Part shown: one piece after another, positions 1 to 64,000 of the stretch | How the letters are laid out: every line of letters starts with the position of its first letter | Position numbering within the stretch: the stretch's first letter is position 1 | Assembly: GCA_934277435.1 (NCBI GenBank) | Contig: CAKQUE010000001.1 | Location: 781 to 64,780, forward strand | Direction: 5' to 3' | Source: an uncultured Alphaproteobacteria bacterium | GTDB taxonomy: Bacteria; Pseudomonadota; Alphaproteobacteria; RF32; CAG-239 | Length of the DNA: 64,000 nt | Position numbers and translations under genes: made by a program | Notes under the pieces: model-generated | Database searches by the model: none | The model's input: only the letters and a program-made list of their open reading frames with translations | What the model was told of the DNA's origin: nothing

Positions 1-129
1 CTGCAAGTTAAAATTGACAGCATTGAAGAAGCCGATGAAGCATTTTCTACTTTGATGGGCGATGTGGTTGAACCTCGTAAAGAATTTATTCAAGAAAACG
101 CTCTAAAAGTACAAAACTTGGATATTTAA
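1..129 (+). CDS. gyrB: DNA gyrase subunit B, C-terminal 42 aa (partial; gene starts upstream of window)
   Basis: Frame 1 translates to ...[25 protein letters not shown], the conserved GyrB C-terminal tail; stop at 127-129. Confidence 0.7.
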
Positions 130-146
130 GTTTTTTTAACTCCGGC

Positions 147-185
147 AAACACCTCGTTTTTTAAGCGAGGTGTTTTGCTTTTATT
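147..185 (+). terminator. Rho-independent terminator after gyrB
   Basis: Stem aaacacctcg / cgaggtgttt with loop ttttttaag, followed by tgcttttatt. Confidence 0.6.
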
Positions 186-831
186 AAAAATACATAGAAA
201 CTTCACAGCGTCCGGCTACATCACAAGGATCACAAGACGCTTTTATATCGGCCAATGACATATCACGTAAACAAAGCTGACGTTTAGAATCGCAATAAGC
301 ATCTCCATAATAAGGTTTAGCACTGCCGCCCAAGGACCAAGTTCCCCGCCCCATTTTTAACACGTCATGTAAAGGTTGAATAACAGTTTGCAAAATTTGC
401 ATACACATTCTTTTAGGCTTATCTCGTTTTTTTCCGTAAGCTATTCCGGAGCCGCCTAAAATTATTACTATAACATAAGAACATGGCTTATTGTTGTCAC
501 AATTCCATTCAATTCCCAAATAATTACCGGCACTATCTCGCAAATATGCAGGCTGATAGTCAGGATACCACTTTGCCGGCAGTAGGCCTGCATTATATAA
601 AGTATTTCTGAAGTTAATAACACCTACGGTGTTTGGGTAATTCTTTTCAAAATTTGGGCGATATTCTAGCAAATTACGAACGAGTTCGCTATATTCATTC
701 ATAAGTTTGGTTGTCTTATATTTTTCCATAGCTTTGGAGAATCCGGCAATTCCGCCAACGGATAGAACAGCAATAATCGCCAACACACCCAGCATTTCTA
801 TCATAGAGCGACCTAATTGGCTATGTTTCAT
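184..831 (-). CDS. Type IV pilin / pseudopilin-like protein (prepilin-type N-terminal cleavage/methylation motif)
   Basis: N-terminus MKHSQLG|RSMIEMLGVLAIIAVLSVGGIAG: short basic leader, Gly then Glu at +5, 20-residue hydrophobic helix; C-terminal Cys pairs; GGAAG RBS upstream. Confidence 0.55.
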   Translation of the reverse strand: MKHSQLGRSMIEMLGVLAIIAVLSVGGIAGFSKAMEKYKTTKLMNEYSELVRNLLEYRPNFEKNYPNTVGVINFRNTLYNAGLLPAKWYPDYQPAYLRDSAGNYLGIEWNCDNNKPCSYVIVIILGGSGIAYGKKRDKPKRMCMQILQTVIQPLHDVLKMGRGTWSLGGSAKPYYGDAYCDSKRQLCLRDMSLADIKASCDPCDVAGRCEVSMYF

Positions 832-929
832 TGTGACTTCCTTTCTTCTCTTGTTAAACAGTAATAAAAAAAGCCGCTGAAAAAGCGACCGGAAGTTGAC
901 AACTATTTAAGACAAGCATAGTGTAGCAT

Positions 930-1133
930 ATTAGCATATAGCTTATTTTGCTACCTTCCGATCTACAGACCAGAAGGTATTTAACGTCTTTTATCGACGT
1001 GTCTTAAAGAGGTTGTCACACCCCGAACAGACTATTGTCTGTCTGCTTATATTGTTAGCAGAATCAGTCTGAAAAGTAAAGACATTTATTGTTTACAAAA
1101 AATCCTATTTACGGCGTAAATAGGATTTTTTTT
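930..1133 (+). ncRNA. Candidate small RNA (promoter-to-terminator unit with no ORF)
   Basis: TTGACA (896-901) -17 nt- TAGTGT (919-924) on + strand; GC-rich hairpins (cagactattgtctg); ends at strong terminator 1101-1133. Confidence 0.2.
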
Positions 1134-1135
1134 GT
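1097..1135. terminator. Bidirectional Rho-independent terminator (downstream of ptsN copy 1)
   Basis: aatcctattta-cggcg-taaataggatt flanked by A-run upstream and T8 downstream. Confidence 0.65.
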
Positions 1136-1149
1136 AAAACATAGTAGCT

Positions 1150-1842
1150 AATTTTTTACTTTTGCAAAGCAATATAAATTTCGTGTGCTGATTTTGCTTC
1201 TCTGATTTTGCGGCAAGTTTCTTCATCTTTCAAAACTCTTGACATCACGGCCAAAGCTTTTAAATGGTCTTCGCCACTTTTTTCTGGTGACAATAAAAAC
1301 GCTATCAAATCCACCGGATGCGAATCCAAAGCTTCATAATCTACGCCTTTATTCAAACGGGCAAAAACAGCAATAACTTTATCTAAGCCTTCAATTCGGG
1401 CGTGAGGGAAAGCAACACCATCGCCATAGCCGGTTGAACCCAAGTTTTCACGTTCTAATATTGCTTCAAAAACAGAATTTTCATCAATGTTTTCTTTTTC
1501 AGCAACAAATTTTGATAACTGTTCAAGCATATTGCGCTTGCTCTCGGCTTCAACATGAGCCAACACCATGTCTTCTGACAAGATATCTGATATTCCCATT
1601 TTTTATCCCTTTTAGTAAAAAATTATTCTGCAGGTTCAACCCAACCGATGTTACCATCTTTGCGACGATATACCATACTGATGCGGTTGTTGGCGCTGTT
1701 ACGGAACATCAAAGCGTTTTCATCGGCCAAATCCATATACATAACTGCTTCACCAACAGTGCAAAGTTTGATGTTAGCATCGGTTTCGGCAATGGTTAAA
1801 GGAGCAGATTCGTCAATGCTCATTTCATCTCCGGTTAAAGTG
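1150..1842. repeat. Direct repeat copy A (~690 bp, ~97-98% identical to 2405-3097)
   Basis: ptsN ORFs at 1156-1599 and 2411-2854 differ at 4 aa; flanking hpf 3' sequence also duplicated; similarity begins near 1150/2405 and breaks near 1842/3097. Confidence 0.8.
1156..1599 (-). CDS. ptsN: PTS EIIA-Ntr (nitrogen regulatory IIA), copy 1
   Basis: 147 aa; EIIA(Fru/Ntr) fold motifs incl. GVAFPHARIEG; near-identical paralog downstream. Confidence 0.8.
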   Translation of the reverse strand: MGISDILSEDMVLAHVEAESKRNMLEQLSKFVAEKENIDENSVFEAILERENLGSTGYGDGVAFPHARIEGLDKVIAVFARLNKGVDYEALDSHPVDLIAFLLSPEKSGEDHLKALAVMSRVLKDEETCRKIREAKSAHEIYIALQK

Positions 1843-1907
1843 CAACAAACTTGCCAATTTTGTAACAAGACAGAAAAAGGTTGCCTTTTTAATATTGTTT
1901 TTGACAA
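1623..1907 (-). CDS. Truncated HPF paralog: C-terminal (dimerisation) domain only, unrelated N-terminal 27 aa; possible pseudogene
   Basis: C-terminal 65 aa identical to end of long HPF at 2878-3438 (…MSIDESAPLTIAETDANIKLCTVGEAVMYMDLADENALMFRN…); product of segmental duplication. Confidence 0.45.
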   Translation of the reverse strand: MSKTILKRQPFSVLLQNWQVCCTLTGDEMSIDESAPLTIAETDANIKLCTVGEAVMYMDLADENALMFRNSANNRISMVYRRKDGNIGWVEPAE

Positions 1908-1962
1908 GTCTAACTAAAAAATCAAAAACGCCATGATGCACAAAAGCAACATGGCGTTCATT

Positions 1963-2277
1963 TTAACATTTTTCCCGTTTATAACATAAAGAAAAAACAC
2001 GATTTTTGATTCGTTCCCAAAAAGGAAGCTTTTTCATTTCCTGAATTGGGCTGTCTCCGCCAAATTCCAAATACAGAACATCTCCTTTTTGCAAACGAAC
2101 GGCTTGGACAAAACGCTTGTCATCCGTATAGATTTTTTCACTATGTATTGGACGAACTTTTTGATACCATGCCCGTTTCTGATAAATGTAAAAAATCTGA
2201 ACATATCTTTCAGATTTTTTTATATCCCAAACAATCGCCGGATATAAAAATTTAAAATTCAGTTCCAAATCTTCCAT
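1963..2277 (-). CDS. Hypothetical protein (104 aa) located between the two duplicate copies
   Basis: ORF with no recognised motifs; sits in the unique ~560 bp between repeats. Confidence 0.35.
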   Translation of the reverse strand: MEDLELNFKFLYPAIVWDIKKSERYVQIFYIYQKRAWYQKVRPIHSEKIYTDDKRFVQAVRLQKGDVLYLEFGGDSPIQEMKKLPFWERIKNRVFSLCYKREKC

Positions 2278-2404
2278 ATGCTTAAAATTAATAATAAAAA
2301 TGATAATAAAAATGTAATTTATATATTATATTCCGCATACGTTTTTGTCAATAAAAATAAGAGTCTCCATTCATAGCATGGAAACCCTTATTTTTTTAAT
2401 CAGC

Positions 2405-3097
2405 TTAATTTTACTTTTGCAAAGCCACATAAATTTCGTGCGCTGATTTTGCTTCTCTGATTTTGCGGCAAGTTTCTTCATCTTTCAAAACTCTTGACAT
2501 CACAGCCAAAGCTTTCAAATGGTCTTCTCCACTTTTTTCTGGTGACAATAAAAACGCTACCAAATCCACCGGATGCGAATCCAAAGATTCATAATCTACG
2601 CCTTTATCCAAACGAGCAAAAACAGCAATAACTTTATCTAAGCCTTCAATTCGGGCGTGAGGGAAAGCAACACCATCGCCATAGCCGGTTGAACCCAAGT
2701 TTTCACGTTCTAATATTGCTTCAAAAACAGAATTTTCATCAATGTTTTCTTTTTCAGCAACAAATTTTGATAACTGTTCAAGCATATTGCGCTTGCTCTC
2801 GGCTTCAACATGAGCCAACACCATGTCTTCTGACAAGATATCTGATATTCCCATTTTTTATCCCTTTTAGTAAAAAATTATTCTGCAGGTTCAACCCAAC
2901 CGATGTTACCATCTTTGCGACGATATACCATACTGATGCGGTTGTTGGCGCTGTTACGGAACATCAAAGCGTTTTCATCGGCCAAATCCATATACATAAC
3001 TGCTTCACCAACAGTGCAAAGTTTGATGTTAGCATCGGTTTCGGCAATGGTTAAAGGAGCAGACTCATCAATGCTCATTTCATCTTCGGTTTCTTTA
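2405..3097. repeat. Direct repeat copy B (ptsN + hpf 3' part)
   Basis: See copy A. Confidence 0.8.
2411..2854 (-). CDS. ptsN: PTS EIIA-Ntr, copy 2
   Basis: 147 aa, 4 substitutions vs copy 1. Confidence 0.85.
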   Translation of the reverse strand: MGISDILSEDMVLAHVEAESKRNMLEQLSKFVAEKENIDENSVFEAILERENLGSTGYGDGVAFPHARIEGLDKVIAVFARLDKGVDYESLDSHPVDLVAFLLSPEKSGEDHLKALAVMSRVLKDEETCRKIREAKSAHEIYVALQK

Positions 3098-3438
3098 ACA
3101 GGGAAAACAGCAGCATGAGCCATTTCCACAATACCGGTTTTACCTTTGTGGTCATTCAATTTTGTTTTTTGACGGCGCAAACGAGTAGCGATATGTTCAT
3201 TAGCATTATCAAAAGCAGAATAAGGATCTGCGGCAACGCCTGTACCTTTCAAAACAATGTTTTTAGCCGGATGAACAGTAACTTCTGCTCTAAAATCTTC
3301 GCCATCTTTAGAAAAAGCTACACTGCAGCTGATTGGAGCGTTAAAATACTTGTTTACGGCATTTTCAACAGCTTCTTCAACACGGTTGCGCAGTCTGTCG
3401 CTAATATCTACTTGTTTTCCTGTTAATGTAATTTTCAT
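2878..3438 (-). CDS. hpf: Ribosome hibernation promoting factor, long form (HPF/RaiA N-domain + C-terminal dimerisation domain)
   Basis: 186 aa; MKITLTGKQVDISDRLRNRVEEAVENAVNKYF… typical sigma54-modulation/HPF N-terminus. Confidence 0.85.
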   Translation of the reverse strand: MKITLTGKQVDISDRLRNRVEEAVENAVNKYFNAPISCSVAFSKDGEDFRAEVTVHPAKNIVLKGTGVAADPYSAFDNANEHIATRLRRQKTKLNDHKGKTGIVEMAHAAVFPVKETEDEMSIDESAPLTIAETDANIKLCTVGEAVMYMDLADENALMFRNSANNRISMVYRRKDGNIGWVEPAE

Positions 3439-3533
3439 GATTTACCTCATTTGTTAATTATTTCGGCACAATCGCCTTTTGTAACTGTTTTATAGTATAA
3501 CACTGTTTAAGCAAAAGTAAACAACATACTTTT

Positions 3534-4280
3534 TTATAGTGAGAAATTATCACCCAAATATACTTTGCGCACTTCTTCATTTGCCACAATCTCGTCCGGA
3601 GTTCCCTCCATCAAAACTGTTCCACCGTGTAAAATATACGCTCTGTCAATAATATCCAAGGTCTCTCGTACATTGTGATCGGTAATAAGCACGCCCAAAC
3701 CGCGGTTTTTAAGCTGTGACACCAAGGTACGGATTTCTCCAACGGCAATAGGGTCAATACCGGCTAAAGGTTCGTCCAGCAAAATAAAGCTTGGTTTGCT
3801 AGCCAACGCTCGGGCAATTTCCAAACGACGGCGCTCACCGCCGGATAGCGCTAAAGCCGGAGATTTGCGCAGGTGGGCAATAGAAAATTCATTTAGCAAT
3901 TCTTCAAGCATGTCTTCACGCTGATTTTCATCATCTATAACAATTTGCAAAATGGCTTTAATATTATCCTCAACACTCAGAGTTCTAAAAATAGAAGCTT
4001 CTTGCGGCAAATAGCCAATACCCATGCGGGCGCGTTTATACATTGGCATATCGGTTATATCCTGCCCACCGATATAAACATCGCCGTAATCAGGTGTAAT
4101 CAAACCGGTAACGCAATAGAAGCATGTGGTTTTACCGGCGCCATTAGGGCCAAGCAAACCAACCGCCTCGCCTTTTTTGACGTGCAGCGACACATTTTTC
4201 AGTACAGTACGTTTTTTATATTTTTTACCGATATTGAAAATTTCCAGCTCTTCGGTTTCATTAGTCTGATTTTTTACCAT
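3534..4280 (-). CDS. lptB: LPS export ABC transporter ATP-binding protein LptB
   Basis: 248 aa; Walker A GPNGAGKTT, signature LSGGERRRLEIARAL, Walker B ILLDEP; canonical position upstream of hpf-ptsN. Confidence 0.85.
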   Translation of the reverse strand: MVKNQTNETEELEIFNIGKKYKKRTVLKNVSLHVKKGEAVGLLGPNGAGKTTCFYCVTGLITPDYGDVYIGGQDITDMPMYKRARMGIGYLPQEASIFRTLSVEDNIKAILQIVIDDENQREDMLEELLNEFSIAHLRKSPALALSGGERRRLEIARALASKPSFILLDEPLAGIDPIAVGEIRTLVSQLKNRGLGVLITDHNVRETLDIIDRAYILHGGTVLMEGTPDEIVANEEVRKVYLGDNFSL

Positions 4281-5319
4281 TTTCCGTTTTCCTTTTGCTG
4301 TAAAACGTACCGGATATCCGGCCGCCTGTTTTTTTATTTCCGACGATTCGGCTTATTTGTGTATTTAAATCTGTTTCAGCCATATTTCCGTTGATAACAT
4401 TTCCATGCTGCTCCAACTTAACTTTTCCTGTGAGCTGAACCTTTGCCGTTTTTGGATTATAAACGCCTTTATCGCCATAAGCTTTTCCTTTTGGCGTGAT
4501 AATGCGCACATGTCCCATGGCTTCGGCCTTTTCCAGTTCATTTTTTTGAGAATAAAAAGCTTTAACCGTATCGGCATATAAAATATTGTCGCCTTGCCGC
4601 ACAACAACATTGCCAACCGAAACGCTCTCGTGCTTGTTTTGAAAATAACGGGTTTCTTTTTCGGCAGTCAACGTACCTTGTGAGGTGGTAACAACATGTT
4701 TGCCTTTCAAAACCAAAATATTATCTTGCTTGAAATATTCAAAAGCGGAAGCTTCTAAATCGCCCCAATCTCCCTCGGCGTTGACGCGTTCATTATTATA
4801 ACCATGTTCAGCCTCAAAGTCATAAACAACTTGTTCGGTGCGAACTTTGGTGCCGCTTTCATCAATTGCATTTACGTATCCGTTTAAGCGCAGCATATTT
4901 TTTTCTTGATTAAAATAACCTTCGACAGCGCTGATTTTAATCGTACCATTATCAGTCGGTATTTCGCCTTTAGGACTGTTTATTTTAACTTCTTTAGAAC
5001 CTGGGGCAACTTCGTCGACACTGTCTGCGGTAACAGTTCCAACCCTGTTTTTAGAATCCGTGGTATGATAAACAGTTTGTTCTATATGCAGCTTTTCCAT
5101 TTCATTTTTACGCGGCATAGTCACGTTGTTTTGCAAATCGATACTTTTTTTTATGTTTGGCATTACCAACATAACCCCGAAAATGGCGGCGGCAACGCAA
5201 GGAAAACCTAATTTAACAAAACGCAGCCATCTGGAAGTTTGCGGTTTATTGTCATACTTAATTTCGTCAAGCTGCCGCTTTCCGTTGAAATAATCATCAA
5301 TTTTGCGCGAGTCAAACAT
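4261..5319 (-). CDS. OstA-family LPS transport protein: N-terminal TM anchor (LptC-like) followed by LptA-like domain (apparent LptC-LptA fusion)
   Basis: 352 aa; TM helix LGFPCVAAAIFGVMLVM; C-terminal half has LptA-like β-jellyroll strands (VQLTGKVKLEQHGNVINGNMAETDL); sits in lptC-lptA slot between kdsD and lptB. Confidence 0.55.
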   Translation of the reverse strand: MFDSRKIDDYFNGKRQLDEIKYDNKPQTSRWLRFVKLGFPCVAAAIFGVMLVMPNIKKSIDLQNNVTMPRKNEMEKLHIEQTVYHTTDSKNRVGTVTADSVDEVAPGSKEVKINSPKGEIPTDNGTIKISAVEGYFNQEKNMLRLNGYVNAIDESGTKVRTEQVVYDFEAEHGYNNERVNAEGDWGDLEASAFEYFKQDNILVLKGKHVVTTSQGTLTAEKETRYFQNKHESVSVGNVVVRQGDNILYADTVKAFYSQKNELEKAEAMGHVRIITPKGKAYGDKGVYNPKTAKVQLTGKVKLEQHGNVINGNMAETDLNTQISRIVGNKKTGGRISGTFYSKRKTENGKKSD

Positions 5320-5322
5320 TAA

Positions 5323-6288
5323 TTAGCTAACTCCAGCTTTTAAGCAATCGTGAATATGAATAACTCCAACCGGTTTTGTACCCTTAACCACAAACAAATT
5401 GGTAATTCCGCGTCCGGTGTTGTTCATCACATTAACAGCTTCGGCAATTAAAGCGTCAGGCGCAATCGTTTTTGGATTTTTGGTCATAACTTTTGAAACT
5501 TTTTCCGTAATCAAATCCGGCGACATCCAGCGGCGCAAATCACCATCGGTAATTATTCCGATTAAATCGCCGTTATCATTGACAATGCCAACACAGCCCA
5601 ACATTTTTTCTGACATTTTAATTAAAGCGTCCTGCATAATAGCGTTGTCTTTAACCAGCGGCATTTCCTCGCCAGTATGCATAACATCAGAAACATGGCG
5701 CAAAACAGAACCAAGTTTTCCGCCTGGGTGACGCAAATGGAAATCATCTTCGGTAAAACCGCGGCGCACCATTAAATCTGCCGCCAAAATATCGCCCATA
5801 ACCAAAGTAGCAGTTGTGGAAGATGTCGGCGCCAAACCCAAAGGACAAGCCTCGCGATTGCTTGGCAGTTTCAACACATAATCGCTGTTTTTACCCAATG
5901 AACTTTCCGGATTTTTAGTAATAGCAATCAATGGCACACCAAAACGGCGGCAATATACCAAAATATCGGACAGTTCTTTTGACTCACCGCTGTTGGAAAT
6001 CGCAATTACCGTATCATCTGCTGTTATCATACCCAAATCGCCGTGACTGGCCTCGCCTGGGTGCAAAAAGAAAGACGGCGTTCCGGTAGAAGCAAAAGTC
6101 GCAGCCATTTTACGGCCAATATGGCCTGATTTTCCCATACCTGTAACAATCACGCGGCCTTTTGTTTTTTGTAAAACGTCAACCGCTGTGGTCAAAGTAC
6201 CGTCCAGCTCGTTCTCCATAGCTTTTAAAGCCTCTACTTCACGGTCTATGGTTTGTTTTGCCACTTCAATATCTTTATTTTCCGTCAC
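5323..6288 (-). CDS. kdsD: Arabinose-5-phosphate isomerase (SIS + tandem CBS domains), KdsD/KpsF family
   Basis: 321 aa; SIS motif VTGMGKSGHIGRKMAATFASTGTPSFF; C-terminal CBS pair. Confidence 0.85.
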   Translation of the reverse strand: MTENKDIEVAKQTIDREVEALKAMENELDGTLTTAVDVLQKTKGRVIVTGMGKSGHIGRKMAATFASTGTPSFFLHPGEASHGDLGMITADDTVIAISNSGESKELSDILVYCRRFGVPLIAITKNPESSLGKNSDYVLKLPSNREACPLGLAPTSSTTATLVMGDILAADLMVRRGFTEDDFHLRHPGGKLGSVLRHVSDVMHTGEEMPLVKDNAIMQDALIKMSEKMLGCVGIVNDNGDLIGIITDGDLRRWMSPDLITEKVSKVMTKNPKTIAPDALIAEAVNVMNNTGRGITNLFVVKGTKPVGVIHIHDCLKAGVS

Positions 6289-6372
6289 GATAGTCTCCTT
6301 TTTTTAATTCTTTTCAGAATAATAGAATTTTTGCCCTAAAATTCAAGATTTTTTTGGGTTTTATGCTCTTTT

Positions 6373-6828
6373 TCAGGCTTTTTGTTCCCATTTGCCGGCA
6401 GAACTTTGCTGCCAATAATAAACTTCATGGCCGGCGTTTTTATACTCTTTCCACAAGCGTCGTGCCTGTTGTAAAGCTTCGTCAGAATTGCCGTCAAAAA
6501 TATTAAACACACGTTCGTATTGTTCTATTGCGGCCGGACTTTCCTCTGCTCCGTCAACCAAAAACAAAAACTTAGCTTTGTTTGGATTTTCAGAATCCGC
6601 CGCGAGCCAAATTGGCTGCTGCTCGGCAAAACCGTCTTTTTTGGAGCCATGCGGTAAAAAACTTTCATCATTAAAGGTCCAAAGCAAAGAATTTAGAAAT
6701 TCTACTCTCTCTTCTGTCCCCACCTTTATTTTGACACGTTTGCCAGTGCCATAAGCTTTTTGCAGCAAAAGAGGTAAAACGTCTTCCAGTGTTTTTTTCT
6801 GTAAATGATAAAAATCTACTCTGCTCAT
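6373..6828 (-). CDS. holC: DNA polymerase III chi subunit
   Basis: 151 aa; MSRVDFYHL… chi-subunit N-terminus. Confidence 0.65.
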   Translation of the reverse strand: MSRVDFYHLQKKTLEDVLPLLLQKAYGTGKRVKIKVGTEERVEFLNSLLWTFNDESFLPHGSKKDGFAEQQPIWLAADSENPNKAKFLFLVDGAEESPAAIEQYERVFNIFDGNSDEALQQARRLWKEYKNAGHEVYYWQQSSAGKWEQKA

Positions 6829-8123
6829 AGCGCCGCTTTCACATTCAAATAAACATTATACGAGCCGTCGCTGTCTTTTAGCTGCAGTTTAATTTTTCCA
6901 TCAACCGGCTGCTTTATTTTGACTTTCATATCTTCAACGCCGAAAATAGGTTTATCGTTCACCATAACAATGCGATCGCCCATTTTTATCCCCTTGTTTT
7001 CAGCCTCAGAATCATTTTTCACCGCCGTTATGGCCAATTCTTTTGTCGTTTCTTCATAATAGGCCGAAATACCTAAAGTTTCAAACAAAACCGCCTTCCC
7101 GATTTTATATTTATCCAGTCCAAGTTCCTCAAAGCTTCGCATTTCGGCAAAATTATCTTTAGGTAAAACTTTTGGCTCTTCCGGAGCTTTAGCTACTATG
7201 ATTTTTGTTTCAATGATTTGAGCATCTCGGACGATGGCTGCCTGTATTTCTGTATCCGGCGCAAGTTTTGATATTTCATAAGAAAACAAGCGCGGATTTT
7301 TTAAGCTAACCTGACCAAAACTCAAAATTTTATCCCCAACCTTTAATCCGGCTTTTGCCGCAGGTGAATTTTCTTCCATAGCAGAAACAATCAAAGCCTC
7401 ACTATTGGCATCATCTTTGGTGAAGACTTTTTGCACGCTCATACCCAACCAACCGCGAATCACCTTGCCATTTTGTTTTAATTGGCTGACAACCCATTTG
7501 ACCACATTTGATGGTGTGGCAAAGCCTACTCCAACGTTTTTACCGTCTTCCGAGAAAATAGCCGTGCTCATACCAATGATTTTGCCATCCATATTGAAAA
7601 GCGGTCCGCCGGAATTTCCTTGATTGATAGCAGCGTCAGTCTGCAAAAAGTTGTCATAAGCCCCTTTATCTATATCACGTTCTTTAGCCGAGATAATTCC
7701 CAAAGACACGCTATTGCCCAATCCAAAAGGATTACCAATAGCAAAAACCTGATTACCAACCCTGATTGCGTCCGAATCGCCAAAATGCCCTGCCTCGAGA
7801 TTAATAGGATTTTTAACTTTAAGCAAAGCTATATCCGTTTTTTCATCAACCCCGACTAAATTTGCGGCAAAGGTTTCGCCGCTTGGAAGTTGAAGTGTGA
7901 TTTTTTTGGCATTTTCCATTACATGCGCATTTGTCACCACATAACCGGCGGCGCTGATAATAATGCCGGCACCAAGTGCTTGTTCGTCATCACTAACATC
8001 AACAGCGATGCTTACAACCGAGGGATTAACTTCCTCAATAACATCTTCTAGCAAGCGCTGCTCTGCCCGCAACGGCAACGCCAATATTAGCCCCAAAACA
8101 AAAACACTCCAAAATTTAAGCAT
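6825..8123 (-). CDS. degP: Periplasmic serine endoprotease DegP/HtrA family (trypsin domain + 2 PDZ)
   Basis: Catalytic GNSGGPL motif, His/Asp context, two PDZ-like C-terminal segments. Start moved to the internal Met (MLKFWSVFVLGLILALPLRA signal peptide, ATG at 8121-8123), which avoids overlap with hflC. Confidence 0.8.
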   Translation of the reverse strand: MLKFWSVFVLGLILALPLRAEQRLLEDVIEEVNPSVVSIAVDVSDDEQALGAGIIISAAGYVVTNAHVMENAKKITLQLPSGETFAANLVGVDEKTDIALLKVKNPINLEAGHFGDSDAIRVGNQVFAIGNPFGLGNSVSLGIISAKERDIDKGAYDNFLQTDAAINQGNSGGPLFNMDGKIIGMSTAIFSEDGKNVGVGFATPSNVVKWVVSQLKQNGKVIRGWLGMSVQKVFTKDDANSEALIVSAMEENSPAAKAGLKVGDKILSFGQVSLKNPRLFSYEISKLAPDTEIQAAIVRDAQIIETKIIVAKAPEEPKVLPKDNFAEMRSFEELGLDKYKIGKAVLFETLGISAYYEETTKELAITAVKNDSEAENKGIKMGDRIVMVNDKPIFGVEDMKVKIKQPVDGKIKLQLKDSDGSYNVYLNVKAAL

Positions 8124-8127
8124 ATTT

Positions 8128-8997
8128 CTACTTTCTAAAAGTTGTATTGAAATATTTGAAAAACTGCGAATCCGGAGAAAGCACCAAAGAAGTTTCATTA
8201 TCTCCAAGCGATTTGCGATAAGCTTCCAAACTGCGATAAAACTCATAGAAATCCACGTCTTTCCCCACAGTCTTATTCCAAATAGCCACTGCTTCTTTAT
8301 CTCCTTCGCCTCGCAGTATCTGTGATTGTTTTTCGGCCTCTGCCACTATAATTGCGGCTTCTTTATCTGCGGTGGCACGAATGTTTTGAGCTTTTTGCTG
8401 ACCTTTGGCGCGAAACTCTTTAGCGTCACGCTGGCGTTCGGTTTTCATCCGTTCATTAATGGCCTGCATAACTTCAATCGGCAAATCGGCACGGCGAATC
8501 CGCACATCGGCCACACTCACACCAATGGCTTCCGCATCTTTTTTTACCGTTTTGCTGATATCCGCCATAATTTGCGTACGTTGCTGCGACAGCAATTCAG
8601 TCAAAGTCACACGTCCCAAAACTTTTCGCAATGACGAATTAACAATTTCTTCCAATTTGCTACGCGCCTGCGTTTCTGTTTTTACGGTTTTATAAAATTT
8701 AAGAGGGTCAACAATTTGATAACGAGTAAAGCTGTCTACATCCAAACGTTTTTTATCATTCAAAACCACCTCTTGAGCCGGTGGATCCAAATTGAGCAGG
8801 CGAGAGTCATAGAATACAACTTTTTGAATAAACGGAATTTTAAATTTCAATCCGGCCTCGTTAACCAATCGTATAGGTTTGCCGAATTGCAAAACTATAG
8901 CCTGTTCCGGCTGATAGACAATATATACAGAACTCTGGACCAACCCCAGAGCGACTAATCCCAGAAAAATATAAAACTGCGCTTTAAATAAACTCAT
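8128..8997 (-). CDS. hflC: Protease modulator HflC (SPFH/band-7)
   Basis: 289 aa; N-terminal TM + SPFH domain; paired with hflK. Confidence 0.8.
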   Translation of the reverse strand: MSLFKAQFYIFLGLVALGLVQSSVYIVYQPEQAIVLQFGKPIRLVNEAGLKFKIPFIQKVVFYDSRLLNLDPPAQEVVLNDKKRLDVDSFTRYQIVDPLKFYKTVKTETQARSKLEEIVNSSLRKVLGRVTLTELLSQQRTQIMADISKTVKKDAEAIGVSVADVRIRRADLPIEVMQAINERMKTERQRDAKEFRAKGQQKAQNIRATADKEAAIIVAEAEKQSQILRGEGDKEAVAIWNKTVGKDVDFYEFYRSLEAYRKSLGDNETSLVLSPDSQFFKYFNTTFRK

Positions 8998-9001
8998 TTT
9001 C

Positions 9002-10084
9002 TTAATCCTTTGTTTGCGTTTGCGGGGTATTCAGCTGTAAAATCGGCAATAAATTACCTTTTTGCGACGGGTCAACAATAACTTTGTTAGACTTTTGCAA
9101 AACATCTTCCATGGCTTCCAAATACATTTTCTTTATGGTTACTTCTTTTCCCGACTTGTAGGCTGCATATACTGATGCGAATCTGTCCGCCTCACCTTGC
9201 GCTTTGTTAATCATTGTCGCTTTATAAGCCTCTGCATCTTGCAAAACTTGCGCCGCTTTACCGCGTGCTTTTGGCAAAACCTCATTACGGTAAGCCTCAG
9301 CCTCGTTTTTGAAACGTTCCATATCCGCTTTGGCGCGCTGCACTTCATTAAATGCATCAACAACTTCTCTTGGGGGATCAGCCTTTTGCAGTTTTACGCG
9401 CACAATTTGAATTCCGGCGCCAAACTCATCTAAAACATGCTGCAATTCATCTTTGGTGTCATCTTCAACTTTGCCGCGGTCGCCTGTGATAATCGGCTGC
9501 ATTTCTGATTGTCCGACAATTTCACGCAACACAGATTGCGCCGCCACGCTCACTGTGGCGTCAGGACTGCGCATATTAAACAAATAATCCTTAGCGTCTT
9601 TAATTTTCCAAACAATAGTCAAGTTTATATCCACAATATTTTCATCTCCGGTCAGCATATGGCTTTCCGTAAACGCATTATTGCGGTAGTCGCGATTTTC
9701 AGCCGAACCAAGATTGATACTACGTTCTTGCGTCACATTCACTTTTATCACATCTTCAATCGGATATGGCAAATGATAATGCAAACCAGCGTCCGTAGTG
9801 TCAACATAGCGGCCAAAACGTAAAATCACACCTTGCTCGCTAGGCTGCACCTGATAGAATCCCGAAGACAGCCATATGAGAGCCAACAAAAGCAAAACAC
9901 CTTTGAAATAGCCGCCAAAGTTGTCTTTTGACCCTTGCATTTTGGCAATCTTAGTAAAATCAACAATTTTGTTTTTCTTAAACATTTCTCCGCCTAAAGA
10001 CCAGCCGTCTTCATCGCCGCTGTTATCCCAAGGATTTATTTTTTTTACCATTGTTTTTCCTTTTATTTTAAATAATTCTTGCAA
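9002..10084 (-). CDS. hflK: Protease modulator HflK (SPFH/band-7)
   Basis: 360 aa; TM LLLLALIWLSSGFY then SPFH domain; hflK-hflC-degP order. Confidence 0.8.
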   Translation of the reverse strand: MQELFKIKGKTMVKKINPWDNSGDEDGWSLGGEMFKKNKIVDFTKIAKMQGSKDNFGGYFKGVLLLLALIWLSSGFYQVQPSEQGVILRFGRYVDTTDAGLHYHLPYPIEDVIKVNVTQERSINLGSAENRDYRNNAFTESHMLTGDENIVDINLTIVWKIKDAKDYLFNMRSPDATVSVAAQSVLREIVGQSEMQPIITGDRGKVEDDTKDELQHVLDEFGAGIQIVRVKLQKADPPREVVDAFNEVQRAKADMERFKNEAEAYRNEVLPKARGKAAQVLQDAEAYKATMINKAQGEADRFASVYAAYKSGKEVTIKKMYLEAMEDVLQKSNKVIVDPSQKGNLLPILQLNTPQTQTKD

Positions 10085-10124
10085 TAAGATAACCTACATA
10101 TTAGATAAAAACAATTAATGAACA

Positions 10125-11150
10125 ATGAATATCCACATTATGGAGATAATAATGACACCGGAAGAAATCAAAAAAATATGTCAACAATTTTATCCGATTG
10201 AAAATTTGGCGAATCTGAAAGAAATTGGCAACCGCTTGATTTTAGAGTTTAAAAATTTGGCAGAAAATACCGCTAAGACTGCAGAGTTGAAGCAAGTTCT
10301 TGCCGCCGCTCTGCAGGATAAAAAAATATCCATTGTGTTTGTGGAGGATAAAAACGCTAATCTCGGCACCAACGCTATTGAAAAATGGCAGCTGCCAACA
10401 GTGAAAAAAATTATCGGTGTAGCCTCTGGAAAAGGCGGTGTTGGCAAGTCAACCACCTCGGTCAATCTAGCCTTAGCCTTGGCGCATGAGGGTAAAAAAG
10501 TAGCTTTGGTCGACGCCGACATTTATGGTCCATCAATTCCGACAATGCTTGGCTATGAAGGACAACCACTGCTTTCTGACGACGGGCAAACCTTTAATCC
10601 GTTTGAAACATACAACATAAAATCTATTTCAATCGGCTCGTTAATCAGCCGCGACACCCCGATAATTTGGCGCGGCGTAAAAATCAGCAGTGCTTTGGAG
10701 CAGCTGATGACACAGACTAATTGGGGCGAAATTGATATTATGGTTATTGATATGCCGCCGGGAACGGGAGATATTCAAATTACTTTATCTCAGCGCGTGA
10801 ATATGGACGGCGTTGTTATTGTTTCCACCCCGCAAGACATTGCTCTGATAGACGCTATTAAAGGCGTGAATATGTTCAAAAAAACCGGTACGCCGATTTT
10901 GGGAATTATTGAAAACATGAGCTATTTTATTTGTCCTTGCTGCGGAGCTCGTTCGGATATTTTCGGACACGAGGGAGCTAAGCAAACAGCAGAAAAAATG
11001 GGCGAAACCTTTTTGGGAGAAATTCCATTGGATATGGCAATCCGCCAAAACGCCGACAAAGGCACGCCGATTGTAGTTTCCGCGCCAAACAGTCCGTATA
11101 GTCAGGCTTATTTAGATATTGCTCAAAAAATTATTCAGCGAATCGGATAA
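10125..11150 (+). CDS. apbC: Fe-S cluster carrier ATPase Mrp/ApbC (ParA/MinD superfamily)
   Basis: Deviant Walker A GKGGVGKSTTSVNLA; CxxC (CPCC) motif. Confidence 0.85.
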   Translation: MNIHIMEIIMTPEEIKKICQQFYPIENLANLKEIGNRLILEFKNLAENTAKTAELKQVLAAALQDKKISIVFVEDKNANLGTNAIEKWQLPTVKKIIGVASGKGGVGKSTTSVNLALALAHEGKKVALVDADIYGPSIPTMLGYEGQPLLSDDGQTFNPFETYNIKSISIGSLISRDTPIIWRGVKISSALEQLMTQTNWGEIDIMVIDMPPGTGDIQITLSQRVNMDGVVIVSTPQDIALIDAIKGVNMFKKTGTPILGIIENMSYFICPCCGARSDIFGHEGAKQTAEKMGETFLGEIPLDMAIRQNADKGTPIVVSAPNSPYSQAYLDIAQKIIQRIG

Positions 11151-11231
11151 TATTTTGAATAATAACATCAAAGGGCGGAGCTTGAAAACTCCGCCTCACG
11201 ATTTTACACCATTTTCAATATAATCCAGTTC

Positions 11232-12029
11232 CTATTTAGCTTCTTTTTCTTCCTTCAAAGGATAGTCTTGTTTTTTGAAAAAGCCTTTGCGTTCTTTGCG
11301 GCTCATCGACCAGATATTACCCCAGCCGTTTATCGGCTGCACTTCATACTGCGACTTAAAATTAAAATCACGGGAAAAAAACAGCGACGTGGTTTTGGTA
11401 TAGTTGTTCATCGGGCAGAAGCCATAAAAATCAACCTGCAATAAATTGGCCTCGCGTAAATATTTTACAGCGTTAAAATATTCCAAACTCGTATTAATCC
11501 GGTCACTGTCGTCCAAAATTATCAATCCACCGCTTGCCAGAGCTTTGACGGCATTGGCGGCGCACTCGGCGCGGCGTTTGCCATCTACCACAATCACATC
11601 ATATTTTTCGCCGTCAGCAAAAATCATATCTTCATAGCCTTGTTTTTCATCACAATAGCGCATTTGCCAATTGGGTGCGCTAAACTCGGCAGAAAATTTT
11701 TCAAACCATTCCGGCTTGTCTTCTATACTGATAACCTTTTGCGCGCGTTTAGCCCAATACATAGACGAATAGCCTGTGCCAAATTCAAAAATTTTCTTTT
11801 GACTATAATCAAACTGCGACAAATATTCAATCGCCGGATACGTATACCATGGAATCGGATTGCCATCTCTGTCCAAACATACTTTTTCATTCATACTGCG
11901 CTCAATGGCAAAATCTTTGCGCCACATATCTATAAACTGCTGGAAACGCTGACTATACATTTTTATATCTCCTACATTGCCTATAGCAGTATTTTTAGAA
12001 AAAGCCAAGAGTTTTCCGTTTATCTGCAA
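11232..12029 (-). CDS. Class I SAM-dependent methyltransferase (FkbM/TylF-like)
   Basis: Motif I IFEFGTGYSS; acidic DVIVVDG…GGLIILDD. Confidence 0.5.
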   Translation of the reverse strand: MQINGKLLAFSKNTAIGNVGDIKMYSQRFQQFIDMWRKDFAIERSMNEKVCLDRDGNPIPWYTYPAIEYLSQFDYSQKKIFEFGTGYSSMYWAKRAQKVISIEDKPEWFEKFSAEFSAPNWQMRYCDEKQGYEDMIFADGEKYDVIVVDGKRRAECAANAVKALASGGLIILDDSDRINTSLEYFNAVKYLREANLLQVDFYGFCPMNNYTKTTSLFFSRDFNFKSQYEVQPINGWGNIWSMSRKERKGFFKKQDYPLKEEKEAK

Positions 12030-12098
12030 TATTTATTGATTTTCAAAAAAATTCACCTTATATTTTAGTGTAGATAATAAATTAAGGAGGAATTTTAA

Positions 12099-12830
12099 AT
12101 GTTAGAATCAGAACAAATTGTTCGCAAATCAGCCATTGAACGCGTGGACGAAGGTTTACGCCAATATATGATTAAAGTCTTTAATTATATGGGTGTTGGC
12201 TTGGCTATCACCACACTTGCAGCTTATGTGACTTTGTACACTTCTGTAATTTCGTGGATGTTTAATGTCGACCAAGCTGCCCAAACAATCTCGCTCTCTG
12301 CTTTTGGCTGGATTGTTTCGTTGGCTCCATTGGCTATGATTTTTGCCTTCAACGCAATTTTAAGCAAAGGCAGCCTCGCTGCAGCGCAAATTATGTTTTG
12401 GGCTTTTTCTGTGGTTATGGGTATGTCACTGGCCAATGTTGGTCTGCTTTATACCAGCGATAGTATTGTCCGCGTATTTTTAATCACAGCGGCAACCTTT
12501 GGCGGCATGAGTCTATTGGGTTACACCACAAAAAAAGATTTAACTAAAATCGGCTCTTTTATGATTATGGGACTTTGGGGTATAATCATCGCCAGCATCG
12601 TCAATATCTTTTTGAAAAGCAGCGGTTTGTATTTTGCCATTTCATACATTGCCGTGTTGGTTTTCACTGTTTTGACTGCCTATGACGTACAAAAAATTAA
12701 AAATATGTATTATTCAGCAGATAGCAGTGACAATATGTCGCGCAAAGCTATTGCCGGTGCGATGAATCTTTATTTGGATTTTATCAACCTGTTTATCTAT
12801 TTAATGAGAATCATGGGTGATAGAAAATAA
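12099..12830 (+). CDS. BAX inhibitor-1/YccA family membrane protein
   Basis: 243 aa, ~7 TM segments, typical BI-1 length/profile. Confidence 0.65.
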   Translation: MLESEQIVRKSAIERVDEGLRQYMIKVFNYMGVGLAITTLAAYVTLYTSVISWMFNVDQAAQTISLSAFGWIVSLAPLAMIFAFNAILSKGSLAAAQIMFWAFSVVMGMSLANVGLLYTSDSIVRVFLITAATFGGMSLLGYTTKKDLTKIGSFMIMGLWGIIIASIVNIFLKSSGLYFAISYIAVLVFTVLTAYDVQKIKNMYYSADSSDNMSRKAIAGAMNLYLDFINLFIYLMRIMGDRK

Positions 12831-12856
12831 ATAAATTAATTGTCTGATATTTTTTA

Positions 12857-12894
12857 GCAAGCTGAACATAAACCGTTCAGCTTGTTTCTTTTTT
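12857..12894 (+). terminator. Rho-independent terminator
   Basis: agcaagctgaac…gttcagcttg stem followed by tttcttttttac. Confidence 0.6.
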
Positions 12895-12931
12895 ACTGGA
12901 CTTTTATATAAATCCTCTTAATATTCGGCAT

Positions 12932-13216
12932 ATGGATGAATTTGTTACGTTTTATGATATTTTAGAAATAAAAAAAGATGCCTCTTCTGCAGAAATAAAA
13001 GCGGCTTATCATGCGTTGGCTAAAAAATATCATCCAGATATCAGCACAACCGACAACCAACAAGAATTTGAAGAAAAATTCAAAAAGATAAATGAAGCCT
13101 ATTCAACTTTGTCGGAAGCAAAATCCAGAAAAGAATATGACCATAAATTAAAAGACTTAGAAAAAGAACATCTTGAAAAGCTTACCAAAACACGCAAAAT
13201 CAAATCAATCAGCTAA
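12932..13216 (+). CDS. J-domain protein (DnaJ domain only)
   Basis: FYDILEIKKDASSAEIKAAYHALAKKYHPD with HPD tripeptide. Confidence 0.7.
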   Translation: MDEFVTFYDILEIKKDASSAEIKAAYHALAKKYHPDISTTDNQQEFEEKFKKINEAYSTLSEAKSRKEYDHKLKDLEKEHLEKLTKTRKIKSIS

Positions 13217-13272
13217 ATTGCAAATTACAACAATACAAAGAAGATCTACGCCAAAAACAAACTTTTTCTTTT

Positions 13273-14109
13273 TTGCACAAAAATGATGGAGGAGATTACA
13301 AAACCGAAACAACAAAGCCCGAAAATACCGACAACAATGATGCTTTTGATGATACATTTAATACACCATATGTTCCGCCGGTAAAGTTAAAAAAGCAAAT
13401 CTTTGATATCTTAAAATATCAAACAACTTCCATGCTAAAACAGCTTGCAGCCGCCGCTTTTATTGTTATTGCCGTGTATTCTGTTATCCATTTTTACTTT
13501 AACGAACTGGCGTTACAAATCAGAAATTCTATTTTAGCCGCCTGTATAGTGTTACTAATATTTGCCGGATACCGCGCTTTTTTTACCATTTTTACAACTT
13601 CGCACACAATTTTGATGCTTGTTTCAAAATCAAGTAAAGGAGTTTCTTTTGTAAAAACAAAAAATGTACTTTATTGTATAAACAAAGCCGCGTCGCTTAA
13701 AAACGGTGTTATAGTTTTGATTTTAGCAGCTATAACAATGATTACAATAATTAAGGTTATAGACAATATAAATGATTTATTTCCTCCTCAAAAAAATTCT
13801 GCGCTGCAAAGCTTTATGGATTTTTACGCTAATAATTTATTTGCTTTCTCCGCATATTTAATGGTTTGGCTCTGTGTGATATATTCGTATGTTGTCATCA
13901 CCATGGAATTTGCCAAATACGTTTGTCCGTCTTGTCATTCGGCCTTCAGCTATTTCTATAACAAAACTTATTACACCGAAGACGGTCATCATGTTGAACA
14001 TGGTGTATATTACCGCGATTATATAAAAAATGAGGTTACACAGTGCGATATTTGCAGCTACCAGACAACTTTGAGTTTCCGCCAAAAAGAAAAAGTCTCC
14101 CAACAATAA
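13273..14109 (+). CDS. Membrane protein with C-terminal Cys4 zinc-ribbon-like motif
   Basis: Several TM helices; CPSCH…CDICSY. Confidence 0.4.
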   Translation: MHKNDGGDYKTETTKPENTDNNDAFDDTFNTPYVPPVKLKKQIFDILKYQTTSMLKQLAAAAFIVIAVYSVIHFYFNELALQIRNSILAACIVLLIFAGYRAFFTIFTTSHTILMLVSKSSKGVSFVKTKNVLYCINKAASLKNGVIVLILAAITMITIIKVIDNINDLFPPQKNSALQSFMDFYANNLFAFSAYLMVWLCVIYSYVVITMEFAKYVCPSCHSAFSYFYNKTYYTEDGHHVEHGVYYRDYIKNEVTQCDICSYQTTLSFRQKEKVSQQ

Positions 14110-14128
14110 GCTGTTATAAACTTTTTTA

Positions 14129-14157
14129 TTGACTTCAACGCATTATATGTTTATAAA
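14129..14157 (+). promoter_or_regulatory. Sigma70-like promoter for rpmH-rnpA-yidD-yidC operon
   Basis: TTGACT (14129-34) -17 nt- TATAAA (14152-57), ~70 nt upstream of rpmH ATG. Confidence 0.45.
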
Positions 14158-14228
14158 GAGAGCGAAAAATACCGAGAGTCTGCATGGGGCAGGCTTTAAA
14201 TAACTAATAATTAACCGGAGATTTTAAA

Positions 14229-14363
14229 ATGAAAAGAACTTATCAGCCAAGTAAATTGGTACGCACTCGCCGTCACGGCTTTAGAACTCGTATGGCAACC
14301 GTTGGCGGACGCAAAGTATTATCAGCCCGCAGAGCCAGAGGCCGTAAAAGAATTTCTGCTTAA
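14229..14363 (+). CDS. rpmH: 50S ribosomal protein L34
   Basis: [51 protein letters not shown] upstream; not in ORF track (short). Confidence 0.9.
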
Positions 14364-14373
14364 AGTAGCAAAA

Positions 14374-14778
14374 ATGAGTGAATTCTTAATTCTAAAAAAA
14401 AGAAAAGATTTTCTCAGAGCCGCCAAAGACATTACCATGGTTTCTAAAAACGTGATGTTACAGGCGGCTCGCCCTTTATCTGCTGATATTTCAGCAGAAG
14501 AAAGCCGTAAAGCTCGAATCGGTTTTACAGCGACAAAGCGTTTGGGCAAAGCCCATATCCGTAACCGCACAAAACGACGTCTGCGCGCTGTTGTGCGAGA
14601 AATCTACAAAAAATATGCACTAGATAACGTTGATTATGTATTGGTTGGGCGTTTTGATACCTGGTGCTGCCCGTACGAAGATTTGAAACGCGACGTTATT
14701 TGGACTTTCCGTAAAACCAACAAAATGATTTTGCAAAGTGATGAGAATGCTGAAAAAACTACTCATTCTACCAATTAA
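14374..14778 (+). CDS. rnpA: RNase P protein component
   Basis: Basic RNR motif region ([22 protein letters not shown]). Start placed at the internal Met (ATG 14374); the ORF-track start at 14302 would overlap rpmH. Confidence 0.75.
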
Positions 14779-14986
14779 AATTTATCAGCTCTGCATTTCA
14801 CCTTGGTGCTCTGGAGTTTGCCGTTTTAGACCGACCTGCTCTCAATATATGATTGAAGCCATCCAAATTCATGGTGTTTGCAAAGGACTATATTTAGGCA
14901 TAAAGCGGATTTTGCGCTGCAATCCGTGGGGCGGAAGCGGATATGACCCAGTACCGCCAAAAGAAACAAAGCATAAGTCGCTATAA
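14738..14986 (+). CDS. yidD: Membrane protein insertion efficiency factor YidD
   Basis: YQ…ISP…CRF.PTCSQY…A…G motif. Confidence 0.8.
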
Positions 14987-15048
14987 TTGCTTGCCTTTTC
15001 AGCAATTTTATTTTAGATAGAAGAAGATTTGTTTAATGGGAGCTTACT

Positions 15049-16722
15049 ATGTCAAGTGATGATTTCAAAAGTTTTATAACCGCTGTTTTTTTATCGGCTT
15101 TAGTTGTGCTGGGTTTTAACTATTTCTTTCCGCAACAAACAACAGAAACTACAGTTGTGACCGAAGAGGCGCAAACGCCTGTTGCTGAAGAAATGCCTAA
15201 AACAAACGATACGGCAGTAACAATTTATGCGCCGGTTGACGAAGTGCTTAAACAAGATGAACGCCTAAAAATCAGCAACGGCGTTATTAACGGCAGCATT
15301 CGCTTGAAGGGCGCTCGTTTTGATGAAATTCTGCTTGATAAATACAAACTTACTTTAGACGCGGATAGTCCGGATGTTGAGCTTTTATCTCCAGCTAAAA
15401 CCGAAAACTCTTATTACGCAGACTATGGCTGGCTTTCCGGTGACAAAAGTTTATTGCTCCCAAATAAAGACACACTGTGGACGGTTGCCGGTAATCAGGA
15501 ATTGACGCCAAGTACGCCGGTTACGCTGGTTTGGCAAAATGGACAAGGCGTTAAATTTATGTATACAATCAGCCTTGATGACAATTACCTGTTTGACATA
15601 AAACAAACAGTAGAAAACAACAGCGGACATGAAATCACGGTTTATCCGTATGGTTTGTTCAGCAAAACAATCGCCAATGAACAAAACAGCCGCAGTGTAG
15701 TGCATGAAGGCTTTACCGGTATTATTGACGGTGATTTAAAAGAAATTAGATACAGTGAGCTTGACAAAGAAAAAGAGCCTGAAACTTTCGAAACAACGGG
15801 CGGCTGGATTTCTTTGACCGACAGATATTGGTTCAGCGCTTTTATCTTTAATGACACCTACAAAGCAAAAGTAACCTTGCGTAAAACCAATGACGACACT
15901 TTCCAGCTGGACTTTAAAGGTCTGCCAATGCAAATTCAGTCCGGCAGCTCAGCAAGTTTCAGCTCGCAAATGTACGCCGGCGCTAAAGAAATTAAACTTT
16001 TAGATAAGTATTCAGAAAACATCAAAAAATTTGACTTAAACGTTGATTTTGGCTGGTATTACTTTTTAACTAAACCATTCTTCTATATTTTGGATTACCT
16101 GTATCGTTTAATTGGCAATATGGGCTGGGCAATTCTGCTGTTTGCGGCTTTGCTGCGTCTGCTGATGTTTCCAATTGCTAACAAGTCATACGAGAGTATG
16201 TCTAAAATGAAAAAATTGCAGCCTAAAATGCGAGAGCTGCAAGAAACATACAAAGATGATAAAATGGCGTTACAGCGCGCAACTATGGAGCTTTATAGCC
16301 GCGAAAAAGTTAATCCGGCTTCCGGCTGTCTGCCGCTGTTTATTCAAATTCCGATTTTCTTCTCACTGTATAAGGTGTTGAATATCGCAATTGAAATCCG
16401 TCATGCACCGTTTATCGGCTGGATTAAAGATTTGTCTGCTCCGGACCCGCTGACAATTTCAACTTGGGCGCATATTTATGTTCCGTCTTTGCTGGATATT
16501 GGCGTATGGCCTCTAATTTACGGCGTTACCATGTTTATTCAACAAAAACTTAATCCGGCTCCGACAAACAAAGACCAAGCACGCATCATGGCGATGATGC
16601 CGCTGATTTTTATGATAATGTTTGCACATTTTGCCGTAGGTTTGGTAATTTATTGGACTCTGAGCAACATCTTGTCGGTTATTCAGCAAAGATATATCAT
16701 GTATAAAAACGGGGTAAAATGA
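15049..16722 (+). CDS. yidC: Membrane protein insertase YidC
   Basis: 557 aa; N-terminal TM, large periplasmic domain, conserved C-terminal 5-TM core. Confidence 0.9.
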   Translation: MSSDDFKSFITAVFLSALVVLGFNYFFPQQTTETTVVTEEAQTPVAEEMPKTNDTAVTIYAPVDEVLKQDERLKISNGVINGSIRLKGARFDEILLDKYKLTLDADSPDVELLSPAKTENSYYADYGWLSGDKSLLLPNKDTLWTVAGNQELTPSTPVTLVWQNGQGVKFMYTISLDDNYLFDIKQTVENNSGHEITVYPYGLFSKTIANEQNSRSVVHEGFTGIIDGDLKEIRYSELDKEKEPETFETTGGWISLTDRYWFSAFIFNDTYKAKVTLRKTNDDTFQLDFKGLPMQIQSGSSASFSSQMYAGAKEIKLLDKYSENIKKFDLNVDFGWYYFLTKPFFYILDYLYRLIGNMGWAILLFAALLRLLMFPIANKSYESMSKMKKLQPKMRELQETYKDDKMALQRATMELYSREKVNPASGCLPLFIQIPIFFSLYKVLNIAIEIRHAPFIGWIKDLSAPDPLTISTWAHIYVPSLLDIGVWPLIYGVTMFIQQKLNPAPTNKDQARIMAMMPLIFMIMFAHFAVGLVIYWTLSNILSVIQQRYIMYKNGVK

Positions 16723-17354
16723 GCGAAAAATTTACTAAAGAAGAATTACTGGCTGCTAATGTGCAATTCACAAGACCTTGTAATTTTGTGATTAGTGTGG
16801 CTAATTTAGTGCAATTGCCGGAATCCGATTTTGATGAAGTTGCTTTTGCCGGACGTTCTAATGTTGGCAAATCAAGTTTGATTAATGCTTTGTTTAATCA
16901 GACAAAGCTGGCTAAAACCTCATGCACCCCTGGGCGCACACAGCAGCTGAATTTTTTTAACTTTGATAATAAGCTGTATTTGGTTGACTTGCCTGGGTAT
17001 GGCTATGCCAAAGCGCCGGAAAAACTAGTCAAACAATGGCAAGTTGTCTTAAAAACATATTTGCGCGGAAGGCCTACTTTGCGCAGAGTTTTTCTGTTGA
17101 TAGATTCCCGCCATGGCTTAAAAAAAGAAGACCGTGAAATTATGAAATTGCTTGACGAATCTGCGGTTACTTATCAAGTTGTGTTAACCAAAATTGATAA
17201 AATTTCTGAAAAAGCCTTATCGACAGTCAGTCTGTCAATTATTGAAGAATTGAAAAAACACGCAGCGGCTATGCCCGAACCACTAGCAACAAGTTCCGAA
17301 AAGAAAATCGGCCTTGATATTCTCAAAGCCGAAATTTGCTCTTTTATGAAATAA
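16719..17354 (+). CDS. engB: Ribosome biogenesis GTPase YihA/EngB
   Basis: G1 GRSNVGKSSLIN, G3 DLPGYG, G4 TKIDK; 4-nt overlap with yidC. Confidence 0.85.
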   Translation: MSEKFTKEELLAANVQFTRPCNFVISVANLVQLPESDFDEVAFAGRSNVGKSSLINALFNQTKLAKTSCTPGRTQQLNFFNFDNKLYLVDLPGYGYAKAPEKLVKQWQVVLKTYLRGRPTLRRVFLLIDSRHGLKKEDREIMKLLDESAVTYQVVLTKIDKISEKALSTVSLSIIEELKKHAAAMPEPLATSSEKKIGLDILKAEICSFMK

Positions 17355-17357
17355 ATT

Positions 17358-18332
17358 CTAGGTTACTTCAGTAATAGCACGCGTATTGCCTAAACGGCAA
17401 ATTTGCACCACGTGCAGTTTACGTTTCATTTCATCAAGTGTTTGCTCAACATTTACCGTACCTTGTGTAGAAGCTTGAATACGTTTGATAAATTGCAGAT
17501 AAGCTTCTTGCGAACTTTCGGCGTGGATGGTGGCAAAACAGTTATCGTGACCTGAACCCATCAGCTGCCAAATACCACTGGCGTTACTTGTGGAAATCTC
17601 ACCGCCGATAATGGCGTCAGGCGTAAAACGCACAACCAAGTCGATAATTTTTGAATAGTCCATTTCATTAGCTTGATCGGTACGTGACATTACCAAGTGA
17701 ACACGGTTTGGATGTGGCACAATCAATTCGCGCGTATCTTCAACAGTAATAATTCGTTTGTGAATATCCAAAATCTTTAGCAGATTGTTCAAAAATGTTG
17801 TTTTACCGGTAGAAGTAGCACCGCTGACCAAAATATGTTCACCGCGCTTGATATACAAAAGTAAACGTTCGTATGCATCGTCAGGAACTTTAATATCTTT
17901 AAGAGGATTTAATTTTTGCAAAGCATGACCTTGACGCATACCATAATCTTCTAGTCCAAACGCCACATCATCAGAATGCAAACGAATTGCCAACGCCACA
18001 CCGCCGGTTAAATCTTCTTCATCATACATCACGTTACGGCCGCAAATCGCCGAAAAACGATGATCTCCCGGAATTGTGGCATAAACCAGCGGCGAACCTT
18101 GCAAAGGGTCAAATTTAAGTTCATAAGTGTTTGCAATAATATAAAGTAAATCAGTCAAATATGACTTAGATAACTTTTCATCTTTATACATAACCCACGG
18201 GTAGGCACGCTTTCCGCGCACACGCAACCAAATTTGCCCCGAGCGGTTAATTGCAACTTCCTCCAAATTATCCTGATTATACCAGTAGGACAACGGGCGC
18301 AAGACAGATTCCAAAACTGCAAAATCACTCAT
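17358..18332 (-). CDS. virB11: T4SS ATPase VirB11/TrbB
   Basis: 324 aa; Walker A GATSTGKTT; VirB11 length; last gene of the vir cluster, convergent on yihA with a 3-nt gap. Confidence 0.8.
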   Translation of the reverse strand: MSDFAVLESVLRPLSYWYNQDNLEEVAINRSGQIWLRVRGKRAYPWVMYKDEKLSKSYLTDLLYIIANTYELKFDPLQGSPLVYATIPGDHRFSAICGRNVMYDEEDLTGGVALAIRLHSDDVAFGLEDYGMRQGHALQKLNPLKDIKVPDDAYERLLLYIKRGEHILVSGATSTGKTTFLNNLLKILDIHKRIITVEDTRELIVPHPNRVHLVMSRTDQANEMDYSKIIDLVVRFTPDAIIGGEISTSNASGIWQLMGSGHDNCFATIHAESSQEAYLQFIKRIQASTQGTVNVEQTLDEMKRKLHVVQICRLGNTRAITEVT

Positions 18333-18341
18333 CTTTTTCTC

Positions 18342-28122: not shown

Positions 28123-28869
28123 TTAATCTTTTAATTGCTTGGTTCCGTATGAAATAACTTTAAATCCGACCGGATTTTTTAATCTTTCTTTGTATTGAAC
28201 TCTTCTTGGTTGATATTGCACCTTCAAACTTGCGCGATAACGAATTGTCCGCGGTTTATATGAAGAAGGCAAATAATAATCAACACTGTATTCAACTTGC
28301 CATGTTCCTTCTTCAATTTCATTCACAGTCAGAATTTTAACCGAACTGGTCAAGCCGTCTTGTTTCATACGCTGCATGAGCTTACGACCAGTGTTTTTTA
28401 AAAAATCCTGATATACAATGGAAGAAGACATTTCTTGCAAATCGCCGCCGTTTTGCCAGCGGGCTTCCATTTCTTCAGTGTCTGCCAATAAAGTAGTACG
28501 CAGCAAAATATATTCACGAATAAATGTTTCAGTAATTGCTTTTTCAGAATCCATATTTCGAGTATACGGAATAATACGGTATACTTGCTCTTCTTTATTG
28601 CTCAAAGTCAATAAATATGGCTCAACACGGTATAAAGGAACAATGTTTGAAATCGTCAAAAGCAAAATCATATTACAGCAAAGGCTGATAGCCGTCACAA
28701 CGGCAAAGGCTCGAGCTGTCCACAAATATCTTTTTTCACTGGCATTTACCACCAAACTATTTTCATTGCGGTTAACTCGGCGCGCTCCGGTACGCATTCC
28801 GGTTCTGACCTGTGAACCTGAATTCAAGAGCTTTTGCTGTGTGCTATTTATACCTAATTGATCAGCCAT
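28123..28869 (-). CDS. virB8: VirB8/TrbF family protein (paralog 2)
   Basis: Bitopic (TM AFAVVTAISLCCNMILLLTI); NTF2-like periplasmic domain with C-terminal …RLKNPVGFKVISY. Confidence 0.75.
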   Translation of the reverse strand: MADQLGINSTQQKLLNSGSQVRTGMRTGARRVNRNENSLVVNASEKRYLWTARAFAVVTAISLCCNMILLLTISNIVPLYRVEPYLLTLSNKEEQVYRIIPYTRNMDSEKAITETFIREYILLRTTLLADTEEMEARWQNGGDLQEMSSSIVYQDFLKNTGRKLMQRMKQDGLTSSVKILTVNEIEEGTWQVEYSVDYYLPSSYKPRTIRYRASLKVQYQPRRVQYKERLKNPVGFKVISYGTKQLKD

Positions 28870-28888
28870 TGATTTTCCTTAAATATAA

Positions 28889-29080
28889 CTAAATTGTTTC
28901 CCAAAACCAACTAGGCACATTTTTAATAGTTTCTATCTGCATGCAGGCGCACGGAGAAAGCTTAAGCTCATTAATATCCTTACCTGGTCCGACCGCTTCC
29001 GGTTCATAATATGAACCAAAAAGGCTGCATGCCGACAAAATCAGCAATAATCCCATTATTAATAAAATTTTTTTCGACAT
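28889..29080 (-). CDS. Small lipoprotein, VirB7-like
   Basis: 63 aa; lipobox LILSAC; position between virB8 paralogs and upstream of virB9. Confidence 0.5.
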   Translation of the reverse strand: MSKKILLIMGLLLILSACSLFGSYYEPEAVGPGKDINELKLSPCACMQIETIKNVPSWFWETI

Positions 29081-29226
29081 TTATATCTCTTTCAATTTCA
29101 TTAGCATCAGTGTATAGAATCGACTATACTTAAGGATTTTCCGAATGTCCACCATTTTTATGGTTATATTCGGGTACTCCTTTGGGAACTATATTAAAAT
29201 AAAAAGATTAAAATTGATTAAACAAA

Positions 29227-29982
29227 TTATTCACGAATCTCATCTTGGTTATATTTCAAGACCACAAACCCCAAAGGATTTACCAATCTTGTAAACACAG
29301 CGCGGCGTTCGGGAATAAATCGCGGCGTAACAGAGGCTCTCATCTTGGTCTTGGTCAAAACCAGCGAGTTTCCGTTATTCTTTTGTGAAAGAGTATATAC
29401 AGTAAAATTCACAATCCACGCCGGACTACTGTCACTTACCTTATTTAAGCTATCAATACGTACCTCTTTGGAAAAACCTTTTTCAAACATCTTATCTGTA
29501 TCTTTGGCGTTTTTACCAACAAACTCTCTATAAACCTCAGGTGTTGATAAATATGCAACAATTCCGCCTTCACCCCAACGAGTCTTCATCTCTTGTTCAT
29601 CATTTATAACTGAATTACGTATGATAACATATTGTTTTACAAACAATTCTGTCATTTGTTTGATAGACGGCATCTTAGGCGTTATAGGTTCATAGCGCAC
29701 CATCGTTTCAGAATCATTTTGACTGATAATCAAAAGTGGCTCCACGATAATCTCCGGTGATAGTCGAAAAATAACCAGTGAAGCGCTCAAGAACACCCCT
29801 AAAGATAAAACTGCGCAAAAAATAACTAACCTTGACAGCCACCTAAAATAAACCTCTTTAGCTGAACTATTGTTTATTTTATCGTCGGTGACGTATTGCA
29901 GTTTAATATTATTCTGCCCATTTTGCTGCGCGTTAGCGTCTGCAAGCAATTTTTTTTCTATACCATTATCTAATTCTGACAT
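29227..29982 (-). CDS. virB8: VirB8/TrbF family protein (paralog 1)
   Basis: Bitopic; C-terminal …RLVNPLGFVVLKYNQ; paralogous to 28123-28869. Confidence 0.7.
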   Translation of the reverse strand: MSELDNGIEKKLLADANAQQNGQNNIKLQYVTDDKINNSSAKEVYFRWLSRLVIFCAVLSLGVFLSASLVIFRLSPEIIVEPLLIISQNDSETMVRYEPITPKMPSIKQMTELFVKQYVIIRNSVINDEQEMKTRWGEGGIVAYLSTPEVYREFVGKNAKDTDKMFEKGFSKEVRIDSLNKVSDSSPAWIVNFTVYTLSQKNNGNSLVLTKTKMRASVTPRFIPERRAVFTRLVNPLGFVVLKYNQDEIRE

Positions 29983-29998
29983 CTTTCGCCTTTATTTA

Positions 29999-32900
29999 TT
30001 ATGGATAAACCGCACAATATGGAGAATGCATTCTAGCCAATTGTTTATTCAAACTTTTTTGCCCTTCTTGGTCATATACATCTAAAACAGCCGCATCGGC
30101 TTCTGATGTTTTTATTTTTTCTTCCAGTTCAACTAAATCTTCGTCGGCAGAAATCTGAACTTTTTCATCACCGTCTTTTTCCAACACAGCAACACCATGT
30201 AAAAGTCGTTCTTTATTTGTATTCACTATTTCAGCGGTTCCCTTTATATTTCCAATCAGTTCTTTCAAGCGGCGTAAATTACCTGTTTTATGCTCTTCTA
30301 AAGTTTCCGAAGCTTTTTCATAGTCTGCGTCATTCATTAAATCAAAATCTTCGCTCAATGTATAGCCCAATTCTTCAAACATTTTACGCAAATTTTCTTT
30401 TATATCTTCAACCTGCAATTTTTGCTGAGCCACTACTTCAGCTAAAGCTTTTTCATTTTCCCTATTGTCCAGATAATCGCCAAACTGGTTAGCTCCAAAC
30501 ATTGCTCGATTGGCAATATAATAATCCATATTAAATTTAACTTCTCCACCTTTTGCTTTGTTCATATTTGCTGATTTTATCAAAGTTACAACAGCGGCAT
30601 TAAACGCAGGGTTAAATGTGAGTTTTTTAACTTTAAGCACACCTAAATTACCTAGAGAAATTGCATTTTCCTCCACTATTTGTACAATCTGTCCCAACTC
30701 ACTGGCTTCGGCCCAAGATTGTGGGTCGATGGTAGTTTTAGTGCTGAGTATCTGACTTTCAGCAGCCTCAACATCTGTTACGGCAGATTTGCCTTTGATT
30801 TTTTCGGCAGACAAATTCACACAATTCTTACTGTCTGGCAGAGGCTTTGCCAGCAGATATTCATTTTTCAAAGCAGCAACATATTTTCCATCTTCTATTT
30901 TGCATGGATATTGACCTGCTGACCAAAAAACATCGGTACTCTTGTCGCCGGTTAAAAACTCTTCCAGATTAAGCTCTTTTTCCACAAAAGGCCGCGGTTT
31001 CAAAACATTCTGCCAAATTTCCGGAATTTCAAGACCGCTTTCGCTAAAGCTTGGTCCGGCCAAAGTTATATCAGCCACATTTTCCGGAGTGCTATTAACA
31101 CCGCCTTTTTTGTACTTTAAAACAGCGTCGTAGTCATCAGTGTCAAAATGGAAGATTTCGCGCAAAGGAGCTGCTTGTAATGTAGAATTCTTTGGTGCTG
31201 TAAAATCTCTTTCTTTTTCAACAATGCCAACAAAATAATCACTATCGGCTTTTTCCTTATCTTCACTGGCGATTCTAGCAAAAACATCTTGCATTGCATC
31301 AGCAAAAAACAAACTTCCAGTCACACTGCCGGAAACGTCTATTTTCCGTAAATTTGCAAGCAACTCATTGTGTGTTTGCACAACACTTTTGTTGTCTGGC
31401 AAATATATTGAATCACCCATGCTTTTAATATTGTTATAAGCCTCATCTATTTTACTTTGCGCTTGTGTGCTGGCGGCAGTAACAATATTATGTATAGACG
31501 AAAGTATCGGCGTGTTTTCAAATATAAGTTTTATAGCCGCTTTATAAGCAGTCATTTTGCCCTCATAATCAGAAACGGCTTTATCAATGCTTTGCTTATA
31601 TTTATTTTGCGCTGCGCTATAATCTTTGATGTATTTTGCCTGCAACTCTTTGATTTGTTTATCAATATTTTCCAATTCTGCGCGGCTATTATCAATAGAT
31701 TTCTCTAAGCCACTAGTTTTAGCAGACAAAATTGTTCTTTGTTTTAGGGCTTCCGCACGTTTAACTTCACCATCTTTAATAGACGTTGAAAATGTTTTAC
31801 GCATTAAAGAAACTGAGGTACCGCGTTCAAGCTTACTGCCATAGTCAAGCGCATCTTCAGATTTTGGAGTAGAAACCTCTGTATCGCCTATTACATCGTT
31901 ATGAGCATTCAATTCATCTCTTGTATCACTTAGTGTGACACTGTCAGCATCCATCTTTGCATAAACAGATGTTTTATGGTTTTGCAAAGATTTTAAACTT
32001 GCTCTATATGTATTAGTAAGTTTATCCAAGCTTTTTTGTTCTTCTTCCAACAATTTATCAATTTCTTCAGTTGTCGGGCCTGCTTTTATGAGAGAACTTA
32101 ATTTATTTATGCTATTTTTGTTCTCTTGTCTTTGCTGAGCGGCAGTTTTGATTATCTTGCCTTTACCATCAGTAATATCCTTATATTGTTTCTTATCGTT
32201 AAACGAAGTAACATTAGATAACAGAAGTGAAAGTAGGTGCGTTTCATCAACATAGTTTTTCATATTTTCATATTTACCAGAAAGATACGCGTCATAAAAA
32301 TGTTTTTGGTCATTCCAAACATCACGCTTGCCGGTCATTGCGCCAAAATCCGATTTACCATTAATAGCGTCACTATTAATTTTGGCTGAAACTTCAGCAC
32401 CAATAGTCCAATTAACCAACGCGTTTTTTCTGGATTCCGCATACATGTCGTCTTCTGTTGAAGGCTTTTTATAAGTTTTAACATTTTTACCTTTGGAATC
32501 TTTTTGAGAAGCAGCTTCTTCATTTTTATTTATATCATCTACTGAGGCTGCTTGGGTTACACTTTGATCAATTTCTTCCGAAATATAAATAGAATCTTCC
32601 TGATTTCCATCTTGGTCTTTAGATGTTGTTGCTTCATACACATCTTCTTGTTCATTACTTTCTTCAGTCTGAAACTCTTCATACAGTTTCATCAGCCAAG
32701 CCTGTATTCCTTTGTCCGATGATGTTTTATACAAAGTACCGTTTTTAGTTTCTGCGGTTTTGATAGCTGTGGCTTTAACAAATTTTTTCCCGTTCCAAGC
32801 TTCTGAACTATCCTTATAATATCTAGACAAATATCCCATAACACAGCTTTCAGATTCATTTAGATATTGTTTAGCTCGATTATGATGCTTCATCATTTCA

Positions 32901-33967
32901 TGATATGTTTTGAACACTTCTTTATATTTAGGCAATAATTGTTTATAGTTATGAGCAATCACTGCCTGATTCAAATTATCATTTGCATCAGAAATTATTT
33001 CCAAGCTTTCAAATTCAGTCTCTTTTCCTTCTACTGGAGATTGCAAACCGGCGCCTGACAAATCATCAAACAAACTGTCATCTGTAGAAGCCGAAGCAAT
33101 GGTCGTTACTTCATGATATGAGGCAACATTAGTTTTGCTATTCAAATATATTTCAGCCGAACTTCTTTTTTGTTTTCCAGATGCGTTTTCAGCATCATAC
33201 TCCAAAACTTGCGCATTGCCATTTATATTTTTAATTGCATCATATTGAGCATTCATAGCATTTAGAAACAATGTATAGCGCATAATTTTATCATATATTC
33301 TAACTGCGGTTAAAGCGTTACGCCATAAACAAACCTTATCTTCTTTGCCTTCTTTCTGACAATTATATTCTTCCAACCCTTCTTCAGAACAATCTTGACC
33401 GGCAACCAAACATTTTTCGATATTATCCAGCTGTGCCAACATAGTACGCAGTTCTTTATTCATCTCTCGAGCGGTGATATACATCTCCATCGTACTATCC
33501 ATTTTTAACTGGCGCGCATTATCATCATAACGACTTTTTACACCACCATTTTTAGATGGATATTGCAAAAACAATTTGATAAAGGCTTCTTGCACCTTCC
33601 CTTCATCTTCTATTTTATCGGCCGTAGTTTTTAGACTGTCTTCAATTGTTCGCGAATAAGAAACAACTTTTTTACGCTTACTAAGACTTTGACGCAAAGA
33701 GTTAAATTTACTTTTTCCTAAATCAACAGCATATCCTTTTGCCGACTGAGTAACCATGGTCACCAAATTAGTACCATTAAAATTTTGCCGTACCTGCTCA
33801 ACTTGGGCAATTGTGGTGGTTAACGTACTGATTGTGGCTGGAGTACATTGAAAGCACAGCTGAGGAGCCATCGGCAGCAATGGAGTATAATCTGGCCAGA
33901 CCGCAAAAGCAGGGCGATTGACTAATAAGCTGCTAAAAAAAGCTAAAATATAAATAATTTTTTTCAT
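29999..33967 (-). CDS. Giant (~1320 aa) secreted coiled-coil-rich protein of unknown function in the VirB5/VirB6 slot
   Basis: Start placed at MKKIIYILAFFSSLLVNRPAFA (signal peptide) rather than the ORF-track start at 34117; no TM helices; long Lys/Glu-rich coiled-coil segments. Confidence 0.5.
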   Translation of the reverse strand: MKKIIYILAFFSSLLVNRPAFAVWPDYTPLLPMAPQLCFQCTPATISTLTTTIAQVEQVRQNFNGTNLVTMVTQSAKGYAVDLGKSKFNSLRQSLSKRKKVVSYSRTIEDSLKTTADKIEDEGKVQEAFIKLFLQYPSKNGGVKSRYDDNARQLKMDSTMEMYITAREMNKELRTMLAQLDNIEKCLVAGQDCSEEGLEEYNCQKEGKEDKVCLWRNALTAVRIYDKIMRYTLFLNAMNAQYDAIKNINGNAQVLEYDAENASGKQKRSSAEIYLNSKTNVASYHEVTTIASASTDDSLFDDLSGAGLQSPVEGKETEFESLEIISDANDNLNQAVIAHNYKQLLPKYKEVFKTYHEMMKHHNRAKQYLNESESCVMGYLSRYYKDSSEAWNGKKFVKATAIKTAETKNGTLYKTSSDKGIQAWLMKLYEEFQTEESNEQEDVYEATTSKDQDGNQEDSIYISEEIDQSVTQAASVDDINKNEEAASQKDSKGKNVKTYKKPSTEDDMYAESRKNALVNWTIGAEVSAKINSDAINGKSDFGAMTGKRDVWNDQKHFYDAYLSGKYENMKNYVDETHLLSLLLSNVTSFNDKKQYKDITDGKGKIIKTAAQQRQENKNSINKLSSLIKAGPTTEEIDKLLEEEQKSLDKLTNTYRASLKSLQNHKTSVYAKMDADSVTLSDTRDELNAHNDVIGDTEVSTPKSEDALDYGSKLERGTSVSLMRKTFSTSIKDGEVKRAEALKQRTILSAKTSGLEKSIDNSRAELENIDKQIKELQAKYIKDYSAAQNKYKQSIDKAVSDYEGKMTAYKAAIKLIFENTPILSSIHNIVTAASTQAQSKIDEAYNNIKSMGDSIYLPDNKSVVQTHNELLANLRKIDVSGSVTGSLFFADAMQDVFARIASEDKEKADSDYFVGIVEKERDFTAPKNSTLQAAPLREIFHFDTDDYDAVLKYKKGGVNSTPENVADITLAGPSFSESGLEIPEIWQNVLKPRPFVEKELNLEEFLTGDKSTDVFWSAGQYPCKIEDGKYVAALKNEYLLAKPLPDSKNCVNLSAEKIKGKSAVTDVEAAESQILSTKTTIDPQSWAEASELGQIVQIVEENAISLGNLGVLKVKKLTFNPAFNAAVVTLIKSANMNKAKGGEVKFNMDYYIANRAMFGANQFGDYLDNRENEKALAEVVAQQKLQVEDIKENLRKMFEELGYTLSEDFDLMNDADYEKASETLEEHKTGNLRRLKELIGNIKGTAEIVNTNKERLLHGVAVLEKDGDEKVQISADEDLVELEEKIKTSEADAAVLDVYDQEGQKSLNKQLARMHSPYCAVYP

Positions 33968-33983
33968 AGTCCGCTCCTTTACT

Positions 33984-35219
33984 TTAAAAACCCTGCCAAC
34001 CGCTGATAGAGTCTTGTAATTTGTCGTTAACTGTATCTCGCAAACTCTTCTTTTTGTAGATATACTCGTCCAAATTAAACTTAGTGACATCTTGTTTGGT
34101 ATTTTTGAATTTATCATTCCAGCTATTAATCTCGACCATGCTGGTAAATCTCATTTCTGCCAACAATAATTCCAAGTAACGAGCTGCCAATTTGGCATTT
34201 TGCACGTCTGCCCCTATTTTTGCCGCCATACCACCAAGCTGACCATCAACTTTGGTGGTTTGCTCCAAATAAGCCTCAGATTTCTTTTCAAACTCTTCAC
34301 CTTTTACGGCGCCCACAACAAGAACCCTCATTAAATTTTGCAAAGCTTTATAGTATTCTTGTTGACGTTTTGTCCTAACTCGGGCAATACTTTTGGAGCC
34401 GATATATTCATATTTGCCAACAAAAAATTCCGCTATATCTGCGCCATACATATCTTCAAGCTGTTGTTGTTCTTCTTGAGCCTCAATGTCTTCTTCGTCT
34501 TTTTTGCCTGAAAACAGCGAATCTGTAACTTTATCCAGATATTTTTCCGTATTCTTACCAGCAATTGTTTGTTCCAAATCAGATACCTCCTTAGCCGCTG
34601 CCGTGGCATTTTTTTGCAGCTGTTCTGCTTTTTTATCTCGCAGAGCTGTTTGATTTTTCAAATCTTCCCTTTCAGCTTTCAACTCAGCAATTCTCTTCGC
34701 CAATTCTTCAAGTTCTTTCGCATCGCCTTTATCAGCTTTTAACCTTGCCTCCAAAATCATTAATTCTTCATCAATATTTTTTTCTTTTGCGGCGCGTTCT
34801 GTAGCCAAAGCTTTTTTATAATCGTCAAGCATAGATTGCGCCATTGCTGCCGCTAATTGCGTATTGGCAAAATTTCGGGTTGCATTGCTAAAAGAGCTGC
34901 CCAAATCAACTTTTTCACCAGAAACAGCTTGGTTTTTCACATTATCGGAAAAATCAACAACCATACCTTCCATTTGTTTTTGTAAAATATTAAACAGAAT
35001 TCCGCCTTCTGCTCCACCGGCTTTTATAGCTTTGTCGTGTAAATGTTTCAAGGAATTGCTATATCGATTTTCCCATTTTTCTTGTTCTTTTTGAACAGAC
35101 TTACCAAAATTTTCAGCTTGGGTAAAAAAGTCCAATTTAGAAATAGCATAAGCATTTGAACAAGTCAGAAAACAACTTGCTAAAACCAGAGTAAGGATTT
35201 TTAATGACATATTCTTCAT
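33984..35219 (-). CDS. Secreted coiled-coil protein (411 aa), possible VirB5-like minor pilus component
   Basis: Signal peptide MKNMSLKILTLVLASCFLTCSNAYA; strongly helical K/E/A-rich. Confidence 0.4.
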   Translation of the reverse strand: MKNMSLKILTLVLASCFLTCSNAYAISKLDFFTQAENFGKSVQKEQEKWENRYSNSLKHLHDKAIKAGGAEGGILFNILQKQMEGMVVDFSDNVKNQAVSGEKVDLGSSFSNATRNFANTQLAAAMAQSMLDDYKKALATERAAKEKNIDEELMILEARLKADKGDAKELEELAKRIAELKAEREDLKNQTALRDKKAEQLQKNATAAAKEVSDLEQTIAGKNTEKYLDKVTDSLFSGKKDEEDIEAQEEQQQLEDMYGADIAEFFVGKYEYIGSKSIARVRTKRQQEYYKALQNLMRVLVVGAVKGEEFEKKSEAYLEQTTKVDGQLGGMAAKIGADVQNAKLAARYLELLLAEMRFTSMVEINSWNDKFKNTKQDVTKFNLDEYIYKKKSLRDTVNDKLQDSISGWQGF

Positions 35220-35233
35220 GGTGTTTCCTTTCT

Positions 35234-36934
35234 CTAATTATTTCCACTGTTCGGCCAAGTAGAAGTTTTTGAAGATGCCCCTGAGGAATTATTTCCCCAG
35301 AGTGAGAAATTCCAATTTGGTGAACTTTTGGTGTTTTTCTCATCACCTTTTGGCGCAAATGGAGGGGTAACTTGCGAATCGTCTGTTTCCTCTTGACTTG
35401 TATCACTTTCTTTGTTGGCTGGTTTTGGCTGATTTTCATGTGTCAACGGATATTCAAAATCAGAACCATCTTTTGTATCAGAGCCAGTATCAGTATCTGT
35501 ATCGGCAGAGCCTTCTGTTTTTTCATTATCTTTATTTTTATCTTCTGTTTTTACCGTGTTTTTCACATCATTATAGGCGTTCTCAGCCCCTTTCGCTGCT
35601 GCCTTCCAGTCTCCTTTGCCAACATTATAAATAATACTGTCTGAAGAGTTTGCACCTTTTTGCACACCGGACATTATATTTTTCGTTTTGTCATCCATAT
35701 AGCTTCCGCCAACACTGGTCGCTCCAGATGCCAAATTGCCGATTGCAGCGCCATAATTGCCACTTTGTACATTATTCGCAGCATTTTTACCCGCATTATA
35801 GGTCGAACCAGCGTTACCAATATAATCACCGGCCTTATCTAAGCCATAATCTCCGGCAATATCACCGGCTTCACCCAAAGCCCCGCCGTAATCACCGCTT
35901 TTAACGTCATTTATGGTTCTTTTACCTTTATCATAAGTACTGCCGGCTTTACCAATATAATCACCGGCCTTATCCAAGCCATAATCTCCGGCAATATCAC
36001 CGGCTTCACCCAAGGCACCGCCGTAGTCACCATTTTTAACCTTGCCATAGATATCCTTGCCTTTATTAAACATTTCTTTACCTTTATTTGGGTCTATCAG
36101 CAAGTCTGCACCGTTTCCGTTTTGTAAACCATTAGCCAGATTCAAAGAACTTGCTTGTTCTTTTTTAGCGGCTTCCTCTGCAGCTTGCTCGTCTTTATCC
36201 GCTCTACTAATAGACACGCCCAAATATTCAATAGATGCTTTTTGACCGTAGTAATTAGCGGTAAAGTCCAAAATAGAGCGCCAACGGGCGTTAGCTCGGT
36301 CAACGGTTTGAGTATACGACTTAGTTAAAATCGGTATAAGTCCCTCACATCTTCCGCTATCACTTTCGCTTCCGCCTTCTGTGCTGCCGCTGCACTCTTC
36401 AATTAGTTCTTTCAGCTGCTTTTCTTCTTCATCAAGTTGTTCGGTTTCATTGATGATGGAGCGACGGGTTACTAAAGCCTTTGCATATAGTATTGACACA
36501 TTCTGCACTTGCAATTTGTTTAACTTTTCGCGGCGTTCTCTGGCTTTTTGAGCATCATTATTGACTTGATTATTTCGAGACATCTCATTATTGACGGCAT
36601 TAGCTAATTCTGGAGTAGCAAAACTTCCTTTAACTTTTCCGGAAATTCCTTTTAAGACTTTAGAACGGATTATCATTTGCGGAGCATATTTAACAGCCGA
36701 ACCGATTGCCAATTTTTGACCAGCCTTTTTCAAACTCTTTAGTTTATTAGGACTGTTGGTCAATTGCTGCATATCAAGCTCTTTACCCGTATAATTCTTG
36801 ATAATGGTGTTTATTTGCTCCTGATAAGTAGTCAGTTGATCTTGAATAAAAGTGGTCGGATCAAAGTCTGCAAAAGAAGCATAAGGAAACAGAGCTATAA
36901 TAGCACTGCAAACTACAGTTATTTTTATTCTCAT
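35234..36934 (-). CDS. Secreted protein (566 aa) with internal 45-aa tandem repeat (GDYGGALGEAGDIAGDYGLDKAGDYIG…) and S/T/D/N-rich tail
   Basis: Signal peptide; repeated block seen at protein and DNA level. Confidence 0.45.
   Translation of the reverse strand: MRIKITVVCSAIIALFPYASFADFDPTTFIQDQLTTYQEQINTIIKNYTGKELDMQQLTNSPNKLKSLKKAGQKLAIGSAVKYAPQMIIRSKVLKGISGKVKGSFATPELANAVNNEMSRNNQVNNDAQKARERREKLNKLQVQNVSILYAKALVTRRSIINETEQLDEEEKQLKELIEECSGSTEGGSESDSGRCEGLIPILTKSYTQTVDRANARWRSILDFTANYYGQKASIEYLGVSISRADKDEQAAEEAAKKEQASSLNLANGLQNGNGADLLIDPNKGKEMFNKGKDIYGKVKNGDYGGALGEAGDIAGDYGLDKAGDYIGKAGSTYDKGKRTINDVKSGDYGGALGEAGDIAGDYGLDKAGDYIGNAGSTYNAGKNAANNVQSGNYGAAIGNLASGATSVGGSYMDDKTKNIMSGVQKGANSSDSIIYNVGKGDWKAAAKGAENAYNDVKNTVKTEDKNKDNEKTEGSADTDTDTGSDTKDGSDFEYPLTHENQPKPANKESDTSQEETDDSQVTPPFAPKGDEKNTKSSPNWNFSLWGNNSSGASSKTSTWPNSGNN
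35816..36030. repeat. Intragenic tandem repeat, 135-bp period, two copies with ~80-bp near-identical cores
   Basis: accaatataatcaccggccttatc[t/c]aagccataatctccggcaatatcaccggcttcacccaa… occurs at 35816 and 35951. Confidence 0.7.
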
Positions 36935-36973
36935 TTTCCTTCTCCTCGTCTTAGACTTTTAAGTCACAATTAC

Positions 36974-38356
36974 TTAATTGTTTGCTTTCTTCTTTTGACC
37001 TGTGATTACCACCTCATCCATACACCCAGTGCATTTTCCTTCTTTGCAGGCAAAAGTTTTACTTCCATCTTTGTATTTGCCGTCTGGACAAGCAACTTGC
37101 TTTGAGCCATCGGAACATACCGCGCCACTTGTTGATGCACTAAGCAGCTTATAACCACTTACCTCTTTTAGATTATCATCATAACAAGCAAGTTCCTCTT
37201 CTTCTGCACCATTAGGATCTTCATCGGCATCTAAATCCAAATTAGGTTCGCTGTCATCTTGTGGATTATCCGGTGTAACAACGATTTCTTCTACACAAGA
37301 TGTACATGTTCCGCCTTTGCACGCAATAAACGTTCTCTCGCCACTTTGATAAATACCGTCCTGACATGCTGATTCTTGATTGCCATCGGAGCATACAACA
37401 TTTCCAGACGCAGAATTTTTTGGAGTTATACCGCTAATCTTTTTTAAGCTTTCATCTGAACATAATTCTTCTGAACTTTGGCTATCTGATGTTTCGTCGT
37501 CAGTAATTGTTGATGAGGTATTGATTTCTGATGAAGATATTGTTTTATCCCCGCTTGCTGCATTGCCAGCAACCGTTGTACCAGCTGTTCCCTCTTCTGC
37601 AGTTCCTTCATCATCATTTCCGGCAGCCAAAGCCGATAACTCAATATCCTTAATACCAGATATAGCTTCATATTTTAATCTTTCAGCATAAAGGTCACGC
37701 ATTGTATTCATAACATCAGTTGAAATACTTATGGTATTGGCAATACCGACATTATCTTCGTGCTCGGTTTTGGTTTGACTGACTGCTTTTCCGGTAGAGT
37801 TTTGAATTTCTTCATAATTAGCAATGGCCGCACCTTTGGCAACCGCTTGCGACATCATAGCTTTTAGCTCTTCCGCCCGAATTTCATCCCAGTCATTTAA
37901 TCCCTCTTGGCGAATTAATGAATCTTTATTTTTTATTTTTTTTACCATCTTATTAATGCAATCATAAAGCTTTTCCGTATCTTTAACCATATCAATAGCG
38001 TTAGTTTTGCAAAAAATAGCCATAGTGTTAGGAATAACCTGACGTCCATTGACCAAACCGCTATAATTAACATCTATCTTTTCTTTTTTGGGTTTATTCC
38101 CATTGCCGGTGCCACCGGTAGCGGAACTAGATGCAGAAGTAGATGATGTTGACGAAGGAGTTGACGTCACCGGCTTAGGTTCAGAGCTAGATTCTGTTGT
38201 TGTAGTTGTAATTGTTGCCAAATCAGTTGTAGTGGTTTCTGTCGTGGTAGAAGTTCCGTTTTCAGTAGTGCTATCTGCGGCTTTAGCGTATTCAGCCATT
38301 CCGATAAGCAAAGAAGCAACGGTGGCAATTTTTAGAAATTTATTAAATGTTATCAT
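36974..38356 (-). CDS. Secreted Thr/Ser-rich protein with two C-terminal Cys-rich ~45-aa modules
   Basis: Signal peptide; poly-T/S linker; duplicated module C-SDG…AC-DG-Y–G–TF-CK-G-CT-C—E-VVT. Confidence 0.45.
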   Translation of the reverse strand: MITFNKFLKIATVASLLIGMAEYAKAADSTTENGTSTTTETTTTDLATITTTTTESSSEPKPVTSTPSSTSSTSASSSATGGTGNGNKPKKEKIDVNYSGLVNGRQVIPNTMAIFCKTNAIDMVKDTEKLYDCINKMVKKIKNKDSLIRQEGLNDWDEIRAEELKAMMSQAVAKGAAIANYEEIQNSTGKAVSQTKTEHEDNVGIANTISISTDVMNTMRDLYAERLKYEAISGIKDIELSALAAGNDDEGTAEEGTAGTTVAGNAASGDKTISSSEINTSSTITDDETSDSQSSEELCSDESLKKISGITPKNSASGNVVCSDGNQESACQDGIYQSGERTFIACKGGTCTSCVEEIVVTPDNPQDDSEPNLDLDADEDPNGAEEEELACYDDNLKEVSGYKLLSASTSGAVCSDGSKQVACPDGKYKDGSKTFACKEGKCTGCMDEVVITGQKKKANN

Positions 38357-38378
38357 CTTTTTGCTCCTTCACTATTTT

Positions 38379-39164
38379 TTATTTTTCTTCTGTATCTGTT
38401 TTAGCACCATCGCTTTCTGCTTTTTCTTCGGCTTTTTTCTTTTCTTCGGCTTGCTTTTGTGCTTCAGCACGCTTTTCTTCTTCAGCCTTTTGCTGGTCAT
38501 GTTCATCTTTCATACCTTGATAAACTTTCATACCAGATTTACCGGCGGAATCATAGAGATTTTTGCCCACTGTGGTAATAGAGCCGCCGCTTTTAATTGC
38601 GTCAGCCCCGCCAAACGCTGCGTCTGACGTGCTGCGCCCATATTTTTTCACCCAGCTGTAAGCCTGACTCCATTTACTTTTTTTAGCCTTTTCATTATTT
38701 GCTTTTTGAGCTGCATCAGCTTGTTTTTGCGCTTCTGCATTATCTTTAGCTGTCTCTTCGGCTGCTTTTGCTGCTGTTTCTTGATTTTTTTCTTTTACTT
38801 TAGCTTCTTCTTCTTTTTTCTTTTTTGTAGCGTCAGCACCGTCTTCCAAAACCTGTTTGGAATCGGCGTACATTTTGCCATATCTATCATAATCGCCACG
38901 TTCTATTTTGCCAAACAATTCGCCGGCAGCAGCAGCATAACCACCGTTTTGGATTTGTCTGATAATATTCAGATTGCTTTGGACTTCTATTTGTACTTGT
39001 TTTGCTATTTGTGATGCTTGTTTAGCAGAATCGCCCAAACGTTTCCAGTCCACTGTCGGTAGCGGATAAGCCATGCAAACGGAAGACCACATATAAATTA
39101 AAAGGCTTGCCAAGGTGCAAACAACAATATTTACTCTAAAAACTTTCATAACGTCCTCCGTCAA
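38379..39164 (-). CDS. Secreted Lys/Glu/Ala-rich low-complexity protein (261 aa), VirB5-position
   Basis: Signal peptide then helical low-complexity; immediately downstream of virB4. Confidence 0.4.
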   Translation of the reverse strand: MTEDVMKVFRVNIVVCTLASLLIYMWSSVCMAYPLPTVDWKRLGDSAKQASQIAKQVQIEVQSNLNIIRQIQNGGYAAAAGELFGKIERGDYDRYGKMYADSKQVLEDGADATKKKKEEEAKVKEKNQETAAKAAEETAKDNAEAQKQADAAQKANNEKAKKSKWSQAYSWVKKYGRSTSDAAFGGADAIKSGGSITTVGKNLYDSAGKSGMKVYQGMKDEHDQQKAEEEKRAEAQKQAEEKKKAEEKAESDGAKTDTEEK

Positions 39165-39232
39165 ACCTTATTATAATTATATACTCTTATAGTACCTTAT
39201 TTTTTTGCAAAAGTTAAGACTTTTTCAAAAAC

Positions 39233-41662
39233 CTAGGCAATATTTAAATATTTTGTAACAAATCCATCTTCCCCATATTCTTGAATGAGTTGTTGAACCA
39301 ACAAAACATTTTTTCTTCCTGAATTGTAAATACGCAAATATTTGCCTAATCCACCTAAATTTACATCCAAAATAACCGATTCACCAGTTACTGGGCGTGA
39401 TAATAATATGGCGTACGGAAAATCGCGGTAACTTTTACCAAAAATAAAATCAAGTTCGCTTTGAGTCAAATTCCAGTTGGCGTAGTCTTCTATCTGTGCT
39501 TGCGGGTTGCGGAAAAAGATAACCGTTTGACATTGACCGCGAATAACCTCGCCGACACCTAACTTATCAACAATATTCGGTTGTTGGAAGGCGCAGAGAT
39601 AGGCTTGACGTTTTTTACGTCCCTCTTGCAAACCAATTATAAAGTAATCACGGAACATTGGGTGTTTTAACATTGGCGCCGTTTCATCAATCATAATCAA
39701 TGACGGCACACCGGTTTCACCAGTTTCAGATTGAATACGATGCATAATATAGCTGATTACCGCCGGCGCAAGGTTTTCATCTTCAAAAATATGTGTAAAG
39801 TCAAACGCCATAAAACGACGGCTCTTCAAATCCAAACTATCGTCTTGCCCATTGAAAATAGCACCATACTGATCCGGATTTACCCAACGGTATAATTCAC
39901 GACGCATATTTCCGGTTGGTGAAAAACAACTCTTATACAAGTTTTTCAACAAACGTTCTTCCGGCCGCAAATAGTCAAATGCCGTGGTAATAGCGCGTGC
40001 AACTTCTCTTTCGGCCAACGCATCGTCAACCATGGTGATAGCTTTCAACCAACGACGCAAAAATGCTCGGTTTTCAGGAGTATTTGCGCAGTCAAACGGA
40101 TTAAGCGATACATTTTTTTCATCACCGTCGAAACCTACATAAGCACCTTTAACAGCGCGGGTAAAAATTTGAGCACCCAAGTGTCTATCAAAGAAGAAAA
40201 CTCGCAAATCACCATGCCGCATAGCTTGTCCGGCTAAAAATGTGAGCAATGTGGTTTTACCTTGACCAGTAGGACCGATAATGCAACAGTGCGCCACGGC
40301 AGACTCTTCGCTGGACACATGGAATTGAAAACGATACGCTGAACCCGACATAGTTCTAAACACAGTAATAGCGCCATTTCCCCAGTCACTTTTGCTAAAT
40401 CCTTCCGCCGGTTTATCCATAGTTGTCGCCATAGCGATAACTCTTGACAAGTAGCGATACGTTCTTGGATAGGTGTCGTATGTTGGAAATTGCGTAAAGA
40501 ACACAGCTTGATTAACCCAGCCTTCTCGAACAGGTGTCACACCAAACGCGCGACAGATACGTTGTACTTCAGATTCCCCAAAATTTATCTCTTCTTTTGA
40601 TTCGCCTTTGATAATCACTGTAAACGCATATTCACACAGCGATTGATAGTTATTATCACTATCATCAATAGCAGCTAAAGCTTCGCTGTATTGGTCCGAA
40701 ACATTTTCTGAAAAGCTGGTAACACGCGACATTCTTTGTTGCTGCATCAAAAGCATACGCCCTTCCGAACGGAAAAGCGGACGGATATTTTGCAATATTA
40801 CTAGCTCGCAATCAATAGCATTCAGCGAATAAATCATACTTTCATCCATAGCTTCGCCGCTGGAACGAATACCCATAGCAATTTCATAGAGATTTTTTTC
40901 GCCGGAAAAGAAATGAATTATACCTTCCTCTTTGGTAAAATGAATATGGTCGGCAGTCAGCATCTCGCACAATCTAGCGCCTTCAACATCTCTAACCTTT
41001 GGCTCTGGTTTAGAAATAGGGCTGCATAGCCGCGAAAACAAATAAAACGGGCTATCCTCTGCCTTACTTTCAGGAGTTTCATACATTGGTCTGACACCGT
41101 ATTCACTTAAAGTAGAAAGCAAACTTTGAGAAGCGTAGTTCAAATCTTTTAAAGCGTCCTTACGGTCAATAACCGACAGAATTATATAGTGCTTGTTGCT
41201 ATACACCCTATCCATATTTTGGAACCAAATTTGCGAAATTGTGTCAAGCAGCTGGTTATTGAAATCTCTTTTTTCTTTTTCCAATGAAATTCTTTCACGC
41301 GTTGTGATAACTCGGCAGACAATTTGCATATTAGCCATATCATCAATCCACGATTTGCGAGCCTCCATCATGGAATATACTTTTTCTCCAGTGGCGGCAG
41401 ACAAATCCATACCCTCAAGTTTGAAAACACGGGCAAAAGAATTATTACTGCACTGGATAGTAACGCCATCAGACATCAGTTTGGTAAACGGTAAAAAATC
41501 TGAAACGCGAGATTCCCTTGGCTGCGGCAAAACCATTCGACCGAATCTGGTTGAAAGCAAAACCGCAAACGACGCCGCCGAAGCAATACCAATCAAAGCC
41601 ACAATTACTTGTAAGCTGTTTAATCCTTCGACAAATATACTCATAAAATCATAGTTATTCAT
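39233..41662 (-). CDS. virB4: T4SS ATPase VirB4/TrbE/CagE
   Basis: 809 aa; Walker A GPTGQGKTTLLTFL; VirB4 length and position after virB3. Confidence 0.85.
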   Translation of the reverse strand: MNNYDFMSIFVEGLNSLQVIVALIGIASAASFAVLLSTRFGRMVLPQPRESRVSDFLPFTKLMSDGVTIQCSNNSFARVFKLEGMDLSAATGEKVYSMMEARKSWIDDMANMQIVCRVITTRERISLEKEKRDFNNQLLDTISQIWFQNMDRVYSNKHYIILSVIDRKDALKDLNYASQSLLSTLSEYGVRPMYETPESKAEDSPFYLFSRLCSPISKPEPKVRDVEGARLCEMLTADHIHFTKEEGIIHFFSGEKNLYEIAMGIRSSGEAMDESMIYSLNAIDCELVILQNIRPLFRSEGRMLLMQQQRMSRVTSFSENVSDQYSEALAAIDDSDNNYQSLCEYAFTVIIKGESKEEINFGESEVQRICRAFGVTPVREGWVNQAVFFTQFPTYDTYPRTYRYLSRVIAMATTMDKPAEGFSKSDWGNGAITVFRTMSGSAYRFQFHVSSEESAVAHCCIIGPTGQGKTTLLTFLAGQAMRHGDLRVFFFDRHLGAQIFTRAVKGAYVGFDGDEKNVSLNPFDCANTPENRAFLRRWLKAITMVDDALAEREVARAITTAFDYLRPEERLLKNLYKSCFSPTGNMRRELYRWVNPDQYGAIFNGQDDSLDLKSRRFMAFDFTHIFEDENLAPAVISYIMHRIQSETGETGVPSLIMIDETAPMLKHPMFRDYFIIGLQEGRKKRQAYLCAFQQPNIVDKLGVGEVIRGQCQTVIFFRNPQAQIEDYANWNLTQSELDFIFGKSYRDFPYAILLSRPVTGESVILDVNLGGLGKYLRIYNSGRKNVLLVQQLIQEYGEDGFVTKYLNIA

Positions 41663-41949
41663 GGCTCAAACTTGTTTCCTTGCACTGCGTATAAATTATG
41701 GCTTATTTTATTACTTTGTCCATAGGCTTGAAGCATGGTTGACAAATGTGGCTCTTTAAAACCAGCCACAACCAGAGCTGCATGTGCGACAATTATACTG
41801 AAAATAAAATACAAAGGGTTTAATCCAGATATTCCAACTCCCATAAACAACATCGGAAACTGAATACCCAAATTAATCATTGACGGCACCATAGGGGCAA
41901 ACAAAAATTTGGGCGGCTGAGCCACAGCTTTTAAAATTTCTTCCCGCAT
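41659..41949 (-). CDS. virB3: VirB3/TrbD-like small inner-membrane protein
   Basis: 96 aa, two hydrophobic segments, 4-nt overlap with virB4. Confidence 0.6.
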   Translation of the reverse strand: MREEILKAVAQPPKFLFAPMVPSMINLGIQFPMLFMGVGISGLNPLYFIFSIIVAHAALVVAGFKEPHLSTMLQAYGQSNKISHNLYAVQGNKFEP

Positions 41950-41950
41950 A

Positions 41951-42379
41951 TTATCTCCTCCGCAATTTTTGTTTAAGTTCCAAAACAGACTTAGTATCTT
42001 TCACGGCTGAAAAAGCAACTTGGTTAATTTGCTGATAGCTTTTGGAATTAACAACCACCAAATTTTTTTTCTGAGCAGTACGTTTCACCGTATCTTGATA
42101 CTGCCGAGTCAACTGATTTTGTTCATCCAAAGCCATTTGGGCTTTATCCTCGAGTAAATCGGCTATATCATTTTCACTATTTATTACCGCGTCAGGATTT
42201 TTGGCCAAGACTTTATCTATCTCTCGTAATTTTTTTATTTTAATTGCTGTAGCGGCGTTAAGTTTATACAAATTAGAAGTTTGCTCTCCCGGAGTTGCCT
42301 GAGCTTCCTCAACATTCATATACGCCAATGCCGTATGACTTAGCAGCATAAATGAGAATATTGATAATAATAACTTCAT
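41951..42379 (-). CDS. Secreted coiled-coil protein (142 aa) between virB2 paralogs and virB3
   Basis: Signal peptide MKLLLSIFSFMLLSHTALA; helical, charged. Confidence 0.35.
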   Translation of the reverse strand: MKLLLSIFSFMLLSHTALAYMNVEEAQATPGEQTSNLYKLNAATAIKIKKLREIDKVLAKNPDAVINSENDIADLLEDKAQMALDEQNQLTRQYQDTVKRTAQKKNLVVVNSKSYQQINQVAFSAVKDTKSVLELKQKLRRR

Positions 42380-42391
42380 TTATCTACCTCA

Positions 42392-42778
42392 TTAAGGTTT
42401 ATTTCCACTTTTCGGTACACTATTTGATTGAGCGTCTCCTGGTGGAGTTGCATTTCCTCCCACGCCGTTTGTCACCACTCCCGCGTCACCACTAACGCGC
42501 AAATAATCATGAATAGCCCCTTTCAACAGTAACGTGATAATAAAAGTACTCATCATGATATAAGCCAAAGTTTTCCAGCTAACTTTATTAAAAATGGCAG
42601 CAACAGAAAACGCCAATAGTCCCAAACCGGCTACCATATAGCCAAATTTGGCCAGACCGGTTCCCATTGCATCACCAAGATCTTTTAGTCTATCAAAAAC
42701 ATCGGCATGCGCCTCTGGTATGGACGCAAAAAGCAAAACAAGAACCATAAAAAAGAGAATATTGTATTTTTTAATCAT
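42392..42778 (-). CDS. virB2: VirB2/TrbC pilin paralog 3
   Basis: Long signal peptide, two hydrophobic helices, conserved …F(N/G)K(V/F)xWKxxA… shared by the three paralogs. Confidence 0.6.
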   Translation of the reverse strand: MIKKYNILFFMVLVLLFASIPEAHADVFDRLKDLGDAMGTGLAKFGYMVAGLGLLAFSVAAIFNKVSWKTLAYIMMSTFIITLLLKGAIHDYLRVSGDAGVVTNGVGGNATPPGDAQSNSVPKSGNKP

Positions 42779-42788
42779 TACTTATCTC

Positions 42789-43151
42789 CTATTTGACACC
42801 AATTAAATCGGCACTTAGCTCATTAGCGCCAATCAAACTTGTGGCGGCCCAAGACATTACAAAAACGCCGATAGAAATAGCGGCAAACCATTTCCAATTG
42901 AAGCTACCGAACATACCAGCAATACAACAGCAGGCGATACCAATTGTTGCCGCAGGAGCTATAATCTTATACAATCCGGCAAAAATACTTTTACCGGCAT
43001 TATTTAAGGCATCAAAAGTTTCAGCTGACGCAGCAAATGCGCATAAGAATACTGAAAGGAACAAACCGATAGTATACTTATTGCTATCTAAAAATTTCAA
43101 CATTCTTATAAACATTTCATCCCTCCAAAATTTTATATTTATTTTTCCCAA
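42789..43151 (-). CDS. virB2: VirB2/TrbC pilin paralog 2
   Basis: As above (…FGSFNWKWFAAISIGVFVMSWA…). Confidence 0.6.
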   Translation of the reverse strand: MGKINIKFWRDEMFIRMLKFLDSNKYTIGLFLSVFLCAFAASAETFDALNNAGKSIFAGLYKIIAPAATIGIACCCIAGMFGSFNWKWFAAISIGVFVMSWAATSLIGANELSADLIGVK

Positions 43152-43175
43152 AGAGGCACTGGGTGCCTCTTTGGA
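43148..43175 (-). terminator. Stem-loop immediately downstream of first virB2 paralog (possible attenuator/partial terminator)
   Basis: ccaaagaggcac-tggg-gtgcctctttgg 12-bp perfect stem, AT-rich flank. Confidence 0.4.
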
Positions 43176-43184
43176 AGGATAAAA

Positions 43185-43538
43185 TTAGATACCAGTATTA
43201 TTACCAAGGGTATCCTCAAATTGGTTACCAACTGCATTATTGGTATTTGCAGCATAGTTAACAATAGCACCAGCGGCGGCCACAACAGCCAAACCAAAAG
43301 CCAAAGCAGCAAACCACGGCCATTTTACTTTACCAAAAATAGCTTGGAACGCCAAGGCCACCAAACCAAAACCACCAATCATAAAAATAACAAGTTTTGC
43401 GTTTGTAAACAAGTTGGCCATTTTTTTGATGGCCGTACCAAACACAGAATCAGCGGCAGAGGCATCTCCGAGCATAACAACTGTAAACAATAATGACATT
43501 GTTACAATGCTCAAAATATTTGATTTTAAAAATTTCAT
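43185..43538 (-). CDS. virB2: VirB2/TrbC pilin paralog 1 (first gene of the vir operon)
   Basis: 117 aa; …FGKVKWPWFAALAFGLAVVAAAGAIV…. Confidence 0.65.
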   Translation of the reverse strand: MKFLKSNILSIVTMSLLFTVVMLGDASAADSVFGTAIKKMANLFTNAKLVIFMIGGFGLVALAFQAIFGKVKWPWFAALAFGLAVVAAAGAIVNYAANTNNAVGNQFEDTLGNNTGI

Positions 43539-43601
43539 TTTAGTTCTCCTTAAGTAGAATTATATACATTTATATCTTAACGCAAATCTGTAAACTTTTC
43601 C

Positions 43602-43650
43602 AGCTTTTTTGTAGTTATGCAACTTATTGTTTTTGCTACAAAAAAAAGCT
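43602..43650. promoter_or_regulatory. Imperfect inverted repeat (AGC-T6-GTAG … CTAC-A8-GCT) in divergent virB2 / pilus-operon promoter region; third half-site TATTTGTAGCATG at 43694-43706
   Basis: Read directly from the 310-bp AT-rich intergenic region between divergent operons. Confidence 0.4.
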
Positions 43651-43848
43651 TGTCACAAAAATTTCACATTTATATACACAGCATATACGCGCTATTTGTA
43701 GCATGAAAAGGTAAATAATTTGATAATAAATAATACGGTGTAACGCTTGTTTTTGTATGGCTTACACTTTGTTTTTTGCTATTAACTCTATTTTAACACA
43801 ATTAGATGTATTCTGCCGATAAGACGGGTGTCCTATATGCCGTAGTGC

Positions 43849-45513
43849 GTGCGGATTCCTGCATTTAAGGGTAATGAAATGCCAAATTTTGGTTGGAAAT
43901 GTTTTATTGGTAGCTTTCTTTTTTCTTTAGCGGCGGTGTTTGCCTCCACTAAAGTTTATCTTTTATTGCCTATTGAGCACCAAAATCCTGTAGAGAAAAC
44001 AGCTTTCGAGGACATTGAAACCAAAAATATAGACTTATTTGCAGACAATGAAGAATCCAATCCGATTGTTGAAAAGTTCAATGAAATAAATAATAAACAG
44101 GCTAAAATAGCTGCTATTCAAGATATTGCTCCGACTACTGACACCCCAAAAAGCGTGCAATCTGATGTTTCTGTGGCAGATAAAGAGGATAAGCCCATTG
44201 AAATATCTTCACTTTCTTCAGATGTACTTTATGCTCCAGATGAAGATATGTCGGAAATTTCTGTCACTGATGCTGATAATTCAGCAAATAAAGATATTGA
44301 CGAAGCGCCAGAAATTTCTGAAAATCAAGAAACAAATCCTGTAAATAGTAACTCTTTTGAGCAAGCAATCTTGGTGGACGATACTGAAGATGAAAGCTTG
44401 CAAATTGCCGACGCCTCCGAAGCCAGACCATTTACTATACCTTTATTGCATAATTTTCAGGTTGCTGCGCAAAAAGTAGAAGTTTCTAATGAAGCTGCAA
44501 ACAGTCAAGTCGCTTTAGCCTCAAACAATGTTTTAATTCAAAATATCGGCACCGAAAACAAAATAGCTGCCGCCAGCGGAGAACCAAATAACTTAGTTCC
44601 AGACACAGCTGAGAACGATTCCGACCCTTGGGAAGTGGCAGCAGTGGGAAACTCTCATATAACAAAAAATAAAATCGATAGTTTCACAGGCGATGGAAAT
44701 AAAACTATGGAGGCTTTAGACCAAGATAAGCTTGCTGAGGCTAAATCGCCTAACGAAAAACAAGTTGCGTATAAAATGGTTAAAAACATTTTAATCCCAA
44801 TTCCAGAGGACATCGCTAATGATGAAAATTTGACGCCGCAGCTTTCTTATTCGGAAGAAAATAAAAAACTAAGCGAAAAATTACAAAAAGAAGGCATCTT
44901 AAATCCACCAACACCAATAAAGGAAGAAATAAAAAACAAAGAAGAAACGACCACAACTCCTGTGCCTTTGACTAACAATCAAAGTGAAAATAAACTATCT
45001 GAACCGAGCCTCACTGATAGTATTGCAGCTTGGTTTTCTTCCAATCCTTCGTCAGATAATAATTCTACAAACAATAAGGCGGATAAAGATAAAGATAAAG
45101 ATAAAAATAAAAAAGAAGAAAGCAGCAGTTCTACTTTTAGCAAACTTTTGGGACTAGGAGCCAAAAAAGACAATAATATTGCTCCCTCAGAACTGAAACT
45201 AGCTTTTCAGCCCGACCGCGCAGAGATTTCTGGACAGACGCTTGATTGGTTAAAAGCTTTTTCTCTGAACGCTGTTAACAATGAAAACGTGTTTGTAGAA
45301 ATACGCATTGACGGTTCAAGCTCTTTTGAGCTACAACAAAAACGTTTGAACCTTCTATATTCAATCTTAGTAAATAATGGTGTTGATTATAATAAAATTA
45401 ACATAATTTTTACGGATAGAGAGCCAAACTCTTTTATTATTAGAAATGTTAGATATGCCAGCGAAGATGATGCTATCAATGTTCATAAAAAGGCTTACAA
45501 TCCATGGTATTAA
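43849..45513 (+). CDS. Acidic bitopic/secreted protein (554 aa), first gene of pilus operon
   Basis: N-terminal hydrophobic segment FIGSFLFSLAAVFA; long acidic region with KDKDKDKDKNK stretch; C-terminal β-rich domain. Confidence 0.4.
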   Translation: MRIPAFKGNEMPNFGWKCFIGSFLFSLAAVFASTKVYLLLPIEHQNPVEKTAFEDIETKNIDLFADNEESNPIVEKFNEINNKQAKIAAIQDIAPTTDTPKSVQSDVSVADKEDKPIEISSLSSDVLYAPDEDMSEISVTDADNSANKDIDEAPEISENQETNPVNSNSFEQAILVDDTEDESLQIADASEARPFTIPLLHNFQVAAQKVEVSNEAANSQVALASNNVLIQNIGTENKIAAASGEPNNLVPDTAENDSDPWEVAAVGNSHITKNKIDSFTGDGNKTMEALDQDKLAEAKSPNEKQVAYKMVKNILIPIPEDIANDENLTPQLSYSEENKKLSEKLQKEGILNPPTPIKEEIKNKEETTTTPVPLTNNQSENKLSEPSLTDSIAAWFSSNPSSDNNSTNNKADKDKDKDKNKKEESSSSTFSKLLGLGAKKDNNIAPSELKLAFQPDRAEISGQTLDWLKAFSLNAVNNENVFVEIRIDGSSSFELQQKRLNLLYSILVNNGVDYNKINIIFTDREPNSFIIRNVRYASEDDAINVHKKAYNPWY

Positions 45514-45559
45514 CTTCTGCTTGCTATTTTAATTTCAACCTGTATTATAGGAAAATACG

Positions 45560-46339
45560 ATGAGATACAACTTTGAAAGAAATATTATGACTAATAAACT
45601 TGCTTTGATGAGTTTATGCTTGAGCTTAGTAATGATAAGCGGCTGCGTAAGCGACAAAAGTTATATGGAAGAAGAATGCGAAAACGGTATTTGCACCAGT
45701 GAAAAAGAGTATCGTGAAGTTTGCACAGAAACTCCTGATGGCTTCAGTGTATGTGAAGACAGTGTTGAACCAGCAGAAAACGTTAACTATACCAGAACTC
45801 AAGCCGATTTCCGCAAATATGGCGAGCGTACTCCTAGAGATCATCGTATTACGCAAGCCGGCGCCGGAAACAATATTTCGGCTGCCGTTCCGCCAAGCAT
45901 AGATGATGAAGTTGTTGATTATGAAGCTGAAGTTATGGAACGCGATACTCCGACAACACCTTGCGCGGATGGTGTGACACCTGCTGGCGCACCTTGCCCT
46001 GCTGCGGCTGTGAATACATCTGCTGCGGAAACAGAAGAGAATACCGAAACAAATTCGGAAGAAGAAGATCAAAATAAAGATTGGTTGGCTGAAGAAGGTC
46101 AAAGCCTGAAAGAATTATTAACAGCATGGAGTGAAGAGTCCGGCTGGAGATTAATTTGGAAAACCAACCGCAACTATACTTTAAACGCAGGCGCTATGTT
46201 CAGAGGTAATTTTGCCGATGTATCGTCTGCCCTTGTACGCGCTTTTGCCCGAGCAAGACCTGCTCCAATAGCCACATTTTATAAAGGTAACCGCGTCTTG
46301 GTAATTGAAACTATGGAGGACGAAAATGCGTATGACTAA
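45560..46339 (+). CDS. Lipoprotein with TcpQ/PilL-like C-terminal domain (secretin partner)
   Basis: Lipobox VMISGC; Cys-rich N-part; C-terminal …RGNFADVSSALVRAFARARP…FYKGNRVLVIE…; overlaps the downstream secretin gene, whose start is taken at 46326. Confidence 0.45.
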   Translation: MRYNFERNIMTNKLALMSLCLSLVMISGCVSDKSYMEEECENGICTSEKEYREVCTETPDGFSVCEDSVEPAENVNYTRTQADFRKYGERTPRDHRITQAGAGNNISAAVPPSIDDEVVDYEAEVMERDTPTTPCADGVTPAGAPCPAAAVNTSAAETEENTETNSEEEDQNKDWLAEEGQSLKELLTAWSEESGWRLIWKTNRNYTLNAGAMFRGNFADVSSALVRAFARARPAPIATFYKGNRVLVIETMEDENAYD

Positions 46340-47972
46340 TTTACTGAAACTTGCCGTTGTTGGAATTTTAGGCGTTACTGTTGCTTGTTCCGTTTCACCG
46401 GAAATTGACGAATCTATCTCGCGTCAAACCGAAAACGCGTTAGATTTGAAGCAAAAAGCCGCCGTTCCGGGCGACCCTATTCCAGATGACGTTGTAAGAG
46501 TTAAAAACGATATTTGGCTTGGCGACACCAGCAGTGTTGAATTTGAAGGTCAGCCTGTTCCGGCTTATTTGGAAACTAAAGATGGTATTACTTTAATTAG
46601 TAACCGCCCGATTACCCTTTATGAAATCGGCTCAATGATTAATAAAATCACCTCTCTTTCGGTACGCTATGCTCCAGAATTAGAAGAAAATGCCGTTGCT
46701 AATGCTGATAAAAACCAACCGGCAATGAAAGACATCGGTGCTCAATGGACAGATTCAACCAAGATGATTGTAAACTACAAAGGTCCTATCAGTGGTTTGC
46801 TTGACGAAGTTTCTAACCGTTTTGGAATTTGGTGGAAGTATGAAAAGAATGAAATCTATTTCTACAAATACATCACTAAAACATTTGTTCTTTATTCTTT
46901 ACCGACAAATCCGTCTCTGAGCGTTTCTGTTGGCGGTTCCGGCGGCTCTTCCAGCATTTCGCAGAGCAGCTCAGTTGACGGTATGGATATGTGGGCAAAT
47001 ATTCAAAGCACAATCAGTTCTATGATTACCTCTGATTCAAACTTGGTAATGGATAAAGGCGCGGGCACAATTACTTTGACTGCCACACCGACTGATATCA
47101 AACGTGTTGCAAAATACATTAATGAACAGAACCAACGCGTTTCAAAACAAGTTGCAATCAGTGTAAAAGTTATTCAAGTTAACATCTCTAATGCTGATAA
47201 ATATAGTCTTGACTTGTCTGCAACATTTAAAGGACGCGGCTCAATAAAAGATGTTACTGGGCACAACACATCAAGTATTGATAATCCTTTGACTGATTTA
47301 ACAATGGGCATTAGTTCAAGCCGTTGGAGTGTTGACGCCGCTATGCAGGCCTTGTCACAAGAAGGAAATACAAACCTTGTGACCAGCGGTACGGTAACAA
47401 CAATGAATAATAAACCGGCTCCAATTCAGGTGGTGAAAACACAAAACTATATTTCACAAATCACCAAAACAAACAGCGGCGATTCAGATACTTATGATAT
47501 TTCTGTAGAAACAGAAGAAATTGAGACAGGTTTCACCATGAGCGTTTTGCCAAGAATCTTGGATCATGGTCGTATCTTGATGTTCTTTAACTTAACTCTA
47601 TCTGATTTGTTATCTCTTGACGCGATAAATGTTTCCGGCGGTTCATCTTCTGACAGTTCATCATCGGATAAGACTGATGACAGTGACAGTGATAGTGACA
47701 GCAATTCCGGCGGTGACAGCGAATTTATTCAAAACCCTGTTATCGAAACCCGCGGCTTTACTCAAGAAGTTGCACTTAAATCTGGTGATACTTTGATTTT
47801 GGCAGGTTATGAACGTGTTGAAGATTCAACAGATAAGAAGGGCGTTGGCTCACCGAAAAACACTCTGTTGGGTGGTTCTCAAGCAGCAACAAGAAACAGA
47901 ACAATTTTAGTTATCATGTTAACTCCGGTTGTTTTGGAATCTCCTCTGTCGCCAGAGTCCAGAATGAACTAA
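46326..47972 (+). CDS. Type IVb-pilus-type secretin (BfpB/TcpC/PilN-like), probable lipoprotein
   Basis: C-terminal secretin domain (…FTMSVLPRILDHGRILM…VIETRGFTQEVALKSGDTLILAGYE…RTILVIMLTPVV); N-terminal signal ending …GVTVAC. Confidence 0.75.
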   Translation: MRMTNLLKLAVVGILGVTVACSVSPEIDESISRQTENALDLKQKAAVPGDPIPDDVVRVKNDIWLGDTSSVEFEGQPVPAYLETKDGITLISNRPITLYEIGSMINKITSLSVRYAPELEENAVANADKNQPAMKDIGAQWTDSTKMIVNYKGPISGLLDEVSNRFGIWWKYEKNEIYFYKYITKTFVLYSLPTNPSLSVSVGGSGGSSSISQSSSVDGMDMWANIQSTISSMITSDSNLVMDKGAGTITLTATPTDIKRVAKYINEQNQRVSKQVAISVKVIQVNISNADKYSLDLSATFKGRGSIKDVTGHNTSSIDNPLTDLTMGISSSRWSVDAAMQALSQEGNTNLVTSGTVTTMNNKPAPIQVVKTQNYISQITKTNSGDSDTYDISVETEEIETGFTMSVLPRILDHGRILMFFNLTLSDLLSLDAINVSGGSSSDSSSSDKTDDSDSDSDSNSGGDSEFIQNPVIETRGFTQEVALKSGDTLILAGYERVEDSTDKKGVGSPKNTLLGGSQAATRNRTILVIMLTPVVLESPLSPESRMN

Positions 47973-47991
47973 CAATTAAAGGAGAAAATCC

Positions 47992-49236
47992 GTGGCTGAT
48001 GATTTAGAAGAAGAAAAAGCATGGAAGTCATCTTTCTCTGAAAGCGGTGTGACCTATGCCGCCAGCTTGTTTTGGCAACCTTTAATCAATGATGACAATC
48101 CGCTTCCGGAAGTCAAAGAAGCTGCCGAAAACATTCTTGAAGGCGCCGACTTATATGCAGTGCGCAAAGGCAAATCATCTCAATTTGGTTTGGCGGCCTC
48201 TTCGCAAGGCTTTACCCACGGTATGCCTTCTGCAGCTATTGCTTTAGTTTCTGCGCTCGGTAACGTGACTTCATTTTTAGGCGTATTCAAAGTTGATAAC
48301 GGCTGGTGGTATATATGTTTTAGAAATGATGTTATCCTTTCTGATGGCGATACTTTGTTTGTAAACGAAAAAGACGCTAAGGATCAGTTTATTTCAATGC
48401 TGGCCGTTCCGGATTGGGATATGCTTTTCGCTCCGCAGGAATGGGGAATTGAAGACACAAAACCAGATGCTTTGGCGACTTTGATAAATCGCGGCCTTCT
48501 AGTAAAATTGGAAAAAATTAACGGTAGCAATGATGCTATTATGCTTGGCGTTGTTGTCGTTGGCTTCGCGATTATACTATGGTATGGTTACTCAACGATT
48601 CAGAGTATGTTTTTCTCGGCTCCTGAGGCTCCGGTGATTGCACCGGTGGAACAAGTACAAGCTCCTGCTCCAGAACCTCCAGAACCAAAACCATGGGAAA
48701 CTATAAAAAACCCTATAGACCAAATGCGTGAATGTTATGAAGCAACAAAAAAAGTTGTGCAAATTGTTACGCCTGGTTGGTCTATTGAAGGTATAACTTG
48801 CAATTCCGGCGGACTTGTGACCTCTTGGAAACGGGATTTAGGCCGTATTACTTGGATGGAACAAGCTTTGAATGTTTCTGGAGTTAATTTTACTTCTCGC
48901 GCGATATCTGACGATGGTAACACCTTTATGGTAACCGTGCCAATCGGTGAAATTTCGACGTTAAACTCTCCTCCGGAATATTCCGAACAAGACTTAAGAA
49001 ATATTATCAACGACTTAAATCAGACGTTGACAACAAATATTCAAATTGAGAAAAAAAGTTGGACTTCTCCAAGGGGAAAATTGTATAATATTATGAATTT
49101 TAGCATTTCATCAAACAATGATCCGTTAACTTGGATTGAATTGTTAATGAAATTTTCAGGTTTATCTGTTACAGAAATAACTTATGATATAAACAGCAGC
49201 ACTTGGACTTATAAGGGGGAAATTTATGAGTTATAA
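47992..49236 (+). CDS. Bitopic pilus assembly protein (BfpC/TcpR/PilO-like topology)
   Basis: 414 aa, single central TM LGVVVVGFAIILWYGY, cytoplasmic N-domain and periplasmic C-domain. Confidence 0.4.
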   Translation: MADDLEEEKAWKSSFSESGVTYAASLFWQPLINDDNPLPEVKEAAENILEGADLYAVRKGKSSQFGLAASSQGFTHGMPSAAIALVSALGNVTSFLGVFKVDNGWWYICFRNDVILSDGDTLFVNEKDAKDQFISMLAVPDWDMLFAPQEWGIEDTKPDALATLINRGLLVKLEKINGSNDAIMLGVVVVGFAIILWYGYSTIQSMFFSAPEAPVIAPVEQVQAPAPEPPEPKPWETIKNPIDQMRECYEATKKVVQIVTPGWSIEGITCNSGGLVTSWKRDLGRITWMEQALNVSGVNFTSRAISDDGNTFMVTVPIGEISTLNSPPEYSEQDLRNIINDLNQTLTTNIQIEKKSWTSPRGKLYNIMNFSISSNNDPLTWIELLMKFSGLSVTEITYDINSSTWTYKGEIYEL

Positions 49237-50833
49237 TCTTAAAAATAATAACATTGTCATGATTGCTGTGGCGATTGCCGCAATTATGACTATCAGCCCT
49301 GCAGCATATGCACAAACTGCAGACAATCAGATTAATGCTGAAGCACCTGCTCCCCAGGTCCATGAAAATGACGATTTGTTCGGATTAGATGAACCTGCAG
49401 ATGGCACTCCGGCAGAAACAAGTTCTGACGCCGCATCCGAAAATGCAGTTGCAGATGAAACAGCTGTTCCAGCACCTATTGCTGATGAAAATAGTCAAAC
49501 ACAGGCAGAGTCTGCACCTCAAGGCCTAGCTGACGTTGACAAAGCTGCTGGTGAAGCTCAACCTACAGAGGAAAACAACAAAGAAGTTCAACCAAGTAAT
49601 GTTGATTTGAACTCTATTCCTGATACTTCCACGGATGAAGGTAAAAAATCTTTAGAGGCTGCAACATCTGACAGCGATGAACAAGTTGCTATTGAAGCGC
49701 CTAAATCTCCTTTTGAAAACTTTGGAAATGCTATTCTTTCTAAAGTTGACAATAGTTTATTCAATCAAATGTCTAACATTGAAAAACAAACAACTATTCT
49801 CAATTTGGAATATAAGCGCGAAGAAGTGCGTAATCGTATTGAAGCTTTACGTATCCAGCGTCTGAAAGCTCAACAAGAAGAGGCTAGTCGTCTTAAGGAA
49901 GAAGAAAACCGTGCAAAAGATGAAGAAAATAAACGTAAAATTAAAGAAATTGAAGCGCAAGAAAAATTGAAACGCGCCGAAATGGAGTTGGAAAAAATTC
50001 GTCAAGCCAAAGTCTTAAATGAATATATGAACGAAATGTTGATTGTTAATCAGCAATGGGTTGAAAAAAATGCAGCTTTACAAAGTAAAGTAAAAGAACT
50101 TCGCGATGAACGCAAAGCCTTAATCAAAGATTTTGAGGATAAAATTTCTACAATTAAAAAAGAATCTGATGCTACCATTTTGAAAGCGCAAAATGCAAAA
50201 GAAGCACATAATAAAGTTGTATCCTCATTGCAAACTCAAATTTCCAGCTTGAAAAAAGCTATTATACAAAGTGAAGATACAATAAATCAGTTGAAATCAG
50301 GTAACGGTAACTCGGCTAATCCGTTTGCGGAGGGTATAGACGAAAATGCTATTGATATGTCTGATGAATATGCTATCATGGATATAACTGGTAAAGGCAA
50401 AGATATTATTGCTAAAATCATTAATAAAGATGGTACTACATTTATTGTTCACCAAGGTTCTATGCTGAAAGGCGGCGAAGTTGTGATGGCAATTACTGAT
50501 AACTATATTGCTTTTGATAATAAAGGAGTTAAAAGCTACTTATATACCGGCGGAACAGTTCGCGAATATGAACCTGAAAATTCTTTTAACGGAGCAGACA
50601 AAACTCCTGTTGCCGCACAAGGTGTTGTTAACAACAATAATGTAGTGCGTAATGTGCGCGGTGCCCCTATTACCCAGCAAGCTGGTTCAAATTTGAAAGA
50701 AGCAACCGGAGCAGCAGTGGCAAAACCACAAAATAAAGGCGCTGCAGATAAAAAGGAGACAATAAATACAGCCAAACGTAGTAGTACTAATGCTAGTATT
50801 GGTTCGATTGGACAGGATATGTTTGTTAAATAA
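49226..50833 (+). CDS. Secreted coiled-coil protein with PilP-like C-terminal β-domain
   Basis: Signal peptide; acidic N-part; coiled-coil; C-terminal …IMDITGKGKDIIAKIINKDGTTFIVHQGSMLKGGEVVMAITDNYIAFD…. Confidence 0.45.
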   Translation: MSYNLKNNNIVMIAVAIAAIMTISPAAYAQTADNQINAEAPAPQVHENDDLFGLDEPADGTPAETSSDAASENAVADETAVPAPIADENSQTQAESAPQGLADVDKAAGEAQPTEENNKEVQPSNVDLNSIPDTSTDEGKKSLEAATSDSDEQVAIEAPKSPFENFGNAILSKVDNSLFNQMSNIEKQTTILNLEYKREEVRNRIEALRIQRLKAQQEEASRLKEEENRAKDEENKRKIKEIEAQEKLKRAEMELEKIRQAKVLNEYMNEMLIVNQQWVEKNAALQSKVKELRDERKALIKDFEDKISTIKKESDATILKAQNAKEAHNKVVSSLQTQISSLKKAIIQSEDTINQLKSGNGNSANPFAEGIDENAIDMSDEYAIMDITGKGKDIIAKIINKDGTTFIVHQGSMLKGGEVVMAITDNYIAFDNKGVKSYLYTGGTVREYEPENSFNGADKTPVAAQGVVNNNNVVRNVRGAPITQQAGSNLKEATGAAVAKPQNKGAADKKETINTAKRSSTNASIGSIGQDMFVK

Positions 50834-50835
50834 AA

Positions 50836-52605
50836 ATGGCTAACCAAGATGTAAAACAAGTTCAGACTTTAAGCAGCGCCGAGCGTATAAGCTCTGGCGT
50901 GCTTAAGCCTGCTACGGCGGATAAAACATCTAATATTAAGCCTGCGGCACCAGAAATAAAGCAAGAATCATCATTAACCCCGCCACCAATTAAAAAAACA
51001 TCTGATATTGTGGAAGATGCGGCTGAAACAAAGAAAAGCGGCAATATTCTACAAACATTATTTGCTAACGGTAACAAAGTATTAACTTCTGAAGATGGTG
51101 ATTTAAACATCAATAGTGAAACCCGCAGAATGTTGGTATTATTTTCTGACGGTACATATCTTATTGATGAAGCACATCGTTTTGACGGACAAGTTCTGAA
51201 CTTTACAGCCATTGCTAAACGACGCAAGCTGATTATGCATACTCCTAAGTATGTATCAAGCCAAGAAATTTCAGCTATTTACGCCTATGCAATGCGTGGC
51301 GCTGGCGAAATCAAGATGTCGGCCAAAGAATCTGCCGACTATCAAATGCAAATAGACTTTTTGAGCGTGATTAACCGTGCTGCAGCCAAAAATGTTTCCG
51401 ACGTGCATGTTGTTGTGGCTGATTCAACCTTAATTCTGTTTAGGGTTAATGGTATGATGGAGCGAGAGCTGGAATACTCTGCCGAATGGGGTGAAGCTTT
51501 TGTACGTGCTGCTTTTGCATCGGCAGATATTTCTGATGCAAACTATGCTCAAAACGAGTTTCAAGGTGCGCAAAAACTTGGTTCAACTCCATTGCGCGGT
51601 ACAGATGGTAAATTAACCTTGCCGCATAACGTTTTGGCTATTCGTTTACAATTTAATCCGGTTGCTTTCGGTTCACAATATCTGGTTATGCGTCTTTTGT
51701 ACGCTGATGATAATCCTAATGGTAACGGAGATTTGAAATCTCTAGGCTTAGGAGAAAGAGAACTAAATTTATTTTATCGTCTGCGAGCAACTGCAGTAGG
51801 TCTGAATATTGTTGCCGGTCCGACTGGTTCTGGTAAATCAACTACCTTGCAACGCAACATGATTAAGATGATTCAAGAGCATAACGGCGAAATTAATGTT
51901 ATTACCGTGGAAGACCCGCCTGAATATCCTATTCCGGGGGCACGTCAGATGCCTGTTACTAATGCAAACAGCGAAGAAGAAAAAAATGAAGAGTTTACAA
52001 AAGCGTTGTCGGCTGCTTTGCGTTCTGACCCAGATGTAATGATGGTTGGTGAAATTCGATCTTTAGCAACCGCGGATTTGGTGTTCAAGGGCGCGCTTTC
52101 TGGTCATAGTGTATGGTCAACATTGCACGCCAACTCCGCACCGGCAATTATAACTCGTTTCCGCGATATGGGGGTACAGCCGTATATGCTTTGCGACCCA
52201 GAAATTATGAAAGGATTGATTTCTCAACGTTTATTCCGAAAAATTTGTCCTTATTGCCGAATTTCAATTAAAGAAAGAATGAGCGACCCCTCTTATGGCC
52301 GTCTGAAAACCGCGCTTGGCGACTATGGTATTGAAAATACTTATGTCCGTGGCCCTGGATGCAAATATTGTAATCATAAAGGTGTAATCGGACGTATGTC
52401 TGTGCCTGAAATTATTGTTCCTGATGCACACTTTTTACAATTGATGGTCAATGGCGACACCAAAAACGCTATTGACTATTGGGTTAGTGAACTAGATGGC
52501 AGACCTTTGCGAGAAGCGGCAATTGAAAGAATGCTGAAAGGCTATATTGATTTAGATGAAGTGGAACGTTGGTGCGGATTATTGGATCAGCGCCCGATTT
52601 ACTAG
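50836..52605 (+). CDS. GspE/PilB-family assembly ATPase (BfpD/TcpT/PilQ-like) with N-terminal extension
   Basis: Walker A GPTGSGKSTT, Asp/His boxes, tetracysteine motif CPYC…CKYC. Confidence 0.85.
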   Translation: MANQDVKQVQTLSSAERISSGVLKPATADKTSNIKPAAPEIKQESSLTPPPIKKTSDIVEDAAETKKSGNILQTLFANGNKVLTSEDGDLNINSETRRMLVLFSDGTYLIDEAHRFDGQVLNFTAIAKRRKLIMHTPKYVSSQEISAIYAYAMRGAGEIKMSAKESADYQMQIDFLSVINRAAAKNVSDVHVVVADSTLILFRVNGMMERELEYSAEWGEAFVRAAFASADISDANYAQNEFQGAQKLGSTPLRGTDGKLTLPHNVLAIRLQFNPVAFGSQYLVMRLLYADDNPNGNGDLKSLGLGERELNLFYRLRATAVGLNIVAGPTGSGKSTTLQRNMIKMIQEHNGEINVITVEDPPEYPIPGARQMPVTNANSEEEKNEEFTKALSAALRSDPDVMMVGEIRSLATADLVFKGALSGHSVWSTLHANSAPAIITRFRDMGVQPYMLCDPEIMKGLISQRLFRKICPYCRISIKERMSDPSYGRLKTALGDYGIENTYVRGPGCKYCNHKGVIGRMSVPEIIVPDAHFLQLMVNGDTKNAIDYWVSELDGRPLREAAIERMLKGYIDLDEVERWCGLLDQRPIY

Positions 52606-52614
52606 GAGTGAAAA

Positions 52615-53733
52615 ATGCCTGAAATAAAAAAACAAAGTGCCTTTAATAAAGCTATGCGTAACAACAACCAATGGTTGATGTCTTATGCAAAGATTATATG
52701 TTCCATGTCTAATAAAAACCGCCTGAAAATATACCGAAAACTAGCGGCGCTGCTGCGTAACCGTTTTTCGCTTATGAATGCATTGGATATGATTTACAAC
52801 GGCTTGTCCGAAGATGGTAAACATCCTAGCGACCCAATGGCTATAGCTGTTGGTTGCTGGGGTAAATCATTGCAAGAAGGTCACCCATTTTCTGATTGTT
52901 TGAAAGGCTGGGCGCCGAGCCGTGAACGTTTGATGCTGTCTGTGGGTGACGTATCAGACTTGGAAAGCGCCTTGTTAAACTTGATTAAGGTGACAGAAGG
53001 TTCAACACGTATGATTCGACCAATCATTAGCGCCGTTGCTTACCCGTCATTTTTGTTGATGATGTCTGTATTAATTCTTTATGCTATCGGTGTTTATATG
53101 GTGCCGCCTATGCTTGATGCTGCTCCAAACACACGCTGGACCGGCACGGCTAAAACTTTGATTGATTTGTCTGAATGGATTCAAGTAAATTGGCTCATTG
53201 CTTTTTCTGTGTTTCCAATTTTAGGCTTATTAATCTATACAACCATTGGTATTTGGACAGGTCCTGTTCGAGTTAAAATTGACCATTGCCCACCTTGGTC
53301 ACTGTATAAAATTTTTACCGGTATTACTTGGCTGCTGGCTTTATCCGCGTTGGTTAAGGGCGGTGTACCGGTATCTGTGGCCTTAACATCACTACGGCGC
53401 GATTCTAATAAATACCTGAAAGAAAGAATCGATGGAGCTTTATTTCACATAAAAAACGGTGATAACTTGGGGCAGGCTTTAGATAAAGCAGGGCAAGAAT
53501 TTCCGGATAAAGCAATTATTACAGACTTAAAAATTTATTCTGAGTTGGATAACTTTGAAGAAGCTCTGGATAAATTGGCTAATGAATGGCTGGAAGAATC
53601 TGTATACATGATTGAGCAAAGAGCAGAGATTATGAACATGATTGCCATGCTGGCAGTTTCCGGTATTATTGCTTGGGCTGTATTCGGAACCTTTGATATG
53701 CAAGATCAAATTACGAGCGCTATGGGTAAATAA
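52615..53733 (+). CDS. GspF/PilC-family inner-membrane platform protein (BfpE/TcpE/PilR-like)
   Basis: 372 aa, 3 TM segments, two-repeat GspF-like architecture. Confidence 0.65.
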   Translation: MPEIKKQSAFNKAMRNNNQWLMSYAKIICSMSNKNRLKIYRKLAALLRNRFSLMNALDMIYNGLSEDGKHPSDPMAIAVGCWGKSLQEGHPFSDCLKGWAPSRERLMLSVGDVSDLESALLNLIKVTEGSTRMIRPIISAVAYPSFLLMMSVLILYAIGVYMVPPMLDAAPNTRWTGTAKTLIDLSEWIQVNWLIAFSVFPILGLLIYTTIGIWTGPVRVKIDHCPPWSLYKIFTGITWLLALSALVKGGVPVSVALTSLRRDSNKYLKERIDGALFHIKNGDNLGQALDKAGQEFPDKAIITDLKIYSELDNFEEALDKLANEWLEESVYMIEQRAEIMNMIAMLAVSGIIAWAVFGTFDMQDQITSAMGK

Positions 53734-53746
53734 AAAGGATAGAGTT

Positions 53747-54295
53747 ATGCTAAAAATATCATTCAATTTAGAGAAAGCTCGTCTTAACGGATTATTTGGT
53801 ATAGCCATTTTGGCTTTATTGTTAATCTCATGTATAGCGCTGAGTGTGCTCTTACTGCATAATCCGCACAAGGAGTTACATCAAGCCATATTTTCAACAG
53901 CAGATAGGGTGCACACATATTACCGCGACCGCCCTGGATATTGGAAACTGTCTACGCAAACCGCAAAAGATGACAACTTGTTACGTGATGACTTGCAGCA
54001 GTATAAAGAATATAACATTCAGATTGGGCGAGGCACCAACGGCGACGCAGGTCTGCCAAGTGATTTGAGTTTTGATATTACGGTTAAAAACCTTAATAAG
54101 TCGGCCTGCATTTCTCTTAGTGAAATGCCACTAAAGAAACAAGATAAGCTTATCTTGATGAAAATAACAATTATTAATGACAAAAATAATGTAGAATTTT
54201 CTTGGGGCGGAGAACATTCTCTGCCAATAGGAAAATACTCTGCACGTAGTTTTTGCGCGGCTAAAGATAATATTATCAGCTGGTCATTTCAATAA
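53747..54295 (+). CDS. Small N-terminally anchored protein (182 aa); pilus-associated, not a canonical pilin (no Glu+5)
   Basis: Start moved to ATG 53747 (MLKISFNLEKARLNGLFGIAILALLLISC…). Confidence 0.35.
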   Translation: MLKISFNLEKARLNGLFGIAILALLLISCIALSVLLLHNPHKELHQAIFSTADRVHTYYRDRPGYWKLSTQTAKDDNLLRDDLQQYKEYNIQIGRGTNGDAGLPSDLSFDITVKNLNKSACISLSEMPLKKQDKLILMKITIINDKNNVEFSWGGEHSLPIGKYSARSFCAAKDNIISWSFQ

Positions 54296-54464
54296 AATAT
54301 AATCATTATAAGATAAACTTGACGTCAGCACCTAATTGTGATATAGGATACTGAATAATATAGAAATGGGTTAGGTAACTAGCGCTTTTTATATTATTAT
54401 CCCCTATATTCAAAGAATCCTTTTGTTTATTAAACAAGAGGATTTTTCTTTGTATACAGAAAGC

Positions 54465-54492
54465 ACCCCGCTAAATTTTATGGTTAGCGGGG
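54465..54492. terminator. Bidirectional terminator between convergent pilus operon and PilT-like gene
   Basis: caccccgctaa-attttatgg-ttagcgggg then T-rich. Confidence 0.55.
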
Positions 54493-54500
54493 TTGATATT

Positions 54501-55466
54501 TTATTTTGAAACCACATCAAACAGCGGACGGCCTTGTGCCATACGCGTCATCTGCATTTCTATAGTTGTAGCCAAGTTAATCTTTCCGGTTTTGATAATG
54601 TTGCGGGTTTGGTCGCCTTGAGTAGTATTTGGATTGGCAAACAAATACTGAACCACAGGACGCTTTTGCCCTATACCAACCAATTGCTGGTGAATAACAC
54701 CCAATAGACCGCGTGACAACAAGTCAAATGCCAATTCTTCGCTCATTTCACCGCCGGAAGCGTGTTTTACTAAAGCATCGATAGCATCAGCAACGTTGTT
54801 AGCGTGAATTGTAGAAAGCACCAAGTGGCCCGAGGTTGAGGCACGCAGGCATTCGCTTGCAGCTTCTGGGGTACGAATCTCGCCCACAAAAATGTAACGC
54901 GGGCGTGAACGCAGGGCTGAACGTAATGAAGCCCCCCAATCATCATTTACCGGTTGTGTTTGCTTGCACAAACCTATAGAACCATTAGCGGCGTGATATT
55001 CTCCATCCAAAGGCATTTCAAACGGATCTTCAATTGTATAAGCAAAACCACCGCTGCGAATCAAATATTCTCGCAACAAACTGGAAATAGTGGTGGTTTT
55101 ACCAGAACCGGTGGCGCCGCCTAGCAAAATCAAACCAGATGCATTGCTCAATGTTGACAAGTATTTTATCAAAGCCGGCGGATAGCCTAAACTCACTAAA
55201 TCCGGAACTTTCTTTGGCATTTTACGCATACAAAACATTACGCCATACATTGAAACCGTACGTTCAACGCGGAAAAAGAATCCTTCATAAACAACCGAAT
55301 AACTGGATTTACCATTATAGGTATTTTCCAGCAAACTGTAAAATTCTTCAAAATCATCTGGTTCTAATTGCACCAAACCAAATTCTGATTTGGTGTCAGG
55401 AACAAACATTTGTCTATCAGGCGTGATATAAATATCTGAATGATAAACATCATTAATTCTAACCAT
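54501..55466 (-). CDS. PilT/PilU-family (retraction-type) ATPase
   Basis: 321 aa; Walker A GGATGSGKTTT; …IFVGEIRTPEAASECLRASTSGHLVLSTIHANN…. Confidence 0.7.
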   Translation of the reverse strand: MVRINDVYHSDIYITPDRQMFVPDTKSEFGLVQLEPDDFEEFYSLLENTYNGKSSYSVVYEGFFFRVERTVSMYGVMFCMRKMPKKVPDLVSLGYPPALIKYLSTLSNASGLILLGGATGSGKTTTISSLLREYLIRSGGFAYTIEDPFEMPLDGEYHAANGSIGLCKQTQPVNDDWGASLRSALRSRPRYIFVGEIRTPEAASECLRASTSGHLVLSTIHANNVADAIDALVKHASGGEMSEELAFDLLSRGLLGVIHQQLVGIGQKRPVVQYLFANPNTTQGDQTRNIIKTGKINLATTIEMQMTRMAQGRPLFDVVSK

Positions 55467-55517
55467 AATTTCATCCTTCTATATTTTTTTATCATCTTAA
55501 AAAATAAATATTAAATT

Positions 55518-56669
55518 CTATTTAAGATTTTGTGGATTTAGTCCTTCTAATTCCGGCAAAACAAACAGTCCGTCCTTTCGAACCAATGTGTTATCAAACC
55601 AAATTTCGCCGCCACCATGTTCTTTTGTCTGGATTTTTACTAAATCCCAATGAATAGAAGATTTGTTGCCGTTGTTGGTTTCATCTTCATAAGAATTACC
55701 AATGGCCATATGAAACGAACCGCAAGTTTTTTCATCAAATAAAATATCCAAAATCGGGTGGGTTATATAGGGATTAACGCCAAAAGCAAATTCGCCCATA
55801 TAGCGGCTTCCTTCATCTAAATCCAGCATTTTTTGAAATTTTTCATTATTTACCAGTGATGTGCCTTTAATAATCTTACCGTTTTCAAACTCCAGCCTAA
55901 TATTGGAATAAAATACGCCGTCGTACATAGTATCCGTATTAAACTGCACATATCCGTTAATTGAATCCTTAACCGGAGCGCTATACACTTCTCCGTCTGG
56001 TATATTCATCCTGCCGTCGCAAACAATGGCTTTTATGCCTTTAAGCGAAAAAGTTAAATCAGTATCTTTGCCTTTAATATGCACATTTTCTGTTTTATCC
56101 ATCAATTTTTTGAGCGGCAGCATCGCCTTGCCCATTTTTTGATAGTCCAGCAGGCAGGCTTCAAAATAAAAATCTTCAAACTGTTTCAGCGACATTCTTG
56201 ACATGGCCGCCATGCTGGTATTTGGCCAGCGCATAACGCACCAACGAGTTTTTGGCAAACGTGTGCGCATATGCACCTGCTCTTGAAAAATTTTGCCAAA
56301 CATATCCATAGATTCCGCCCTAACATCAGACAGCGCAAACACGTCATCATAACCGCGCACCGCCACATAGCAGTTCGCCTCTTCCATTAAACGTTTATGA
56401 ATAGATGTATACCCTTCAATCTGTTGTTTGTCCGCCCCTTCAATCAGGCTTTTTTCAAAAGAAGCATCGTTATAAAAATAAAATGGAATCGCTCCTAGCT
56501 TGATGGTTTCTTTTATCAATTCGTTAAAAAAATCTTTTGTACTGGCACCAAATGCCTCAATATATATCTTTTCACCTTTTTTAAGCTGTACCGAATTTTT
56601 CAAAATATTTTCAGCTAATTTAGATATTCTCGCATCAATTTGCATATTATCCTCCTTGTTTGGTTGCAT
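55518..56669 (-). CDS. Aminopeptidase, M29 (AmpS/PepS) family
   Basis: 383 aa; length/profile consistent with M29; no decisive motif check possible. Confidence 0.45.
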   Translation of the reverse strand: MQPNKEDNMQIDARISKLAENILKNSVQLKKGEKIYIEAFGASTKDFFNELIKETIKLGAIPFYFYNDASFEKSLIEGADKQQIEGYTSIHKRLMEEANCYVAVRGYDDVFALSDVRAESMDMFGKIFQEQVHMRTRLPKTRWCVMRWPNTSMAAMSRMSLKQFEDFYFEACLLDYQKMGKAMLPLKKLMDKTENVHIKGKDTDLTFSLKGIKAIVCDGRMNIPDGEVYSAPVKDSINGYVQFNTDTMYDGVFYSNIRLEFENGKIIKGTSLVNNEKFQKMLDLDEGSRYMGEFAFGVNPYITHPILDILFDEKTCGSFHMAIGNSYEDETNNGNKSSIHWDLVKIQTKEHGGGEIWFDNTLVRKDGLFVLPELEGLNPQNLK

Positions 56670-56783
56670 TTTAGAACAGAAAACTTAAGAATTTGCATAT
56701 ATTCAACATATTCTTATTGCCCTATTCTTAAAAATATTTTATTGATAGAGAAGTTTTTGATTTTACATTGCAATGAGTGAATT

Positions 56784-59075
56784 ATGAATTTTAAAAATTT
56801 AATTAAATACGGACTAAGCTCTTTTTTGGGAATTTTAATTGCCAGCTCTTATTTTTGGTACACTTATCCGGAACTAAAACTTTCAATGTTTTTAAGCGGT
56901 AACGGTACTCCGCATATTGACATTTATGCCACACGCTATGATAGCCGTGTAGAAAATACCGCATTATCACCGGTATTAACTGAAATTCCTACGCTTTATA
57001 CTGTTTCACTCAAAACCACGGAGCTTAAAAATTTAAAGTTAGATATTTCAAACTATCAGGGGTATTTAAATATAGGTGACGTTTTTGTTGGAGGTCAAAA
57101 TTTCAAACATATTATACCAGCCGCCGCTCCTGATATAAATATTTTGAACAGCAGCGCCAATTTGGTTGGTTTTAATATGCGAAACAGCGCGCAGATAGAT
57201 GTTTGTACAGATTGTCTGCCGTTGCCAACTAACAGACAGGTTAATTACACGGCTTTGTGCTTTATTTTGTTAGCTTATGTGCTTTTAAGCGCGCTAACCA
57301 TTGCCGCTTATTTATGCCGACAAAAAATCAAAGATAAACTTATGGGAATTTACACTTTCAAAAACTACGCTTTGATTTTTCCATATGCTAAACCATATTG
57401 GTTTAGAGCGCTGATAGCCGTTGTTATAACCATTCCAGTTGGTATGATGGATGCCGTCATTGCTTGGTCGCTAAAACCATTTATGGACGTGGTACTGGTT
57501 GAAAAACAGACAGGTTGGACCATGTATATTCCGCTGTTGATAGTGGTATTCAGTGTACTGCAAGCTTTGTTTACATACATCGCAACCTATATGAACACAT
57601 GGGTAGGAAATAAAATTGCCCTAGATATCAAACGCAAATTATTTAACAAACTTTTGCGCAGCGACGCCTCTTTTTTTGATAAAAGCAACTCCGGCGATAT
57701 TCTGTTTCGTTTTAATAACGATGCCGAATCGGCTTGCAGCGGCTTATTAAGCAATATGAAAATGTTTACTACCCGCTTTTTTTCATCACTTTCACTCATT
57801 GCGGTATTATTTTATAACTCATGGCAGCTGGCTATTGTTGCCGTGGTCGTGATGTTTGGCGCGCTTTATCCTTTAACCAGAGTACGCAAGCGCCTGAAAA
57901 AAGTCGTTTCTAAAGATGCAAACGCCATAGCTACTTTGATGACGCATTATAACGAAGCCTATAGCGGAAACCGTATTATAACCGCCTATAATCTCTATGA
58001 CTTTTGCAAAGCTAAGTTTATTGATTCTGTTAACAACATCTTTTCACTTGGCGTACAGATGGTGACTAAAATCGGCATCATCACCCCAATTATGCATGTT
58101 ATCTCGTCTTTTGGCATTGCCTTTGTGATTTGGTTCGGCAGTTATTTGATTGTCAATCACGATATTACCGTCGGTAATTTTGCTTCTTTTATCACCTCTT
58201 TGGTTATGCTTTATAACCCTATAAAATCTATCGGCAACAACTATAACGGCGTTATATTCTCACTTATGGCTGTTGAACGCGTTTTTGAAAAATTGAACAG
58301 CATTCCAATCATCCGCAATTGTGAAAACGCTAAAAAAATTGAACACTGTAAAGGCAATATCTGCTACAAAGATGTGATGTTTGAGTATACAAAAGACAAA
58401 CCTGTGTTAAAAAATGTTAACCTAAACATCAAAGCCGGTCAAACCATAGCATTGGTTGGTAATTCCGGCGGCGGCAAAACCACAATATCTTCTTTGCTGC
58501 CACGTTTTTATGATGTAAAATCCGGAACTATCACTTTGGACGGCATAAACATCAAGGACTTAGATTTAGACTGTCTGCGTGATAATATCGCCATTGTTTT
58601 CCAAGATAACTTTTTATTTTGCGGCACAATCCGAGAAAATATTTTATTTGGACGAGAAAATGTTAGCGAAGAACAACTGCAAAAAGCTATTCATTCGGCT
58701 TGCTTAGATGAATTTATCAGCACGCTGAAAGATGGATTGGACACCCAAATAGGCGAACGAGGCGTATTGCTTTCCGGCGGTCAAAAACAACGTATTGCCA
58801 TTGCCCGCGCCTTTATTAAAAATGCCCCGATTCTGATTTTAGACGAGGCGACATCGGCTCTTGACAACAAATCGGAGGCAGTGGTACAGCAAGCTATTGA
58901 CAACTTAATGAAAGATAGAACAGTGTTGGTAATTGCCCACCGTCTATCCACGGTCCGCAACGCCGATTGCATTGTGGTGATTAATGACGGACAAATAGTT
59001 GAAAAAGGCTCGCATGAAGAATTGCTGAAAAAGAAAGGCGCTTATGCGGCTTTATACCGCACCCAGCTGGCGTAA
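56784..59075 (+). CDS. ABC exporter (TMD-NBD fusion, MsbA-like) with ~180-aa N-terminal TM + periplasmic extension
   Basis: Walker A GNSGGGKTT, signature LSGGQKQRIAIARA, Walker B ILILDEATS; 6-TM exporter domain. Confidence 0.8.
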   Translation: MNFKNLIKYGLSSFLGILIASSYFWYTYPELKLSMFLSGNGTPHIDIYATRYDSRVENTALSPVLTEIPTLYTVSLKTTELKNLKLDISNYQGYLNIGDVFVGGQNFKHIIPAAAPDINILNSSANLVGFNMRNSAQIDVCTDCLPLPTNRQVNYTALCFILLAYVLLSALTIAAYLCRQKIKDKLMGIYTFKNYALIFPYAKPYWFRALIAVVITIPVGMMDAVIAWSLKPFMDVVLVEKQTGWTMYIPLLIVVFSVLQALFTYIATYMNTWVGNKIALDIKRKLFNKLLRSDASFFDKSNSGDILFRFNNDAESACSGLLSNMKMFTTRFFSSLSLIAVLFYNSWQLAIVAVVVMFGALYPLTRVRKRLKKVVSKDANAIATLMTHYNEAYSGNRIITAYNLYDFCKAKFIDSVNNIFSLGVQMVTKIGIITPIMHVISSFGIAFVIWFGSYLIVNHDITVGNFASFITSLVMLYNPIKSIGNNYNGVIFSLMAVERVFEKLNSIPIIRNCENAKKIEHCKGNICYKDVMFEYTKDKPVLKNVNLNIKAGQTIALVGNSGGGKTTISSLLPRFYDVKSGTITLDGINIKDLDLDCLRDNIAIVFQDNFLFCGTIRENILFGRENVSEEQLQKAIHSACLDEFISTLKDGLDTQIGERGVLLSGGQKQRIAIARAFIKNAPILILDEATSALDNKSEAVVQQAIDNLMKDRTVLVIAHRLSTVRNADCIVVINDGQIVEKGSHEELLKKKGAYAALYRTQLA

Positions 59076-59081
59076 AAATTC

Positions 59082-59110
59082 AAGGCCGGAATTTTGCTCC
59101 GGCCTTTTTA
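59082..59110. terminator. Bidirectional Rho-independent terminator
   Basis: aaggccgga-attttgc-tccggcctt + ttttaa; A-run upstream. Confidence 0.65.
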
Positions 59111-59111
59111 A

Positions 59112-60092
59112 TTATTTAGACAATGTAAGTTTGCCATTTTCTAGCTTTGCCTGACCGCCCAATGGAATAGTCAATATTGGGGTTGCATGACCAAAATCGA
59201 CATTAGCAATCACCGGCAAATTTGCCAACTCGGGCTTATTATTGATAATAAATTCCAAAATTTCGCGGCTGATTTCCGATTTCTTTTGAAAACGCCCGAT
59301 AACCAAAGCTTTAACATTTTTGAAATCCGGCTGATAACATAAAGCTTGCAAATCGCGGTCAAACGCGGTCGGATTGGTTGTTTCAAAGTCTTCAACAAAC
59401 AAAATTGTATCCTTTGCAAACGCCGGACGATATTCCGTACCCAGAAGCAAATTAAAAGTGCAGAGATTACCACCCTTAATTGTGCCTTCGGCGTTACCGG
59501 CGTGAATGGTCCAATAGCCCTCGTTTTTAATAAATTCACGATTTTCTTGGTCAATAAACCACAAATCATCACTCCATTCGGCAGCTGGTTCGACTTTTAC
59601 CGCTTCATCGGCAAACAGCATTTTTTCCATATATTCCAAAGTATATTCGCAACCTTTTTTCATTCCCAAAGAGCTAAAATGCGGACCATAATAAACTTCA
59701 AGCCCTGTTTTGGCCTCGATTGCCGCCAACAGCGCGGTAATATCCGAAAAACCGCAGATAATTTTTGGATTTTGGCGAATAACATCATAATCCAAATGTG
59801 GAATAATCTGATTTGAATTAAATCCGCCGATAATGGTGAAAATCGCCTTAACCGACTTGTCTTTGAACGCGGTCATAATATCGTCAACACGGTCGGCAAT
59901 AGAGCTTGAACCCATCATATTCCAGTTATCATCTGTGGTATGCGGTGCGTATTCAACTGTCAGTCCAAGTTTTTGCAATCTTTCTGTTGCAATTTTGCGA
60001 GTATCCTGCCCAATAATTTTCAACCCGCGCGACGGAGCCACAATCATAACTTTATCGCCTTTTTGCAATTTCTGCGGAATAATTTTTTGCAT
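59112..60092 (-). CDS. ldcA: LD-carboxypeptidase (peptidase S66, LdcA/MccF-like)
   Basis: 326 aa; N-terminal …MIVAPSRG…, GFSDITAL nucleophile-Ser region. Confidence 0.65.
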   Translation of the reverse strand: MQKIIPQKLQKGDKVMIVAPSRGLKIIGQDTRKIATERLQKLGLTVEYAPHTTDDNWNMMGSSSIADRVDDIMTAFKDKSVKAIFTIIGGFNSNQIIPHLDYDVIRQNPKIICGFSDITALLAAIEAKTGLEVYYGPHFSSLGMKKGCEYTLEYMEKMLFADEAVKVEPAAEWSDDLWFIDQENREFIKNEGYWTIHAGNAEGTIKGGNLCTFNLLLGTEYRPAFAKDTILFVEDFETTNPTAFDRDLQALCYQPDFKNVKALVIGRFQKKSEISREILEFIINNKPELANLPVIANVDFGHATPILTIPLGGQAKLENGKLTLSK

Positions 60093-60108
60093 ATTTTATT
60101 CTCCTTTT

Positions 60109-61215
60109 TTATGAATGACGCGGTTTGCAGCCGCAATAATCTTGATTATACAAATTTAATTCTTCTATCAGCTGTTGGCGCAATTCCTGCATACCGTTTT
60201 TGCGCCCCTCAATCTGCTGATACGGAAAATCAACAGTTTGACCAGCCCTAGCCGCGGCGGCGTTCACTTGTTCCAAATTTTTATAGCGTGACACGCCTAA
60301 AACCGAGGCCACTGCCGTATAGCCGTTTGCTTTGGCATATTCCATAACCCGTTGTAAACGCATTTCAAAACAAACAGAACAACGCTTGCCGCGTTCCGGC
60401 TCATTTTCCAAGCCTTGAGTTAATTCGCACCACCGCTCGTTGTCATACTCCAATTCAATAAACGGCACGCCATATAGCTCGCAAACCCGTTTATTTTCGG
60501 CGCAGCGTTTGTCATATTCCTCTTTCGGGCGGATATTCGGATTATAAAACACAACCGTAAAATCAGCGTCTTCGGCCGCCAACGTTTTTATCACAGCGCA
60601 AGAACACGGGGCGCAACAGGAAAGCAACAATAATTTATTCTGCCGCTGTGTCAACTTGCCATCTTCATAAACAAGTTCAGAAATTGAAGCGTTCGGCATC
60701 ATCCGCCGCACTGCACCGCCGGCGGTCCAATTAAGCAAACGTGCCACCGCACTGTGTGTGACAATAACAATATCTTGAGCTTCACAAGTTCCGCAAATAT
60801 CTTCCAATGCGCGCATTGCCCTGTCGCGAATCCGGCGTTTGCTTTCACCGCCCTCATAATGCGCATCTAAATAAGCTGGATCAGGATTAGTCCAATCGGA
60901 AAATTCAGGCCAACGGCGTACCATTTCCATTGAAACGCCCTCGGCTATACCGAAATTACCCTCAATAAGTCCGGTGTGAATCTGCGGTTTTAAATGCAAA
61001 TGATGACCGATAATTTGCGCTGTTTCAAAAGCGCGGCGCATTGGGCTGGTATAAATCGCTCCCACCGGAAAATTTTCTAGCTTCGCCGCGGCGATTTTAG
61101 CCTGCTGCCGCCCCGTATCCGTCAGCCCAACATCAAGTTTTTGTCCCTGACAAATTCCTTTAGCGTTGTATTCGGTTTCGCCATGGCGCACAATATAAAG
61201 CCGTTTTTGCATCAC
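60109..61215 (-). CDS. queH: Fusion protein: N-terminal histidine phosphatase (PGAM-like) + C-terminal epoxyqueuosine reductase QueH (DUF208)
   Basis: [12 protein letters not shown] (RHG catalytic motif) N-domain; C-domain CCAPCS…CSVCFEMRL…CGCKP. Confidence 0.6.
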
Positions 61216-64000
61216 AATTTTCCTTTTAAATATTTGCCGGTATAACTCCGTGCAACTTTAACAATTTCTTCCGGTGTACCGGTTGCAATTATCTCGCCGC
61301 CGCCGTCGCCGCCTTCTGGTCCCAAATCCACAATATAATCGGCTGTTTTTATCACATCTAGATTATGTTCAATAACCACCACGGTGTTTCCTTGTTCCAC
61401 CAGCATTTGCAACACTTGCAGCAACTTTTTAATATCTTCAAAATGCAATCCGGTTGTCGGTTCGTCTAAAATATACAGAGTTTTGCCGGTAGCTTTTTTG
61501 CTCAATTCTTTTGAAAGCTTAATACGCTGCGCCTCGCCACCGGAAAGCGTTGGAGCCGATTGCCCAAGATGAATATATCCCAAACCGACACGACGCAGCA
61601 AATCCAGCTTATTTTTAATGGCCGGAATATTTTCAAAAAAGTGATAAGCGTCATCTATTGTCATATCCAAAACATCGGCAATTGACTTATCCTTAAACTT
61701 AACCTGCAGAGTTTCACGATTATAGCGTGTACCATTACAGCTATCGCAAGGAACATAAACGTCCGGCAAAAAATTCATTTCAATTTTCATCACGCCGTCG
61801 CCTTTACAAGCCTCGCAGCGTCCGCCGGCAACGTTAAAAGAGAATCTTCCCGAAGTATAACCGCGGGCTTTGGCCTCAGGAAGTCCGGCAAACCAATCAC
61901 GGATGTTGGTAAACACGCCGGTATAAGTAGCAGGATTAGAACGCGGCGTGCGTCCGATTGGCGACTGGTCAATATCTATTACTTTATCAATATTTTCCAA
62001 ACCAATCAGTTTATCATATTTGCCGGTCGGAATACGGCTGCCGTTCAGCTCTTTATCAATAGCCTTGCATAGCGTTTCCAAAATCAATGACGATTTGCCG
62101 CCGCCGGAAATACCGGTCACGCAAGTAAACGTCCCTAAAGGAATCTTTAAATCAACATTTTTCAGGTTATTTGTTTTTGCTCCGGTCAATTCCAAAAATT
62201 TTCCGTTTCCTTTACGGCGAATCGACGGTACGGCAATATATTTTTCACCAGTCAAATATTGCGCCGTCAAACTTTTTTTATTTTTCAGCACCTCGGCAAC
62301 AGTCCCCGCCGCCACCACGTTTCCGCCGTTGGAGCCGGCCCCCGGTCCCATATCAACCAAAAAATCCGCCGCGCGCATAGCGTCTTCGTCATGTTCAACC
62401 ACAATCACTGTGTTGCCAATATCTCGCAAACGAGTAAGCGTCGCCAACAACTTGTCGTTATCCCTTTGGTGCAACCCGATGGACGGTTCGTCCAAAACAT
62501 ACATAACGCCGGTTAGACCAGAGCCGATTTGCGAAGCTAAGCGAATCCGCTGCGCTTCTCCGCCGGAAAGCGTTCCGGATTGGCGGGACATAGTTAAATA
62601 ATCCAAACCGACATTATTCAAAAAGCGCAGGCGTTCAACAATCTCTTTAATGATTTTATGGGCTATTTCTTGTTTTTGCGGCGTCAATTGCGCCTCTACT
62701 TCGCTAAACCAGTTCAAGGCTTGCTTAATAGACATATCCGACGCCTCAATAATATCCTTACCGCAAATTTTGACCGCCAGAGCCTCAGGTTTCAGGCGTT
62801 TTCCGTGACAGCACTCACAAGGAGCCGCCGACTGATAATGCGCCAATTCATCACGGCTTGCCGCCGAATCCGTTTCTAAAAAACGGCGTTCCATATTTGG
62901 AATAACCCCCTCAAAAGGCTTATCGGTGACAAAACGAGAATAAACCATCGGCACGCACTTGTTGCCGGAACCGTATAAAATTGTTTCTTGCGCATACGCC
63001 GGCAAATCTTTCCACGGCGTTTTGTTGGATATTTCCAGATATTCGCACAGCGAATCGAGAGTTTGCCGATAAAACATCGAGTGGCTGCTGACCGACCACG
63101 GCGCAATCGCACCTCCGGCCAAGCTTAAATTTTCGTTTGGCACCACAAGTTCAGGGTCCATATATAAACTTGCACCCAAACCACCGCAACACGGACAAGC
63201 ACCTTGCGGATTGTTAAACGAAAACAAACGCGGCTCAATTTCTTCAATCGTAAAGCCAGACACCGGACAAGCGAATTTAGAAGAAAACGTCTGGCGTTTT
63301 TTATCCGCCATATTTTCCACATACAGCAACCCATCGCTTAACTTTAGAGCAGTTTCCACCGATTGACTGACACGGCTTTCAATTCCTTGCTTAATGATAA
63401 TACGGTCAACCACTACTTCAATATCGTGTTTTTGATTTTTGTTTAGCTCCGGCAGTTCTTCTATATTATAAATTTCATCATCAATATTAACCCGCTGAAA
63501 ACCTTTTTTCTGCAATTCGGCAAACTCTTTTTTAAATTCGCCTTTTTTCCCGCGGGCAATCGGAGCTAATAAAATCAGTTTTGTTCCTTCCGGCATGGCC
63601 AAAATTTTATCTACCATCTGCGCCACAGACTGCGCCTCAATCGGTAATCCGGTTGCCGGAGAATATGGAGTTCCAGCTCTTGCCCACAGCAAACGCATAT
63701 AGTCATAAATTTCTGTCACCGTACCAACAGTGGAACGCGGATTGTGCGAGGTTGTTTTTTGCTCTATGGAAATTGCCGGCGACAAACCTTCTATCGAATC
63801 CACATCAGGCTTGTTTTGCAAATCCAAAAATTGACGAGCATATGAAGACAAACTTTCAACATAACGGCGCTGTCCTTCGGCATAAATTGTGTCAAACGCC
63901 AACGATGACTTACCAGAACCAGAAAGTCCGGTAATCACGGTCAAACTGTTTTTAGGAATATTAATATCAACATTTTTCAAATTATGTTGGCGTGCGCCTC
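61212..64000 (-). CDS. uvrA: Excinuclease ABC subunit A (N-terminus runs off window end)
   Basis: Both ABC modules, zinc fingers; reading upstream of the ORF-track TTG gives …[15 protein letters not shown]…, i.e. the true start lies beyond 64000. Confidence 0.9.

Follow-up and report, generated by a model that had tools for sequence, protein, structure and literature searches.

Five signal-peptide-bearing proteins between virB4 and virB8: putative lineage-specific subunits of a chromosomal type IV secretion system in gut Alphaproteobacteria

In the known VirB-type (type IVa) type IV secretion systems (T4SSs), VirB6 and VirB5 form the central stalk, which is the passage for substrates or pilins. 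How is the channel built in a T4SS that has no recognisable VirB6 in the regions examined, and four or five orphan families of exported proteins instead? The question is raised by a chromosomal operon of an uncultured alphaproteobacterium, found in a stretch of 64,000 nucleotides (64 kb; the window) that was analysed as a whole. The operon has the gene order virB2 (three copies)-B3-B4-(A-E)-B8-B7-B8-B9-B10-B11 and ends with virB11. Literature searches returned nothing on this secretion system. The slot that interests us and its boundaries are laid out as follows.

39233..41662, minus strand: virB4, 809 aa (Pfam CagE_TrbE_VirB), upstream boundary of the slot
29999-39164, minus strand: five consecutive ORFs, A to E (261, 460, 566, 411 and 1322 aa)
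38379..39164, minus strand: gene A, ORF of 261 aa with a TTG start and an ATG 5 codons further in
36974..38356, minus strand: gene B, ORF of 460 aa
35234..36934, minus strand: gene C, ORF of 566 aa
33984..35219, minus strand: gene D, ORF of 411 aa, present in every related locus
29999..33967, minus strand: gene E, 1322 aa, in every related locus
29227..29982, minus strand: virB8 paralogue a (Pfam VirB8, 51 bits), downstream boundary of the slot
28889..29080, minus strand: VirB7-like lipoprotein, 63 aa, with a LILSAC lipobox and an 'SPCAC' motif, between both virB8 genes

The gaps between A to E are 14-39 nt long, which indicates that the five genes form one operon with virB4 and virB8. The original prediction had placed five secreted, non-membrane proteins in the VirB5/VirB6 slot, and this is what the ORFs encode. 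Each of A to E has an N-terminal hydrophobic stretch, the sole one in the protein (Kyte-Doolittle scan, 19 residues), followed on a rule-of-thumb reading by an AxA-type site (CMA/Y, AKA/A, SFA/D, AYA/I and AFA/V, the slash marking the site). The stretch of B is slightly under the 1.6 threshold and has a typical n/h/c region. The longest ORF of E extends to 34117 (1372 aa); orthologues use the 1322-aa start at MKKIIY, and one of them (P0001) is 1322 aa long and 99% identical.

This T4SS has been kept across a large clade of uncultured Alphaproteobacteria from gut and rumen that are related to 'Candidatus Scatocola'. It was seen in at least 228 species-level genomes, which are common human, ruminant and poultry gut bacteria, and virB4 is 75-98% identical across 228 species. 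The block is syntenic in the 55 related loci that reach virB8, with 4-6 signal-peptide-only proteins per slot in constant order. D, E, the core domain of B (B-core) and the N-terminal module of C are present in 55 of 55 loci, and most species have A and B fused into one gene. A to E are real genes, as is evident from this synteny in 55 species and from dN/dS values of 0.09-0.30 against strain-level relatives; such values signify purifying selection, and thus functional genes.

None of the five proteins is VirB6-like, in agreement with the prediction that the slot lacks a VirB6-type bundle of transmembrane (TM) helices. The search covered 64 kb here and 10 kb on either side of virB4 in relatives. 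No VirB6-like polytopic protein was found in the window. In 80 related loci, the 10 kb on either side of virB4 contain no ORF with at least 4 TM segments on the strand of the operon, barring extended VirB2 pilins. The slot proteins in 55 loci have no TM segment beyond the signal peptide. Pfam TrbL (PF04610) had no match in A to E; the positive control, a 348-aa protein of a Paracaedimonas plasmid, scored 29 bits. Two kinds of VirB6 candidate were rejected. ORFs with four TM segments upstream of virB3 in distant loci are actually VirB2c pilins with long extensions, and a 278-aa ORF with five TM segments (13273-14109) lacks a Pfam match and is encoded on the opposite strand, outside the operon.

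Each slot protein is composed of a conserved module and variable parts, for which the following features are relevant.

37625..38065, minus strand: B-core domain (residues ~98-244 of B), found in all loci
36989..37462, minus strand: two Cys-rich repeats of ~65 aa with 7 Cys each at the C-terminus of B, read from the translation
35749..36018, minus strand: 135-nt (45-aa) tandem repeat, two copies, in C (repeat search, 79% identity)
33188..33967, minus strand: E N-terminal module (E-N, residues 1-~260), 59-62% identity in close species
30302..32470, minus strand: confidently modelled part of E (residues ~500-1222; AF2 pLDDT 80-95, pTM 0.63)

Gene A encodes a signal peptide; the mature protein has 'LPTVD' at its N-terminus, followed by a helical region and a tail rich in K, E and A. 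In B, the signal peptide is followed by a T/S-rich linker, a helical core of ~140 aa and the two Cys-rich repeats. B-core has two invariant Cys, is 62-64% conserved among close species, and in loci of four genes makes up the C-terminal domain of a protein in which A and B are fused. The Cys-rich repeats are a clade-specific variable tail, partly conserved only in two loci (L004 and L010). C consists of a signal peptide, a helical N-terminal module of ~230 aa (~220-290-aa proteins of this kind occur in every related locus), the Gly/Asp/Tyr-rich 45-aa repeat and an S/T/D/K-rich tail. D has a signal peptide, and its conserved part is the C-terminal ~170 aa. E begins with a signal peptide and the ~260-aa N-terminal module with conserved Cys, which are followed by a variable acidic linker, a helical region and a beta-rich domain. 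In seven species (L061, L067, L068, L071, L073, L075 and L076) E-N is a separate secreted protein of ~220-260 aa. Fusion of A with B and fission of E-N from E, both between neighbours, suggest physical partnership. The invariant Cys of B-core and the many invariant or near-invariant Cys of E suggest extracytoplasmic folding. The low complexity noticed at the outset is borne out by the linker of B, the repeat and tail of C and the tail of A, and the helical content by AF2 models, in which D is all-helical (at low confidence: mean pLDDT 49.9, 27-sequence alignment) and E mostly so, with helices of up to 98 residues.

Known families offered little guidance. Pfam and NCBIfam scans of A to E as single proteins gave only sub-threshold coiled-coil noise, and member-wise Pfam scans of the ortholog sets of D, E-N, the first gene (A or A-B) and C gave no recurrent meaningful family. 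A belongs to no Pfam family, and B, C and D have neither a Pfam nor a PDB match: when D, E-N, B-core, the D C-terminus and C were used as HMM queries against the PDB, nothing but coiled-coil designs, alpha-repeat proteins and similar entries came up. The E family comprises 243 clusters at 50% identity, none of them annotated.

Could some of the five be derived from VirB5? Gene A alone stands where VirB5 is expected: it is the first gene after virB4, small, and carries a Sec signal. P35 and D38 are near-invariant in the first-gene family ('PTxD', a P..D motif), and the P-[TV]-x-D motif at the mature N-terminus of A resembles the VirB5 consensus of the nearest plasmid systems, which are described below. 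The Pfam-confirmed VirB5 proteins of these systems provided a profile of 3 sequences (Neff 2.2) for hhalign; a tblastn search for more relatives of plasmid VirB5 yielded 2 records only. Against this 3-sequence profile, residues 244-358 of D aligned to residues 107-220 of VirB5 at 74.5% (E 2.7e-5; reversed controls <=2%), B-core to the C-terminal half at 40% (E 3e-4; reversed 0.2%) and the mature N-terminus of A at 25% (E 7.5e-4; reversed 0.2%), all under the usual 90-95% confidence level, and C and E-N scored <1%. The Pfam family VirB5/TrbJ (PF07996) had no match in A to E and is absent from the 25 most-matched families of every ortholog set; the positive control, an Erythrobacter VirB5, scored 30.3 bits. 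No PDB entry for VirB5, TraC, TrwJ or CagL was matched by profile to the proteins searched. The TraC-type fold is a three-helix bundle with a globular appendage; the D model, though all-helical, had a pLDDT too low for a comparison of folds. Of the VirB5 link first proposed, the part that stands is the weak hhalign signal in D, B-core and A together with the PTxD motif, and the part that does not is membership in the Pfam family. On the best reading, A to E would be partly derived from VirB5.

A stronger form of the VirB5 link was also proposed, namely an amplification of the kind seen in the Trw system of Bartonella, in which A to E would be five recent VirB5 duplicates serving antigenic or host-range variation. 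Duplication does occur in this operon, as shown by three virB2 and two virB8 paralogues, and A, B and D carry the weak VirB5-like signals. Mutual similarity among the families tested, however, disappears when signal peptides are trimmed: hhalign scores are then <=14.6% among pairs of C, D and E-N, and <=12.6% for A-N and B-core against D, C and E-N. An apparent paralogy of C with D, C with E-N and E-N with D (91-96%) was a signal-peptide artefact that fell to <=15% after trimming. An A-D link at 97% was due to A sequences that the D profile had taken up during iteration, and clean alignments give 3.6%. The families are, moreover, ancient, each is single copy in 55 species, their sizes range from 261 to 1322 aa, and none has a Pfam VirB5 match. 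Recent VirB5 amplification is thus largely refuted, and we regard it as very improbable.

The AF2 model of the giant protein E confidently predicts a giant helical stalk, with very long helices of 64, 98 and 30 residues, plus a beta-rich domain at residues ~1029-1118. Foldseek found no structural homologue of this model. The weak best matches include the alpha-pore-forming toxins AhlB, SmhB, MakA and YaxA, and TcdA, and there was no significant structural match to toxins of the ClyA type (helical tail plus hydrophobic head). These matches bear on a reading in which A to E are cargo rather than machine. Coupling-protein-independent T4SSs such as Ptl, which exports pertussis toxin, export periplasmic substrates that are encoded beside the machine genes. 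By analogy, A to E would assemble in the periplasm, and the T4SS would expel the complex as a conserved toxin or host-interaction factor. The Sec signal peptides on all five proteins fit such a two-step route, as do the lack of VirD4 and of a relaxase in the 64 kb window, in an operon that ends at virB11, and the synteny of A to E would suit a conserved secreted complex too. Searches by Pfam, NCBIfam, PDB profile and fold detected no recognisable toxin or enzymatic domain in A to E. The broader suggestion of an effector set is also disfavoured, since a set and order kept in 55 species, with fusions and fissions between neighbours, are typical of interacting machine subunits and not of variable cargo. 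We consider export of A to E as a Ptl-like complex unlikely.

If A to E are machine subunits, do they remain within the envelope or reach the surface? The rates of evolution are informative here. VirB4 shares 92-95% identity with its counterparts in the nearest species, and A to E share 35-50%. Against strain-level relatives the dN/dS of VirB4 is 0.01, a ~10-20x contrast with A to E (0.30 and 0.16 for A, 0.16 and 0.11 for C). This comparison across relatives had been put forward from the start as a check on adhesin or effector roles, and the variability that it was meant to reveal is present. The dN of A to E (0.06-0.16) is close to that of the pilin paralogue VirB2c (0.04-0.15); core values are 0.008-0.009 for VirB4, 0.002-0.003 for VirB8b and 0.02-0.03 for VirB9. 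No 50-codon window has dN/dS>1; one window in E reaches 0.65 and the rest are <0.6. Residues ~1000-1075 of E, in and beside the beta-rich domain, change fastest. Hypervariability of D within a population was considered and rejected: more than 100 database clusters are ~83% identical to the window D and 95-99.8% identical to each other, and hence represent one common lineage.

The machine itself is clearly expanded, with a 1406-aa VirB10 bearing beta-flower repeats, a separate 1267-aa beta-flower protein, a duplicated VirB8 and a VirB9 with a SPOR domain, in addition to the three virB2 paralogues (TrbC Pfam, 26-35 bits), whose presence had been correctly predicted. Such expansion is compatible with a purely periplasmic scaffold, whose role would be comparable to that of Helicobacter Cag3, CagM and CagT. 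A to E, along with the giant beta-flower VirB10, would then enlarge the core complex without being exposed at the surface, and they would evolve fast because coiled-coil and low-complexity sequence is weakly constrained: proteins that are helical or of low complexity tolerate substitutions, and no window exceeds a dN/dS of 1. The dN of A to E, however, matches that of the pilin paralogue and is well over that of VirB8, VirB9 and the beta-flower protein. T/S-rich linkers and Cys- or Gly-rich repeat tails are probably more typical of surface proteins, and the A-E proteins searched found no match in the PDB sequence set. A scaffold confined to the periplasm is accordingly judged improbable.

We favour, with a probability of roughly 0.5, the reading that A to E are subunits of a chromosomal VirB-type T4SS, specific to this lineage and exported by Sec, with a structural or adhesin role in the periplasm or at the surface. 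The data show the gene structure, the export signals, the conserved synteny with its fusions and fissions, the contrast in rate, and that TM bundles and known homologues are lacking; we infer the location of the proteins, their assembly into the machine and an adhesin or stalk function. On the favoured reading, A to E would be transcribed together with virB4 and virB8 and exported through Sec, several of them probably becoming disulfide-bonded. They would assemble on the VirB7/8/9/10 scaffold as the distal part of the machine (a stalk, a pilus base or tip, or an adhesin), spanning the periplasm and exposed at the surface, in the role that VirB5 has atop VirB6 in canonical systems. A, with B, may represent a VirB5 that has diverged but kept its position, and D might be another VirB5-like protein; C and E, the giant helical one, would be new families. 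The conserved cores would dock to the machine, and the variable tails would face outward and diverge quickly, the outward-facing parts being the T/S linker, the Cys-rich repeats, the Gly-rich repeats and the beta-rich domain of E.

A more far-reaching reading, which is tentative and rather doubtful as a whole, is that this is an undescribed T4SS architecture, fixed in an entire order-level clade of Alphaproteobacteria from the guts of mammals and birds. Soluble Sec-exported helical proteins would there replace the VirB6/VirB5 stalk, namely a giant E of ~1300 aa with a new fold, D, C and a VirB5 split into A and B. Acting alongside a giant split beta-flower VirB10 and an R64-type type IVb pilus that is always adjacent, they might constitute a VirD4-less contact or adhesion device that targets host or neighbouring cells. 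A to E are probably the surface through which a gut lineage of which little is known makes contact with its host or neighbours, and the contrast in rate between VirB4 and A to E points to strong lineage-specific adaptation at the contact interface.

How does the slot compare with those of known systems? Members of the VirB5/TrbJ/TraC family are like A in having a Sec signal peptide, in being helical and in being encoded directly after virB4; A to E depart from them in reaching sizes of up to 1322 aa. The T4SS of Bartonella called Trw has amplified trwL and trwJ-I-H, with recognisable tandem copies of VirB5, VirB6 and VirB7, and no coupling protein. Our locus is similar in that no VirD4 was seen in it, virB2 has several paralogues and exported components diverge fast, but A to E are not related to one another in their sequence profiles, and the regions examined contain no VirB6. 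The rvh T4SS of Rickettsiales has several large polytopic VirB6 paralogues after virB4. Like ours, this T4SS is alphaproteobacterial and chromosomal, some of its components are duplicated, and 4-5 large genes directly follow virB3-virB4; A to E differ in having no TM segments beyond the signal peptide.

The Cag system of Helicobacter pylori has the accessory proteins CagL/CagI/CagH and Cag3/CagM, and keeps a VirB6 homologue, CagW, and a coupling protein. It resembles the present system in being expanded: its VirB10 homologue is giant and bears repeats, several of its Sec-dependent proteins are specific to the lineage and have no homologues elsewhere, and its VirB5 equivalent is recognisable only weakly or structurally. 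The gene order is different, and the A-E proteins searched have no match in the PDB sequence set, in which the deposited Cag structures should be present.

The closest VirB4 proteins in PLSDB are encoded by Microvirga sp. VF16 pMVF16-3, Sphingosinicella sp. BN140058 p1 and a plasmid of Erythrobacter aureus YH-07, with 34-39% identity to ours, versus ~25% for ordinary VirB4. These plasmid T4SSs are unlike the window in being of conjugative type, with a MobA/MobL relaxase and VirD4, and in having one virB2, one virB8, a VirB10 of normal size and two slot proteins. The latter have no BLAST similarity to A to E, and the plasmids lack an E-like giant protein. The three plasmid systems nevertheless share the order virB2-B3-B4-(secreted helical proteins)-B7-B8-B9-B10-B11, and small lipoproteins of the Microvirga and Erythrobacter T4SSs have the 'SPCAC' motif in common with our 63-aa lipoprotein. 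Their slot between virB4 and virB8 encodes VirB5 (~250 aa) and a soluble helical protein of 420-450 aa, with no Pfam-recognisable TrbL/VirB6. There is no polytopic gene between virB4 and virB8 in Erythrobacter and Sphingosinicella; the Microvirga slot has an additional 228-aa ORF with three hydrophobic segments. The similarity of these slots to ours indicates that a VirB6-poor slot filled with helical proteins is ancestral to this branch of T4SSs.

A complete operon of VirB type lies on the minus strand of the window, and five of its genes, A to E, occupy the slot between virB4 and virB8:

43185-43538, 42789-43151 and 42392-42778 (-): three virB2/TrbC paralogues (gene calls, Pfam)
41951-42379 (-): small secreted protein, 142 aa
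41659-41949 (-): virB3
39233-41662 (-): virB4
29999-39164 (-): genes A to E
29227-29982 (-): virB8 paralogue a
28889-29080 (-): VirB7-like lipoprotein, 63 aa, between the two virB8 paralogues, with a LILSAC lipobox and an 'SPCAC' motif
28123-28869 (-): virB8 paralogue b
26375-28105 (-): virB9 with a C-terminal SPOR domain
22562-26365 (-): beta-flower-repeat protein, 1267 aa, with an N-terminal TM anchor
18342-22562 (-): VirB10, 1406 aa, with beta-flower repeats and a TrbI domain
17358-18332 (-): virB11

The locus is chromosomal, since housekeeping genes border the operon: rnpA, yidC and engB to one side, with uvrA, queH and others at a greater distance. The whole 64 kb has no match to the VirD4, relaxase or VirB6/TrbL families. 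The 63-aa lipoprotein is likely the VirB7 equivalent and is 95-100% identical in strain-level relatives. VirB10 seems to be split or doubled (18342-26365, -): the 1267-aa protein has a VirB10-like N-terminal anchor and beta-flower/RHS-like repeats, and overlaps by 1 nt the 1406-aa protein, which has a signal-peptide-like N-terminus, further beta-flower repeats and, at residues 1101-1302, the TrbI/VirB10 domain. The arrangement is similar in spirit to the giant, repeat-bearing CagY. Residues ~9-38 of VirB4, near its N-terminus, are strongly hydrophobic despite the presence of a separate VirB3, and might form part of the inner-membrane channel if the system lacks VirB6.

A type IVb pilus operon of the R64 thin-pilus type (43849-54295, +) directly adjoins the virB2 genes and is divergent from them. 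It encodes a 554-aa protein, a TcpQ-like protein, a secretin, PilO (PF06864), a 535-aa protein, a T2SSE ATPase, a T2SSF platform protein and a 217-aa protein; the 58 related loci with a detected secretin keep both the adjacency and the orientation. Just past it, on the opposite strand, is a PilT- or VirB11-like ATPase of 321 aa (54501-55466, -), the third of the T2SSE family. Elsewhere, a 300-nt direct repeat (1154-1453 and 2409-2708; 97% identity, 1255 nt apart) matches two copies of a 147-aa ORF (1156-1599 and 2411-2854, -), which looks like a recent local duplication.

The ORFs of A to E are 261, 460, 566, 411 and 1322 aa long and are separated by 14-39 nt; E starts at 33967, in agreement with its orthologues, and not at the longest-ORF start, 34117. 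All five proteins open with a hydrophobic stretch that leads into an AxA-type cleavage motif, and a hydrophobicity scan found no second segment over the TM threshold in any of them. AlphaFold2 (AF2) predicts D to be all-helical, in an uncertain model, and E to be largely helical, including individual helices 64 and 98 residues long, with a beta-rich domain (residues 23-1222, pTM 0.63; residues ~480-1200, pLDDT 80-95). The original prediction of five secreted, non-membrane proteins with helical/low-complexity content is thus accurate by ORFs, signal peptides, TM scan and, for D and E, AF2.

Pfam and NCBIfam scans of A to E returned no family, member-by-member Pfam scans of four ortholog sets gave coiled-coil noise only, and five profile searches against all PDB sequences gave no credible match. 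E has 37 word-index matches, every one unnamed or 'hypothetical', and an exhaustive phmmer search of 1.84 billion representatives recovered 243 clusters, nearly all of 1200-1850 aa. Judged from these searches, E is one self-contained family of giant proteins. Foldseek with its AF2 model found no match at E<=1e-3; the best matches above this cut-off, with poor TM-scores, were dynein stalks, ClyA-type pore formers and Tc toxins.

A VirB4 search over one genome per GTDB species found relatives in 228 species, with 75-98% identity in the best 80. All of these are MAGs of uncultured Alphaproteobacteria from the human, ruminant, horse, rabbit and chicken gut, 'Candidatus Scatocola' among them; a few of the MAGs evidently carry a wrong bin name. 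In all 55 loci spanning virB4 to virB8, the slot holds 4-6 signal-peptide-only proteins. Clustering and iterated profile searches over these loci showed that every locus has D (~390-620 aa) and E (~1200-1650 aa), in the last two positions of the slot. Also universal are the B-core, a helical domain of ~140 aa with two invariant cysteines, and the ~230-aa N-terminal module of C. The first protein of '4-gene' loci joins an A-like N-terminus to a C-terminal B-core, so A and B are a split of one ancestral protein or the 4-gene-locus proteins are a fusion. The first ~220-260 aa of E form a separate gene in seven species, and only the sub-clade of the window has the low-complexity or repeat tails seen in A, B and C.

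The 80 best loci contain no VirB6-like ORF (>=4 TM segments, operon strand, within 10 kb of virB4). The only candidates found in related loci were VirB2c pilins with long extensions, and a 278-aa ORF in the window (13273-14109, +) was dropped as a stray VirB6, having no support of any kind. This ORF, between a Bax1-I family gene and rnpA, has a CxxC...CxxC motif at its C-terminus and roughly five hydrophobic segments, and matches no Pfam family. The extended VirB2c-type pilins, of distant species, are unusual 'decorated pilins' with Gly/Ser/Asn-rich extensions and Cys-bearing segments (total ORF ~370-1020 aa); the clade of the window has in their place the separate 142-aa secreted protein after virB2c. 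They lie in four virB4-anchored loci:

L039, 8332-9585 (+): extended VirB2c-type pilin
L049, 8159-9625 (+): extended VirB2c-type pilin
L055, 7117-9507 (+): extended VirB2c-type pilin
L075, 8164-9615 (+): extended VirB2c-type pilin

Identity to the nearest other species is 92-95% for VirB4, ~83% for VirB3, 72-80% for VirB8a and 35-50% for A to E.

Nei-Gojobori dN/dS, window versus three strain-level relatives recovered by exact-protein look-ups
A: 0.30 / 0.16
B: 0.18 / 0.09
C: 0.16 / 0.11
D: 0.16 / 0.12 / 0.18
E: 0.12 / 0.11 / 0.15
VirB2c (pilin paralogue): 0.48 / 0.14
VirB9: 0.04-0.06
VirB8a: 0.03-0.05
VirB4: 0.014 / 0.010
VirB8b: at most 0.008

A to E therefore evolve at about the rate of an exposed pilin and 10-20x that of the ATPase, yet clearly under purifying selection. 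Sliding windows over the five genes revealed no region with dN/dS>1; the maximum was 0.65, in one window of E, and all others were below 0.6. Within E, dN peaks at residues ~1000-1075, partly inside the beta-rich domain and partly next to it.

A link to VirB5 is suggested by the A family, the first gene after virB4. Its mature N-terminus keeps a Pro and an Asp that hardly ever vary ('PTxD'), followed ~40 residues on by a motif containing Gly, matching the IPVID/IPTID...IGQVG pattern of Microvirga, Sphingosinicella and Erythrobacter plasmid VirB5s. In profile-profile comparisons (hhalign) with signal peptides removed, D 244-358 matched residues 107-220 of plasmid VirB5 (74.5%, E-value 2.7e-5), the B-core its C-terminal half (40%, 3e-4) and the mature N-terminus of A its counterpart (25%, 7.5e-4), with reversed-sequence controls at <=2%; with just three sequences in the VirB5 profile, these matches are leads, not proof. 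Mutual similarity of C, D and the first ~260 aa of E (91-96%) was a signal-peptide artefact, falling to <=15% once trimmed, and an A-D match (97%) arose from a contaminated iterated profile. Clean comparisons therefore give no evidence of mutual paralogy among the five, which leaves the proposed Trw-like amplification of VirB5 without support and, as a recent event, essentially excluded.

The evidence supports machine subunits more than the variable effectors also proposed, because the presence and order of the set are constant across a deep clade, the genes sit inside the machine operon at the VirB5/VirB6 position, adjacent slot genes fuse and split, cysteines are conserved, every one of the five joins a fast-diverging tail to a conserved core of docking type, and substitution rates are pilin-like. 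A to E are then most likely Sec-exported subunits, structural or adhesive, in the distal portion of the T4SS and partly descended from VirB5, a reading to which we give a probability of about 0.5. That they form a conserved periplasmic cargo complex, Ptl-like, is unlikely, and a purely periplasmic scaffold resembling Cag3/CagM is doubtful to the same degree.

What is new is a T4SS whose VirB5/VirB6 slot is occupied by four or five orphan families, one a ~1300-aa protein with a predicted fold without PDB match; a full-text literature search found no paper on this system. In PLSDB, the VirB4 proteins nearest to that of the window, at 34-39% identity, are those of Microvirga, Sphingosinicella and Erythrobacter megaplasmids, whose conjugative-type T4SS have a VirB7-like 'SPCAC' lipoprotein in common with the window, the motif being shared by the small lipoproteins of Microvirga and Erythrobacter. 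Their virB4-virB8 slot holds a VirB5 of ~250 aa (matching Pfam PF07996 in Erythrobacter) and, where VirB6 is expected, a soluble helical protein of 420-450 aa:

L082, 19348-20709: Erythrobacter
L089, 12415-13683: Sphingosinicella
L081, 19932-21218: Microvirga

By hhalign this protein matched the VirB5 of these same plasmid systems at 90%, with the signal peptide included in the VirB5 profile. No polytopic gene lies from virB4 to virB8 in the Erythrobacter and Sphingosinicella plasmids, the Microvirga slot has an additional 228-aa ORF with three hydrophobic segments, and no slot protein of the three systems matches Pfam TrbL/VirB6. A VirB6-poor slot filled by soluble helical proteins is therefore older than the gut clade. 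A more distant Paracaedimonas plasmid (VirB4 30% identity) still carries a classical TrbL/VirB6.

What the first reader, a model, noticed from the sequence alone, without database searches (positions are those of the whole stretch)
36974..37400. Tandem Cys-rich ~45-aa modules at the C-terminus of a Thr/Ser-rich secreted protein
Two copies of C-SDG-x-ACxDGxYxxGxxTFxCKxGxCTxCxxExVVT, each following an acidic segment, after a poly-Thr/Ser presumed stalk. Eight Cys per module suggests a disulfide-knotted small domain, typical of adhesin tips or receptor-binding modules. It is unusual for a bacterial periplasmic/surface T4SS-associated protein.
Basis: seen in the sequence. Interest (0 to 1): 0.6.

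Follow-up and report, generated by a model that had tools for sequence, protein, structure and literature searches.

The report
Cysteine-rich modules on secretion-system protein
A secreted protein encoded inside a type IV secretion gene cluster of an uncultured gut alphaproteobacterium ends in two copies of a small six-cysteine module that matches no known domain, evolves fast and differs sharply between near-identical strains, which fits an outward-facing contact piece, although its function is untested.

Summary
ORF 36974-38356 (-), 460 aa, ends in two homologous modules (46% identical, E=6e-20) with six invariant Cys each, not eight. The full module (~65 aa) starts about 23 residues upstream of the reported start.

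The layout is signal peptide, Thr/Ser-rich segment, conserved helical core, linker, module 1, acidic linker, module 2. The gene is the second after virB4 in a chromosomal T4SS cluster whose gene order holds in 20 gut and rumen Alphaproteobacteria genomes.

The Cys pattern is conserved in orthologues, which carry 0-4 modules. No Pfam, NCBIfam, PDB-sequence or Foldseek match was found. A profile search of 1.84 billion proteins found the module essentially only in this family.

The core is 90-96% identical among close orthologues and the modules 58-80%. dN/dS is 0.03-0.05 for the core and about 0.1-0.4 for the modules. Two strains are about 98% identical in DNA up to the module boundary and 53-79% beyond it.

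Best reading (confidence about 0.5): these are disulfide-locked beta-hairpin modules forming the variable, recombining outer end of a T4SS-associated protein, probably for target contact. Similarity to VirB5 could not be shown. It is a new domain family in a known kind of role.

The parts
36974..38356 (-). Whole ORF (460 aa plus stop), identical to database protein P0001; a T4SS-associated secreted protein
38279..38356 (-). Signal peptide, res. 1-26 (MITFNKFLKIATVASLLIGMAEYAKA|ADS; an AxA-type SPase I site, no lipobox Cys)
   Evidence: read from the sequence; an N-terminal hydrophobic stretch recurs in all homologues
38072..38278 (-). Thr/Ser-rich low-complexity segment, res. 27-95
   Evidence: poorly conserved (57-67% in close orthologues); pLDDT below 50
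37637..38071 (-). Conserved helical core, res. 96-240, with two invariant Cys (C116, C133) and a TEHEDN motif; this core is the whole mature protein in ~210-aa minimal family members
37472..37636 (-). Gly/Ala/Ser/Thr/acidic linker, res. 241-295
37271..37471 (-). Cys-rich module 1, res. 296-362 (Cys 299, 322, 331, 346, 351, 354)
   Evidence: (hmmsearch domain E=5e-25)
37196..37270 (-). Acidic inter-module linker, res. 363-387 (DNPQDDSEPNLDLDADEDPNGAEEE)
36998..37195 (-). Cys-rich module 2, res. 388-453 (Cys 391, 414, 423, 437, 442, 445); followed by the basic tail QKKKANN
   Evidence: (domain E=4e-26)
39233..41662 (-). Context: VirB4 ATPase, two genes upstream
   Evidence: PF03135, E=7e-15
38379..39164 (-). 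Context: orf261, a secreted protein of unknown family lying between virB4 and this gene
35234..36934 (-). Context: orf566, the next secreted protein of unknown family. Its 5' part lies in the same strain-variable block as the modules. Its L015 homologue carries one module-like core at its C-terminus.

Best explanation
The ORF encodes a Sec-exported accessory protein of a chromosomal P-type T4SS. It has three functional parts.
(i) A conserved ~145-aa helical core, which is all that the smallest family members possess, most likely docks the protein onto the secretion apparatus or pilus.
(ii) Low-complexity Thr/Ser-rich and acidic linkers act as flexible spacers.
(iii) The C-terminal modules are small all-beta hairpin domains. 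Each has a 4-Cys core (two disulfides) plus an accessory C1-C6 disulfide that ties the N-terminal arm to the C-terminal CxxC.

The modules are the fast-evolving, copy-number-variable, recombining outer end of the protein. They most likely mediate contact with or recognition of a target surface (host, mucus or another cell), with invariant Cys/Gly/Tyr as scaffold and variable loops as the binding face.

Shown: the modules are real; the Cys are conserved; the module is restricted to this family; the gene sits in a T4SS cluster with conserved gene order; the modules diverge faster than the core; the gene is mosaic between strains.
Inferred: the disulfide bonds and their pairing; surface exposure; anchoring through the core; a ligand-binding role.
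For: Module and Cys pattern:
- The two modules are homologous.
- Six Cys plus G-x-Y are invariant in 20 diverse copies.
- Orthologues carry 1-3 modules and some carry more.
- Distant rumen and horse-gut relatives keep the core but replace the modules with unrelated repeats (P0030-P0034).
- Minimal members of ~210 aa are signal peptide plus core only.

Disulfides:
- C6 never occurs without an upstream C1 (0 of 79 unique modules), and 4-Cys minimal cores exist.
- The mature Cys count is even in 54 of 56 members. One exception is truncated at a contig end.
- AF2 gives six beta strands at mean pLDDT 76.5 for module 2, and 68-85 for both modules in the full-length model.

Context:
- The gene order virB2a-virB2b-orf142-virB4-orf261-orf460-orf566-orf411-orf1372-virB8 is conserved in the related genomes.
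- VirB4 stays 85-95% identical while orf460 drops to 28-52%.

Rates and mosaicism:
- In close orthologues the core is 90-96% identical and the modules 58-80%.
- dN/dS is 0.03-0.05 for the core and about 0.1-0.4 for the modules.
- L029 and L030 are 96-100% identical in DNA through orf261 and orf460 up to codon ~290, then 53-79% across the modules.

No known domain:
- No match by sequence or fold.
- The profile found only 17 proteins among 1.84 billion representatives at E<=0.001. Three of these are spurious and the rest belong to this family.

Background: VirB5-type proteins sit at the pilus tip and are regarded as the T4SS adhesin (review PMC12624023).
Against: - Nothing here shows surface exposure or ligand binding.
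- The core has no detectable similarity to VirB5, by hhalign against Agrobacterium and IncX4 VirB5 or by PDB profile searches. The docking idea rests on gene position and protein size only.
- dN/dS in the modules stays below 1, so relaxed constraint is not excluded.
- The divergent block between L029 and L030 runs on into the first ~700 nt of orf566. It is therefore not a clean module cassette.
- Disulfide pairing is inferred from Cys co-occurrence, not from coordinates.
- No Dsb gene was seen in the window, and the rest of the genome could not be scanned.
Confidence: 0.5

Rival explanations
1. The modules are structural or intra-machine elements. They would be disulfide-hardened, protease-resistant spacers, or docking pieces for another fast-evolving T4SS protein such as orf566, and would have no external ligand.
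For: - The variable block shared by L029 and L030 covers both the modules and the 5' part of orf566. This would fit co-evolving partners.
- One orf566 homologue (L015) carries a module-like core itself.
- All five secreted proteins between virB4 and virB8 diverge fast.
- dN/dS stays below 1.
Against: - Copy number ranges from 0 to 4, and the modules are fully replaced by unrelated repeats in some lineages. That is hard to square with a fixed structural contact.
- Adjacent DNA is co-transferred in any recombination tract, so co-variation with orf566 is weak evidence.
Confidence: 0.25
2. The modules are metal-binding: a zinc-ribbon-like or [2Fe-2S] ferredoxin-like Cys cluster.
For: - C4-x4-C5-x2-C6 equals the plant-type ferredoxin CX4CX2C motif.
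- Weak matches exist: PDB ferredoxins at E=0.02-0.2, Pfam Fer2 in 2 of 26 modules at E>=0.12, and RING at E=0.28.
Against: - All these matches are below threshold.
- The ferredoxin alignment needs a 7-residue gap where ferredoxin has its helix, and the fourth distal Cys ligand is absent.
- Minimal 4-Cys modules lack the CxxC altogether.
- There is only one CxxC, not the two knuckles of a zinc ribbon.
- The signal peptide is Sec-type, whereas cofactor-loaded Fe-S proteins use Tat (established knowledge).
- Cys parity is even and Cys are gained and lost in pairs.
Confidence: 0.07
3. The modules are a released bioactive payload, such as a defensin-, knottin- or protease-inhibitor-like peptide or an effector domain, and not part of the apparatus.
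For: - They are small, Cys-rich, secreted and fast-evolving, and they are flanked by flexible acidic linkers that could be cleaved.
Against: - No similarity to any inhibitor or toxin family was found.
- The modules are always fused to the conserved T4SS-linked core.
- No conserved processing site is evident in the linkers (alignment).
Confidence: 0.1

Closest known systems
VirB5 / TraC / TrwJ / TrbJ (Pfam PF07996), the T4SS stalk and pilus-tip protein
   Same: - Sec-exported and helical.
- Encoded just downstream of virB4.
- The core-only family members are ~210 aa, which is VirB5-sized.
- VirB5 is regarded as the T4SS tip adhesin (PMC12624023).
   Different: - No sequence or profile similarity was detected.
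- This is the second gene after virB4, not the first.
- No VirB6 gene is recognisable next to it.
- I know of no VirB5 protein with a C-terminal Cys-rich module array.
Bartonella Trw system (multiple TrwL/TrwJ variants) and Helicobacter CagL (own knowledge, not tested here)
   Same: - The T4SS surface components are diversified for host-surface binding.
- This locus also has two VirB2 genes and several fast-evolving secreted proteins after virB4.
   Different: - In Trw the variation comes from tandem gene copies, and CagL binds through an RGD motif.
- Here the variation lies in modular C-terminal domains and in recombination between strains.
- No homology was shown.
PilV shufflon adhesins of the IncI (R64) type IVb thin pilus (own knowledge)
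   Same: - A conserved N-terminal part carries exchangeable C-terminal segments that set target specificity.
- An R64-like type IVb pilus cluster lies next to this T4SS.
   Different: - PilV varies by site-specific inversion within one cell.
- Here the differences are between strains. No inverted cassettes or recombinase were seen, although this was not searched systematically.
DUF4189 / XAC2611, a Cys-rich periplasmic protein of Xanthomonas X-T4SS loci (bioRxiv 10.64898/2026.05.09.723464)
   Same: - Encoded in a T4SS locus and Sec-exported.
- Has six conserved Cys forming disulfides in a small globular domain.
   Different: - No Pfam DUF4189 hit at E<=1 for the protein or E<=10 for the modules.
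- It has a different domain size and a different role: it protects kin cells by binding VirB5.
Eukaryote-type disulfide-rich mini-domains: granulin, CBM14/peritrophin-A, VWF TIL, ephrin-receptor-like/TNFR repeats
   Same: - Stacked beta hairpins are held by disulfides.
- A conserved aromatic residue (G-x-Y) recalls glycan-binding hairpins.
   Different: - Only non-significant hits were found: Foldseek E>=2.9 for the module model and E=3.5-6.7 for the full-length model, with TM<=0.43; Pfam Ephrin_rec_like in 1 of 26 modules at E=0.059.
- The Cys spacing differs.

Membership tests
VirB5/TrbJ/TraC (PF07996) | Sequence match to the family profile or to solved VirB5 proteins | tested here: not met
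   - No PF07996 hit at E<=1.
- PDB profile searches with the full-length alignment and with the core alignment returned no VirB5, TraC or TrwJ.
- hhalign of the core against Agrobacterium VirB5 and IncX4 VirB5 gave probability below 1%.
- Caveat: Agrobacterium VirB5 itself missed PF07996 in the same scan, so the family is hard to detect.
VirB5/TrbJ/TraC (PF07996) | Encoded between virB4 and virB6 in a T4SS operon | tested here: inconclusive
   The gene is second after virB4. No VirB6 or TrbL gene was recognised: orf1372 has no Pfam hit and no TM helices beyond its signal peptide.
VirB5/TrbJ/TraC (PF07996) | Sec signal peptide and a ~220-aa mature helical protein | tested here: met
   - The signal peptide is read from the sequence.
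- Core-only members are 209-217 aa.
- AF2 predicts long helices for res. 110-236.
VirB5/TrbJ/TraC (PF07996) | Three-helix-bundle fold with a globular appendage; pentameric tip | tested here: inconclusive
   The monomer AF2 model has pLDDT 30-73 in the core. Foldseek against PDB gave no VirB5 hit.
Zinc ribbon / zinc finger | Two CxxC (CPxCG) knuckles and a match to a zinc-finger profile | tested here: not met
   There is one CxxC per module, and none in the 4-Cys minimal modules. The best zinc-finger hit was RING at E=0.28. No zinc-finger family recurs across the 26 modules.
Plant-type [2Fe-2S] ferredoxin (PF00111) | Four Cys ligands CX4CX2C...X~29C on a beta-grasp fold with a helix | tested here: not met
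   - Only CX4CX2C is present.
- There is no fourth distal Cys, and a 7-residue gap lies at the position of the helix.
- E=0.02-0.2 against PDB. Fer2 hit 2 of 26 modules at E>=0.12.
DUF4189 (XAC2611-type Cys-rich T4SS-associated protein) | Match to the Pfam DUF4189 profile | tested here: not met
   It is not among the hits at E<=1 for the protein or E<=10 for the modules.
Disulfide-bonded extracytoplasmic domain (general class) | Exported, with Cys conserved, paired and even in number | tested here: met
   - The protein has a signal peptide.
- Six Cys are invariant.
- C1 and C6 are gained and lost together.
- The Cys count is even in 54 of 56 members.
Disulfide-bonded extracytoplasmic domain (general class) | Actual S-S bonds and their connectivity | not testable with these tools
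   Model coordinates are not exposed. This needs mass spectrometry, a solved structure, or inspection of the AF2 model.

The most novel reading that the evidence does not exclude
The modules are a previously undescribed family of disulfide-rich receptor-binding domains. They would set the target specificity of a core-genome T4SS in human and animal gut Alphaproteobacteria, and would be exchanged between strains by recombination. This would be a modular specificity tip grafted onto a VirB5-sized stalk protein, something not known for any T4SS.
Probability: 0.3. Interest if true: 0.65.

Novelty: new variant of a known kind. Interest (0 to 1): 0.45.

Why it matters
How T4SSs recognise their targets is still open, and no specific receptor for a VirB5-type tip has been identified (review PMC12624023).

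This locus pairs an almost invariant motor with a set of very fast-evolving secreted proteins. VirB4 is 85-95% identical across genera. One of the secreted proteins carries a compact, exchangeable, domain-sized module that can be expressed alone.

If the modules are the recognition element, they give a tractable handle for finding what these common but uncultured gut Alphaproteobacteria attach to or inject into. Possible experiments include glycan or protein arrays and domain swaps. They would also add a new small disulfide-rich fold to the bacterial adhesin repertoire. If the modules are only structural, the finding is a modest annotation of a new domain family.

Tried and rejected
- A word-indexed search of the 5.8-billion-protein set with the module alignment returned nothing, because the query is too short.
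- Three apparent extra module hits in the representative search were rejected. P0040 and P0043 are RCC1-like repeats sharing only 'C-DG-Y-G'. P0041 is a 4050-aa repetitive surface-type protein whose repeats share only 'KCNDGSF'.
- VirB5 homology of the core was tested three ways and not found. I therefore do not file the protein as VirB5.
- Paralogy among the four secreted proteins after virB4 was tested by hhalign. Only a weak similarity between the N-termini of orf261 and orf411 appeared (probability 77% over 76 columns that include the signal peptide). The orf460 core matched none of them.
- The ferredoxin and zinc-ribbon readings were considered and rejected; the reasons are in the rival explanation and membership rows.
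- A recent DNA tandem duplication was rejected, because the two modules share only ~55% of nucleotides and TRF finds no array there.
- A clean 'module cassette' swap was softened, because the divergent tract continues into orf566.
- No literature on this T4SS in gut Alphaproteobacteria was found.

Full report
**What is at the coordinates.**
The finding lies in the 3' part of a single ORF, window 36974-38356 on the minus strand (460 aa). The ORF is 100% identical to a metagenome protein seen on contigs up to 416 kb.

Read from the sequence and from the homologue alignment, the layout is:

| Residues | Segment |
|---|---|
| 1-26 | signal peptide, AKA\|A cleavage site, no lipobox |
| 27-95 | Thr/Ser-rich segment |
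| 96-240 | conserved helical core, with invariant C116 and C133 and a TEHEDN motif |
| 241-295 | Gly/Ala/Ser/Thr/acidic linker |
| 296-362 | module 1 |
| 363-387 | strongly acidic linker |
| 388-453 | module 2 |
| 454-460 | short basic tail |

**Checking the observation.**
The two modules are homologous: 46% identity and 73% positives over 63 residues, E=6e-20. Their DNA shares about 55% of columns, so this is an old duplication and not a fresh repeat. TRF sees no array there.

The reported start (37400, residue 319) therefore omits the N-terminal arm of module 1 and its first Cys.

The Thr/Ser-rich segment lies before the helical core and does not adjoin the modules. The acidic segments before each module are as described.

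**Context.**
The gene sits in a P-type T4SS cluster, all on the minus strand:
- two VirB2/TrbC pilins;
- a 142-aa ORF at the position where virB3 usually lies, with no family hit;
- VirB4;
- four signal-peptide proteins of unknown family (261, 460, 566 and 411 aa);
- a 1372-aa secreted coiled-coil-rich protein;
- two VirB8;
- VirB9 with a SPOR domain;
- a 1267-aa beta-flower/RHS-repeat protein;
- a 1406-aa VirB10 with a beta-flower extension;
- VirB11.

The flanks are housekeeping genes (yidC, rnpA, an EngB-like GTPase, an Mrp/NUBPL ATPase, lpt genes, degP) on one side and an R64-like type IVb pilus cluster on the other. The system is therefore chromosomal. No VirD4, relaxase or recognisable VirB6 lies in the window.

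A scan of one genome per GTDB species found 20 related loci. All are from uncultured Alphaproteobacteria of human gut, rumen or horse faeces, apart from a few bins whose record titles name other taxa. The gene order is the same wherever the contig reaches. Across these genomes VirB4 stays 85-95% identical. The orf460 homologue drops to 28-52%, and its secreted neighbours to 23-50%.

**Is the module a known domain?**
No.
- Pfam and NCBIfam gave nothing for the protein.
- Scanning 26 individual module copies against Pfam at E<=10 gave no recurrent family. The hits were Fer2 in 2 of 26 at E>=0.12 and single hits to Ephrin_rec_like, CBM_19, Ldl_recept_a and a TNFR-like family.
- A module profile against all PDB sequences gave only plant-type ferredoxins at E=0.02-0.2. 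That match rests on Y-x-C-x4-C-x2-C. The alignment needs a 7-residue gap where ferredoxin has its helix, and the fourth Fe ligand is absent.
- AF2 on a 26-sequence module alignment gave a six-strand all-beta model with mean pLDDT 76.5. The modules score 68-85 in the full-length model, whose other regions are poor.
- Foldseek of the module model against PDB (best E=2.9, TM<=0.33) and against BFVD (best E=0.68) found nothing significant.

**Distribution.**
An exhaustive HMMER search with the module profile covered 1.84 billion cluster representatives and found 17 proteins at E<=0.001. Three are spurious: two RCC1-like proteins and one giant repetitive surface-type protein. All the others share the same conserved core.

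Within the window the module occurs only in this ORF. In one related genome (L015) a module-like 4-Cys core also sits at the C-terminus of the neighbouring orf566 homologue.

**Anatomy of the module family.**
Orthologues carry one, two or three modules, and some carry more. In 20 diverse copies the six Cys, two Gly and the Tyr of G-x-Y are invariant.

Comparing 79 unique modules shows a minimal unit, C-x3-9-C-x-[DN]G-x-Y-x5-16-C-x4-C, with four Cys. This unit is decorated in different ways:
- the window type adds C1 (about 22 residues upstream) and C6 (the CxxC);
- a second type adds a C-x4-C pair upstream;
- a third type adds C-x2 before C4 and a Cys after C5.

C6 never occurs without C1 (0 of 79). 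Cys are thus always added in pairs. The mature Cys count is even in 54 of 56 distinct family members. One exception is truncated by a contig end.

Together with the Sec signal, this is the pattern expected for disulfides. I infer a C1-C6 bond plus two bonds within the core. It is not the pattern expected for a metal site.

More distant members (P0030-P0034) keep the core but carry unrelated Pro/Asn/Tyr-rich repeats instead of modules. The smallest members (209-217 aa) are signal peptide plus core only.

**Evolutionary behaviour.**
Among close orthologues (overall 70-78% identity) the core is 90-96% identical, while module 1 is 58-72% and module 2 is 64-80%.

Pairwise Nei-Gojobori estimates give dN/dS of 0.03-0.05 for the core and about 0.1-0.4 for the modules and linkers. 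dS is near saturation in several pairs.

Loci L029 and L030 are 96-100% identical in DNA through orf261 and orf460 up to about codon 290. Identity then falls to 53-79% across the modules: L029 has the two-module form and L030 the three-module form. It stays at 69-93% over the first ~700 nt of orf566 and returns to 94-98% afterwards. That is a recombination mosaic with one boundary at the start of the module region. The tract is not confined to the modules.

**What the core is.**
By position and size it resembles VirB5, but I could not show homology.
- There is no PF07996 hit.
- PDB profile searches found no VirB5, TraC or TrwJ.
- hhalign against Agrobacterium and IncX4 VirB5 gave probability below 1%.
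- Foldseek of the low-confidence full-length model found no VirB5.

VirB5 is hard to detect in general. Agrobacterium VirB5 itself missed PF07996 in the same scan.

The nearest plasmid VirB4 (38.8% identity, Microvirga pMVF16-3) belongs to a conjugative-looking cluster that encodes a MobA/MobL relaxase and a VirD4-type coupling protein. Three unannotated proteins follow its VirB4, and the first has a faint PF07996 signal at E=0.17. By position that protein corresponds to orf261 rather than to orf460.

**Most likely mechanism.**
The conserved core holds the protein on the T4SS or pilus. Flexible Thr/Ser-rich and acidic linkers project a short chain of disulfide-locked beta-hairpin modules. The variable loops of the modules contact a target surface. 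The exact target cannot be named, whether host glycan, host protein or another microbe. The conserved Tyr and a second aromatic before C4 would suit sugar stacking, but that is speculation.

Confidence is about 0.5. The rivals are a purely structural or intra-machine role (0.25), a released bioactive peptide (0.1) and metal binding (0.07).

**Comparison with known systems.**
Functionally this looks like the VirB5/CagL/TrwJ theme of T4SS tip adhesins (review PMC12624023). In its logic of a conserved stem with an exchangeable C-terminus it resembles PilV of IncI thin pili (own knowledge). It is not demonstrably a member of any of those families.

Cys-rich T4SS-associated proteins have a recent precedent in DUF4189/XAC2611, but that family does not match here.

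**Verdict.**
It is a new small domain family in a familiar kind of role, set in an uncharacterised and interesting T4SS of uncultured gut Alphaproteobacteria. Interest is moderate (0.45), and higher if the recognition role is proven.

Noticed in passing
window 17358-43151 (- strand), and loci L004-L022: VirB4 is 85-95% identical across related gut and rumen alphaproteobacterial genomes. Every exported protein of the same cluster is far more divergent: VirB2 35-69%, orf142 28-55%, orf261 29-45%, orf566 23-41%, orf411 29-48% and orf1372 26-50%. That is an unusually steep contrast within one operon.
   Followed up: partly
window 29999-34117 (-): orf1372 sits where VirB6 would be expected. It is a 1372-aa secreted, coiled-coil-rich protein with no Pfam or NCBIfam hit and no TM helix beyond its signal peptide. 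Its likely true start is M51, MKKIIYILAFF. No VirB6/TrbL, VirD4 or relaxase was recognised among the window ORFs that were scanned.
   Followed up: partly
window 18342-26365 (-): VirB10 (1406 aa) carries a long N-terminal extension with 5-fold beta-flower repeats. The preceding 1267-aa ORF is made of beta-flower, DUF3659 and RHS-type repeats. VirB9 (26375-28105) ends in a SPOR peptidoglycan-binding domain. These are unusual decorations for T4SS core components.
   Followed up: no
window 43849-54295 (+), 54501-55466 (-): A type IVb pilus cluster of the R64 thin-pilus kind lies directly next to the T4SS on the chromosome. It encodes a TcpQ-like protein, a secretin, PilO, a T2SSE ATPase and a T2SSF platform protein, plus a second small T2SSE-family ATPase on the other strand.
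   Followed up: no
window 35814-36066 (orf566) and orf261 (38379-39164): orf566 contains a 135-nt (45-aa) tandem repeat of 1.9 copies at 84% match, encoding GDYGGALGEAGDIAGDYGLDKAGDYIG. Similar 'GDY..A.G' motifs occur in orf261 and in orf566 homologues, which hints at a shared repeat among the secreted T4SS proteins.
   Followed up: partly
L015 7604-8929 (orf566 homologue), residues ~382-420: One module-like 4-Cys core (GNGQCIKGNNVVACDDGIYDLFNGKVVVCKDRKC) sits at the C-terminus of the neighbouring gene's product in another genome (hmmsearch E=1e-6). This suggests the module has moved between adjacent T4SS genes.
   Followed up: partly
L022 6001-7506: In one genome the family appears as two adjacent paralogues: a 211-aa core-only protein, followed by a 331-aa core protein with one 4-Cys module.
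   Followed up: no
window 1154-1453 and 2409-2708: A direct repeat of at least 300 nt at 97% identity, spaced 1255 nt apart, duplicates a PTS EIIA-2 gene (ORFs 1156-1599 and 2411-2854). This looks like a recent ~1.25-kb tandem duplication or an assembly artefact.
   Followed up: no
window 36974-38356, residues C116 and C133: Two further Cys are invariant in the helical core across all family members, including those without modules. They probably form a helix-stapling disulfide.
   Followed up: no

Follow-up and report, generated by a model that had tools for sequence, protein, structure and literature searches.

Three tandem VirB2-type pilin genes and a recurrent intercistronic hairpin at the head of a type IV secretion operon in uncultured gut Alphaproteobacteria

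Abstract

Three tandem genes for VirB2/TrbC-type pilins, here called P1, P2 and P3, and a strong hairpin between the first and the second occupy the 5' end of what is best explained as a chromosomal, vertically inherited VirB-type type IV secretion system (T4SS) operon of an uncultured gut alphaproteobacterium, in a window of 64,000 nt (the whole stretch of DNA that was analysed, numbered from its first letter). Our preferred reading, to which we assign a probability of about 0.6, is that three pilins have been retained, that P1 is probably the major one and that the hairpin, acting in the sense RNA, may raise the P1 message above those of the downstream genes. The effect on expression and the division into major and minor pilins are what we infer from the comparison of related loci, in which the order of the three pilin genes is kept and a hairpin recurs behind P1 although its sequence has turned over.

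Results

All relevant genes lie on the minus strand, in the 5'-to-3' order promoter region, P1, hairpin, P2, P3, ORF142, virB3 and virB4, and the housekeeping genes on the flanks (yidC, hflK, degP, lptA/C, msbA and uvrA) indicate that the locus is chromosomal. The pilin genes are followed within 450 nt by virB3 (41659-41949, minus strand; VirB3 PF05101, E=6e-4) and virB4 (39233-41662, minus strand; VirB4 TIGR00929, E=5e-115), which overlap each other by 4 nt. ORF142 (41951..42379, minus strand), between P3 and virB3, encodes a secreted, coiled-coil-like protein of unknown family, which had no match in Pfam or NCBIfam and which, among the related loci, is confined to the near subclade. The spacer between P1 and P2 is 69 nt long and contains the hairpin; from P2 through virB3-virB4 the gaps are at most 12 nt (10 nt between P2 and P3, 12 nt between P3 and ORF142). 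On the 3' side of virB4 the operon continues with five unassigned ORFs, two virB8 genes, virB9, a gene for a 1267-aa protein, virB10 and virB11; VirB9 carries a SPOR domain, the 1267-aa protein is of the beta-flower/RHS-repeat kind and VirB10 is a protein of 1406 aa with beta-flower repeats. Pfam gave no support for VirB6, VirB5 or a coupling protein (T4CP) among the unassigned ORFs of the operon, even at E<=10, and the ORFs scanned in the 64-kb window yielded neither a T4CP nor a relaxase domain. The divergent neighbour is an R64-type operon for a type IVb pilus (TcpQ-like protein, secretin, PilO, ATPase and PilR). Features that could be relevant to attachment are a giant beta-flower VirB10, a SPOR-domain VirB9, the neighbouring type IVb pilus and, in relatives, pilins with very long extensions. 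A literature search on 'RF32', the lineage of this bacterium, together with type IV secretion found no description of its T4SS.

P1 (117 aa; 43185..43538, minus strand) and P2 (108 aa; 42789..43115, minus strand) are VirB2/TrbC-type pilins that score 32.9 and 34.7 bits against PF04956 (TrbC/VirB2), above its gathering score of 27.9 bits. P3 (128 aa; 42392..42778, minus strand), the most divergent of the three, scores 26.1 bits, 1.8 bits below that threshold; of its orthologs, 17 out of 17 are recognised by PF04956 at E<0.01 (best E 1.7e-8), and one long ortholog reaches 42.8 bits. Profile-profile alignment with hhalign related P1 to P2 at 98.7% and P1 to P3 at 98.4% probability, with a pairwise identity of 26-31% among the three. 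The three tandem VirB2 paralogs proposed in the initial annotation are thus borne out by three minus-strand ORFs, by PF04956 matches, by hhalign and by the adjacent virB3-virB4 pair. In each pilin, a hydrophobic signal segment at the N-terminus, with A-x-A at its end, precedes two hydrophobic helices with a short basic loop between them (GKVKW in P1, GSFNWKW and NKVSWK in the others); the signal peptide of P1 comprises about 28 aa and ends in ASA, and P3 has a hydrophilic C-terminal tail of about 40 aa. The secondary structure of the AF2 model of P1 (pLDDT 62.5) places helices at residues 2-24, 32-68 and 73-99. Eleven columns are invariant in all three pilins, among them F68, W73 and A77 of a core motif that had been described as common to the set; the motif as a whole is not present in all three, its first part, F-x-K-x-x-W, occurring in P1 and P3 and its second, W-K/P-W-F-A-A, in P1 and P2.

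The length of P2 had to be corrected to 108 aa, counted from its ATG at 43115 (MFIRMLKF...). This start is preceded by a Shine-Dalgarno (SD) sequence, GGAGGG, at 43121-43126, six bases before it, and is confirmed by the N-terminus M(L/F)xxKIK, which is conserved in the orthologs; the mechanically assigned TTG start at 43151 lies inside the hairpin and was rejected. Among the matches listed for P1, which has 685 homologs, nearly all carry PF04956 and are unnamed or called 'hypothetical protein'. No pilin was found by sequence searches of the PDB with P1 alone or with a 30-sequence profile, and a Foldseek search of the PDB with the low-confidence AF2 model of P1 gave no hit at E<=0.001. In this family the pilins are processed and polymerised into an extracellular pilus, a fate that P1-P3 may share.

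A VirB4 search returned 228 relatives, of which the best 80 loci (VirB4 identity 75-98%) were kept; all of these come from uncultured gut or rumen Alphaproteobacteria, from humans, ruminants, chickens ('Ca. Scatocola'), rabbits and horses. An HMM of the three window proteins, iterated once, served to identify VirB2-type ORFs upstream of virB3-virB4 in these loci. At a cut-off of 50 bits, exactly three pilin genes were found in 64 of 75 loci (window included) and four in 6, the extra genes in the four-copy loci being P1-type duplicates. All-against-all clustering of 223 VirB2 domains yielded exactly three communities, and these correspond to gene positions 1, 2 and 3. The triplication is therefore, as judged by orthology, old and stable, with each copy retained and the order fixed across about 70 species.

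Conservation decreases along the triad, mean pairwise identity being 57% for P1, 49% for P2 and 39% for P3. The lowest synonymous divergence (dS) among the pilins is that of P1, and dN/dS, as rough NG86 estimates with dS near saturation for most pairs, is 0.15, 0.14 and 0.26 for P1, P2 and P3, compared with 0.06 for VirB3 and 0.02 for VirB4. When the window is compared with the closest genome, identity is 98% for VirB4 but 75%, 80% and 58% for P1, P2 and P3, with a three-fold higher dS in P3; this may be a sign that the pilin module has recombined or is under very relaxed constraint. P3 orthologs of a sister subclade are 330-1145 aa long, and those in sister species bear an extension of 200-1000 aa that is coiled-coil or rich in G/S/N/Cys.

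Such divergence might be expected if P1-P3 were antigenic or host-range variant pilins that are differentially expressed, with the hairpin as a full stop behind P1 and with P2 and P3 driven separately. We regard this as unlikely. The dN/dS of the pilins, 6-10 times that of VirB4, and the low pilin identities to a relative with a nearly identical VirB4 speak in its favour, and there are precedents in the trwL genes of Bartonella (PMC2883598) and the virB2 genes of Anaplasma (PMC3556328). Against it stand the fixed copy number and order, the three clean orthologous groups over about 70 species and dN/dS values well below 1; moreover, if transcription ended completely behind P1, essential machinery genes would be silent, since P2, P3, ORF142, virB3 and virB4 lie no more than 12 nt apart and no conserved promoter separates them. 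Retention of three distinct pilins in one transcription unit therefore remains our preferred reading.

Upstream of P1, a region at 43559..43668 (minus strand) is conserved in sequence across the loci and is a candidate promoter or operator. Its elements, all on the minus strand, are an 18-mer, TGTGAAATTTTTGTGACA (43651-43668), an IHF-like box, AAAAACAATAAGTTG (43620-43634), a -35-like TGGAAA (43597-43602) and the -10-like hexamers TAAGAT (43574-43579) and TATAAT (43559-43564). In about 55 of 66 loci the 18-mer recurs, with 0-3 mismatches, at a distance of about 110-160 nt upstream of P1. The conservation of this region is one of sequence and not of RNA structure (RNAalifold on a MAFFT alignment of the P1 promoter region gave no pairs), and an inverted repeat within it in the window (43602-43650) is not conserved as a structure, since 59.3% of cells were paired and shuffling gave a mean of 59.1%. 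A sigma-54 promoter upstream of P1 was likewise rejected, the -24/-12 pattern occurring in only 1 of 55 loci.

The perfect 12-bp stem that had been noted after P1 is present with 12 Watson-Crick pairs, and its coordinates were corrected to 43163-43174 pairing with 43148-43159 (minus strand) around a 3-nt loop, CCA. This core extends to 14 pairs, one U.G pair included, so that the intercistronic hairpin spans 43146..43176 and begins 8-10 nt past the stop codon of P1. At -19.4 kcal/mol, and with G-C in 7 of its 12 pairs, it is the most stable perfect hairpin of the 64-kb window, and the 101-nt region around it folds with a z score of -4.0 relative to shuffles. Its stem sequence is unique within the window, and a search of Rfam matched no real family, returning only spurious sub-threshold hairpin matches. 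The 3' flank, GAAAAAUAAAUA, contains no U-tract, and a terminator scan did not report the hairpin; textbook hairpin-plus-T-run terminators are found elsewhere in the window, at 147-175, 12856-12886 and 59082-59106.

In the related loci, a strong hairpin was defined by dG <= -17 kcal/mol within 90 nt of the end of a pilin gene. By this definition 50 of 75 loci have a strong hairpin behind P1; among random 90-nt segments taken from these loci the figure is 4 of 300 (counts that ignore shared ancestry). Only 4 of 72 loci have one after the second pilin gene, and in all four this gene is a P1 duplicate; after the third pilin gene the count is 16 of 70. One third of the related loci have no P1 hairpin, and it is therefore not indispensable. 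The 44 clearest hairpins fall into 24 unrelated families of stem sequence, that of the window being unique among them. It follows that the structure is, by this comparison, retained while the sequence of the stem is replaced; the hairpins gave no pairs with RNAalifold on a MAFFT alignment, probably because such stems are not alignable. Of 41 hairpins, 39 have a purine-rich 5' arm, and in 40 of 50 loci the hairpin folds more stably in the sense RNA than in the antisense (-23.6 versus -20.5 kcal/mol; these counts, too, ignore shared ancestry). Because of this asymmetry of the arms and the greater stability of the sense RNA, the comparison suggests that the hairpin functions in the sense transcript and not as DNA.

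The perfect 12-bp inverted repeat in the window could in principle act as DNA, as an operator, a recombination site or the remnant of a mobile repeat, or be there by chance. We give this hardly any credence. A protein-binding site would be conserved in sequence, and the stems belong to 24 families; G.U pairs favour the sense RNA in 40 of 50 loci and arm composition is asymmetric in 39 of 41; the stem sequence is unique in the window; and chance is excluded by the frequency of the hairpin relative to background. A hairpin working in RNA might also control the translation of P2, if sequence flanking it paired with the P2 SD and were opened by ribosomes finishing P1 (translational coupling). The minimum free energy fold of the window favours this idea to some extent, in that UUUUAUCCUUCC, just 5' of the hairpin, pairs with GGAGGGAUGAAA, a stretch comprising the P2 SD and the bases just 5' of its AUG, and the pairing probability of the SD is 0.81 in the window. 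This pairing is, however, not conserved: among 39 hairpin-bearing relatives only 11 have a probability above 0.5 (mean 0.41), and the hairpin and the SD are separated by anything from about 15 to 70 nt. We consider such coupling improbable. The preferred reading thus remains an effect of the hairpin on the P1 message itself.

The distribution of hairpins also connects them to the border of the pilin module. A strong hairpin after P1 and/or P3 is present in 57 of the 64 three-gene loci, and a subclade that has no P1 hairpin carries instead, after P3, a canonical terminator with A-tract, stem and U-tract. The nearest plasmid relative, in Microvirga, has a terminator-like element, AAAAGGGGGC-UUUC-GCCCCCUUUUU, between its single virB2 and virB3. 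These observations tie the element to the separation of pilin genes from machinery genes. A T-run follows only 2 of 47 related hairpins.

Discussion

Our data suggest a model whereby one conserved promoter drives all three anciently duplicated pilin genes, and whereby P1, as the conserved member, probably supplies the major (shaft) pilin; P2 and P3, which diverge progressively faster, would then be minor or specialised pilins. Since P2 scores equally well on Pfam, the case for P1 as the major pilin is built on conservation, gene order, duplication and low dS. The hairpin would act on the sense transcript at the RNA level, and the P1 message would be raised over those of P2, P3 and about 15 machinery genes. 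In structural terms the element has the features of the stabilising or attenuating type, in that it lies in the spacer 3' of P1, is kept in relatives and is specific to the sense strand. The proposal in the initial annotation that the stem-loop makes P1 the major product has accordingly gained indirect but strong comparative support, from the hairpins behind P1 (50/75 loci) and behind its duplicates, from the 24 stem families, from the sense-strand asymmetry and from the position of P1 as the most conserved pilin with the lowest dS. The specific mechanism that it invoked, attenuation of read-through, is only one possibility; a U-tract is missing from the hairpin of the window and from those of 45 of 47 relatives, and a barrier to decay fits equally well or better.

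Two modes of action may be envisaged, and both may operate together. The hairpin could be a leaky terminator or pause site that lacks a U-tract, or it could be a barrier that halts 3'-to-5' exonucleases after cleavage or Rho termination. A canonical intrinsic terminator was rejected on account of the missing U-tract, which makes classical intrinsic termination unlikely. The hairpin as a full stop was also discarded, because P2, P3, ORF142, virB3 and virB4 follow closely and the spacer between hairpin and P2 is not conserved. Transcription would still have to read through the hairpin, because the downstream genes are closely spaced and no conserved promoter was detected between them; a weak internal promoter may nevertheless lie in the stretch that separates the hairpin from P2. 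A role as a 3' decay barrier of the malE-malF type would fit the element at least as well as attenuation of read-through.

Multiple copies of VirB2 genes have so far been known as variable arrays of fast turnover in pathogens (Bartonella and Anaplasma). Here, VirB2 copies have settled as a fixed set of three genes over about 70 species of a gut and rumen lineage that is common though uncultured and includes MAGs from the human gut, and because the set is retained on this scale, it argues for division of labour among the pilins, as far as can be read from their orthology, over antigenic variation. The hairpin is a natural example of an RNA structure that is conserved while its sequence turns over, and it provides a simple way of testing how a T4SS operon sets the ratios of its subunits. 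In addition, this T4SS could bear on the attachment of these bacteria to hosts or to other microbes. A bolder extension, which we regard as possible but doubtful, is that the appendage is obligately composed of three pilins, with P1 forming the shaft, P2 a fixed minor subunit and P3 a 'carrier' pilin of VirB2 fold that presents a passenger domain, perhaps in the tip or adhesin role of the undetected VirB5, the ratios being hard-wired by lineage-specific RNA hairpins. The 'carrier' idea derives from the extensions of 200-1000 aa on the P3 orthologs of sister species.

A hairpin at a pilin gene is a known design in chaperone-usher pili. The transcript of malE, the first gene of malEFG, is stabilised by a protective 3' intergenic hairpin, and the mRNA of the papA pilin is also stabilised (PMC5927463). 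In common with malE-malF and papA, the element described here is a stable hairpin in the spacer just 3' of the gene whose product is required in the largest amount (here probably P1), with a structure that is conserved among relatives. The mal element is a REP repeat, whereas the stem here is unique and lineage-specific; and the function of the malE-malF and papA elements was demonstrated by decay measurements and 3'-end mapping, whereas the role proposed here comes from comparison only. Like a Rho-independent terminator, the element is a GC-containing stem-loop that ends a coding region; unlike one, it has no U-tract, and essential genes follow it without a promoter.

The nearest annotated VirB4 proteins (30-39% identity) are encoded on alphaproteobacterial plasmids, beside MobA/MobL relaxases and with one virB2 each; these relatives of single-virB2 plasmid type are found in Microvirga (pMVF16-3), Erythrobacter, Sphingosinicella and Ca. 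Paracaedimonas. The same virB2-virB3-virB4 order is seen in these systems and in our locus, and Microvirga also has a hairpin between virB2 and virB3. They differ from it in their single pilin gene and plasmid location, and the Microvirga hairpin has a canonical U-tract.

The Trw system of Bartonella has tandem trwL genes, five to eight copies between species, which encode co-expressed variant pilus components (PMC2883598). It resembles the operon described here in being a chromosomal alphaproteobacterial T4SS that is related to conjugation systems with a single pilin gene and that has tandem VirB2 genes at the head of the operon. As in Bartonella, the pilins diverge much faster than the machinery (dN/dS 0.14-0.26 versus 0.02-0.06 for VirB4 and VirB3). 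Trw has lost the coupling protein; within the 64 kb around our locus none was seen. To our knowledge, no conserved hairpin has been described after the first trwL copy of Bartonella. No co-amplified VirB5/TrwJ accompanies the pilins here, unlike in Bartonella; there, copy number varies and orthology is blurred by recombination, whereas here the genes form an orthologous triad in fixed order.

The Anaplasmataceae possess 8-15 virB2 paralogs that are differentially expressed between hosts (PMC3556328). Like P1-P3, they form a set of small VirB2 paralogs, each with a signal peptide and a pair of helices, with variability mostly outside the helices, and in both cases VirB2 is the most diverse component of the T4SS. 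The difference again lies in arrangement: the Anaplasmataceae clusters stand apart from virB3/virB4-1 and vary in number by strain, whereas in the gut lineage the pilin genes form a fixed triad within one operon.

Divergence and absence of the pilin module

The three tandem VirB2/TrbC-type pilin genes (P1, P2 and P3) form a module at the 5' end of the T4SS operon, and we compared this module between the two closest genomes, those of the window and of L001 (USCF01000107.1). Identity between them is 98% for VirB4, 92% for VirB3 and 88% for ORF142, the secreted coiled-coil-like protein encoded between P3 and virB3, and it is 75, 80 and 58% for P1, P2 and P3, respectively; dS is 1.5 for P3 and 0.5 for VirB4. 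This identity discontinuity sets in at the ORF142/P3 boundary, and it suggests that the pilin module was replaced by recombination.

In three related genomes with complete flanks (L045, L053 and L074), a VirB2 gene is absent upstream of virB3 (~9700), with ORFs inspected in L045 only; there, the divergent ORF554/type IVb pilus genes directly abut virB3. In these genomes the entire module has been lost or relocated. In the window itself, a pilus operon of type IVb (R64 thin-pilus/Tcp-like; 43849-55466) is oriented divergently from the T4SS promoter. Its products are ORF554, a TcpQ-like protein, a PilN-type secretin, PilO, an unknown protein, a PilQ ATPase and PilR, and a PilT-like ATPase is encoded on the opposite strand. 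This pairing of a T4SS with a type IVb pilus is kept in relatives, such as L045.

Probable control region upstream of P1

A block upstream of P1 (43559-43668, minus strand) is highly conserved in sequence in ~55 of 66 related loci. Within it lie TRTGAATTTTTTGTTACA and an IHF-like AAAAACAAnnnGTTA box, followed by -35-like and -10-like elements, and the block probably represents the promoter of the operon together with an activator site. Readings of this block as a sigma-54 promoter or as a conserved RNA structure were both rejected.

The usual position of rpoN is between lptB and hpf, and it was not found there in the window, which suggests that sigma-54 may be missing from the locus or the genome. 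Two tandem ptsN-like genes (PTS EIIA-type, 147 aa each; 1156-1599 and 2411-2854, minus strand), 1255 nt apart, adjoin hpf and lptA/C/B.

Unusual T4SS components

The outer part of the T4SS is unusually elaborate. VirB10 (1406 aa) bears N-terminal beta-flower repeats (PF21785), and the preceding 1267-aa protein has eight such repeats plus RHS-repeat matches (both within 18342-26365, minus strand); VirB9 (26375-28105) carries a peptidoglycan-binding SPOR domain at its C-terminal end, and virB8 occurs in two copies.

The window has the short form of P3 (42392-42778), behind which ORF142 lies as a separate coiled-coil gene. In a more distant subclade (VirB4 ≤79% identical), P3 orthologs reach 330-1145 aa (L066:6078-9515, L052:6480-9521, L061:7515-9524, L047:757-2646 and L040:8505-9593), with extensions that flank the VirB2 core on both sides or come after it. 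These extensions consist of K/E-rich coiled-coil and G/S/N- and Cys-rich stretches without any Pfam domain, and such a large passenger on a VirB2 fold is an unusual arrangement.

Follow-up and report, generated by a model that had tools for sequence, protein, structure and literature searches.

Two candidate promoter modules, back to back, between a virB2-led type IV secretion operon and a type IVb pilus operon of uncultured gut and rumen Alphaproteobacteria

Background

The virB promoter of Brucella is under the control of IHF and several further regulators. More generally, UP elements and phased A-tracts stand upstream of sigma-70 promoters.

For the response regulator CtrA, the consensus TTAA-N7-TTAAC is in use and experimentally supported in several alphaproteobacterial orders, having been used or verified in Dinoroseobacter, Rickettsia, Sinorhizobium and Brucella (PMC4046655, PMC2877005). 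CtrA is absent from some Alphaproteobacteria, namely Granulibacter and Pelagibacter (PMC2877005). Upstream of Caulobacter pilA, more degenerate TAAC-type sites of the same orientation are found farther out (PMC11264516).

The intergenic region described here, which lies between a type IV secretion system (T4SS) operon and a type IVb pilus operon, shares traits with these systems. It resembles the Brucella virB promoter in having an AT-rich upstream region of about 200 bp with several conserved sites, without sequence homology between the two, and it resembles Caulobacter pilA in that degenerate TAAC-type sites of the same orientation likewise occur farther upstream. What follows is a first cis-regulatory map of this pair of machines; the pair is conserved in no fewer than 59 species of Alphaproteobacteria from gut and rumen that are abundant but uncultured.

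Results

The locus and the extent of the gap

The window, i.e., the whole stretch of 64,000 nucleotides that was analysed, carries on its minus strand three tandem TrbC/VirB2 genes (43185-43538, 42789-43151 and 42392-42778), a 142-aa ORF and the genes for VirB3 and VirB4, followed farther along by two VirB8 genes, CagX/VirB9, TrbI/VirB10 and a VirB11-type ATPase. On the plus strand, an unannotated gene of 544 aa precedes a TcpQ/PilL-like gene, a secretin, PilO, a T2SSE ATPase and a T2SSF platform gene; the set is that of an R64-like type IVb pilus. The locus lies on the chromosome, between rnpA, yidC and engB at one flank and uvrA and queH at the other, and a search of a plasmid collection with positions 42000-46500 gave no match.

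An earlier note on this DNA had described a divergent, AT-rich control region with a virB2-led T4SS operon (minus strand) on one side and a type IVb pilus operon (plus strand) on the other. The gene content agrees with these flanks, and both the base composition of the gap (31% G+C) and the divergent layout, which recurs in most relatives (see below), agree with the description. Of the boundaries given there (43539-43848, 310 bp) the left one stands, but the right one does not. Gene calls on related contigs and a conserved N-terminus (MPNFGWK) show that the first gene of the pilus operon starts at ATG 43879 and not at GTG 43849, so that the gap extends from 43539 to 43878 and measures 340 bp. 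The signals at its two ends are the following.

43536-43538, minus strand: start codon of virB2 paralogue 1 (117 aa, TrbC/VirB2 pilin), which heads the T4SS operon
43867-43881, plus strand: RBS AAGGG (43867-43871; conserved, no mean computed) and start codon ATG 43879 of the first gene of the pilus operon (544 aa)

Relatives and alignment

A scan for VirB4 yielded 80 species-level loci with VirB4 proteins 75-98% identical, all of them from metagenome-assembled genomes of uncultured gut or rumen Alphaproteobacteria; about 32-42 of these loci were usable per analysis. An identical VirB2 protein is carried by metagenome contigs as long as 561 kb. Divergent pilus genes stand upstream of the first virB2-like gene in 59 of the 80 loci.

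The footprint alignment comprises the gap of the window and 31 orthologous gaps (32 species). The first pilus protein is 28-71% identical among these species; neutral DNA should therefore be scrambled. Conspecific strains (L001-L008), whose gaps are nearly the same (3 SNPs), are too similar to inform. Column conservation in the 32-species alignment has a whole-gap mean of 0.65, and discrete blocks stand above this mean.

Elements of the virB module

The side of the gap next to virB2 holds, apart from the palindrome treated below, the following conserved elements.

43544-43549, minus strand: RBS of virB2, GGAGAA, inside a near-invariant block (conservation about 0.9)
43565-43583, minus strand: block B, with the candidate virB -10 TATAAA (43574-43569) and a TTAAC (43577-43581); mean 0.80
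43596-43603, unstranded: block C, TTTTCCAG (minus strand CTGGAAAA), at about -35 to -42 from the predicted virB start; 0.79
43619-43634, unstranded: core between the arms of the palindrome, (T/C)AAC-N3-4-TTG(T/A)TTT; conserved, no mean computed
43651-43671, unstranded: block D, TGT(A/C)ACAAAAA(A/T)TTCA(C/T)AT, unique in the window; 0.76
43706-43727, unstranded: block E, AAAA(G/A)GTAAATAA(A/T)TTGATAA, the distal end of the virB module; 0.85 for GGTAAATAA at 43710-43718

From the -10 candidate in block B, transcription of virB would start near 43562. With this hexamer as the virB -10, the left arm of the palindrome would form an A6 tract of the virB strand in a UP-element-like location (about -43 to -48); the right arm would fall at -78 to -85, and block D would take up -89 to -109.

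In block D a motif is repeated directly at a period of 11 bp (TCACA-N6-TCACA in the window). Repeats of this form are typical of winged-helix response regulators, and block D is a candidate site of a regulator of the OmpR/CtrA type; it can also be read as a CtrA box with two mismatches (GTAA-N7-TTCAC). A Pho box or a CRP site was rejected at this position by eye on the alignments, the repeat being direct rather than inverted and the match only moderate. The distance between block E and block D is fixed at 58-60 nt. Scans of the window with position weight matrices for block D and block F found no further copies of either.

Counted over 42 species, which are not independent of each other, the plus strand of the virB module holds 101 copies of TAAC, compared with 44 on the other strand and about 61 expected. 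These copies share one orientation, cluster at about +40, +82, +115, +160 and +185 from the virB2 ATG and stand in contexts that resemble a CtrA half-site, (A/G/T)TAACACAT. In the window just one of the cluster positions is a true TTAAC (43577-43581). A minus-strand ORF of 22 codons that begins at 43704 was ruled out by indels and poor conservation.

Elements of the pilus module

The following elements precede the first pilus gene.

43782-43797, plus strand: block F, CtrA-type box TTAA-N7-TTAAC, TTAACTCTATTTTAAC (inside CTATTAACTCTATTTTAACAcAATT); 0.93, the highest in the gap
43809-43814, plus strand: candidate pilus -10 TATTCT, within the conserved TTGTAT(T/C)(C/T)T (43805-43814); 0.83
43821-43831, plus strand: conserved AAGACGGGTGT at the predicted start of the pilus leader (no mean computed)
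43832-43857, plus strand: leader segment with a short G+C-rich hairpin; weak consensus of 4 pairs, 3 of them with double changes

The sequence TTAACTCTATTTTAAC agrees with the CtrA consensus TTAA-N7-TTAAC at every defined position, the trailing C among them. In 28 species a perfect box precedes the pilus start codon by 80-90 nt. Neither TTAA half-site varies among these species, and within the spacer positions 1 and 5-7 are also conserved, with variation at positions 2-4. This partial conservation of the spacer (C....ATT) is unexplained by CtrA alone. In the more distant clade, boxes with one mismatch lie 103-126 nt upstream of the start codon.

Shuffles of the gap yield a perfect box with P=0.034 on either strand and P=0.020 on the plus strand, and the first of these values is weakened because the conserved blocks were compared by eye with about eight known motifs. 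Over the whole window TTAA-N7-TTAAC occurs twice, against 2.2 expected; as this is the background frequency, the argument for a CtrA box rests on position and conservation. The second copy (44779-44794), which lies inside the first pilus gene and is kept in the closest relatives only, is treated as a chance occurrence.

The pilus transcript is predicted to start near 43821, at a conserved AAGA, which would put the box at -39 to -24. A consensus scan found no plus-strand sigma-70 promoter within the gap, as would be expected if an activator substitutes for the -35 contact. The -10-like hexamers on which both predicted promoters depend are easy finds in AT-rich DNA. Downstream of the predicted start, the leader segment 43832-43857 is variable in sequence between species and 25-27 nt long; a 20-codon ORF at 43806-43868 is ruled out by this variation in length.

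Several other known motifs were considered and rejected. An exact sigma-28 motif, GCCGATAA, is present at 43815-43822, but relatives read GCCGACAA, GCCCCTAA or CAACCACA at the aligned site, and the match is consequently taken as chance. By eye, a sigma-54 promoter in CTGGAAA...GC was discarded, its GG-to-GC spacing being 8 nt in relatives and nonexistent in the window, and so was an EcfG-type GGAAC-N16-17-CGTT, with a spacing of 14 and a CGTT that is not conserved. The gap holds no VirG vir box TNCAATTGHAAY, even at one mismatch, and no canonical IHF site WATCAANNNNTTR. An intrinsic terminator was likewise not found in the gap, the stem consisting of A and T and having no trailing T-run.

Separability of the two modules

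The conserved elements fall into a virB module of about 190 bp (43539-43727), which holds the palindrome and the third TTGTAGC copy, and a pilus module of about 100 bp (43779-43878). Between them lies one further feature.

43728-43778, unstranded: variable spacer between the modules, an insertion site for repeats and extra DNA

Within the closer clade the distances from the virB2 ATG are about 62 nt for CCAG, 113-120 nt for block D and 171-177 nt for block E. In the distant clade (L044 onwards) the virB blocks are found about 20 nt farther out, with block D at 131-138 nt. The distance from block E to block F ranges across the relatives from 47 nt to 1.7 kb.

The modules also come apart altogether. 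Blocks A-E keep the same spacing and block F is absent in L021, L041 and L065, which have no pilus genes across at least 4 kb upstream of the virB2-like gene, and likewise in L026, L030, L039 and L040, whose contigs carry less upstream sequence. In L037 and L045, where 1.6-2 kb are inserted between the modules, blocks A-E remain beside virB2, and 85 nt still separate the box from the pilus start. Since their spacing is kept when the pilus operon is absent or distant, the palindrome and the third copy belong to an upstream region specific to virB. This argues directly against the proposal of the earlier note that a shared operator co-regulates both machines. The gap is a genuine conserved control region, which we interpret as two independent promoter modules.

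The palindrome and the TTGTAGC copies

The shared operator had been proposed from an imperfect palindrome with repeated TTGTAGC half-sites, formed by these sequences.

43602-43614, unstranded: left arm AGCTTTTTTGTAG; column conservation 0.61
43636-43650, unstranded: right arm CTACAAAAAAAAGCT; column conservation 0.53, the A-run alone partly conserved
43693-43705, unstranded: third copy TATTTGTAGCATG; column conservation 0.63

All three are present. The arms are inverted and differ by a run-length indel of 2 nt; they lie 21 nt apart, close to the separation of about 22 bp given originally. The third copy, reported at 43694, starts at 43693. An exact TTTGTAGCA is found at 43634-43642 (minus strand) and at 43695-43703 (plus strand). 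Among dinucleotide shuffles of the gap, 3.7% hold a perfect inverted repeat of at least 10 nt with a loop of 3-40 (P=0.037), and 18.7% hold a gapped stem as good as the 13/15-nt one. The palindrome signal stands only marginally above chance.

As a repeated half-site, TTGTAGC does not withstand the comparison between species. It occurs in 4 of 34 other orthologous gaps, and at the aligned position of the third copy in L013, L019 and L045 only; the columns of both arms and of the third copy do not exceed the mean conservation of the gap, 0.65. The third copy aligns in relatives with TTTTTAACA, TTTATAGCA, TTTCTACCA and similar sequences, with T..TA..CA as the only part in common; the minus strand of this copy, TGCTACAAA, resembles an extended -10. 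Nor does the half-site exceed background within the 64-kb window, to which the count refers: TTGTAGC occurs 7 times against 8.4 +/- 3.3 expected (and TTTGTAGCA 3 times against 1.06), and each of the five copies outside the gap lies within an ORF. Occurrence at background level had been named in the earlier note as evidence against its own proposal, and for these 64 kb it is what is observed.

The outer part of the palindrome fares differently. Its counterpart in relatives consists of CAG, then 0-2 bases and a T-run, a stretch of about 25-30 nt that includes the core, an A-run, 0-2 bases and CTG, and its CAG-to-block D span is fixed at 51 nt in the closer clade. In this respect the earlier note had caught a real, conserved symmetric feature of the virB upstream region, but the inner half-site is not part of it: in the left arm only CAG and the T-run (43601-43610) are conserved, and GTAG is species-specific. 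In our reading, the symmetry consists mainly of a conserved T-tract and a conserved A-tract that flank the core, to which a species-specific extension in the window (GTAG/CTAC, AGC/GCT) lends the appearance of a purposely built palindrome.

Base pairing across the dyad

Between species, the complementarity of left and right arms averages 5.8 (5.79) compared to 3.1 for a slid control, which indicates that the T- and A-runs themselves are conserved. Within species it rises to 6.38 (register-free count, permutation P=0.003, 28 representatives). The hairpin of the window folds at -14.8 kcal/mol on the plus strand (z -3.1) and -11.2 kcal/mol on the minus strand, and the window is among the most stable of the species folded (plus-strand z -3.1 to -3.7). 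Mean folding z over 33 species is -0.87 for the plus strand and -1.46 for the minus (virB-sense) strand.

RNAalifold found 0 consensus pairs in an almost gapless alignment of 21 species. A pair count in fixed register gave 64.0% paired compared to 65.6% in shuffles, and nearly all of these pairs are invariant U-A. A search of Rfam gave no match at gathering score across the whole window, and the gap itself yields only noise (E>=0.9). The evidence for compensatory pairing is weak and inconsistent.

Discussion

We propose that the gap holds two independent promoters placed back to back, the one on the pilus side being activated by a CtrA-type protein. The conservation, spacing and separability of the elements and the motif match are observed, whereas the promoter positions, the identity of the binding protein and the activation itself are predicted, and as a whole we consider this reading to be about as probable as improbable. 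The pilus promoter would lack a recognisable -35 hexamer, and the TTAA-N7-TTAAC direct repeat would occupy the -35 region. CtrA, or a paralogue of the same specificity, would bind the box and activate transcription from about 43821. CtrA-type activation of the pilus operon is the best lead, although CtrA is lacking in some Alphaproteobacteria and a tblastn search of the window and 88 related loci, with a CtrA sequence as the query, found no response regulator. On the other side, a sigma-70-type promoter near virB2 (-10 TATAAA) would be preceded by about 150 bp of conserved upstream sites, namely the A-tract of the left arm, the core, another homopolymer tract in the right arm, and blocks D and E. 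The palindrome would then serve the regulation of virB only, not as a two-way operator, and would be mostly a by-product of the T-run and the A-run around the core.

Alternatively, the palindrome and the third TTGTAGC could form an operator for one dimeric regulator of both operons, as the earlier note had it. The inverted arms and the two exact copies of TTTGTAGCA do exist, the perfect 10-nt repeat is somewhat unusual, and the operons are divergent in 59 of the 80 loci. The comparative data nevertheless largely refute this model, and we regard it as highly improbable: the half-site is at background frequency with all other copies inside ORFs, it is not conserved across orthologous gaps, 19% of shuffles equal the gapped palindrome, and the element keeps to virB2 where the pilus operon is missing or lies 2 kb off. 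The dyad might instead act in RNA, as a stem-loop in a virB leader of about 150 nt that starts from TGCTACAAA (43703-43695, minus strand) and modulates the stability or translation of the virB2 message. This idea draws on TGnTAnAAA-like hexamers that recur at the aligned position in many species (read directly from the alignment), on the hairpin of the window and the negative mean z of the virB-sense strand, on the excess of complementarity within species, and on the fixed 51-nt span from CAG to block D, which suggests a constrained unit. We consider it unlikely, given that RNAalifold returned no consensus pairs, that the fixed-register count showed no covariation and mostly invariant U-A pairs of homopolymer runs, that the stems are almost pure A-U and without a match in Rfam, and that the -10-like hexamer mostly ends in A and not in the canonical T.

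The box itself allows other readings. Block F could be the extended -10 (TGTTAAAAT) of a distal minus-strand promoter with a virB leader of about 245 nt. The sole match of the promoter scan in the gap is indeed of this kind (TCGGCA-18-TAAAAT with an upstream TG, minus strand, 43819 to 43790), and a TTGAAG stands 16 nt upstream in the deeper clade. However, many species lose the TG (TTTTAAT, TTTTAAG, TTTTAACG, TTTTAACT) but keep TTAA. The first half-site, ATTAAC, shows the same conservation even though it would sit at the transcription start, and wherever the modules are apart or the pilus operon is missing, block F goes with the pilus gene and not with virB2; such a promoter is very unlikely. 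It is unlikely, in our estimate, that the box and block D are bound by another regulator that recognises direct repeats, e.g., a different response regulator of the OmpR family. The box spacer is conserved in part, which is more than CtrA needs, in at least 25 species block D deviates from the CtrA consensus, always at the same two positions, and CtrA is not universal in Alphaproteobacteria. Against this, the box fits the CtrA consensus exactly, trailing C included, CtrA control of pilus genes is a known theme, and no regulator gene lies near the locus in any species examined.

In a more far-reaching reading, both machines would be wired to one cell-cycle or developmental regulator through a motif other than that of the earlier note, with the full box at the pilus operon and up to five (T/G)TAAC-like elements at conserved positions in the virB module; the TAAC copies hint that one TTAAC-binding protein may contact both. 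We regard this reading as decidedly unlikely; if true, CtrA would time the expression of the T4SS and the type IVb pilus to one cell type in these Alphaproteobacteria.

The map makes a concrete prediction: the pilus operon would be under CtrA-type control, and transcripts would begin near 43821 (pilus) and 43562 (virB). It also illustrates that a striking palindrome in AT-rich intergenic DNA can be mostly a matter of homopolymer runs; in this case footprinting across species turns attention to elements other than the palindrome.

Comparison with known systems

The Agrobacterium virB promoter with its VirG vir boxes is similar to the virB module in its virB2-led operon, its long upstream region within a divergent gap and its repeated sites, which may here be those of an OmpR-family regulator. 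It differs in that the system described here is chromosomal, with housekeeping genes on its flanks. With regard to Brucella virB, the core AAACAAnnnnTT(A/G) on the virB strand is one mismatch off the IHF consensus. The A6 tract at about -43 to -48 of the predicted virB start and a second tract about 35 bp farther upstream are reminiscent of UP elements, the difference being that the tract is 2-3 nt off the proximal subsite of E. coli, measured from a predicted promoter position.

The closest likeness of the pilus side is to the CtrA-activated promoters of Caulobacter crescentus (pilA, fliQ, ccrM class), in which TTAA-N7-TTAAC lies over the -35 region without a -35 hexamer, an arrangement that is putative here. 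In those Caulobacter promoters, pilA among them, a single near-consensus CtrA site overlaps the -35, and the pattern predicted here matches this. The pili are nevertheless of different kinds, Tad/Cpa in Caulobacter and R64-like type IVb in the present locus, where the first gene encodes an uncharacterised protein of 544 aa and not a pilin. The understanding of such systems is unchanged by these findings: the gap is a familiar kind of regulatory region and a new instance of it in an unstudied lineage, in which the CtrA-type box of the pilus operon appears well supported and the sites of the virB module are candidates for the binding of further proteins.

Structure of the pilus-operon leader

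The leader of the type IVb pilus operon contains a short, G+C-rich hairpin at 43832-43857 (plus strand), the position of which is fixed across species. The segment varies in sequence among species and ranges in length from 25 to 27 nt, and for these reasons we reject an upstream open reading frame at this site. The hairpins of some species depend on G-U pairs, which are possible on the plus strand only. The RNAalifold consensus is restricted to four pairs, three of which display double changes.

At 43854-43858, immediately before the ribosome site of the pilus operon, is a GANTC site of the CcrM methylation type, GATTC. In about half of the related pilus leaders, GATTC or GAATC was likewise read by eye near the equivalent position; the frequency of GANTC, one per 340 bp, is close to the chance expectation.

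Additional promoter-like matches

Directly after the candidate pilus -10 (TATTCT), positions 43815-43822 match the sigma-28 -10 consensus GCCGATAA exactly. This match is kept in the nearest relatives only, and because its conservation does not extend beyond them we regard it as probably fortuitous. The CtrA-type box of the pilus module, TTAA-N7-TTAAC, has a second exact copy at 44779-44794 (minus strand), within the first pilus gene. This copy is retained only at the closest related loci (L001-L006, L011 and L012) and is probably a chance occurrence.

Insertions and a probable duplication

In relatives, insertions are located in the variable spacer past block E, the distal end of the conserved region preceding virB2, upstream of this virB module (loci L040, L045 and L065, and also L037). 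Short repeated elements are present in this spacer, as in L045, which has two copies of GTCATTGCGAGGAGC...GCGGCAATCTCATGCGGATTGCAC, and in L040, which has two copies of AATTAAAACAACATTGTCATCCCTCGATTTCGCA. The spacers of L037 and L045 carry 1.6-2 kb of extra DNA.

Elsewhere in the window, two PTS EIIA-2 genes of 147 aa each (1156-1599 and 2411-2854, both minus strand) lie about 1255 bp apart and adjoin a hibernation-factor gene. A recent tandem duplication is suggested by the pattern of overlapping ORFs, which recurs with the pair (1434-1799 versus 2689-3054).

Gene content of the T4SS

The composition of the T4SS in the window is unusual.

Features of the T4SS region
(all within 17358-43538, minus strand)
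Three VirB2 paralogues in tandem
Two VirB8 genes
TrbI/VirB10 fused to beta-flower repeats, 1406 aa
Beta-flower/RHS-repeat protein, 1267 aa
CagX/VirB9 with a SPOR domain
Large ORFs without Pfam match, 1372, 566, 460 and 411 aa

Neither a VirD4 coupling protein nor a relaxase was found among the ORFs scanned. A terminator-like hairpin, GGCCATCAAAAAAATGGCC (43416-43434, minus strand), is situated inside the coding sequence of the first virB2 paralogue, and its tail has few T residues. The T4SS is chromosomal, and its synteny is kept across 80 uncultured alphaproteobacterial species from the gut and rumen.

Follow-up and report, generated by a model that had tools for sequence, protein, structure and literature searches.

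A chromosomal type IVb pilus machine of the BFP/R64 kind in uncultured gut Alphaproteobacteria, with an in-operon pilin-fold protein lacking Glu+5

Background

The head-to-head placement of a cluster of secretin, ATPase and platform genes with a VirB-type T4SS in an uncultured alphaproteobacterium raises the question of what kind of surface machine this cluster encodes, and from which subunit its fibre would be built. An initial annotation of the window, i.e. the whole 64,000-nucleotide stretch of DNA considered here, had read the cluster as a type IVb pilus operon that is chromosomal and devoid of DNA-transfer genes, and on both of these counts our analysis agrees. A chromosomal type IVb pilus machine resembling the BFP and R64 systems, with a BfpF-like, putatively retractile ATPase, is a real component of these gut Alphaproteobacteria. 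The system is of a known kind, and its odd part is a conserved pilin-fold protein encoded within the operon that is devoid of Glu+5, the residue which canonical pilins all use for assembly.

Table 1. Features of the pilus locus and associated elements, in window positions
Feature	Position	Strand	Remarks
Orphan canonical prepilin, MKHSQLG|RSMIEMLGVLAIIAVLSVGGIAGFSKAM...	184-831	-	Gly-1 and Glu+5 readable
Divergent intergenic region, 340 bp	43539-43878		between first VirB2 paralogue (-) and pilus operon (+)
First operon gene, 544 aa from conserved ATG	43879-45513	+	mechanical ORF begins at GTG 43849
PilL/TcpQ/BfpG-like lipoprotein	45560-46339	+	PF10671 TcpQ E 4.9e-16, residues 174-250
PilN-type lipoprotein secretin, outer-membrane channel	46326-47972	+	PF00263 E 1.7e-15
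PilO2/BfpC-family bitopic inner-membrane protein	47992-49236	+	PF06864 E 6.7e-23, residues 23-402
PilP-position protein, 535 aa	49226-50833	+	weak TIGR03021 PilP match
PilQ/BfpD-type extension ATPase, GspE family	50836-52605	+	T2SSE PF00437 E 1e-66
PilR/BfpE-type GspF-family inner-membrane platform	52615-53733	+	PF00482 E 7.7e-23, two domains
182-aa protein, type IVb pilin fold, pilS position	53747-54295	+	directly after pilR
Hairpin resembling intrinsic terminator	54413-54447		16-pair stem then T run; consensus scan only
BfpF/PilT2-like short hexameric ATPase, 321 aa	54501-55466	-	T2SSE E 2.4e-32

Architecture of the pilus operon

The operon comprises eight genes spanning positions 43879-54295 of the forward strand and is adjoined by a convergent ATPase gene (Table 1). 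All genes called in the initial annotation were recovered at their positions and passed profile searches, inclusive of the secretin, ATPase and platform; the eighth gene of the operon, encoding the pilin-fold protein, had not been described there. The diagnostic proteins of type IVb systems, namely a PilO2/BfpC protein (PF06864), a protein with the TcpQ/BfpG domain and a PilN-type secretin, are all present, and no likeness to GspC, GspL, GspM or the pseudopilins GspG-K of the T2SS, which had been named as the alternative, was detected here.

The start of the first gene is most likely the conserved ATG and not the upstream GTG. Its product begins with a membrane anchor, continues as a long linker of low complexity and ends in an OmpA/Pal/MotB-like domain, and the predicted structure is likewise that of a bitopic protein with an OmpA-like fold in its C-terminus. 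This domain probably binds peptidoglycan, and the protein is a putative peptidoglycan anchor of the machine; the OmpA-like nature of this gene is an addition to the earlier description.

The lipoprotein that follows has a readable lipobox (LVMISGC) and a C-terminal domain with 36% identity to BfpG (E 6e-19) and 43% identity to the TcpQ-family protein of the Bosea operon, and is the presumed partner of the secretin. The latter, which probably starts at the position given in Table 1 rather than at the mechanical ORF start 46305, also displays a lipobox (GVTVAC). Of the NCBIfam profiles it matches TIGR02520, that of the PilN type IVb secretin, best (E 4.2e-77), with a score of 259.8 bits that lies just below the equivalog cut-off of 287.65 bits, and this profile outscores those of MshL, GspD (E 1e-8), PilQ and SctC by far. 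In tblastn searches against plasmids the PilO2/BfpC-like protein recovered the annotated PilO2 of Bosea (E 2e-29) and BfpC (E 5e-11). Members of this family cross the inner membrane once, with an actin-like domain on the cytoplasmic side and a further domain in the periplasm, and dock the ATPase to the platform (PMC3984277).

The extension ATPase has a readable Walker A motif (GPTGSGKST) and the previously proposed tetracysteine motif (CPYC...CKYC), and shows 37% identity to PilQ of Bosea and 34% to the ATPase of an E. coli BFP-like plasmid; the platform is 33-34% identical to its Bosea and E. coli plasmid counterparts. In the PilP-position protein a signal peptide and an acidic low-complexity region precede a long coiled coil, and a small beta domain forms the C-terminus. 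The earlier designation of this protein as PilP-like finds weak backing in its sole match, TIGR03021 (E 1e-3), but the score of 20.1 bits is below the cut-off of 34.65, and pairwise comparisons with the PilP-position protein of Bosea and with BfpU gave nothing significant. Its place is kept in all loci, and it is a putative periplasmic connector.

The convergent ATPase, which is devoid of the N1 domain and the Cys4 motif, is 33% identical to BfpF over its full length (E 8e-47), placing the earlier analogy with BfpF on a sequence footing. It is comparably close (33-34%) to the PilT-like ATPases encoded within the type IVb operons of Bosea and E. coli (E 1e-51 and 9e-49, respectively), its best relative of solved structure is PilT (E 1.6e-24), and it is a putative retraction motor. 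A terminator-like hairpin separates the two convergent genes.

Conservation and relationship to known systems

The operon is kept in 32 species-level gut and rumen alphaproteobacterial MAGs, with an identical order of the eight genes in all 32 and no second pilin gene inside the operon in any of them. Its core parts show median identities of 75-85%, e.g. 81% for the secretin (30 species), 83% for the extension ATPase (32 species) and 85% for the platform; that of the PilP-position protein is 48%. In 18 of the 32 species the BfpF-like ATPase gene (median identity 84%) follows the operon within 10 kb on its downstream side, and at least eight species do not have it in that interval. The source organisms of all loci are uncultured, and the machine is known here from genes and predicted structures.

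The core gene order is common to the BFP locus of EPEC (bfpA-G-B-C-U-D-E-F-P-H-I-J-K-L), with counterparts of the BfpG lipoprotein, the BfpB secretin, BfpC, a small periplasmic protein, the Cys4 ATPase BfpD, the platform BfpE and the short ATPase BfpF. In contrast to BFP, the retraction ATPase is here a separate convergent gene, the BfpP peptidase, the BfpH transglycosylase and the BfpI/J/K minor pilins are absent from the locus, an OmpA-like anchor gene heads the operon, and the pilin-fold gene, its product without Glu+5, comes last rather than first; moreover, the locus is chromosomal and alphaproteobacterial, whereas BFP resides on a virulence plasmid. The PilN-type secretin, PF06864 and the location beside a T4SS, as in IncI plasmids, pYR4 and PAPI-1, recall the R64 thin pilus, and proteins of the R64-type operon on the Bosea plasmid pBSY19_1 are 26-43% identical to those of the window. 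Unlike R64, the window lacks the PilV adhesin with its shufflon, a Pfam-recognisable PilM, the PilT transglycosylase and PilU, and the class III signal of its PilS-position protein is degenerate. Nor does the window contain a relaxase or coupling protein for the neighbouring T4SS, which is not part of a mobile element.

TCP of V. cholerae and CFA/III (Cof) of enterotoxigenic E. coli share the TcpQ domain and supply, in CofA and TcpA, the closest relatives of the predicted pilin fold. However, TCP has neither a retraction ATPase nor a PilO2-family Pfam match, both of which the window has, and the window in turn lacks the TcpB/CofB-type large minor pilins and the secreted TcpF/CofJ. The T2SS has the Cys4-bearing GspE-family ATPase, the GspF-family platform and a secretin in common with the operon.

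The pilin-fold protein and the canonical prepilins

The 182-aa protein starts with a basic leader of 15 residues, to which a hydrophobic helix of about 22 residues is joined; an Asn-Pro kink and the pair Cys121-Cys170 are conserved. By predicted fold its closest structural matches are major rather than minor type IVb pilins, and profile comparison relates it to bundlin BfpA (E 9.5e-4). Among the globular proteins of the operon it evolves fastest, with a median identity of only 52%, as expected of an exposed or fast-evolving part. The initial annotation had noted that the operon encodes no canonical Glu+5 pilin; consistent with this, Glu+5 is missing from all 36 orthologues of the 182-aa protein, and in several (e.g. 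L003, L023 and L024) the leader Gly is gone as well. These belong to a wider non-canonical family (97 clusters, E<=1e-10) whose members generally lack the Gly and begin with a plain basic stretch and a transmembrane anchor. When run against 1.8 billion proteins, the family profile reached canonical prepilins with a GRSM[IV]EML N-terminus (E 1e-11 to 1e-4), one of which contains both Bundlin and PilS domains.

The sole canonical prepilin of the window is, as earlier proposed, the product of the distant gene 184-831, which is flanked by ptsN and gyrB, away from any pilus genes, and belongs to a family of 4576 cluster representatives. No similarity of its globular part to the 182-aa family was detectable, nor was a PilS or Bundlin Pfam match found in it; prepilins sharing its N-terminus do carry these domains. 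In the locus L049, which comes from a sister lineage, pilR is followed by a non-canonical pilin-like gene and, directly downstream, by two canonical PilS/Bundlin prepilins. In one MAG, with the locus-tag prefix DD619, an operon protein (DD619_02130) occurs together with a 184-831 family member (DD619_02910). The 184-831 product is assigned to the pilus machine, as a candidate fibre subunit judged from sequence, because of its N-terminus and the arrangement in L049, and the fibre subunits are likely to be dispersed canonical prepilins of this type (G|RSMIEML...). Neither the window nor 0.9 Mb of related loci yielded a prepilin peptidase, the absence of which from the operon had also been noted before. 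An operon without a peptidase, combined with a separate pilT2-type ATPase gene, is already known in chromosomal or ICE-borne R64-type loci, namely PAPI-1 pil2 and B. pseudomallei Tfp7, where the peptidase lies outside the operon (PMC3984277).

The T4SS neighbour and genomic context

The adjacent divergent T4SS of the initial annotation is real, its VirB components (VirB2 paralogues, VirB3, VirB4, two VirB8, VirB9, VirB10 and VirB11) being encoded between 17358 and 43538. The promoters and operators of the T4SS genes and of the pilus operon probably lie in the intergenic region that separates them, which contains blocks, e.g. ATTAACTCTATTTTAAC and AAGACGGG...CCTGCATTTAAGGG, that are invariant across four lineages whose first operon proteins are only 47-62% identical to that of the window. 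A leader hairpin overlapping the ATG of the first gene has weak support, and no Rfam match was found in the region. The pairing of pilus and T4SS recurs head to head, with conserved non-coding blocks, in three other lineages (L040, L041 and L042), but is not universal, L002 having the pilus operon without an adjacent T4SS; this conserved, non-universal synteny is what suggests a functional coupling of the two systems.

Among the scanned ORFs of the window (nearly all those of >=100 aa) there were no matches to relaxase, VirD4 or integrase families, and no tRNA gene was found in the window. The G+C content varies little (0.34-0.46 over the whole window, 0.37-0.42 over its pilus-T4SS part), the flanks are housekeeping genes (rnpA-yidC-engB on one side; M29 peptidase, ABC transporter, ldcA, queH and uvrA on the other), and the downstream synteny is maintained across many species.

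Proposed organization and alternative explanations

Taken as a full explanation, we give a probability of roughly 70% to the reading that the operon and the convergent ATPase gene together encode a retractile type IVb pilus machine of the BFP/R64 lineage that is complete and has been inherited vertically. In such a machine the PilN-type secretin would pair with the TcpQ/BfpG-like lipoprotein in the outer membrane, the PilO2/BfpC protein, the GspF-type platform and the Cys4 GspE-type extension ATPase would form the inner-membrane complex, the PilP-position coiled-coil protein would bridge this complex and the secretin, and the OmpA-like protein may anchor the whole onto peptidoglycan. The fibre would consist mainly of canonical type IVb prepilins (G|RSM[IV]EMLGVLAIIGVLS...), encoded by genes that in this lineage are scattered on the chromosome, such as 184-831, and processed by a putative peptidase encoded elsewhere, and would be retracted by the BfpF-like ATPase. 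The 182-aa protein may then be an accessory pilin-like component and not the bulk subunit, acting either as a membrane-retained basal or priming element or as a first (tip) subunit that does not need Glu+5.

Alternatively, the 182-aa protein could itself be the major pilin, cleaved after Gly15 or uncleaved and polymerising without Glu+5, with the dispersed prepilins belonging elsewhere. Its gene occupies the pilS position, its leader ending in Gly and the ensuing hydrophobic stretch conform to the R64-type prePilS layout, the leader there being hydrophilic (PMC6232867), and its structural matches, C-terminal disulfide pair, rapid evolution and status as the only pilin gene of the operon in every species point the same way. 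This is nevertheless unlikely given the uniform lack of Glu+5, the loss of the Gly in several orthologues and generally in the wider family, and the coexistence of a family member with two canonical prepilins in L049. Moreover, no type IV filament with a major subunit devoid of Glu+5 is known to us. The uncleavable appearance of the 182-aa protein in many lineages, along with the failure to find a linked peptidase, might instead be taken to indicate a secretion or pseudopilus device, T2SS-like or of the TcpF/CofJ-type export kind, with the pilin-fold protein in a short piston and no long pilus. Type IVb systems can indeed export soluble proteins, as in the export of TcpF and CofJ by TCP and CFA/III. 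This reading is highly improbable in light of the pilus-type secretin and accessory proteins (PilN/BfpB, PilO2/BfpC and BfpG), the BfpF-like ATPase conserved beside the operon and the prepilins attached to it in L049, and the operon encodes neither homologues of GspC, GspL, GspM or GspG-K nor a candidate exoprotein.

IncI plasmids, pYR4 and PAPI-1 typically combine a type IVb pilus with a T4SS (PMC6232867, PMC3984277), and the head-to-head pairing seen in the window and in three further lineages could mean that an integrated conjugative element or plasmid has the locus as its thin-pilus module, which would stabilise mating pairs for DNA transfer by way of the adjacent T4SS. The absence of matches to relaxase, VirD4 and integrase families among the scanned ORFs and of a tRNA gene in the window, the even G+C content, the housekeeping flanks with their maintained synteny, the lack of a PilV shufflon adhesin and the lineage with an unpaired operon together leave this proposal with very little probability.

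Conclusion

The divergent control region common to the pilus operon and the relaxase-less VirB-type T4SS is conserved, and the retractile type IVb pilus would therefore probably serve the T4SS by providing cell-to-cell or cell-to-host contact. Such a role, if true, would parallel that of the R64 and PAPI-1 pili, which serve conjugation.

Composition and affinities of the pilus operon

That the locus specifies a type IVb pilus machine, including a BfpF-like ATPase, is close to certain. It comprises eight closely packed or overlapping ORFs on the forward strand and a 321-aa ORF converging on them, and the parts named in the initial annotation, namely a TcpQ-like lipoprotein, a secretin, a PilO2/BfpC protein, a GspE-type ATPase with four cysteines and a GspF platform, are all recovered by the respective profiles. 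The PilP-like call of the initial annotation agrees by position only: its match to TIGR03021 is weak (E 1e-3, 20.1 bits, where the cut-off is 34.65), and pairwise comparisons with the PilP-position protein of Bosea and with BfpU gave no significant similarity. Among NCBIfam models the secretin scores highest with TIGR02520, that of the PilN type IVb secretins (E 4.2e-77; its 259.8 bits fall slightly short of the equivalog cut-off of 287.65), with the profiles for MshL, GspD, PilQ and SctC all scoring far lower, and annotated PilO2 genes are retrieved by tblastn searches with the PilO2 protein of the window. The first gene encodes a protein whose OmpA-like domain (about residues 440-544) was identified by fold search only, a sequence search of its C-terminus against the PDB having returned no match, and it is the putative peptidoglycan anchor of the machine. 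Rfam produced zero matches across the window.

Features of the pilus locus, its surroundings and related loci (positions in the window unless a locus is named; last column, median identity to the window protein)
Feature	Positions	Strand	Profile match or sequence feature	Median identity
Distant canonical prepilin gene	184-831	-	N_methyl Pfam match weak, E 0.031	
Direct repeat	1154-1453, 2409-2708		97% identical, 1255 bp spacing	
ptsN copies	1156-1599, 2411-2854		PTS_EIIA_2	
VirB-type T4SS	17358-43538	-	between engB and pilus operon	
Divergent control region	43539-43885			
Control region in L040, L041, L042	9670-10012, 9664-10012, 609-993			
Pilus operon, eight ORFs	43849-54295	+		
First gene, OmpA-like	from 43849	+		46%
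PilL/TcpQ-type lipoprotein, 5' of secretin	45560-46339	+	PF10671 E 4.9e-16, 59 bits (cut-off 27); lipobox LVMISGC	69%
Secretin, PilN	46305-47972	+	PF00263 E 1.7e-15; lipobox readable	81%
PilO2-family bitopic protein	47992-49236	+	PF06864 E 6.7e-23, 81.6 bits (cut-off 26.7), residues 23-402 of 414	75%
PilP-like	49226-50833	+		48%
PilQ, GspE-type ATPase	50836-52605	+	PF00437 (T2SSE) E 1e-66; Walker A and CPYC...CKYC tetracysteine motif readable	83%
PilR, GspF-type platform	52615-53733	+	PF00482 (T2SSF) E 7.7e-23, two domains	85%
182-aa pilin-like protein	53747-54295	+		52%
BfpF-like short ATPase, 321 aa	54501-55466	-	T2SSE profile	84%
Prepilin-family members, L045	273-923, 13786-14430			
Prepilin-family members, L030	13186-13818, 19301-19957			
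Prepilin family, L029	15352-16603			
Prepilin family, L017	14117-15169			
Insert between pilin-like gene and ATPase, L005	10550-12371		includes ankyrin-repeat gene	
Prepilin and ATPase genes, L048	7376-9055			
199-aa hypothetical protein, L043	18389-18988			
Further VirB8 paralogue, L045	20272-20648			

The possibility that the operon is a type II secretion system, considered in the initial annotation, fails because none of the families GspC, GspL, GspM and the pseudopilins GspG-K was matched in the operon and its flanks, and the secretin scores far higher against PilN than against GspD; with diagnostic type IVb proteins of the PilO2 and TcpQ families present, the original interpretation as a type IVb pilus is supported. 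An origin from an ICE or plasmid can likewise be rejected for the window. Its scanned ORFs, which include almost every one of at least 100 aa, gave no match to a relaxase, coupling protein (VirD4), integrase or replication gene, no tRNA genes occur in the window, the G+C content is flat (0.34-0.46 over the window and 0.37-0.42 over the pilus-T4SS stretch), and the flanks consist of housekeeping genes with conserved synteny. The chromosomal setting and, among the scanned ORFs, the lack of DNA-transfer genes first ascribed to the locus both hold; the gene complement of the window includes lptC/A-lptB-hpf-ptsN, holC, degP, hflKC, rnpA-yidC-engB, an M29 aminopeptidase, an ABC exporter, ldcA, queH and uvrA. 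Near its left end the direct repeat reflects two tandem copies of ptsN separated by a 104-aa ORF; ptsN is single-copy in the related contig L045.

A type IVb pilin relative without the class III signal

The gene immediately 3' of the platform gene, which is absent from the initial annotation and is also predicted by gene callers in public assemblies, encodes a 182-aa protein with 49 close homologues, all unnamed and from alphaproteobacterial MAGs. The AlphaFold2 model built from the homologue alignment is confident (pLDDT 85.8), and its nine best Foldseek hits in the PDB are without exception type IVb pilins, from among TcpA, CofA and S. Typhi PilS. The window's own protein has no Pfam match; PF08805 (PilS) is touched by 7 of 24 orthologues, and in a profile-profile comparison the family can be aligned to bundlin over 127 columns, among them that of the first conserved Cys (E 9.5e-4). 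At the N-terminus a 15-residue basic leader precedes about 22 hydrophobic residues and a conserved Asn-Pro, and two cysteines are invariant in the family. Glu+5 is found in none of 36 distinct orthologues, with no Glu in the hydrophobic segment, and the Gly preceding this segment (Gly-1) is missing in several of them. Hence, despite its type IVb pilin fold, the protein in the pilS position does not display the class III signal (Gly-1, Glu+5) of an in-operon PilS prepilin.

A search of 1.8 billion representatives with a profile of this family recovered 136 clusters. Every strong match is non-canonical, combining a basic N-terminus and anchor with a conserved RPDYWGLNT motif. The family so defined numbers at least 97 clusters (50% identity, E<=1e-10); Glu+5 is missing from all of them and Gly-1 from most. 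Canonical prepilins starting ...G/RSM[IV]EMLGVLAIIGVLS (the slash standing for the cleavage site) make up the weak but significant matches (E 1e-11 to 1e-4), and one of them, in which Pfam recognises Bundlin and PilS domains, has a short T2SSE ATPase gene behind it. On account of the fold, the PilS and bundlin profile matches and these canonical prepilin relatives, the 182-aa protein is a true type IVb pilin relative, though one without a canonical class III signal. In the annotated R64-type operon of the Bosea plasmid pBSY19_1 (L043), a 199-aa hypothetical protein is encoded between the PilT-like ATPase and pilV; its hydrophobic segment lies right at the start, it shows neither a class III signal nor a Pfam match, and it may be another non-canonical protein in the pilin position.

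Dispersed canonical prepilins and the prepilin peptidase

The operon contains no canonical Glu+5 pilin, as had been proposed, and no further pilin genes. A canonical prepilin gene stands alone between ptsN and gyrB at the distant end of the window. Its N-terminus, MKHSQLG/RSMIEMLGVLAIIAVLSVGGIAGFSKAM, is of the textbook class III type, with Gly-1, Glu+5 and a hydrophobic alpha-1N helix around the predicted cleavage site (MKHSQLG/RSMIEMLGVLAIIAVLS...). The family to which it belongs is very large (4576 clusters at 90% identity) and unites a near-invariant N-terminus, G/RSMIEMLGVLAIIGVLSVGGIAGYSKAM, with highly variable and often Cys-rich C-terminal parts. Several scattered paralogues are present per genome: L045 has three within 20 kb, and in the loci L017, L029 and L030 others lie 3-10 kb from the operon. 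Members in L030 and in L049, a related system from a sister lineage, contain Bundlin/PilS domains. In L049 the product of the gene after pilR is homologous to the 182-aa protein and likewise non-canonical, and two canonical PilS/Bundlin prepilins come next. Direct profile-profile comparison of the globular part of the window's prepilin with the 182-aa family was negative, and its N-terminal class and the synteny in L049 would connect it to the pilus machine. Mainly because of the gene arrangement in L049, we infer that the 182-aa protein is an accessory pilin-like part and that the canonical GRSMIEML prepilins, which are scattered on the chromosome, are the probable fibre subunits.

The reported lack of a prepilin peptidase in the operon also holds: neither a scan for the GxGDxK motif nor tblastn with a BFP-type A24 peptidase detected an A24 enzyme in the window and related loci (0.9 Mb). 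A scan of almost every ORF of at least 100 aa in the window did not reveal the PilU peptidase, PilT transglycosylase, PilV shufflon adhesin or PilM. The BfpP peptidase, the BfpI/J/K minor pilins and the Bundlin major pilin are not in the operon, which offers only a remote bundlin-like fold without the class III signal.

The convergent BfpF-like ATPase

The convergent ATPase is separated from the operon by a terminator-like hairpin. It is 33% identical to annotated BfpF over its full length (318-321 residues, E 8e-47), and shows comparable values with two in-operon ATPases, one from the Bosea R64-type operon (33%, E 1e-51) and one from an E. coli BFP-like plasmid (34%, E 9e-49). Its best PDB match is PilT (E 1.6e-24), and by these alignment scores it is much closer to the short ATPases associated with type IVb pili. 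The analogy with BfpF suggested in the initial annotation is therefore backed at the level of the family by the full-length identity, with a putative function in retraction. A BfpF-like ATPase is encoded within 10 kb downstream of the operon in 18 of 32 loci and was not found within that distance in 8 loci with a full flank.

In five loci (L005, L014, L016, L018 and L019) an insert of 1.1-2.4 kb lies between the pilin-like gene and the ATPase; those of L018 and L019 include a 708-aa ORF. On the unrelated contig L048, the gene for a 331-aa T2SSE ATPase comes directly after that for a canonical Bundlin/PilS prepilin with relationship to the 182-aa family, with no visible machinery genes nearby, and a pilin gene with a short ATPase gene may thus be a recurring unit.

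The divergent T4SS and the putative shared control region

The T4SS cluster encodes VirB11, VirB4, VirB3, two VirB8 paralogues, a VirB9/CagX with a C-terminal SPOR domain, and three TrbC/VirB2 paralogues with a fourth small ORF. Its VirB10 is a 1406-aa protein with beta-flower repeats, accompanied by a further beta-flower protein of 1267 aa (PF21785, PF21784), and large proteins of 1372, 566, 460 and 411 aa have no family match. A further VirB8 paralogue occurs in L045, about 10 kb past the equivalent of the window's left edge; given this distant paralogue, parts of the T4SS may be scattered over the chromosome.

The divergent VirB2/pilus layout recurs in L040, L041 and L042, from other genomes, whose first genes are respectively 62%, 53% and 47% identical to that of the window. 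In all four the intervening region contains invariant non-coding blocks, e.g. ATTAACTCTATTTTAACA and AAGACGGG...CCTGCATTTAAGGG, and a possible leader hairpin, in which GCAUUU pairs with AAAUGC over the start codon, shows compensatory changes at five pairs in a comparison of only four sequences. In the locus L002, the upstream neighbour of the operon is a HAD hydrolase gene and not the T4SS. A functional link between pilus and T4SS would be consistent with the divergent layout.

Phyletic distribution and relationship to known systems

With one genome per species scanned, 32 loci with the operon were recovered, all from MAGs of uncultured gut, rumen or faecal Alphaproteobacteria, which may belong to the order RF32, a few of them bearing obviously wrong automated names. 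The order of the eight genes is the same in all 32.

The window system is about equally far from R64-type and BFP-like operons, judging from identities of 37% (PilQ), 34% (PilR), 28% (PilO) and 26% (PilN) to the Bosea R64-type operon as against 34%, 33%, 26% and 26% to the BFP-like operon. In chromosomal or ICE-borne R64-type loci such as PAPI-1 and B. pseudomallei Tfp7, the peptidase PilU is not in the operon, with processing done in P. aeruginosa by the T4a peptidase PilD, and the PilT-like ATPase is encoded separately (PMC3984277). The missing peptidase and the separate PilT-like ATPase of the window are hence features already described for R64-type loci. Some plasmids are likewise known to combine a type IVb pilus with a T4SS (PMC6232867). 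The literature searched contained no description of a conserved pilin paralogue without Glu+5, of an OmpA-like first gene in such operons, of dispersed and hugely expanded cognate prepilins, or of a relaxase-less T4SS stably paired with the pilus locus on the chromosome in this clade, and no account of pili or T4SS in RF32-type gut Alphaproteobacteria was found.

Implications for filament assembly and cell contact

A more far-reaching scenario, which as a whole we regard as improbable, would see in the 182-aa family an unrecognised obligatory component of one branch of type IVb machines, never processed and anchored in the inner membrane, that primes or anchors a fibre drawn from a very large set of dispersed, hypervariable canonical prepilins. 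In gut Alphaproteobacteria the retractile pilus would then be co-regulated, via the shared divergent region, with the relaxase-less T4SS and its beta-flower VirB10, second beta-flower protein and SPOR-bearing VirB9, the two forming a joint contact-and-inject module directed against host or neighbour cells.

To our knowledge, type IVb pili are known nearly exclusively from enteric pathogens and conjugative elements. The locus described here represents a deep, vertically inherited type IVb branch in widespread uncultured Alphaproteobacteria of the human gut and rumen, and is a concrete candidate for the attachment of gut Alphaproteobacteria to host or partner cells. A conserved pilin-fold protein without Glu+5 bears on the mechanism that primes or anchors type IV filament assembly, and the 182-aa protein offers a clean test case of whether a pilin fold can work without processing by a prepilin peptidase. 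With its conserved head-to-head position beside a non-conjugative T4SS, the locus would carry the notion of pili assisting T4SSs beyond DNA transfer.
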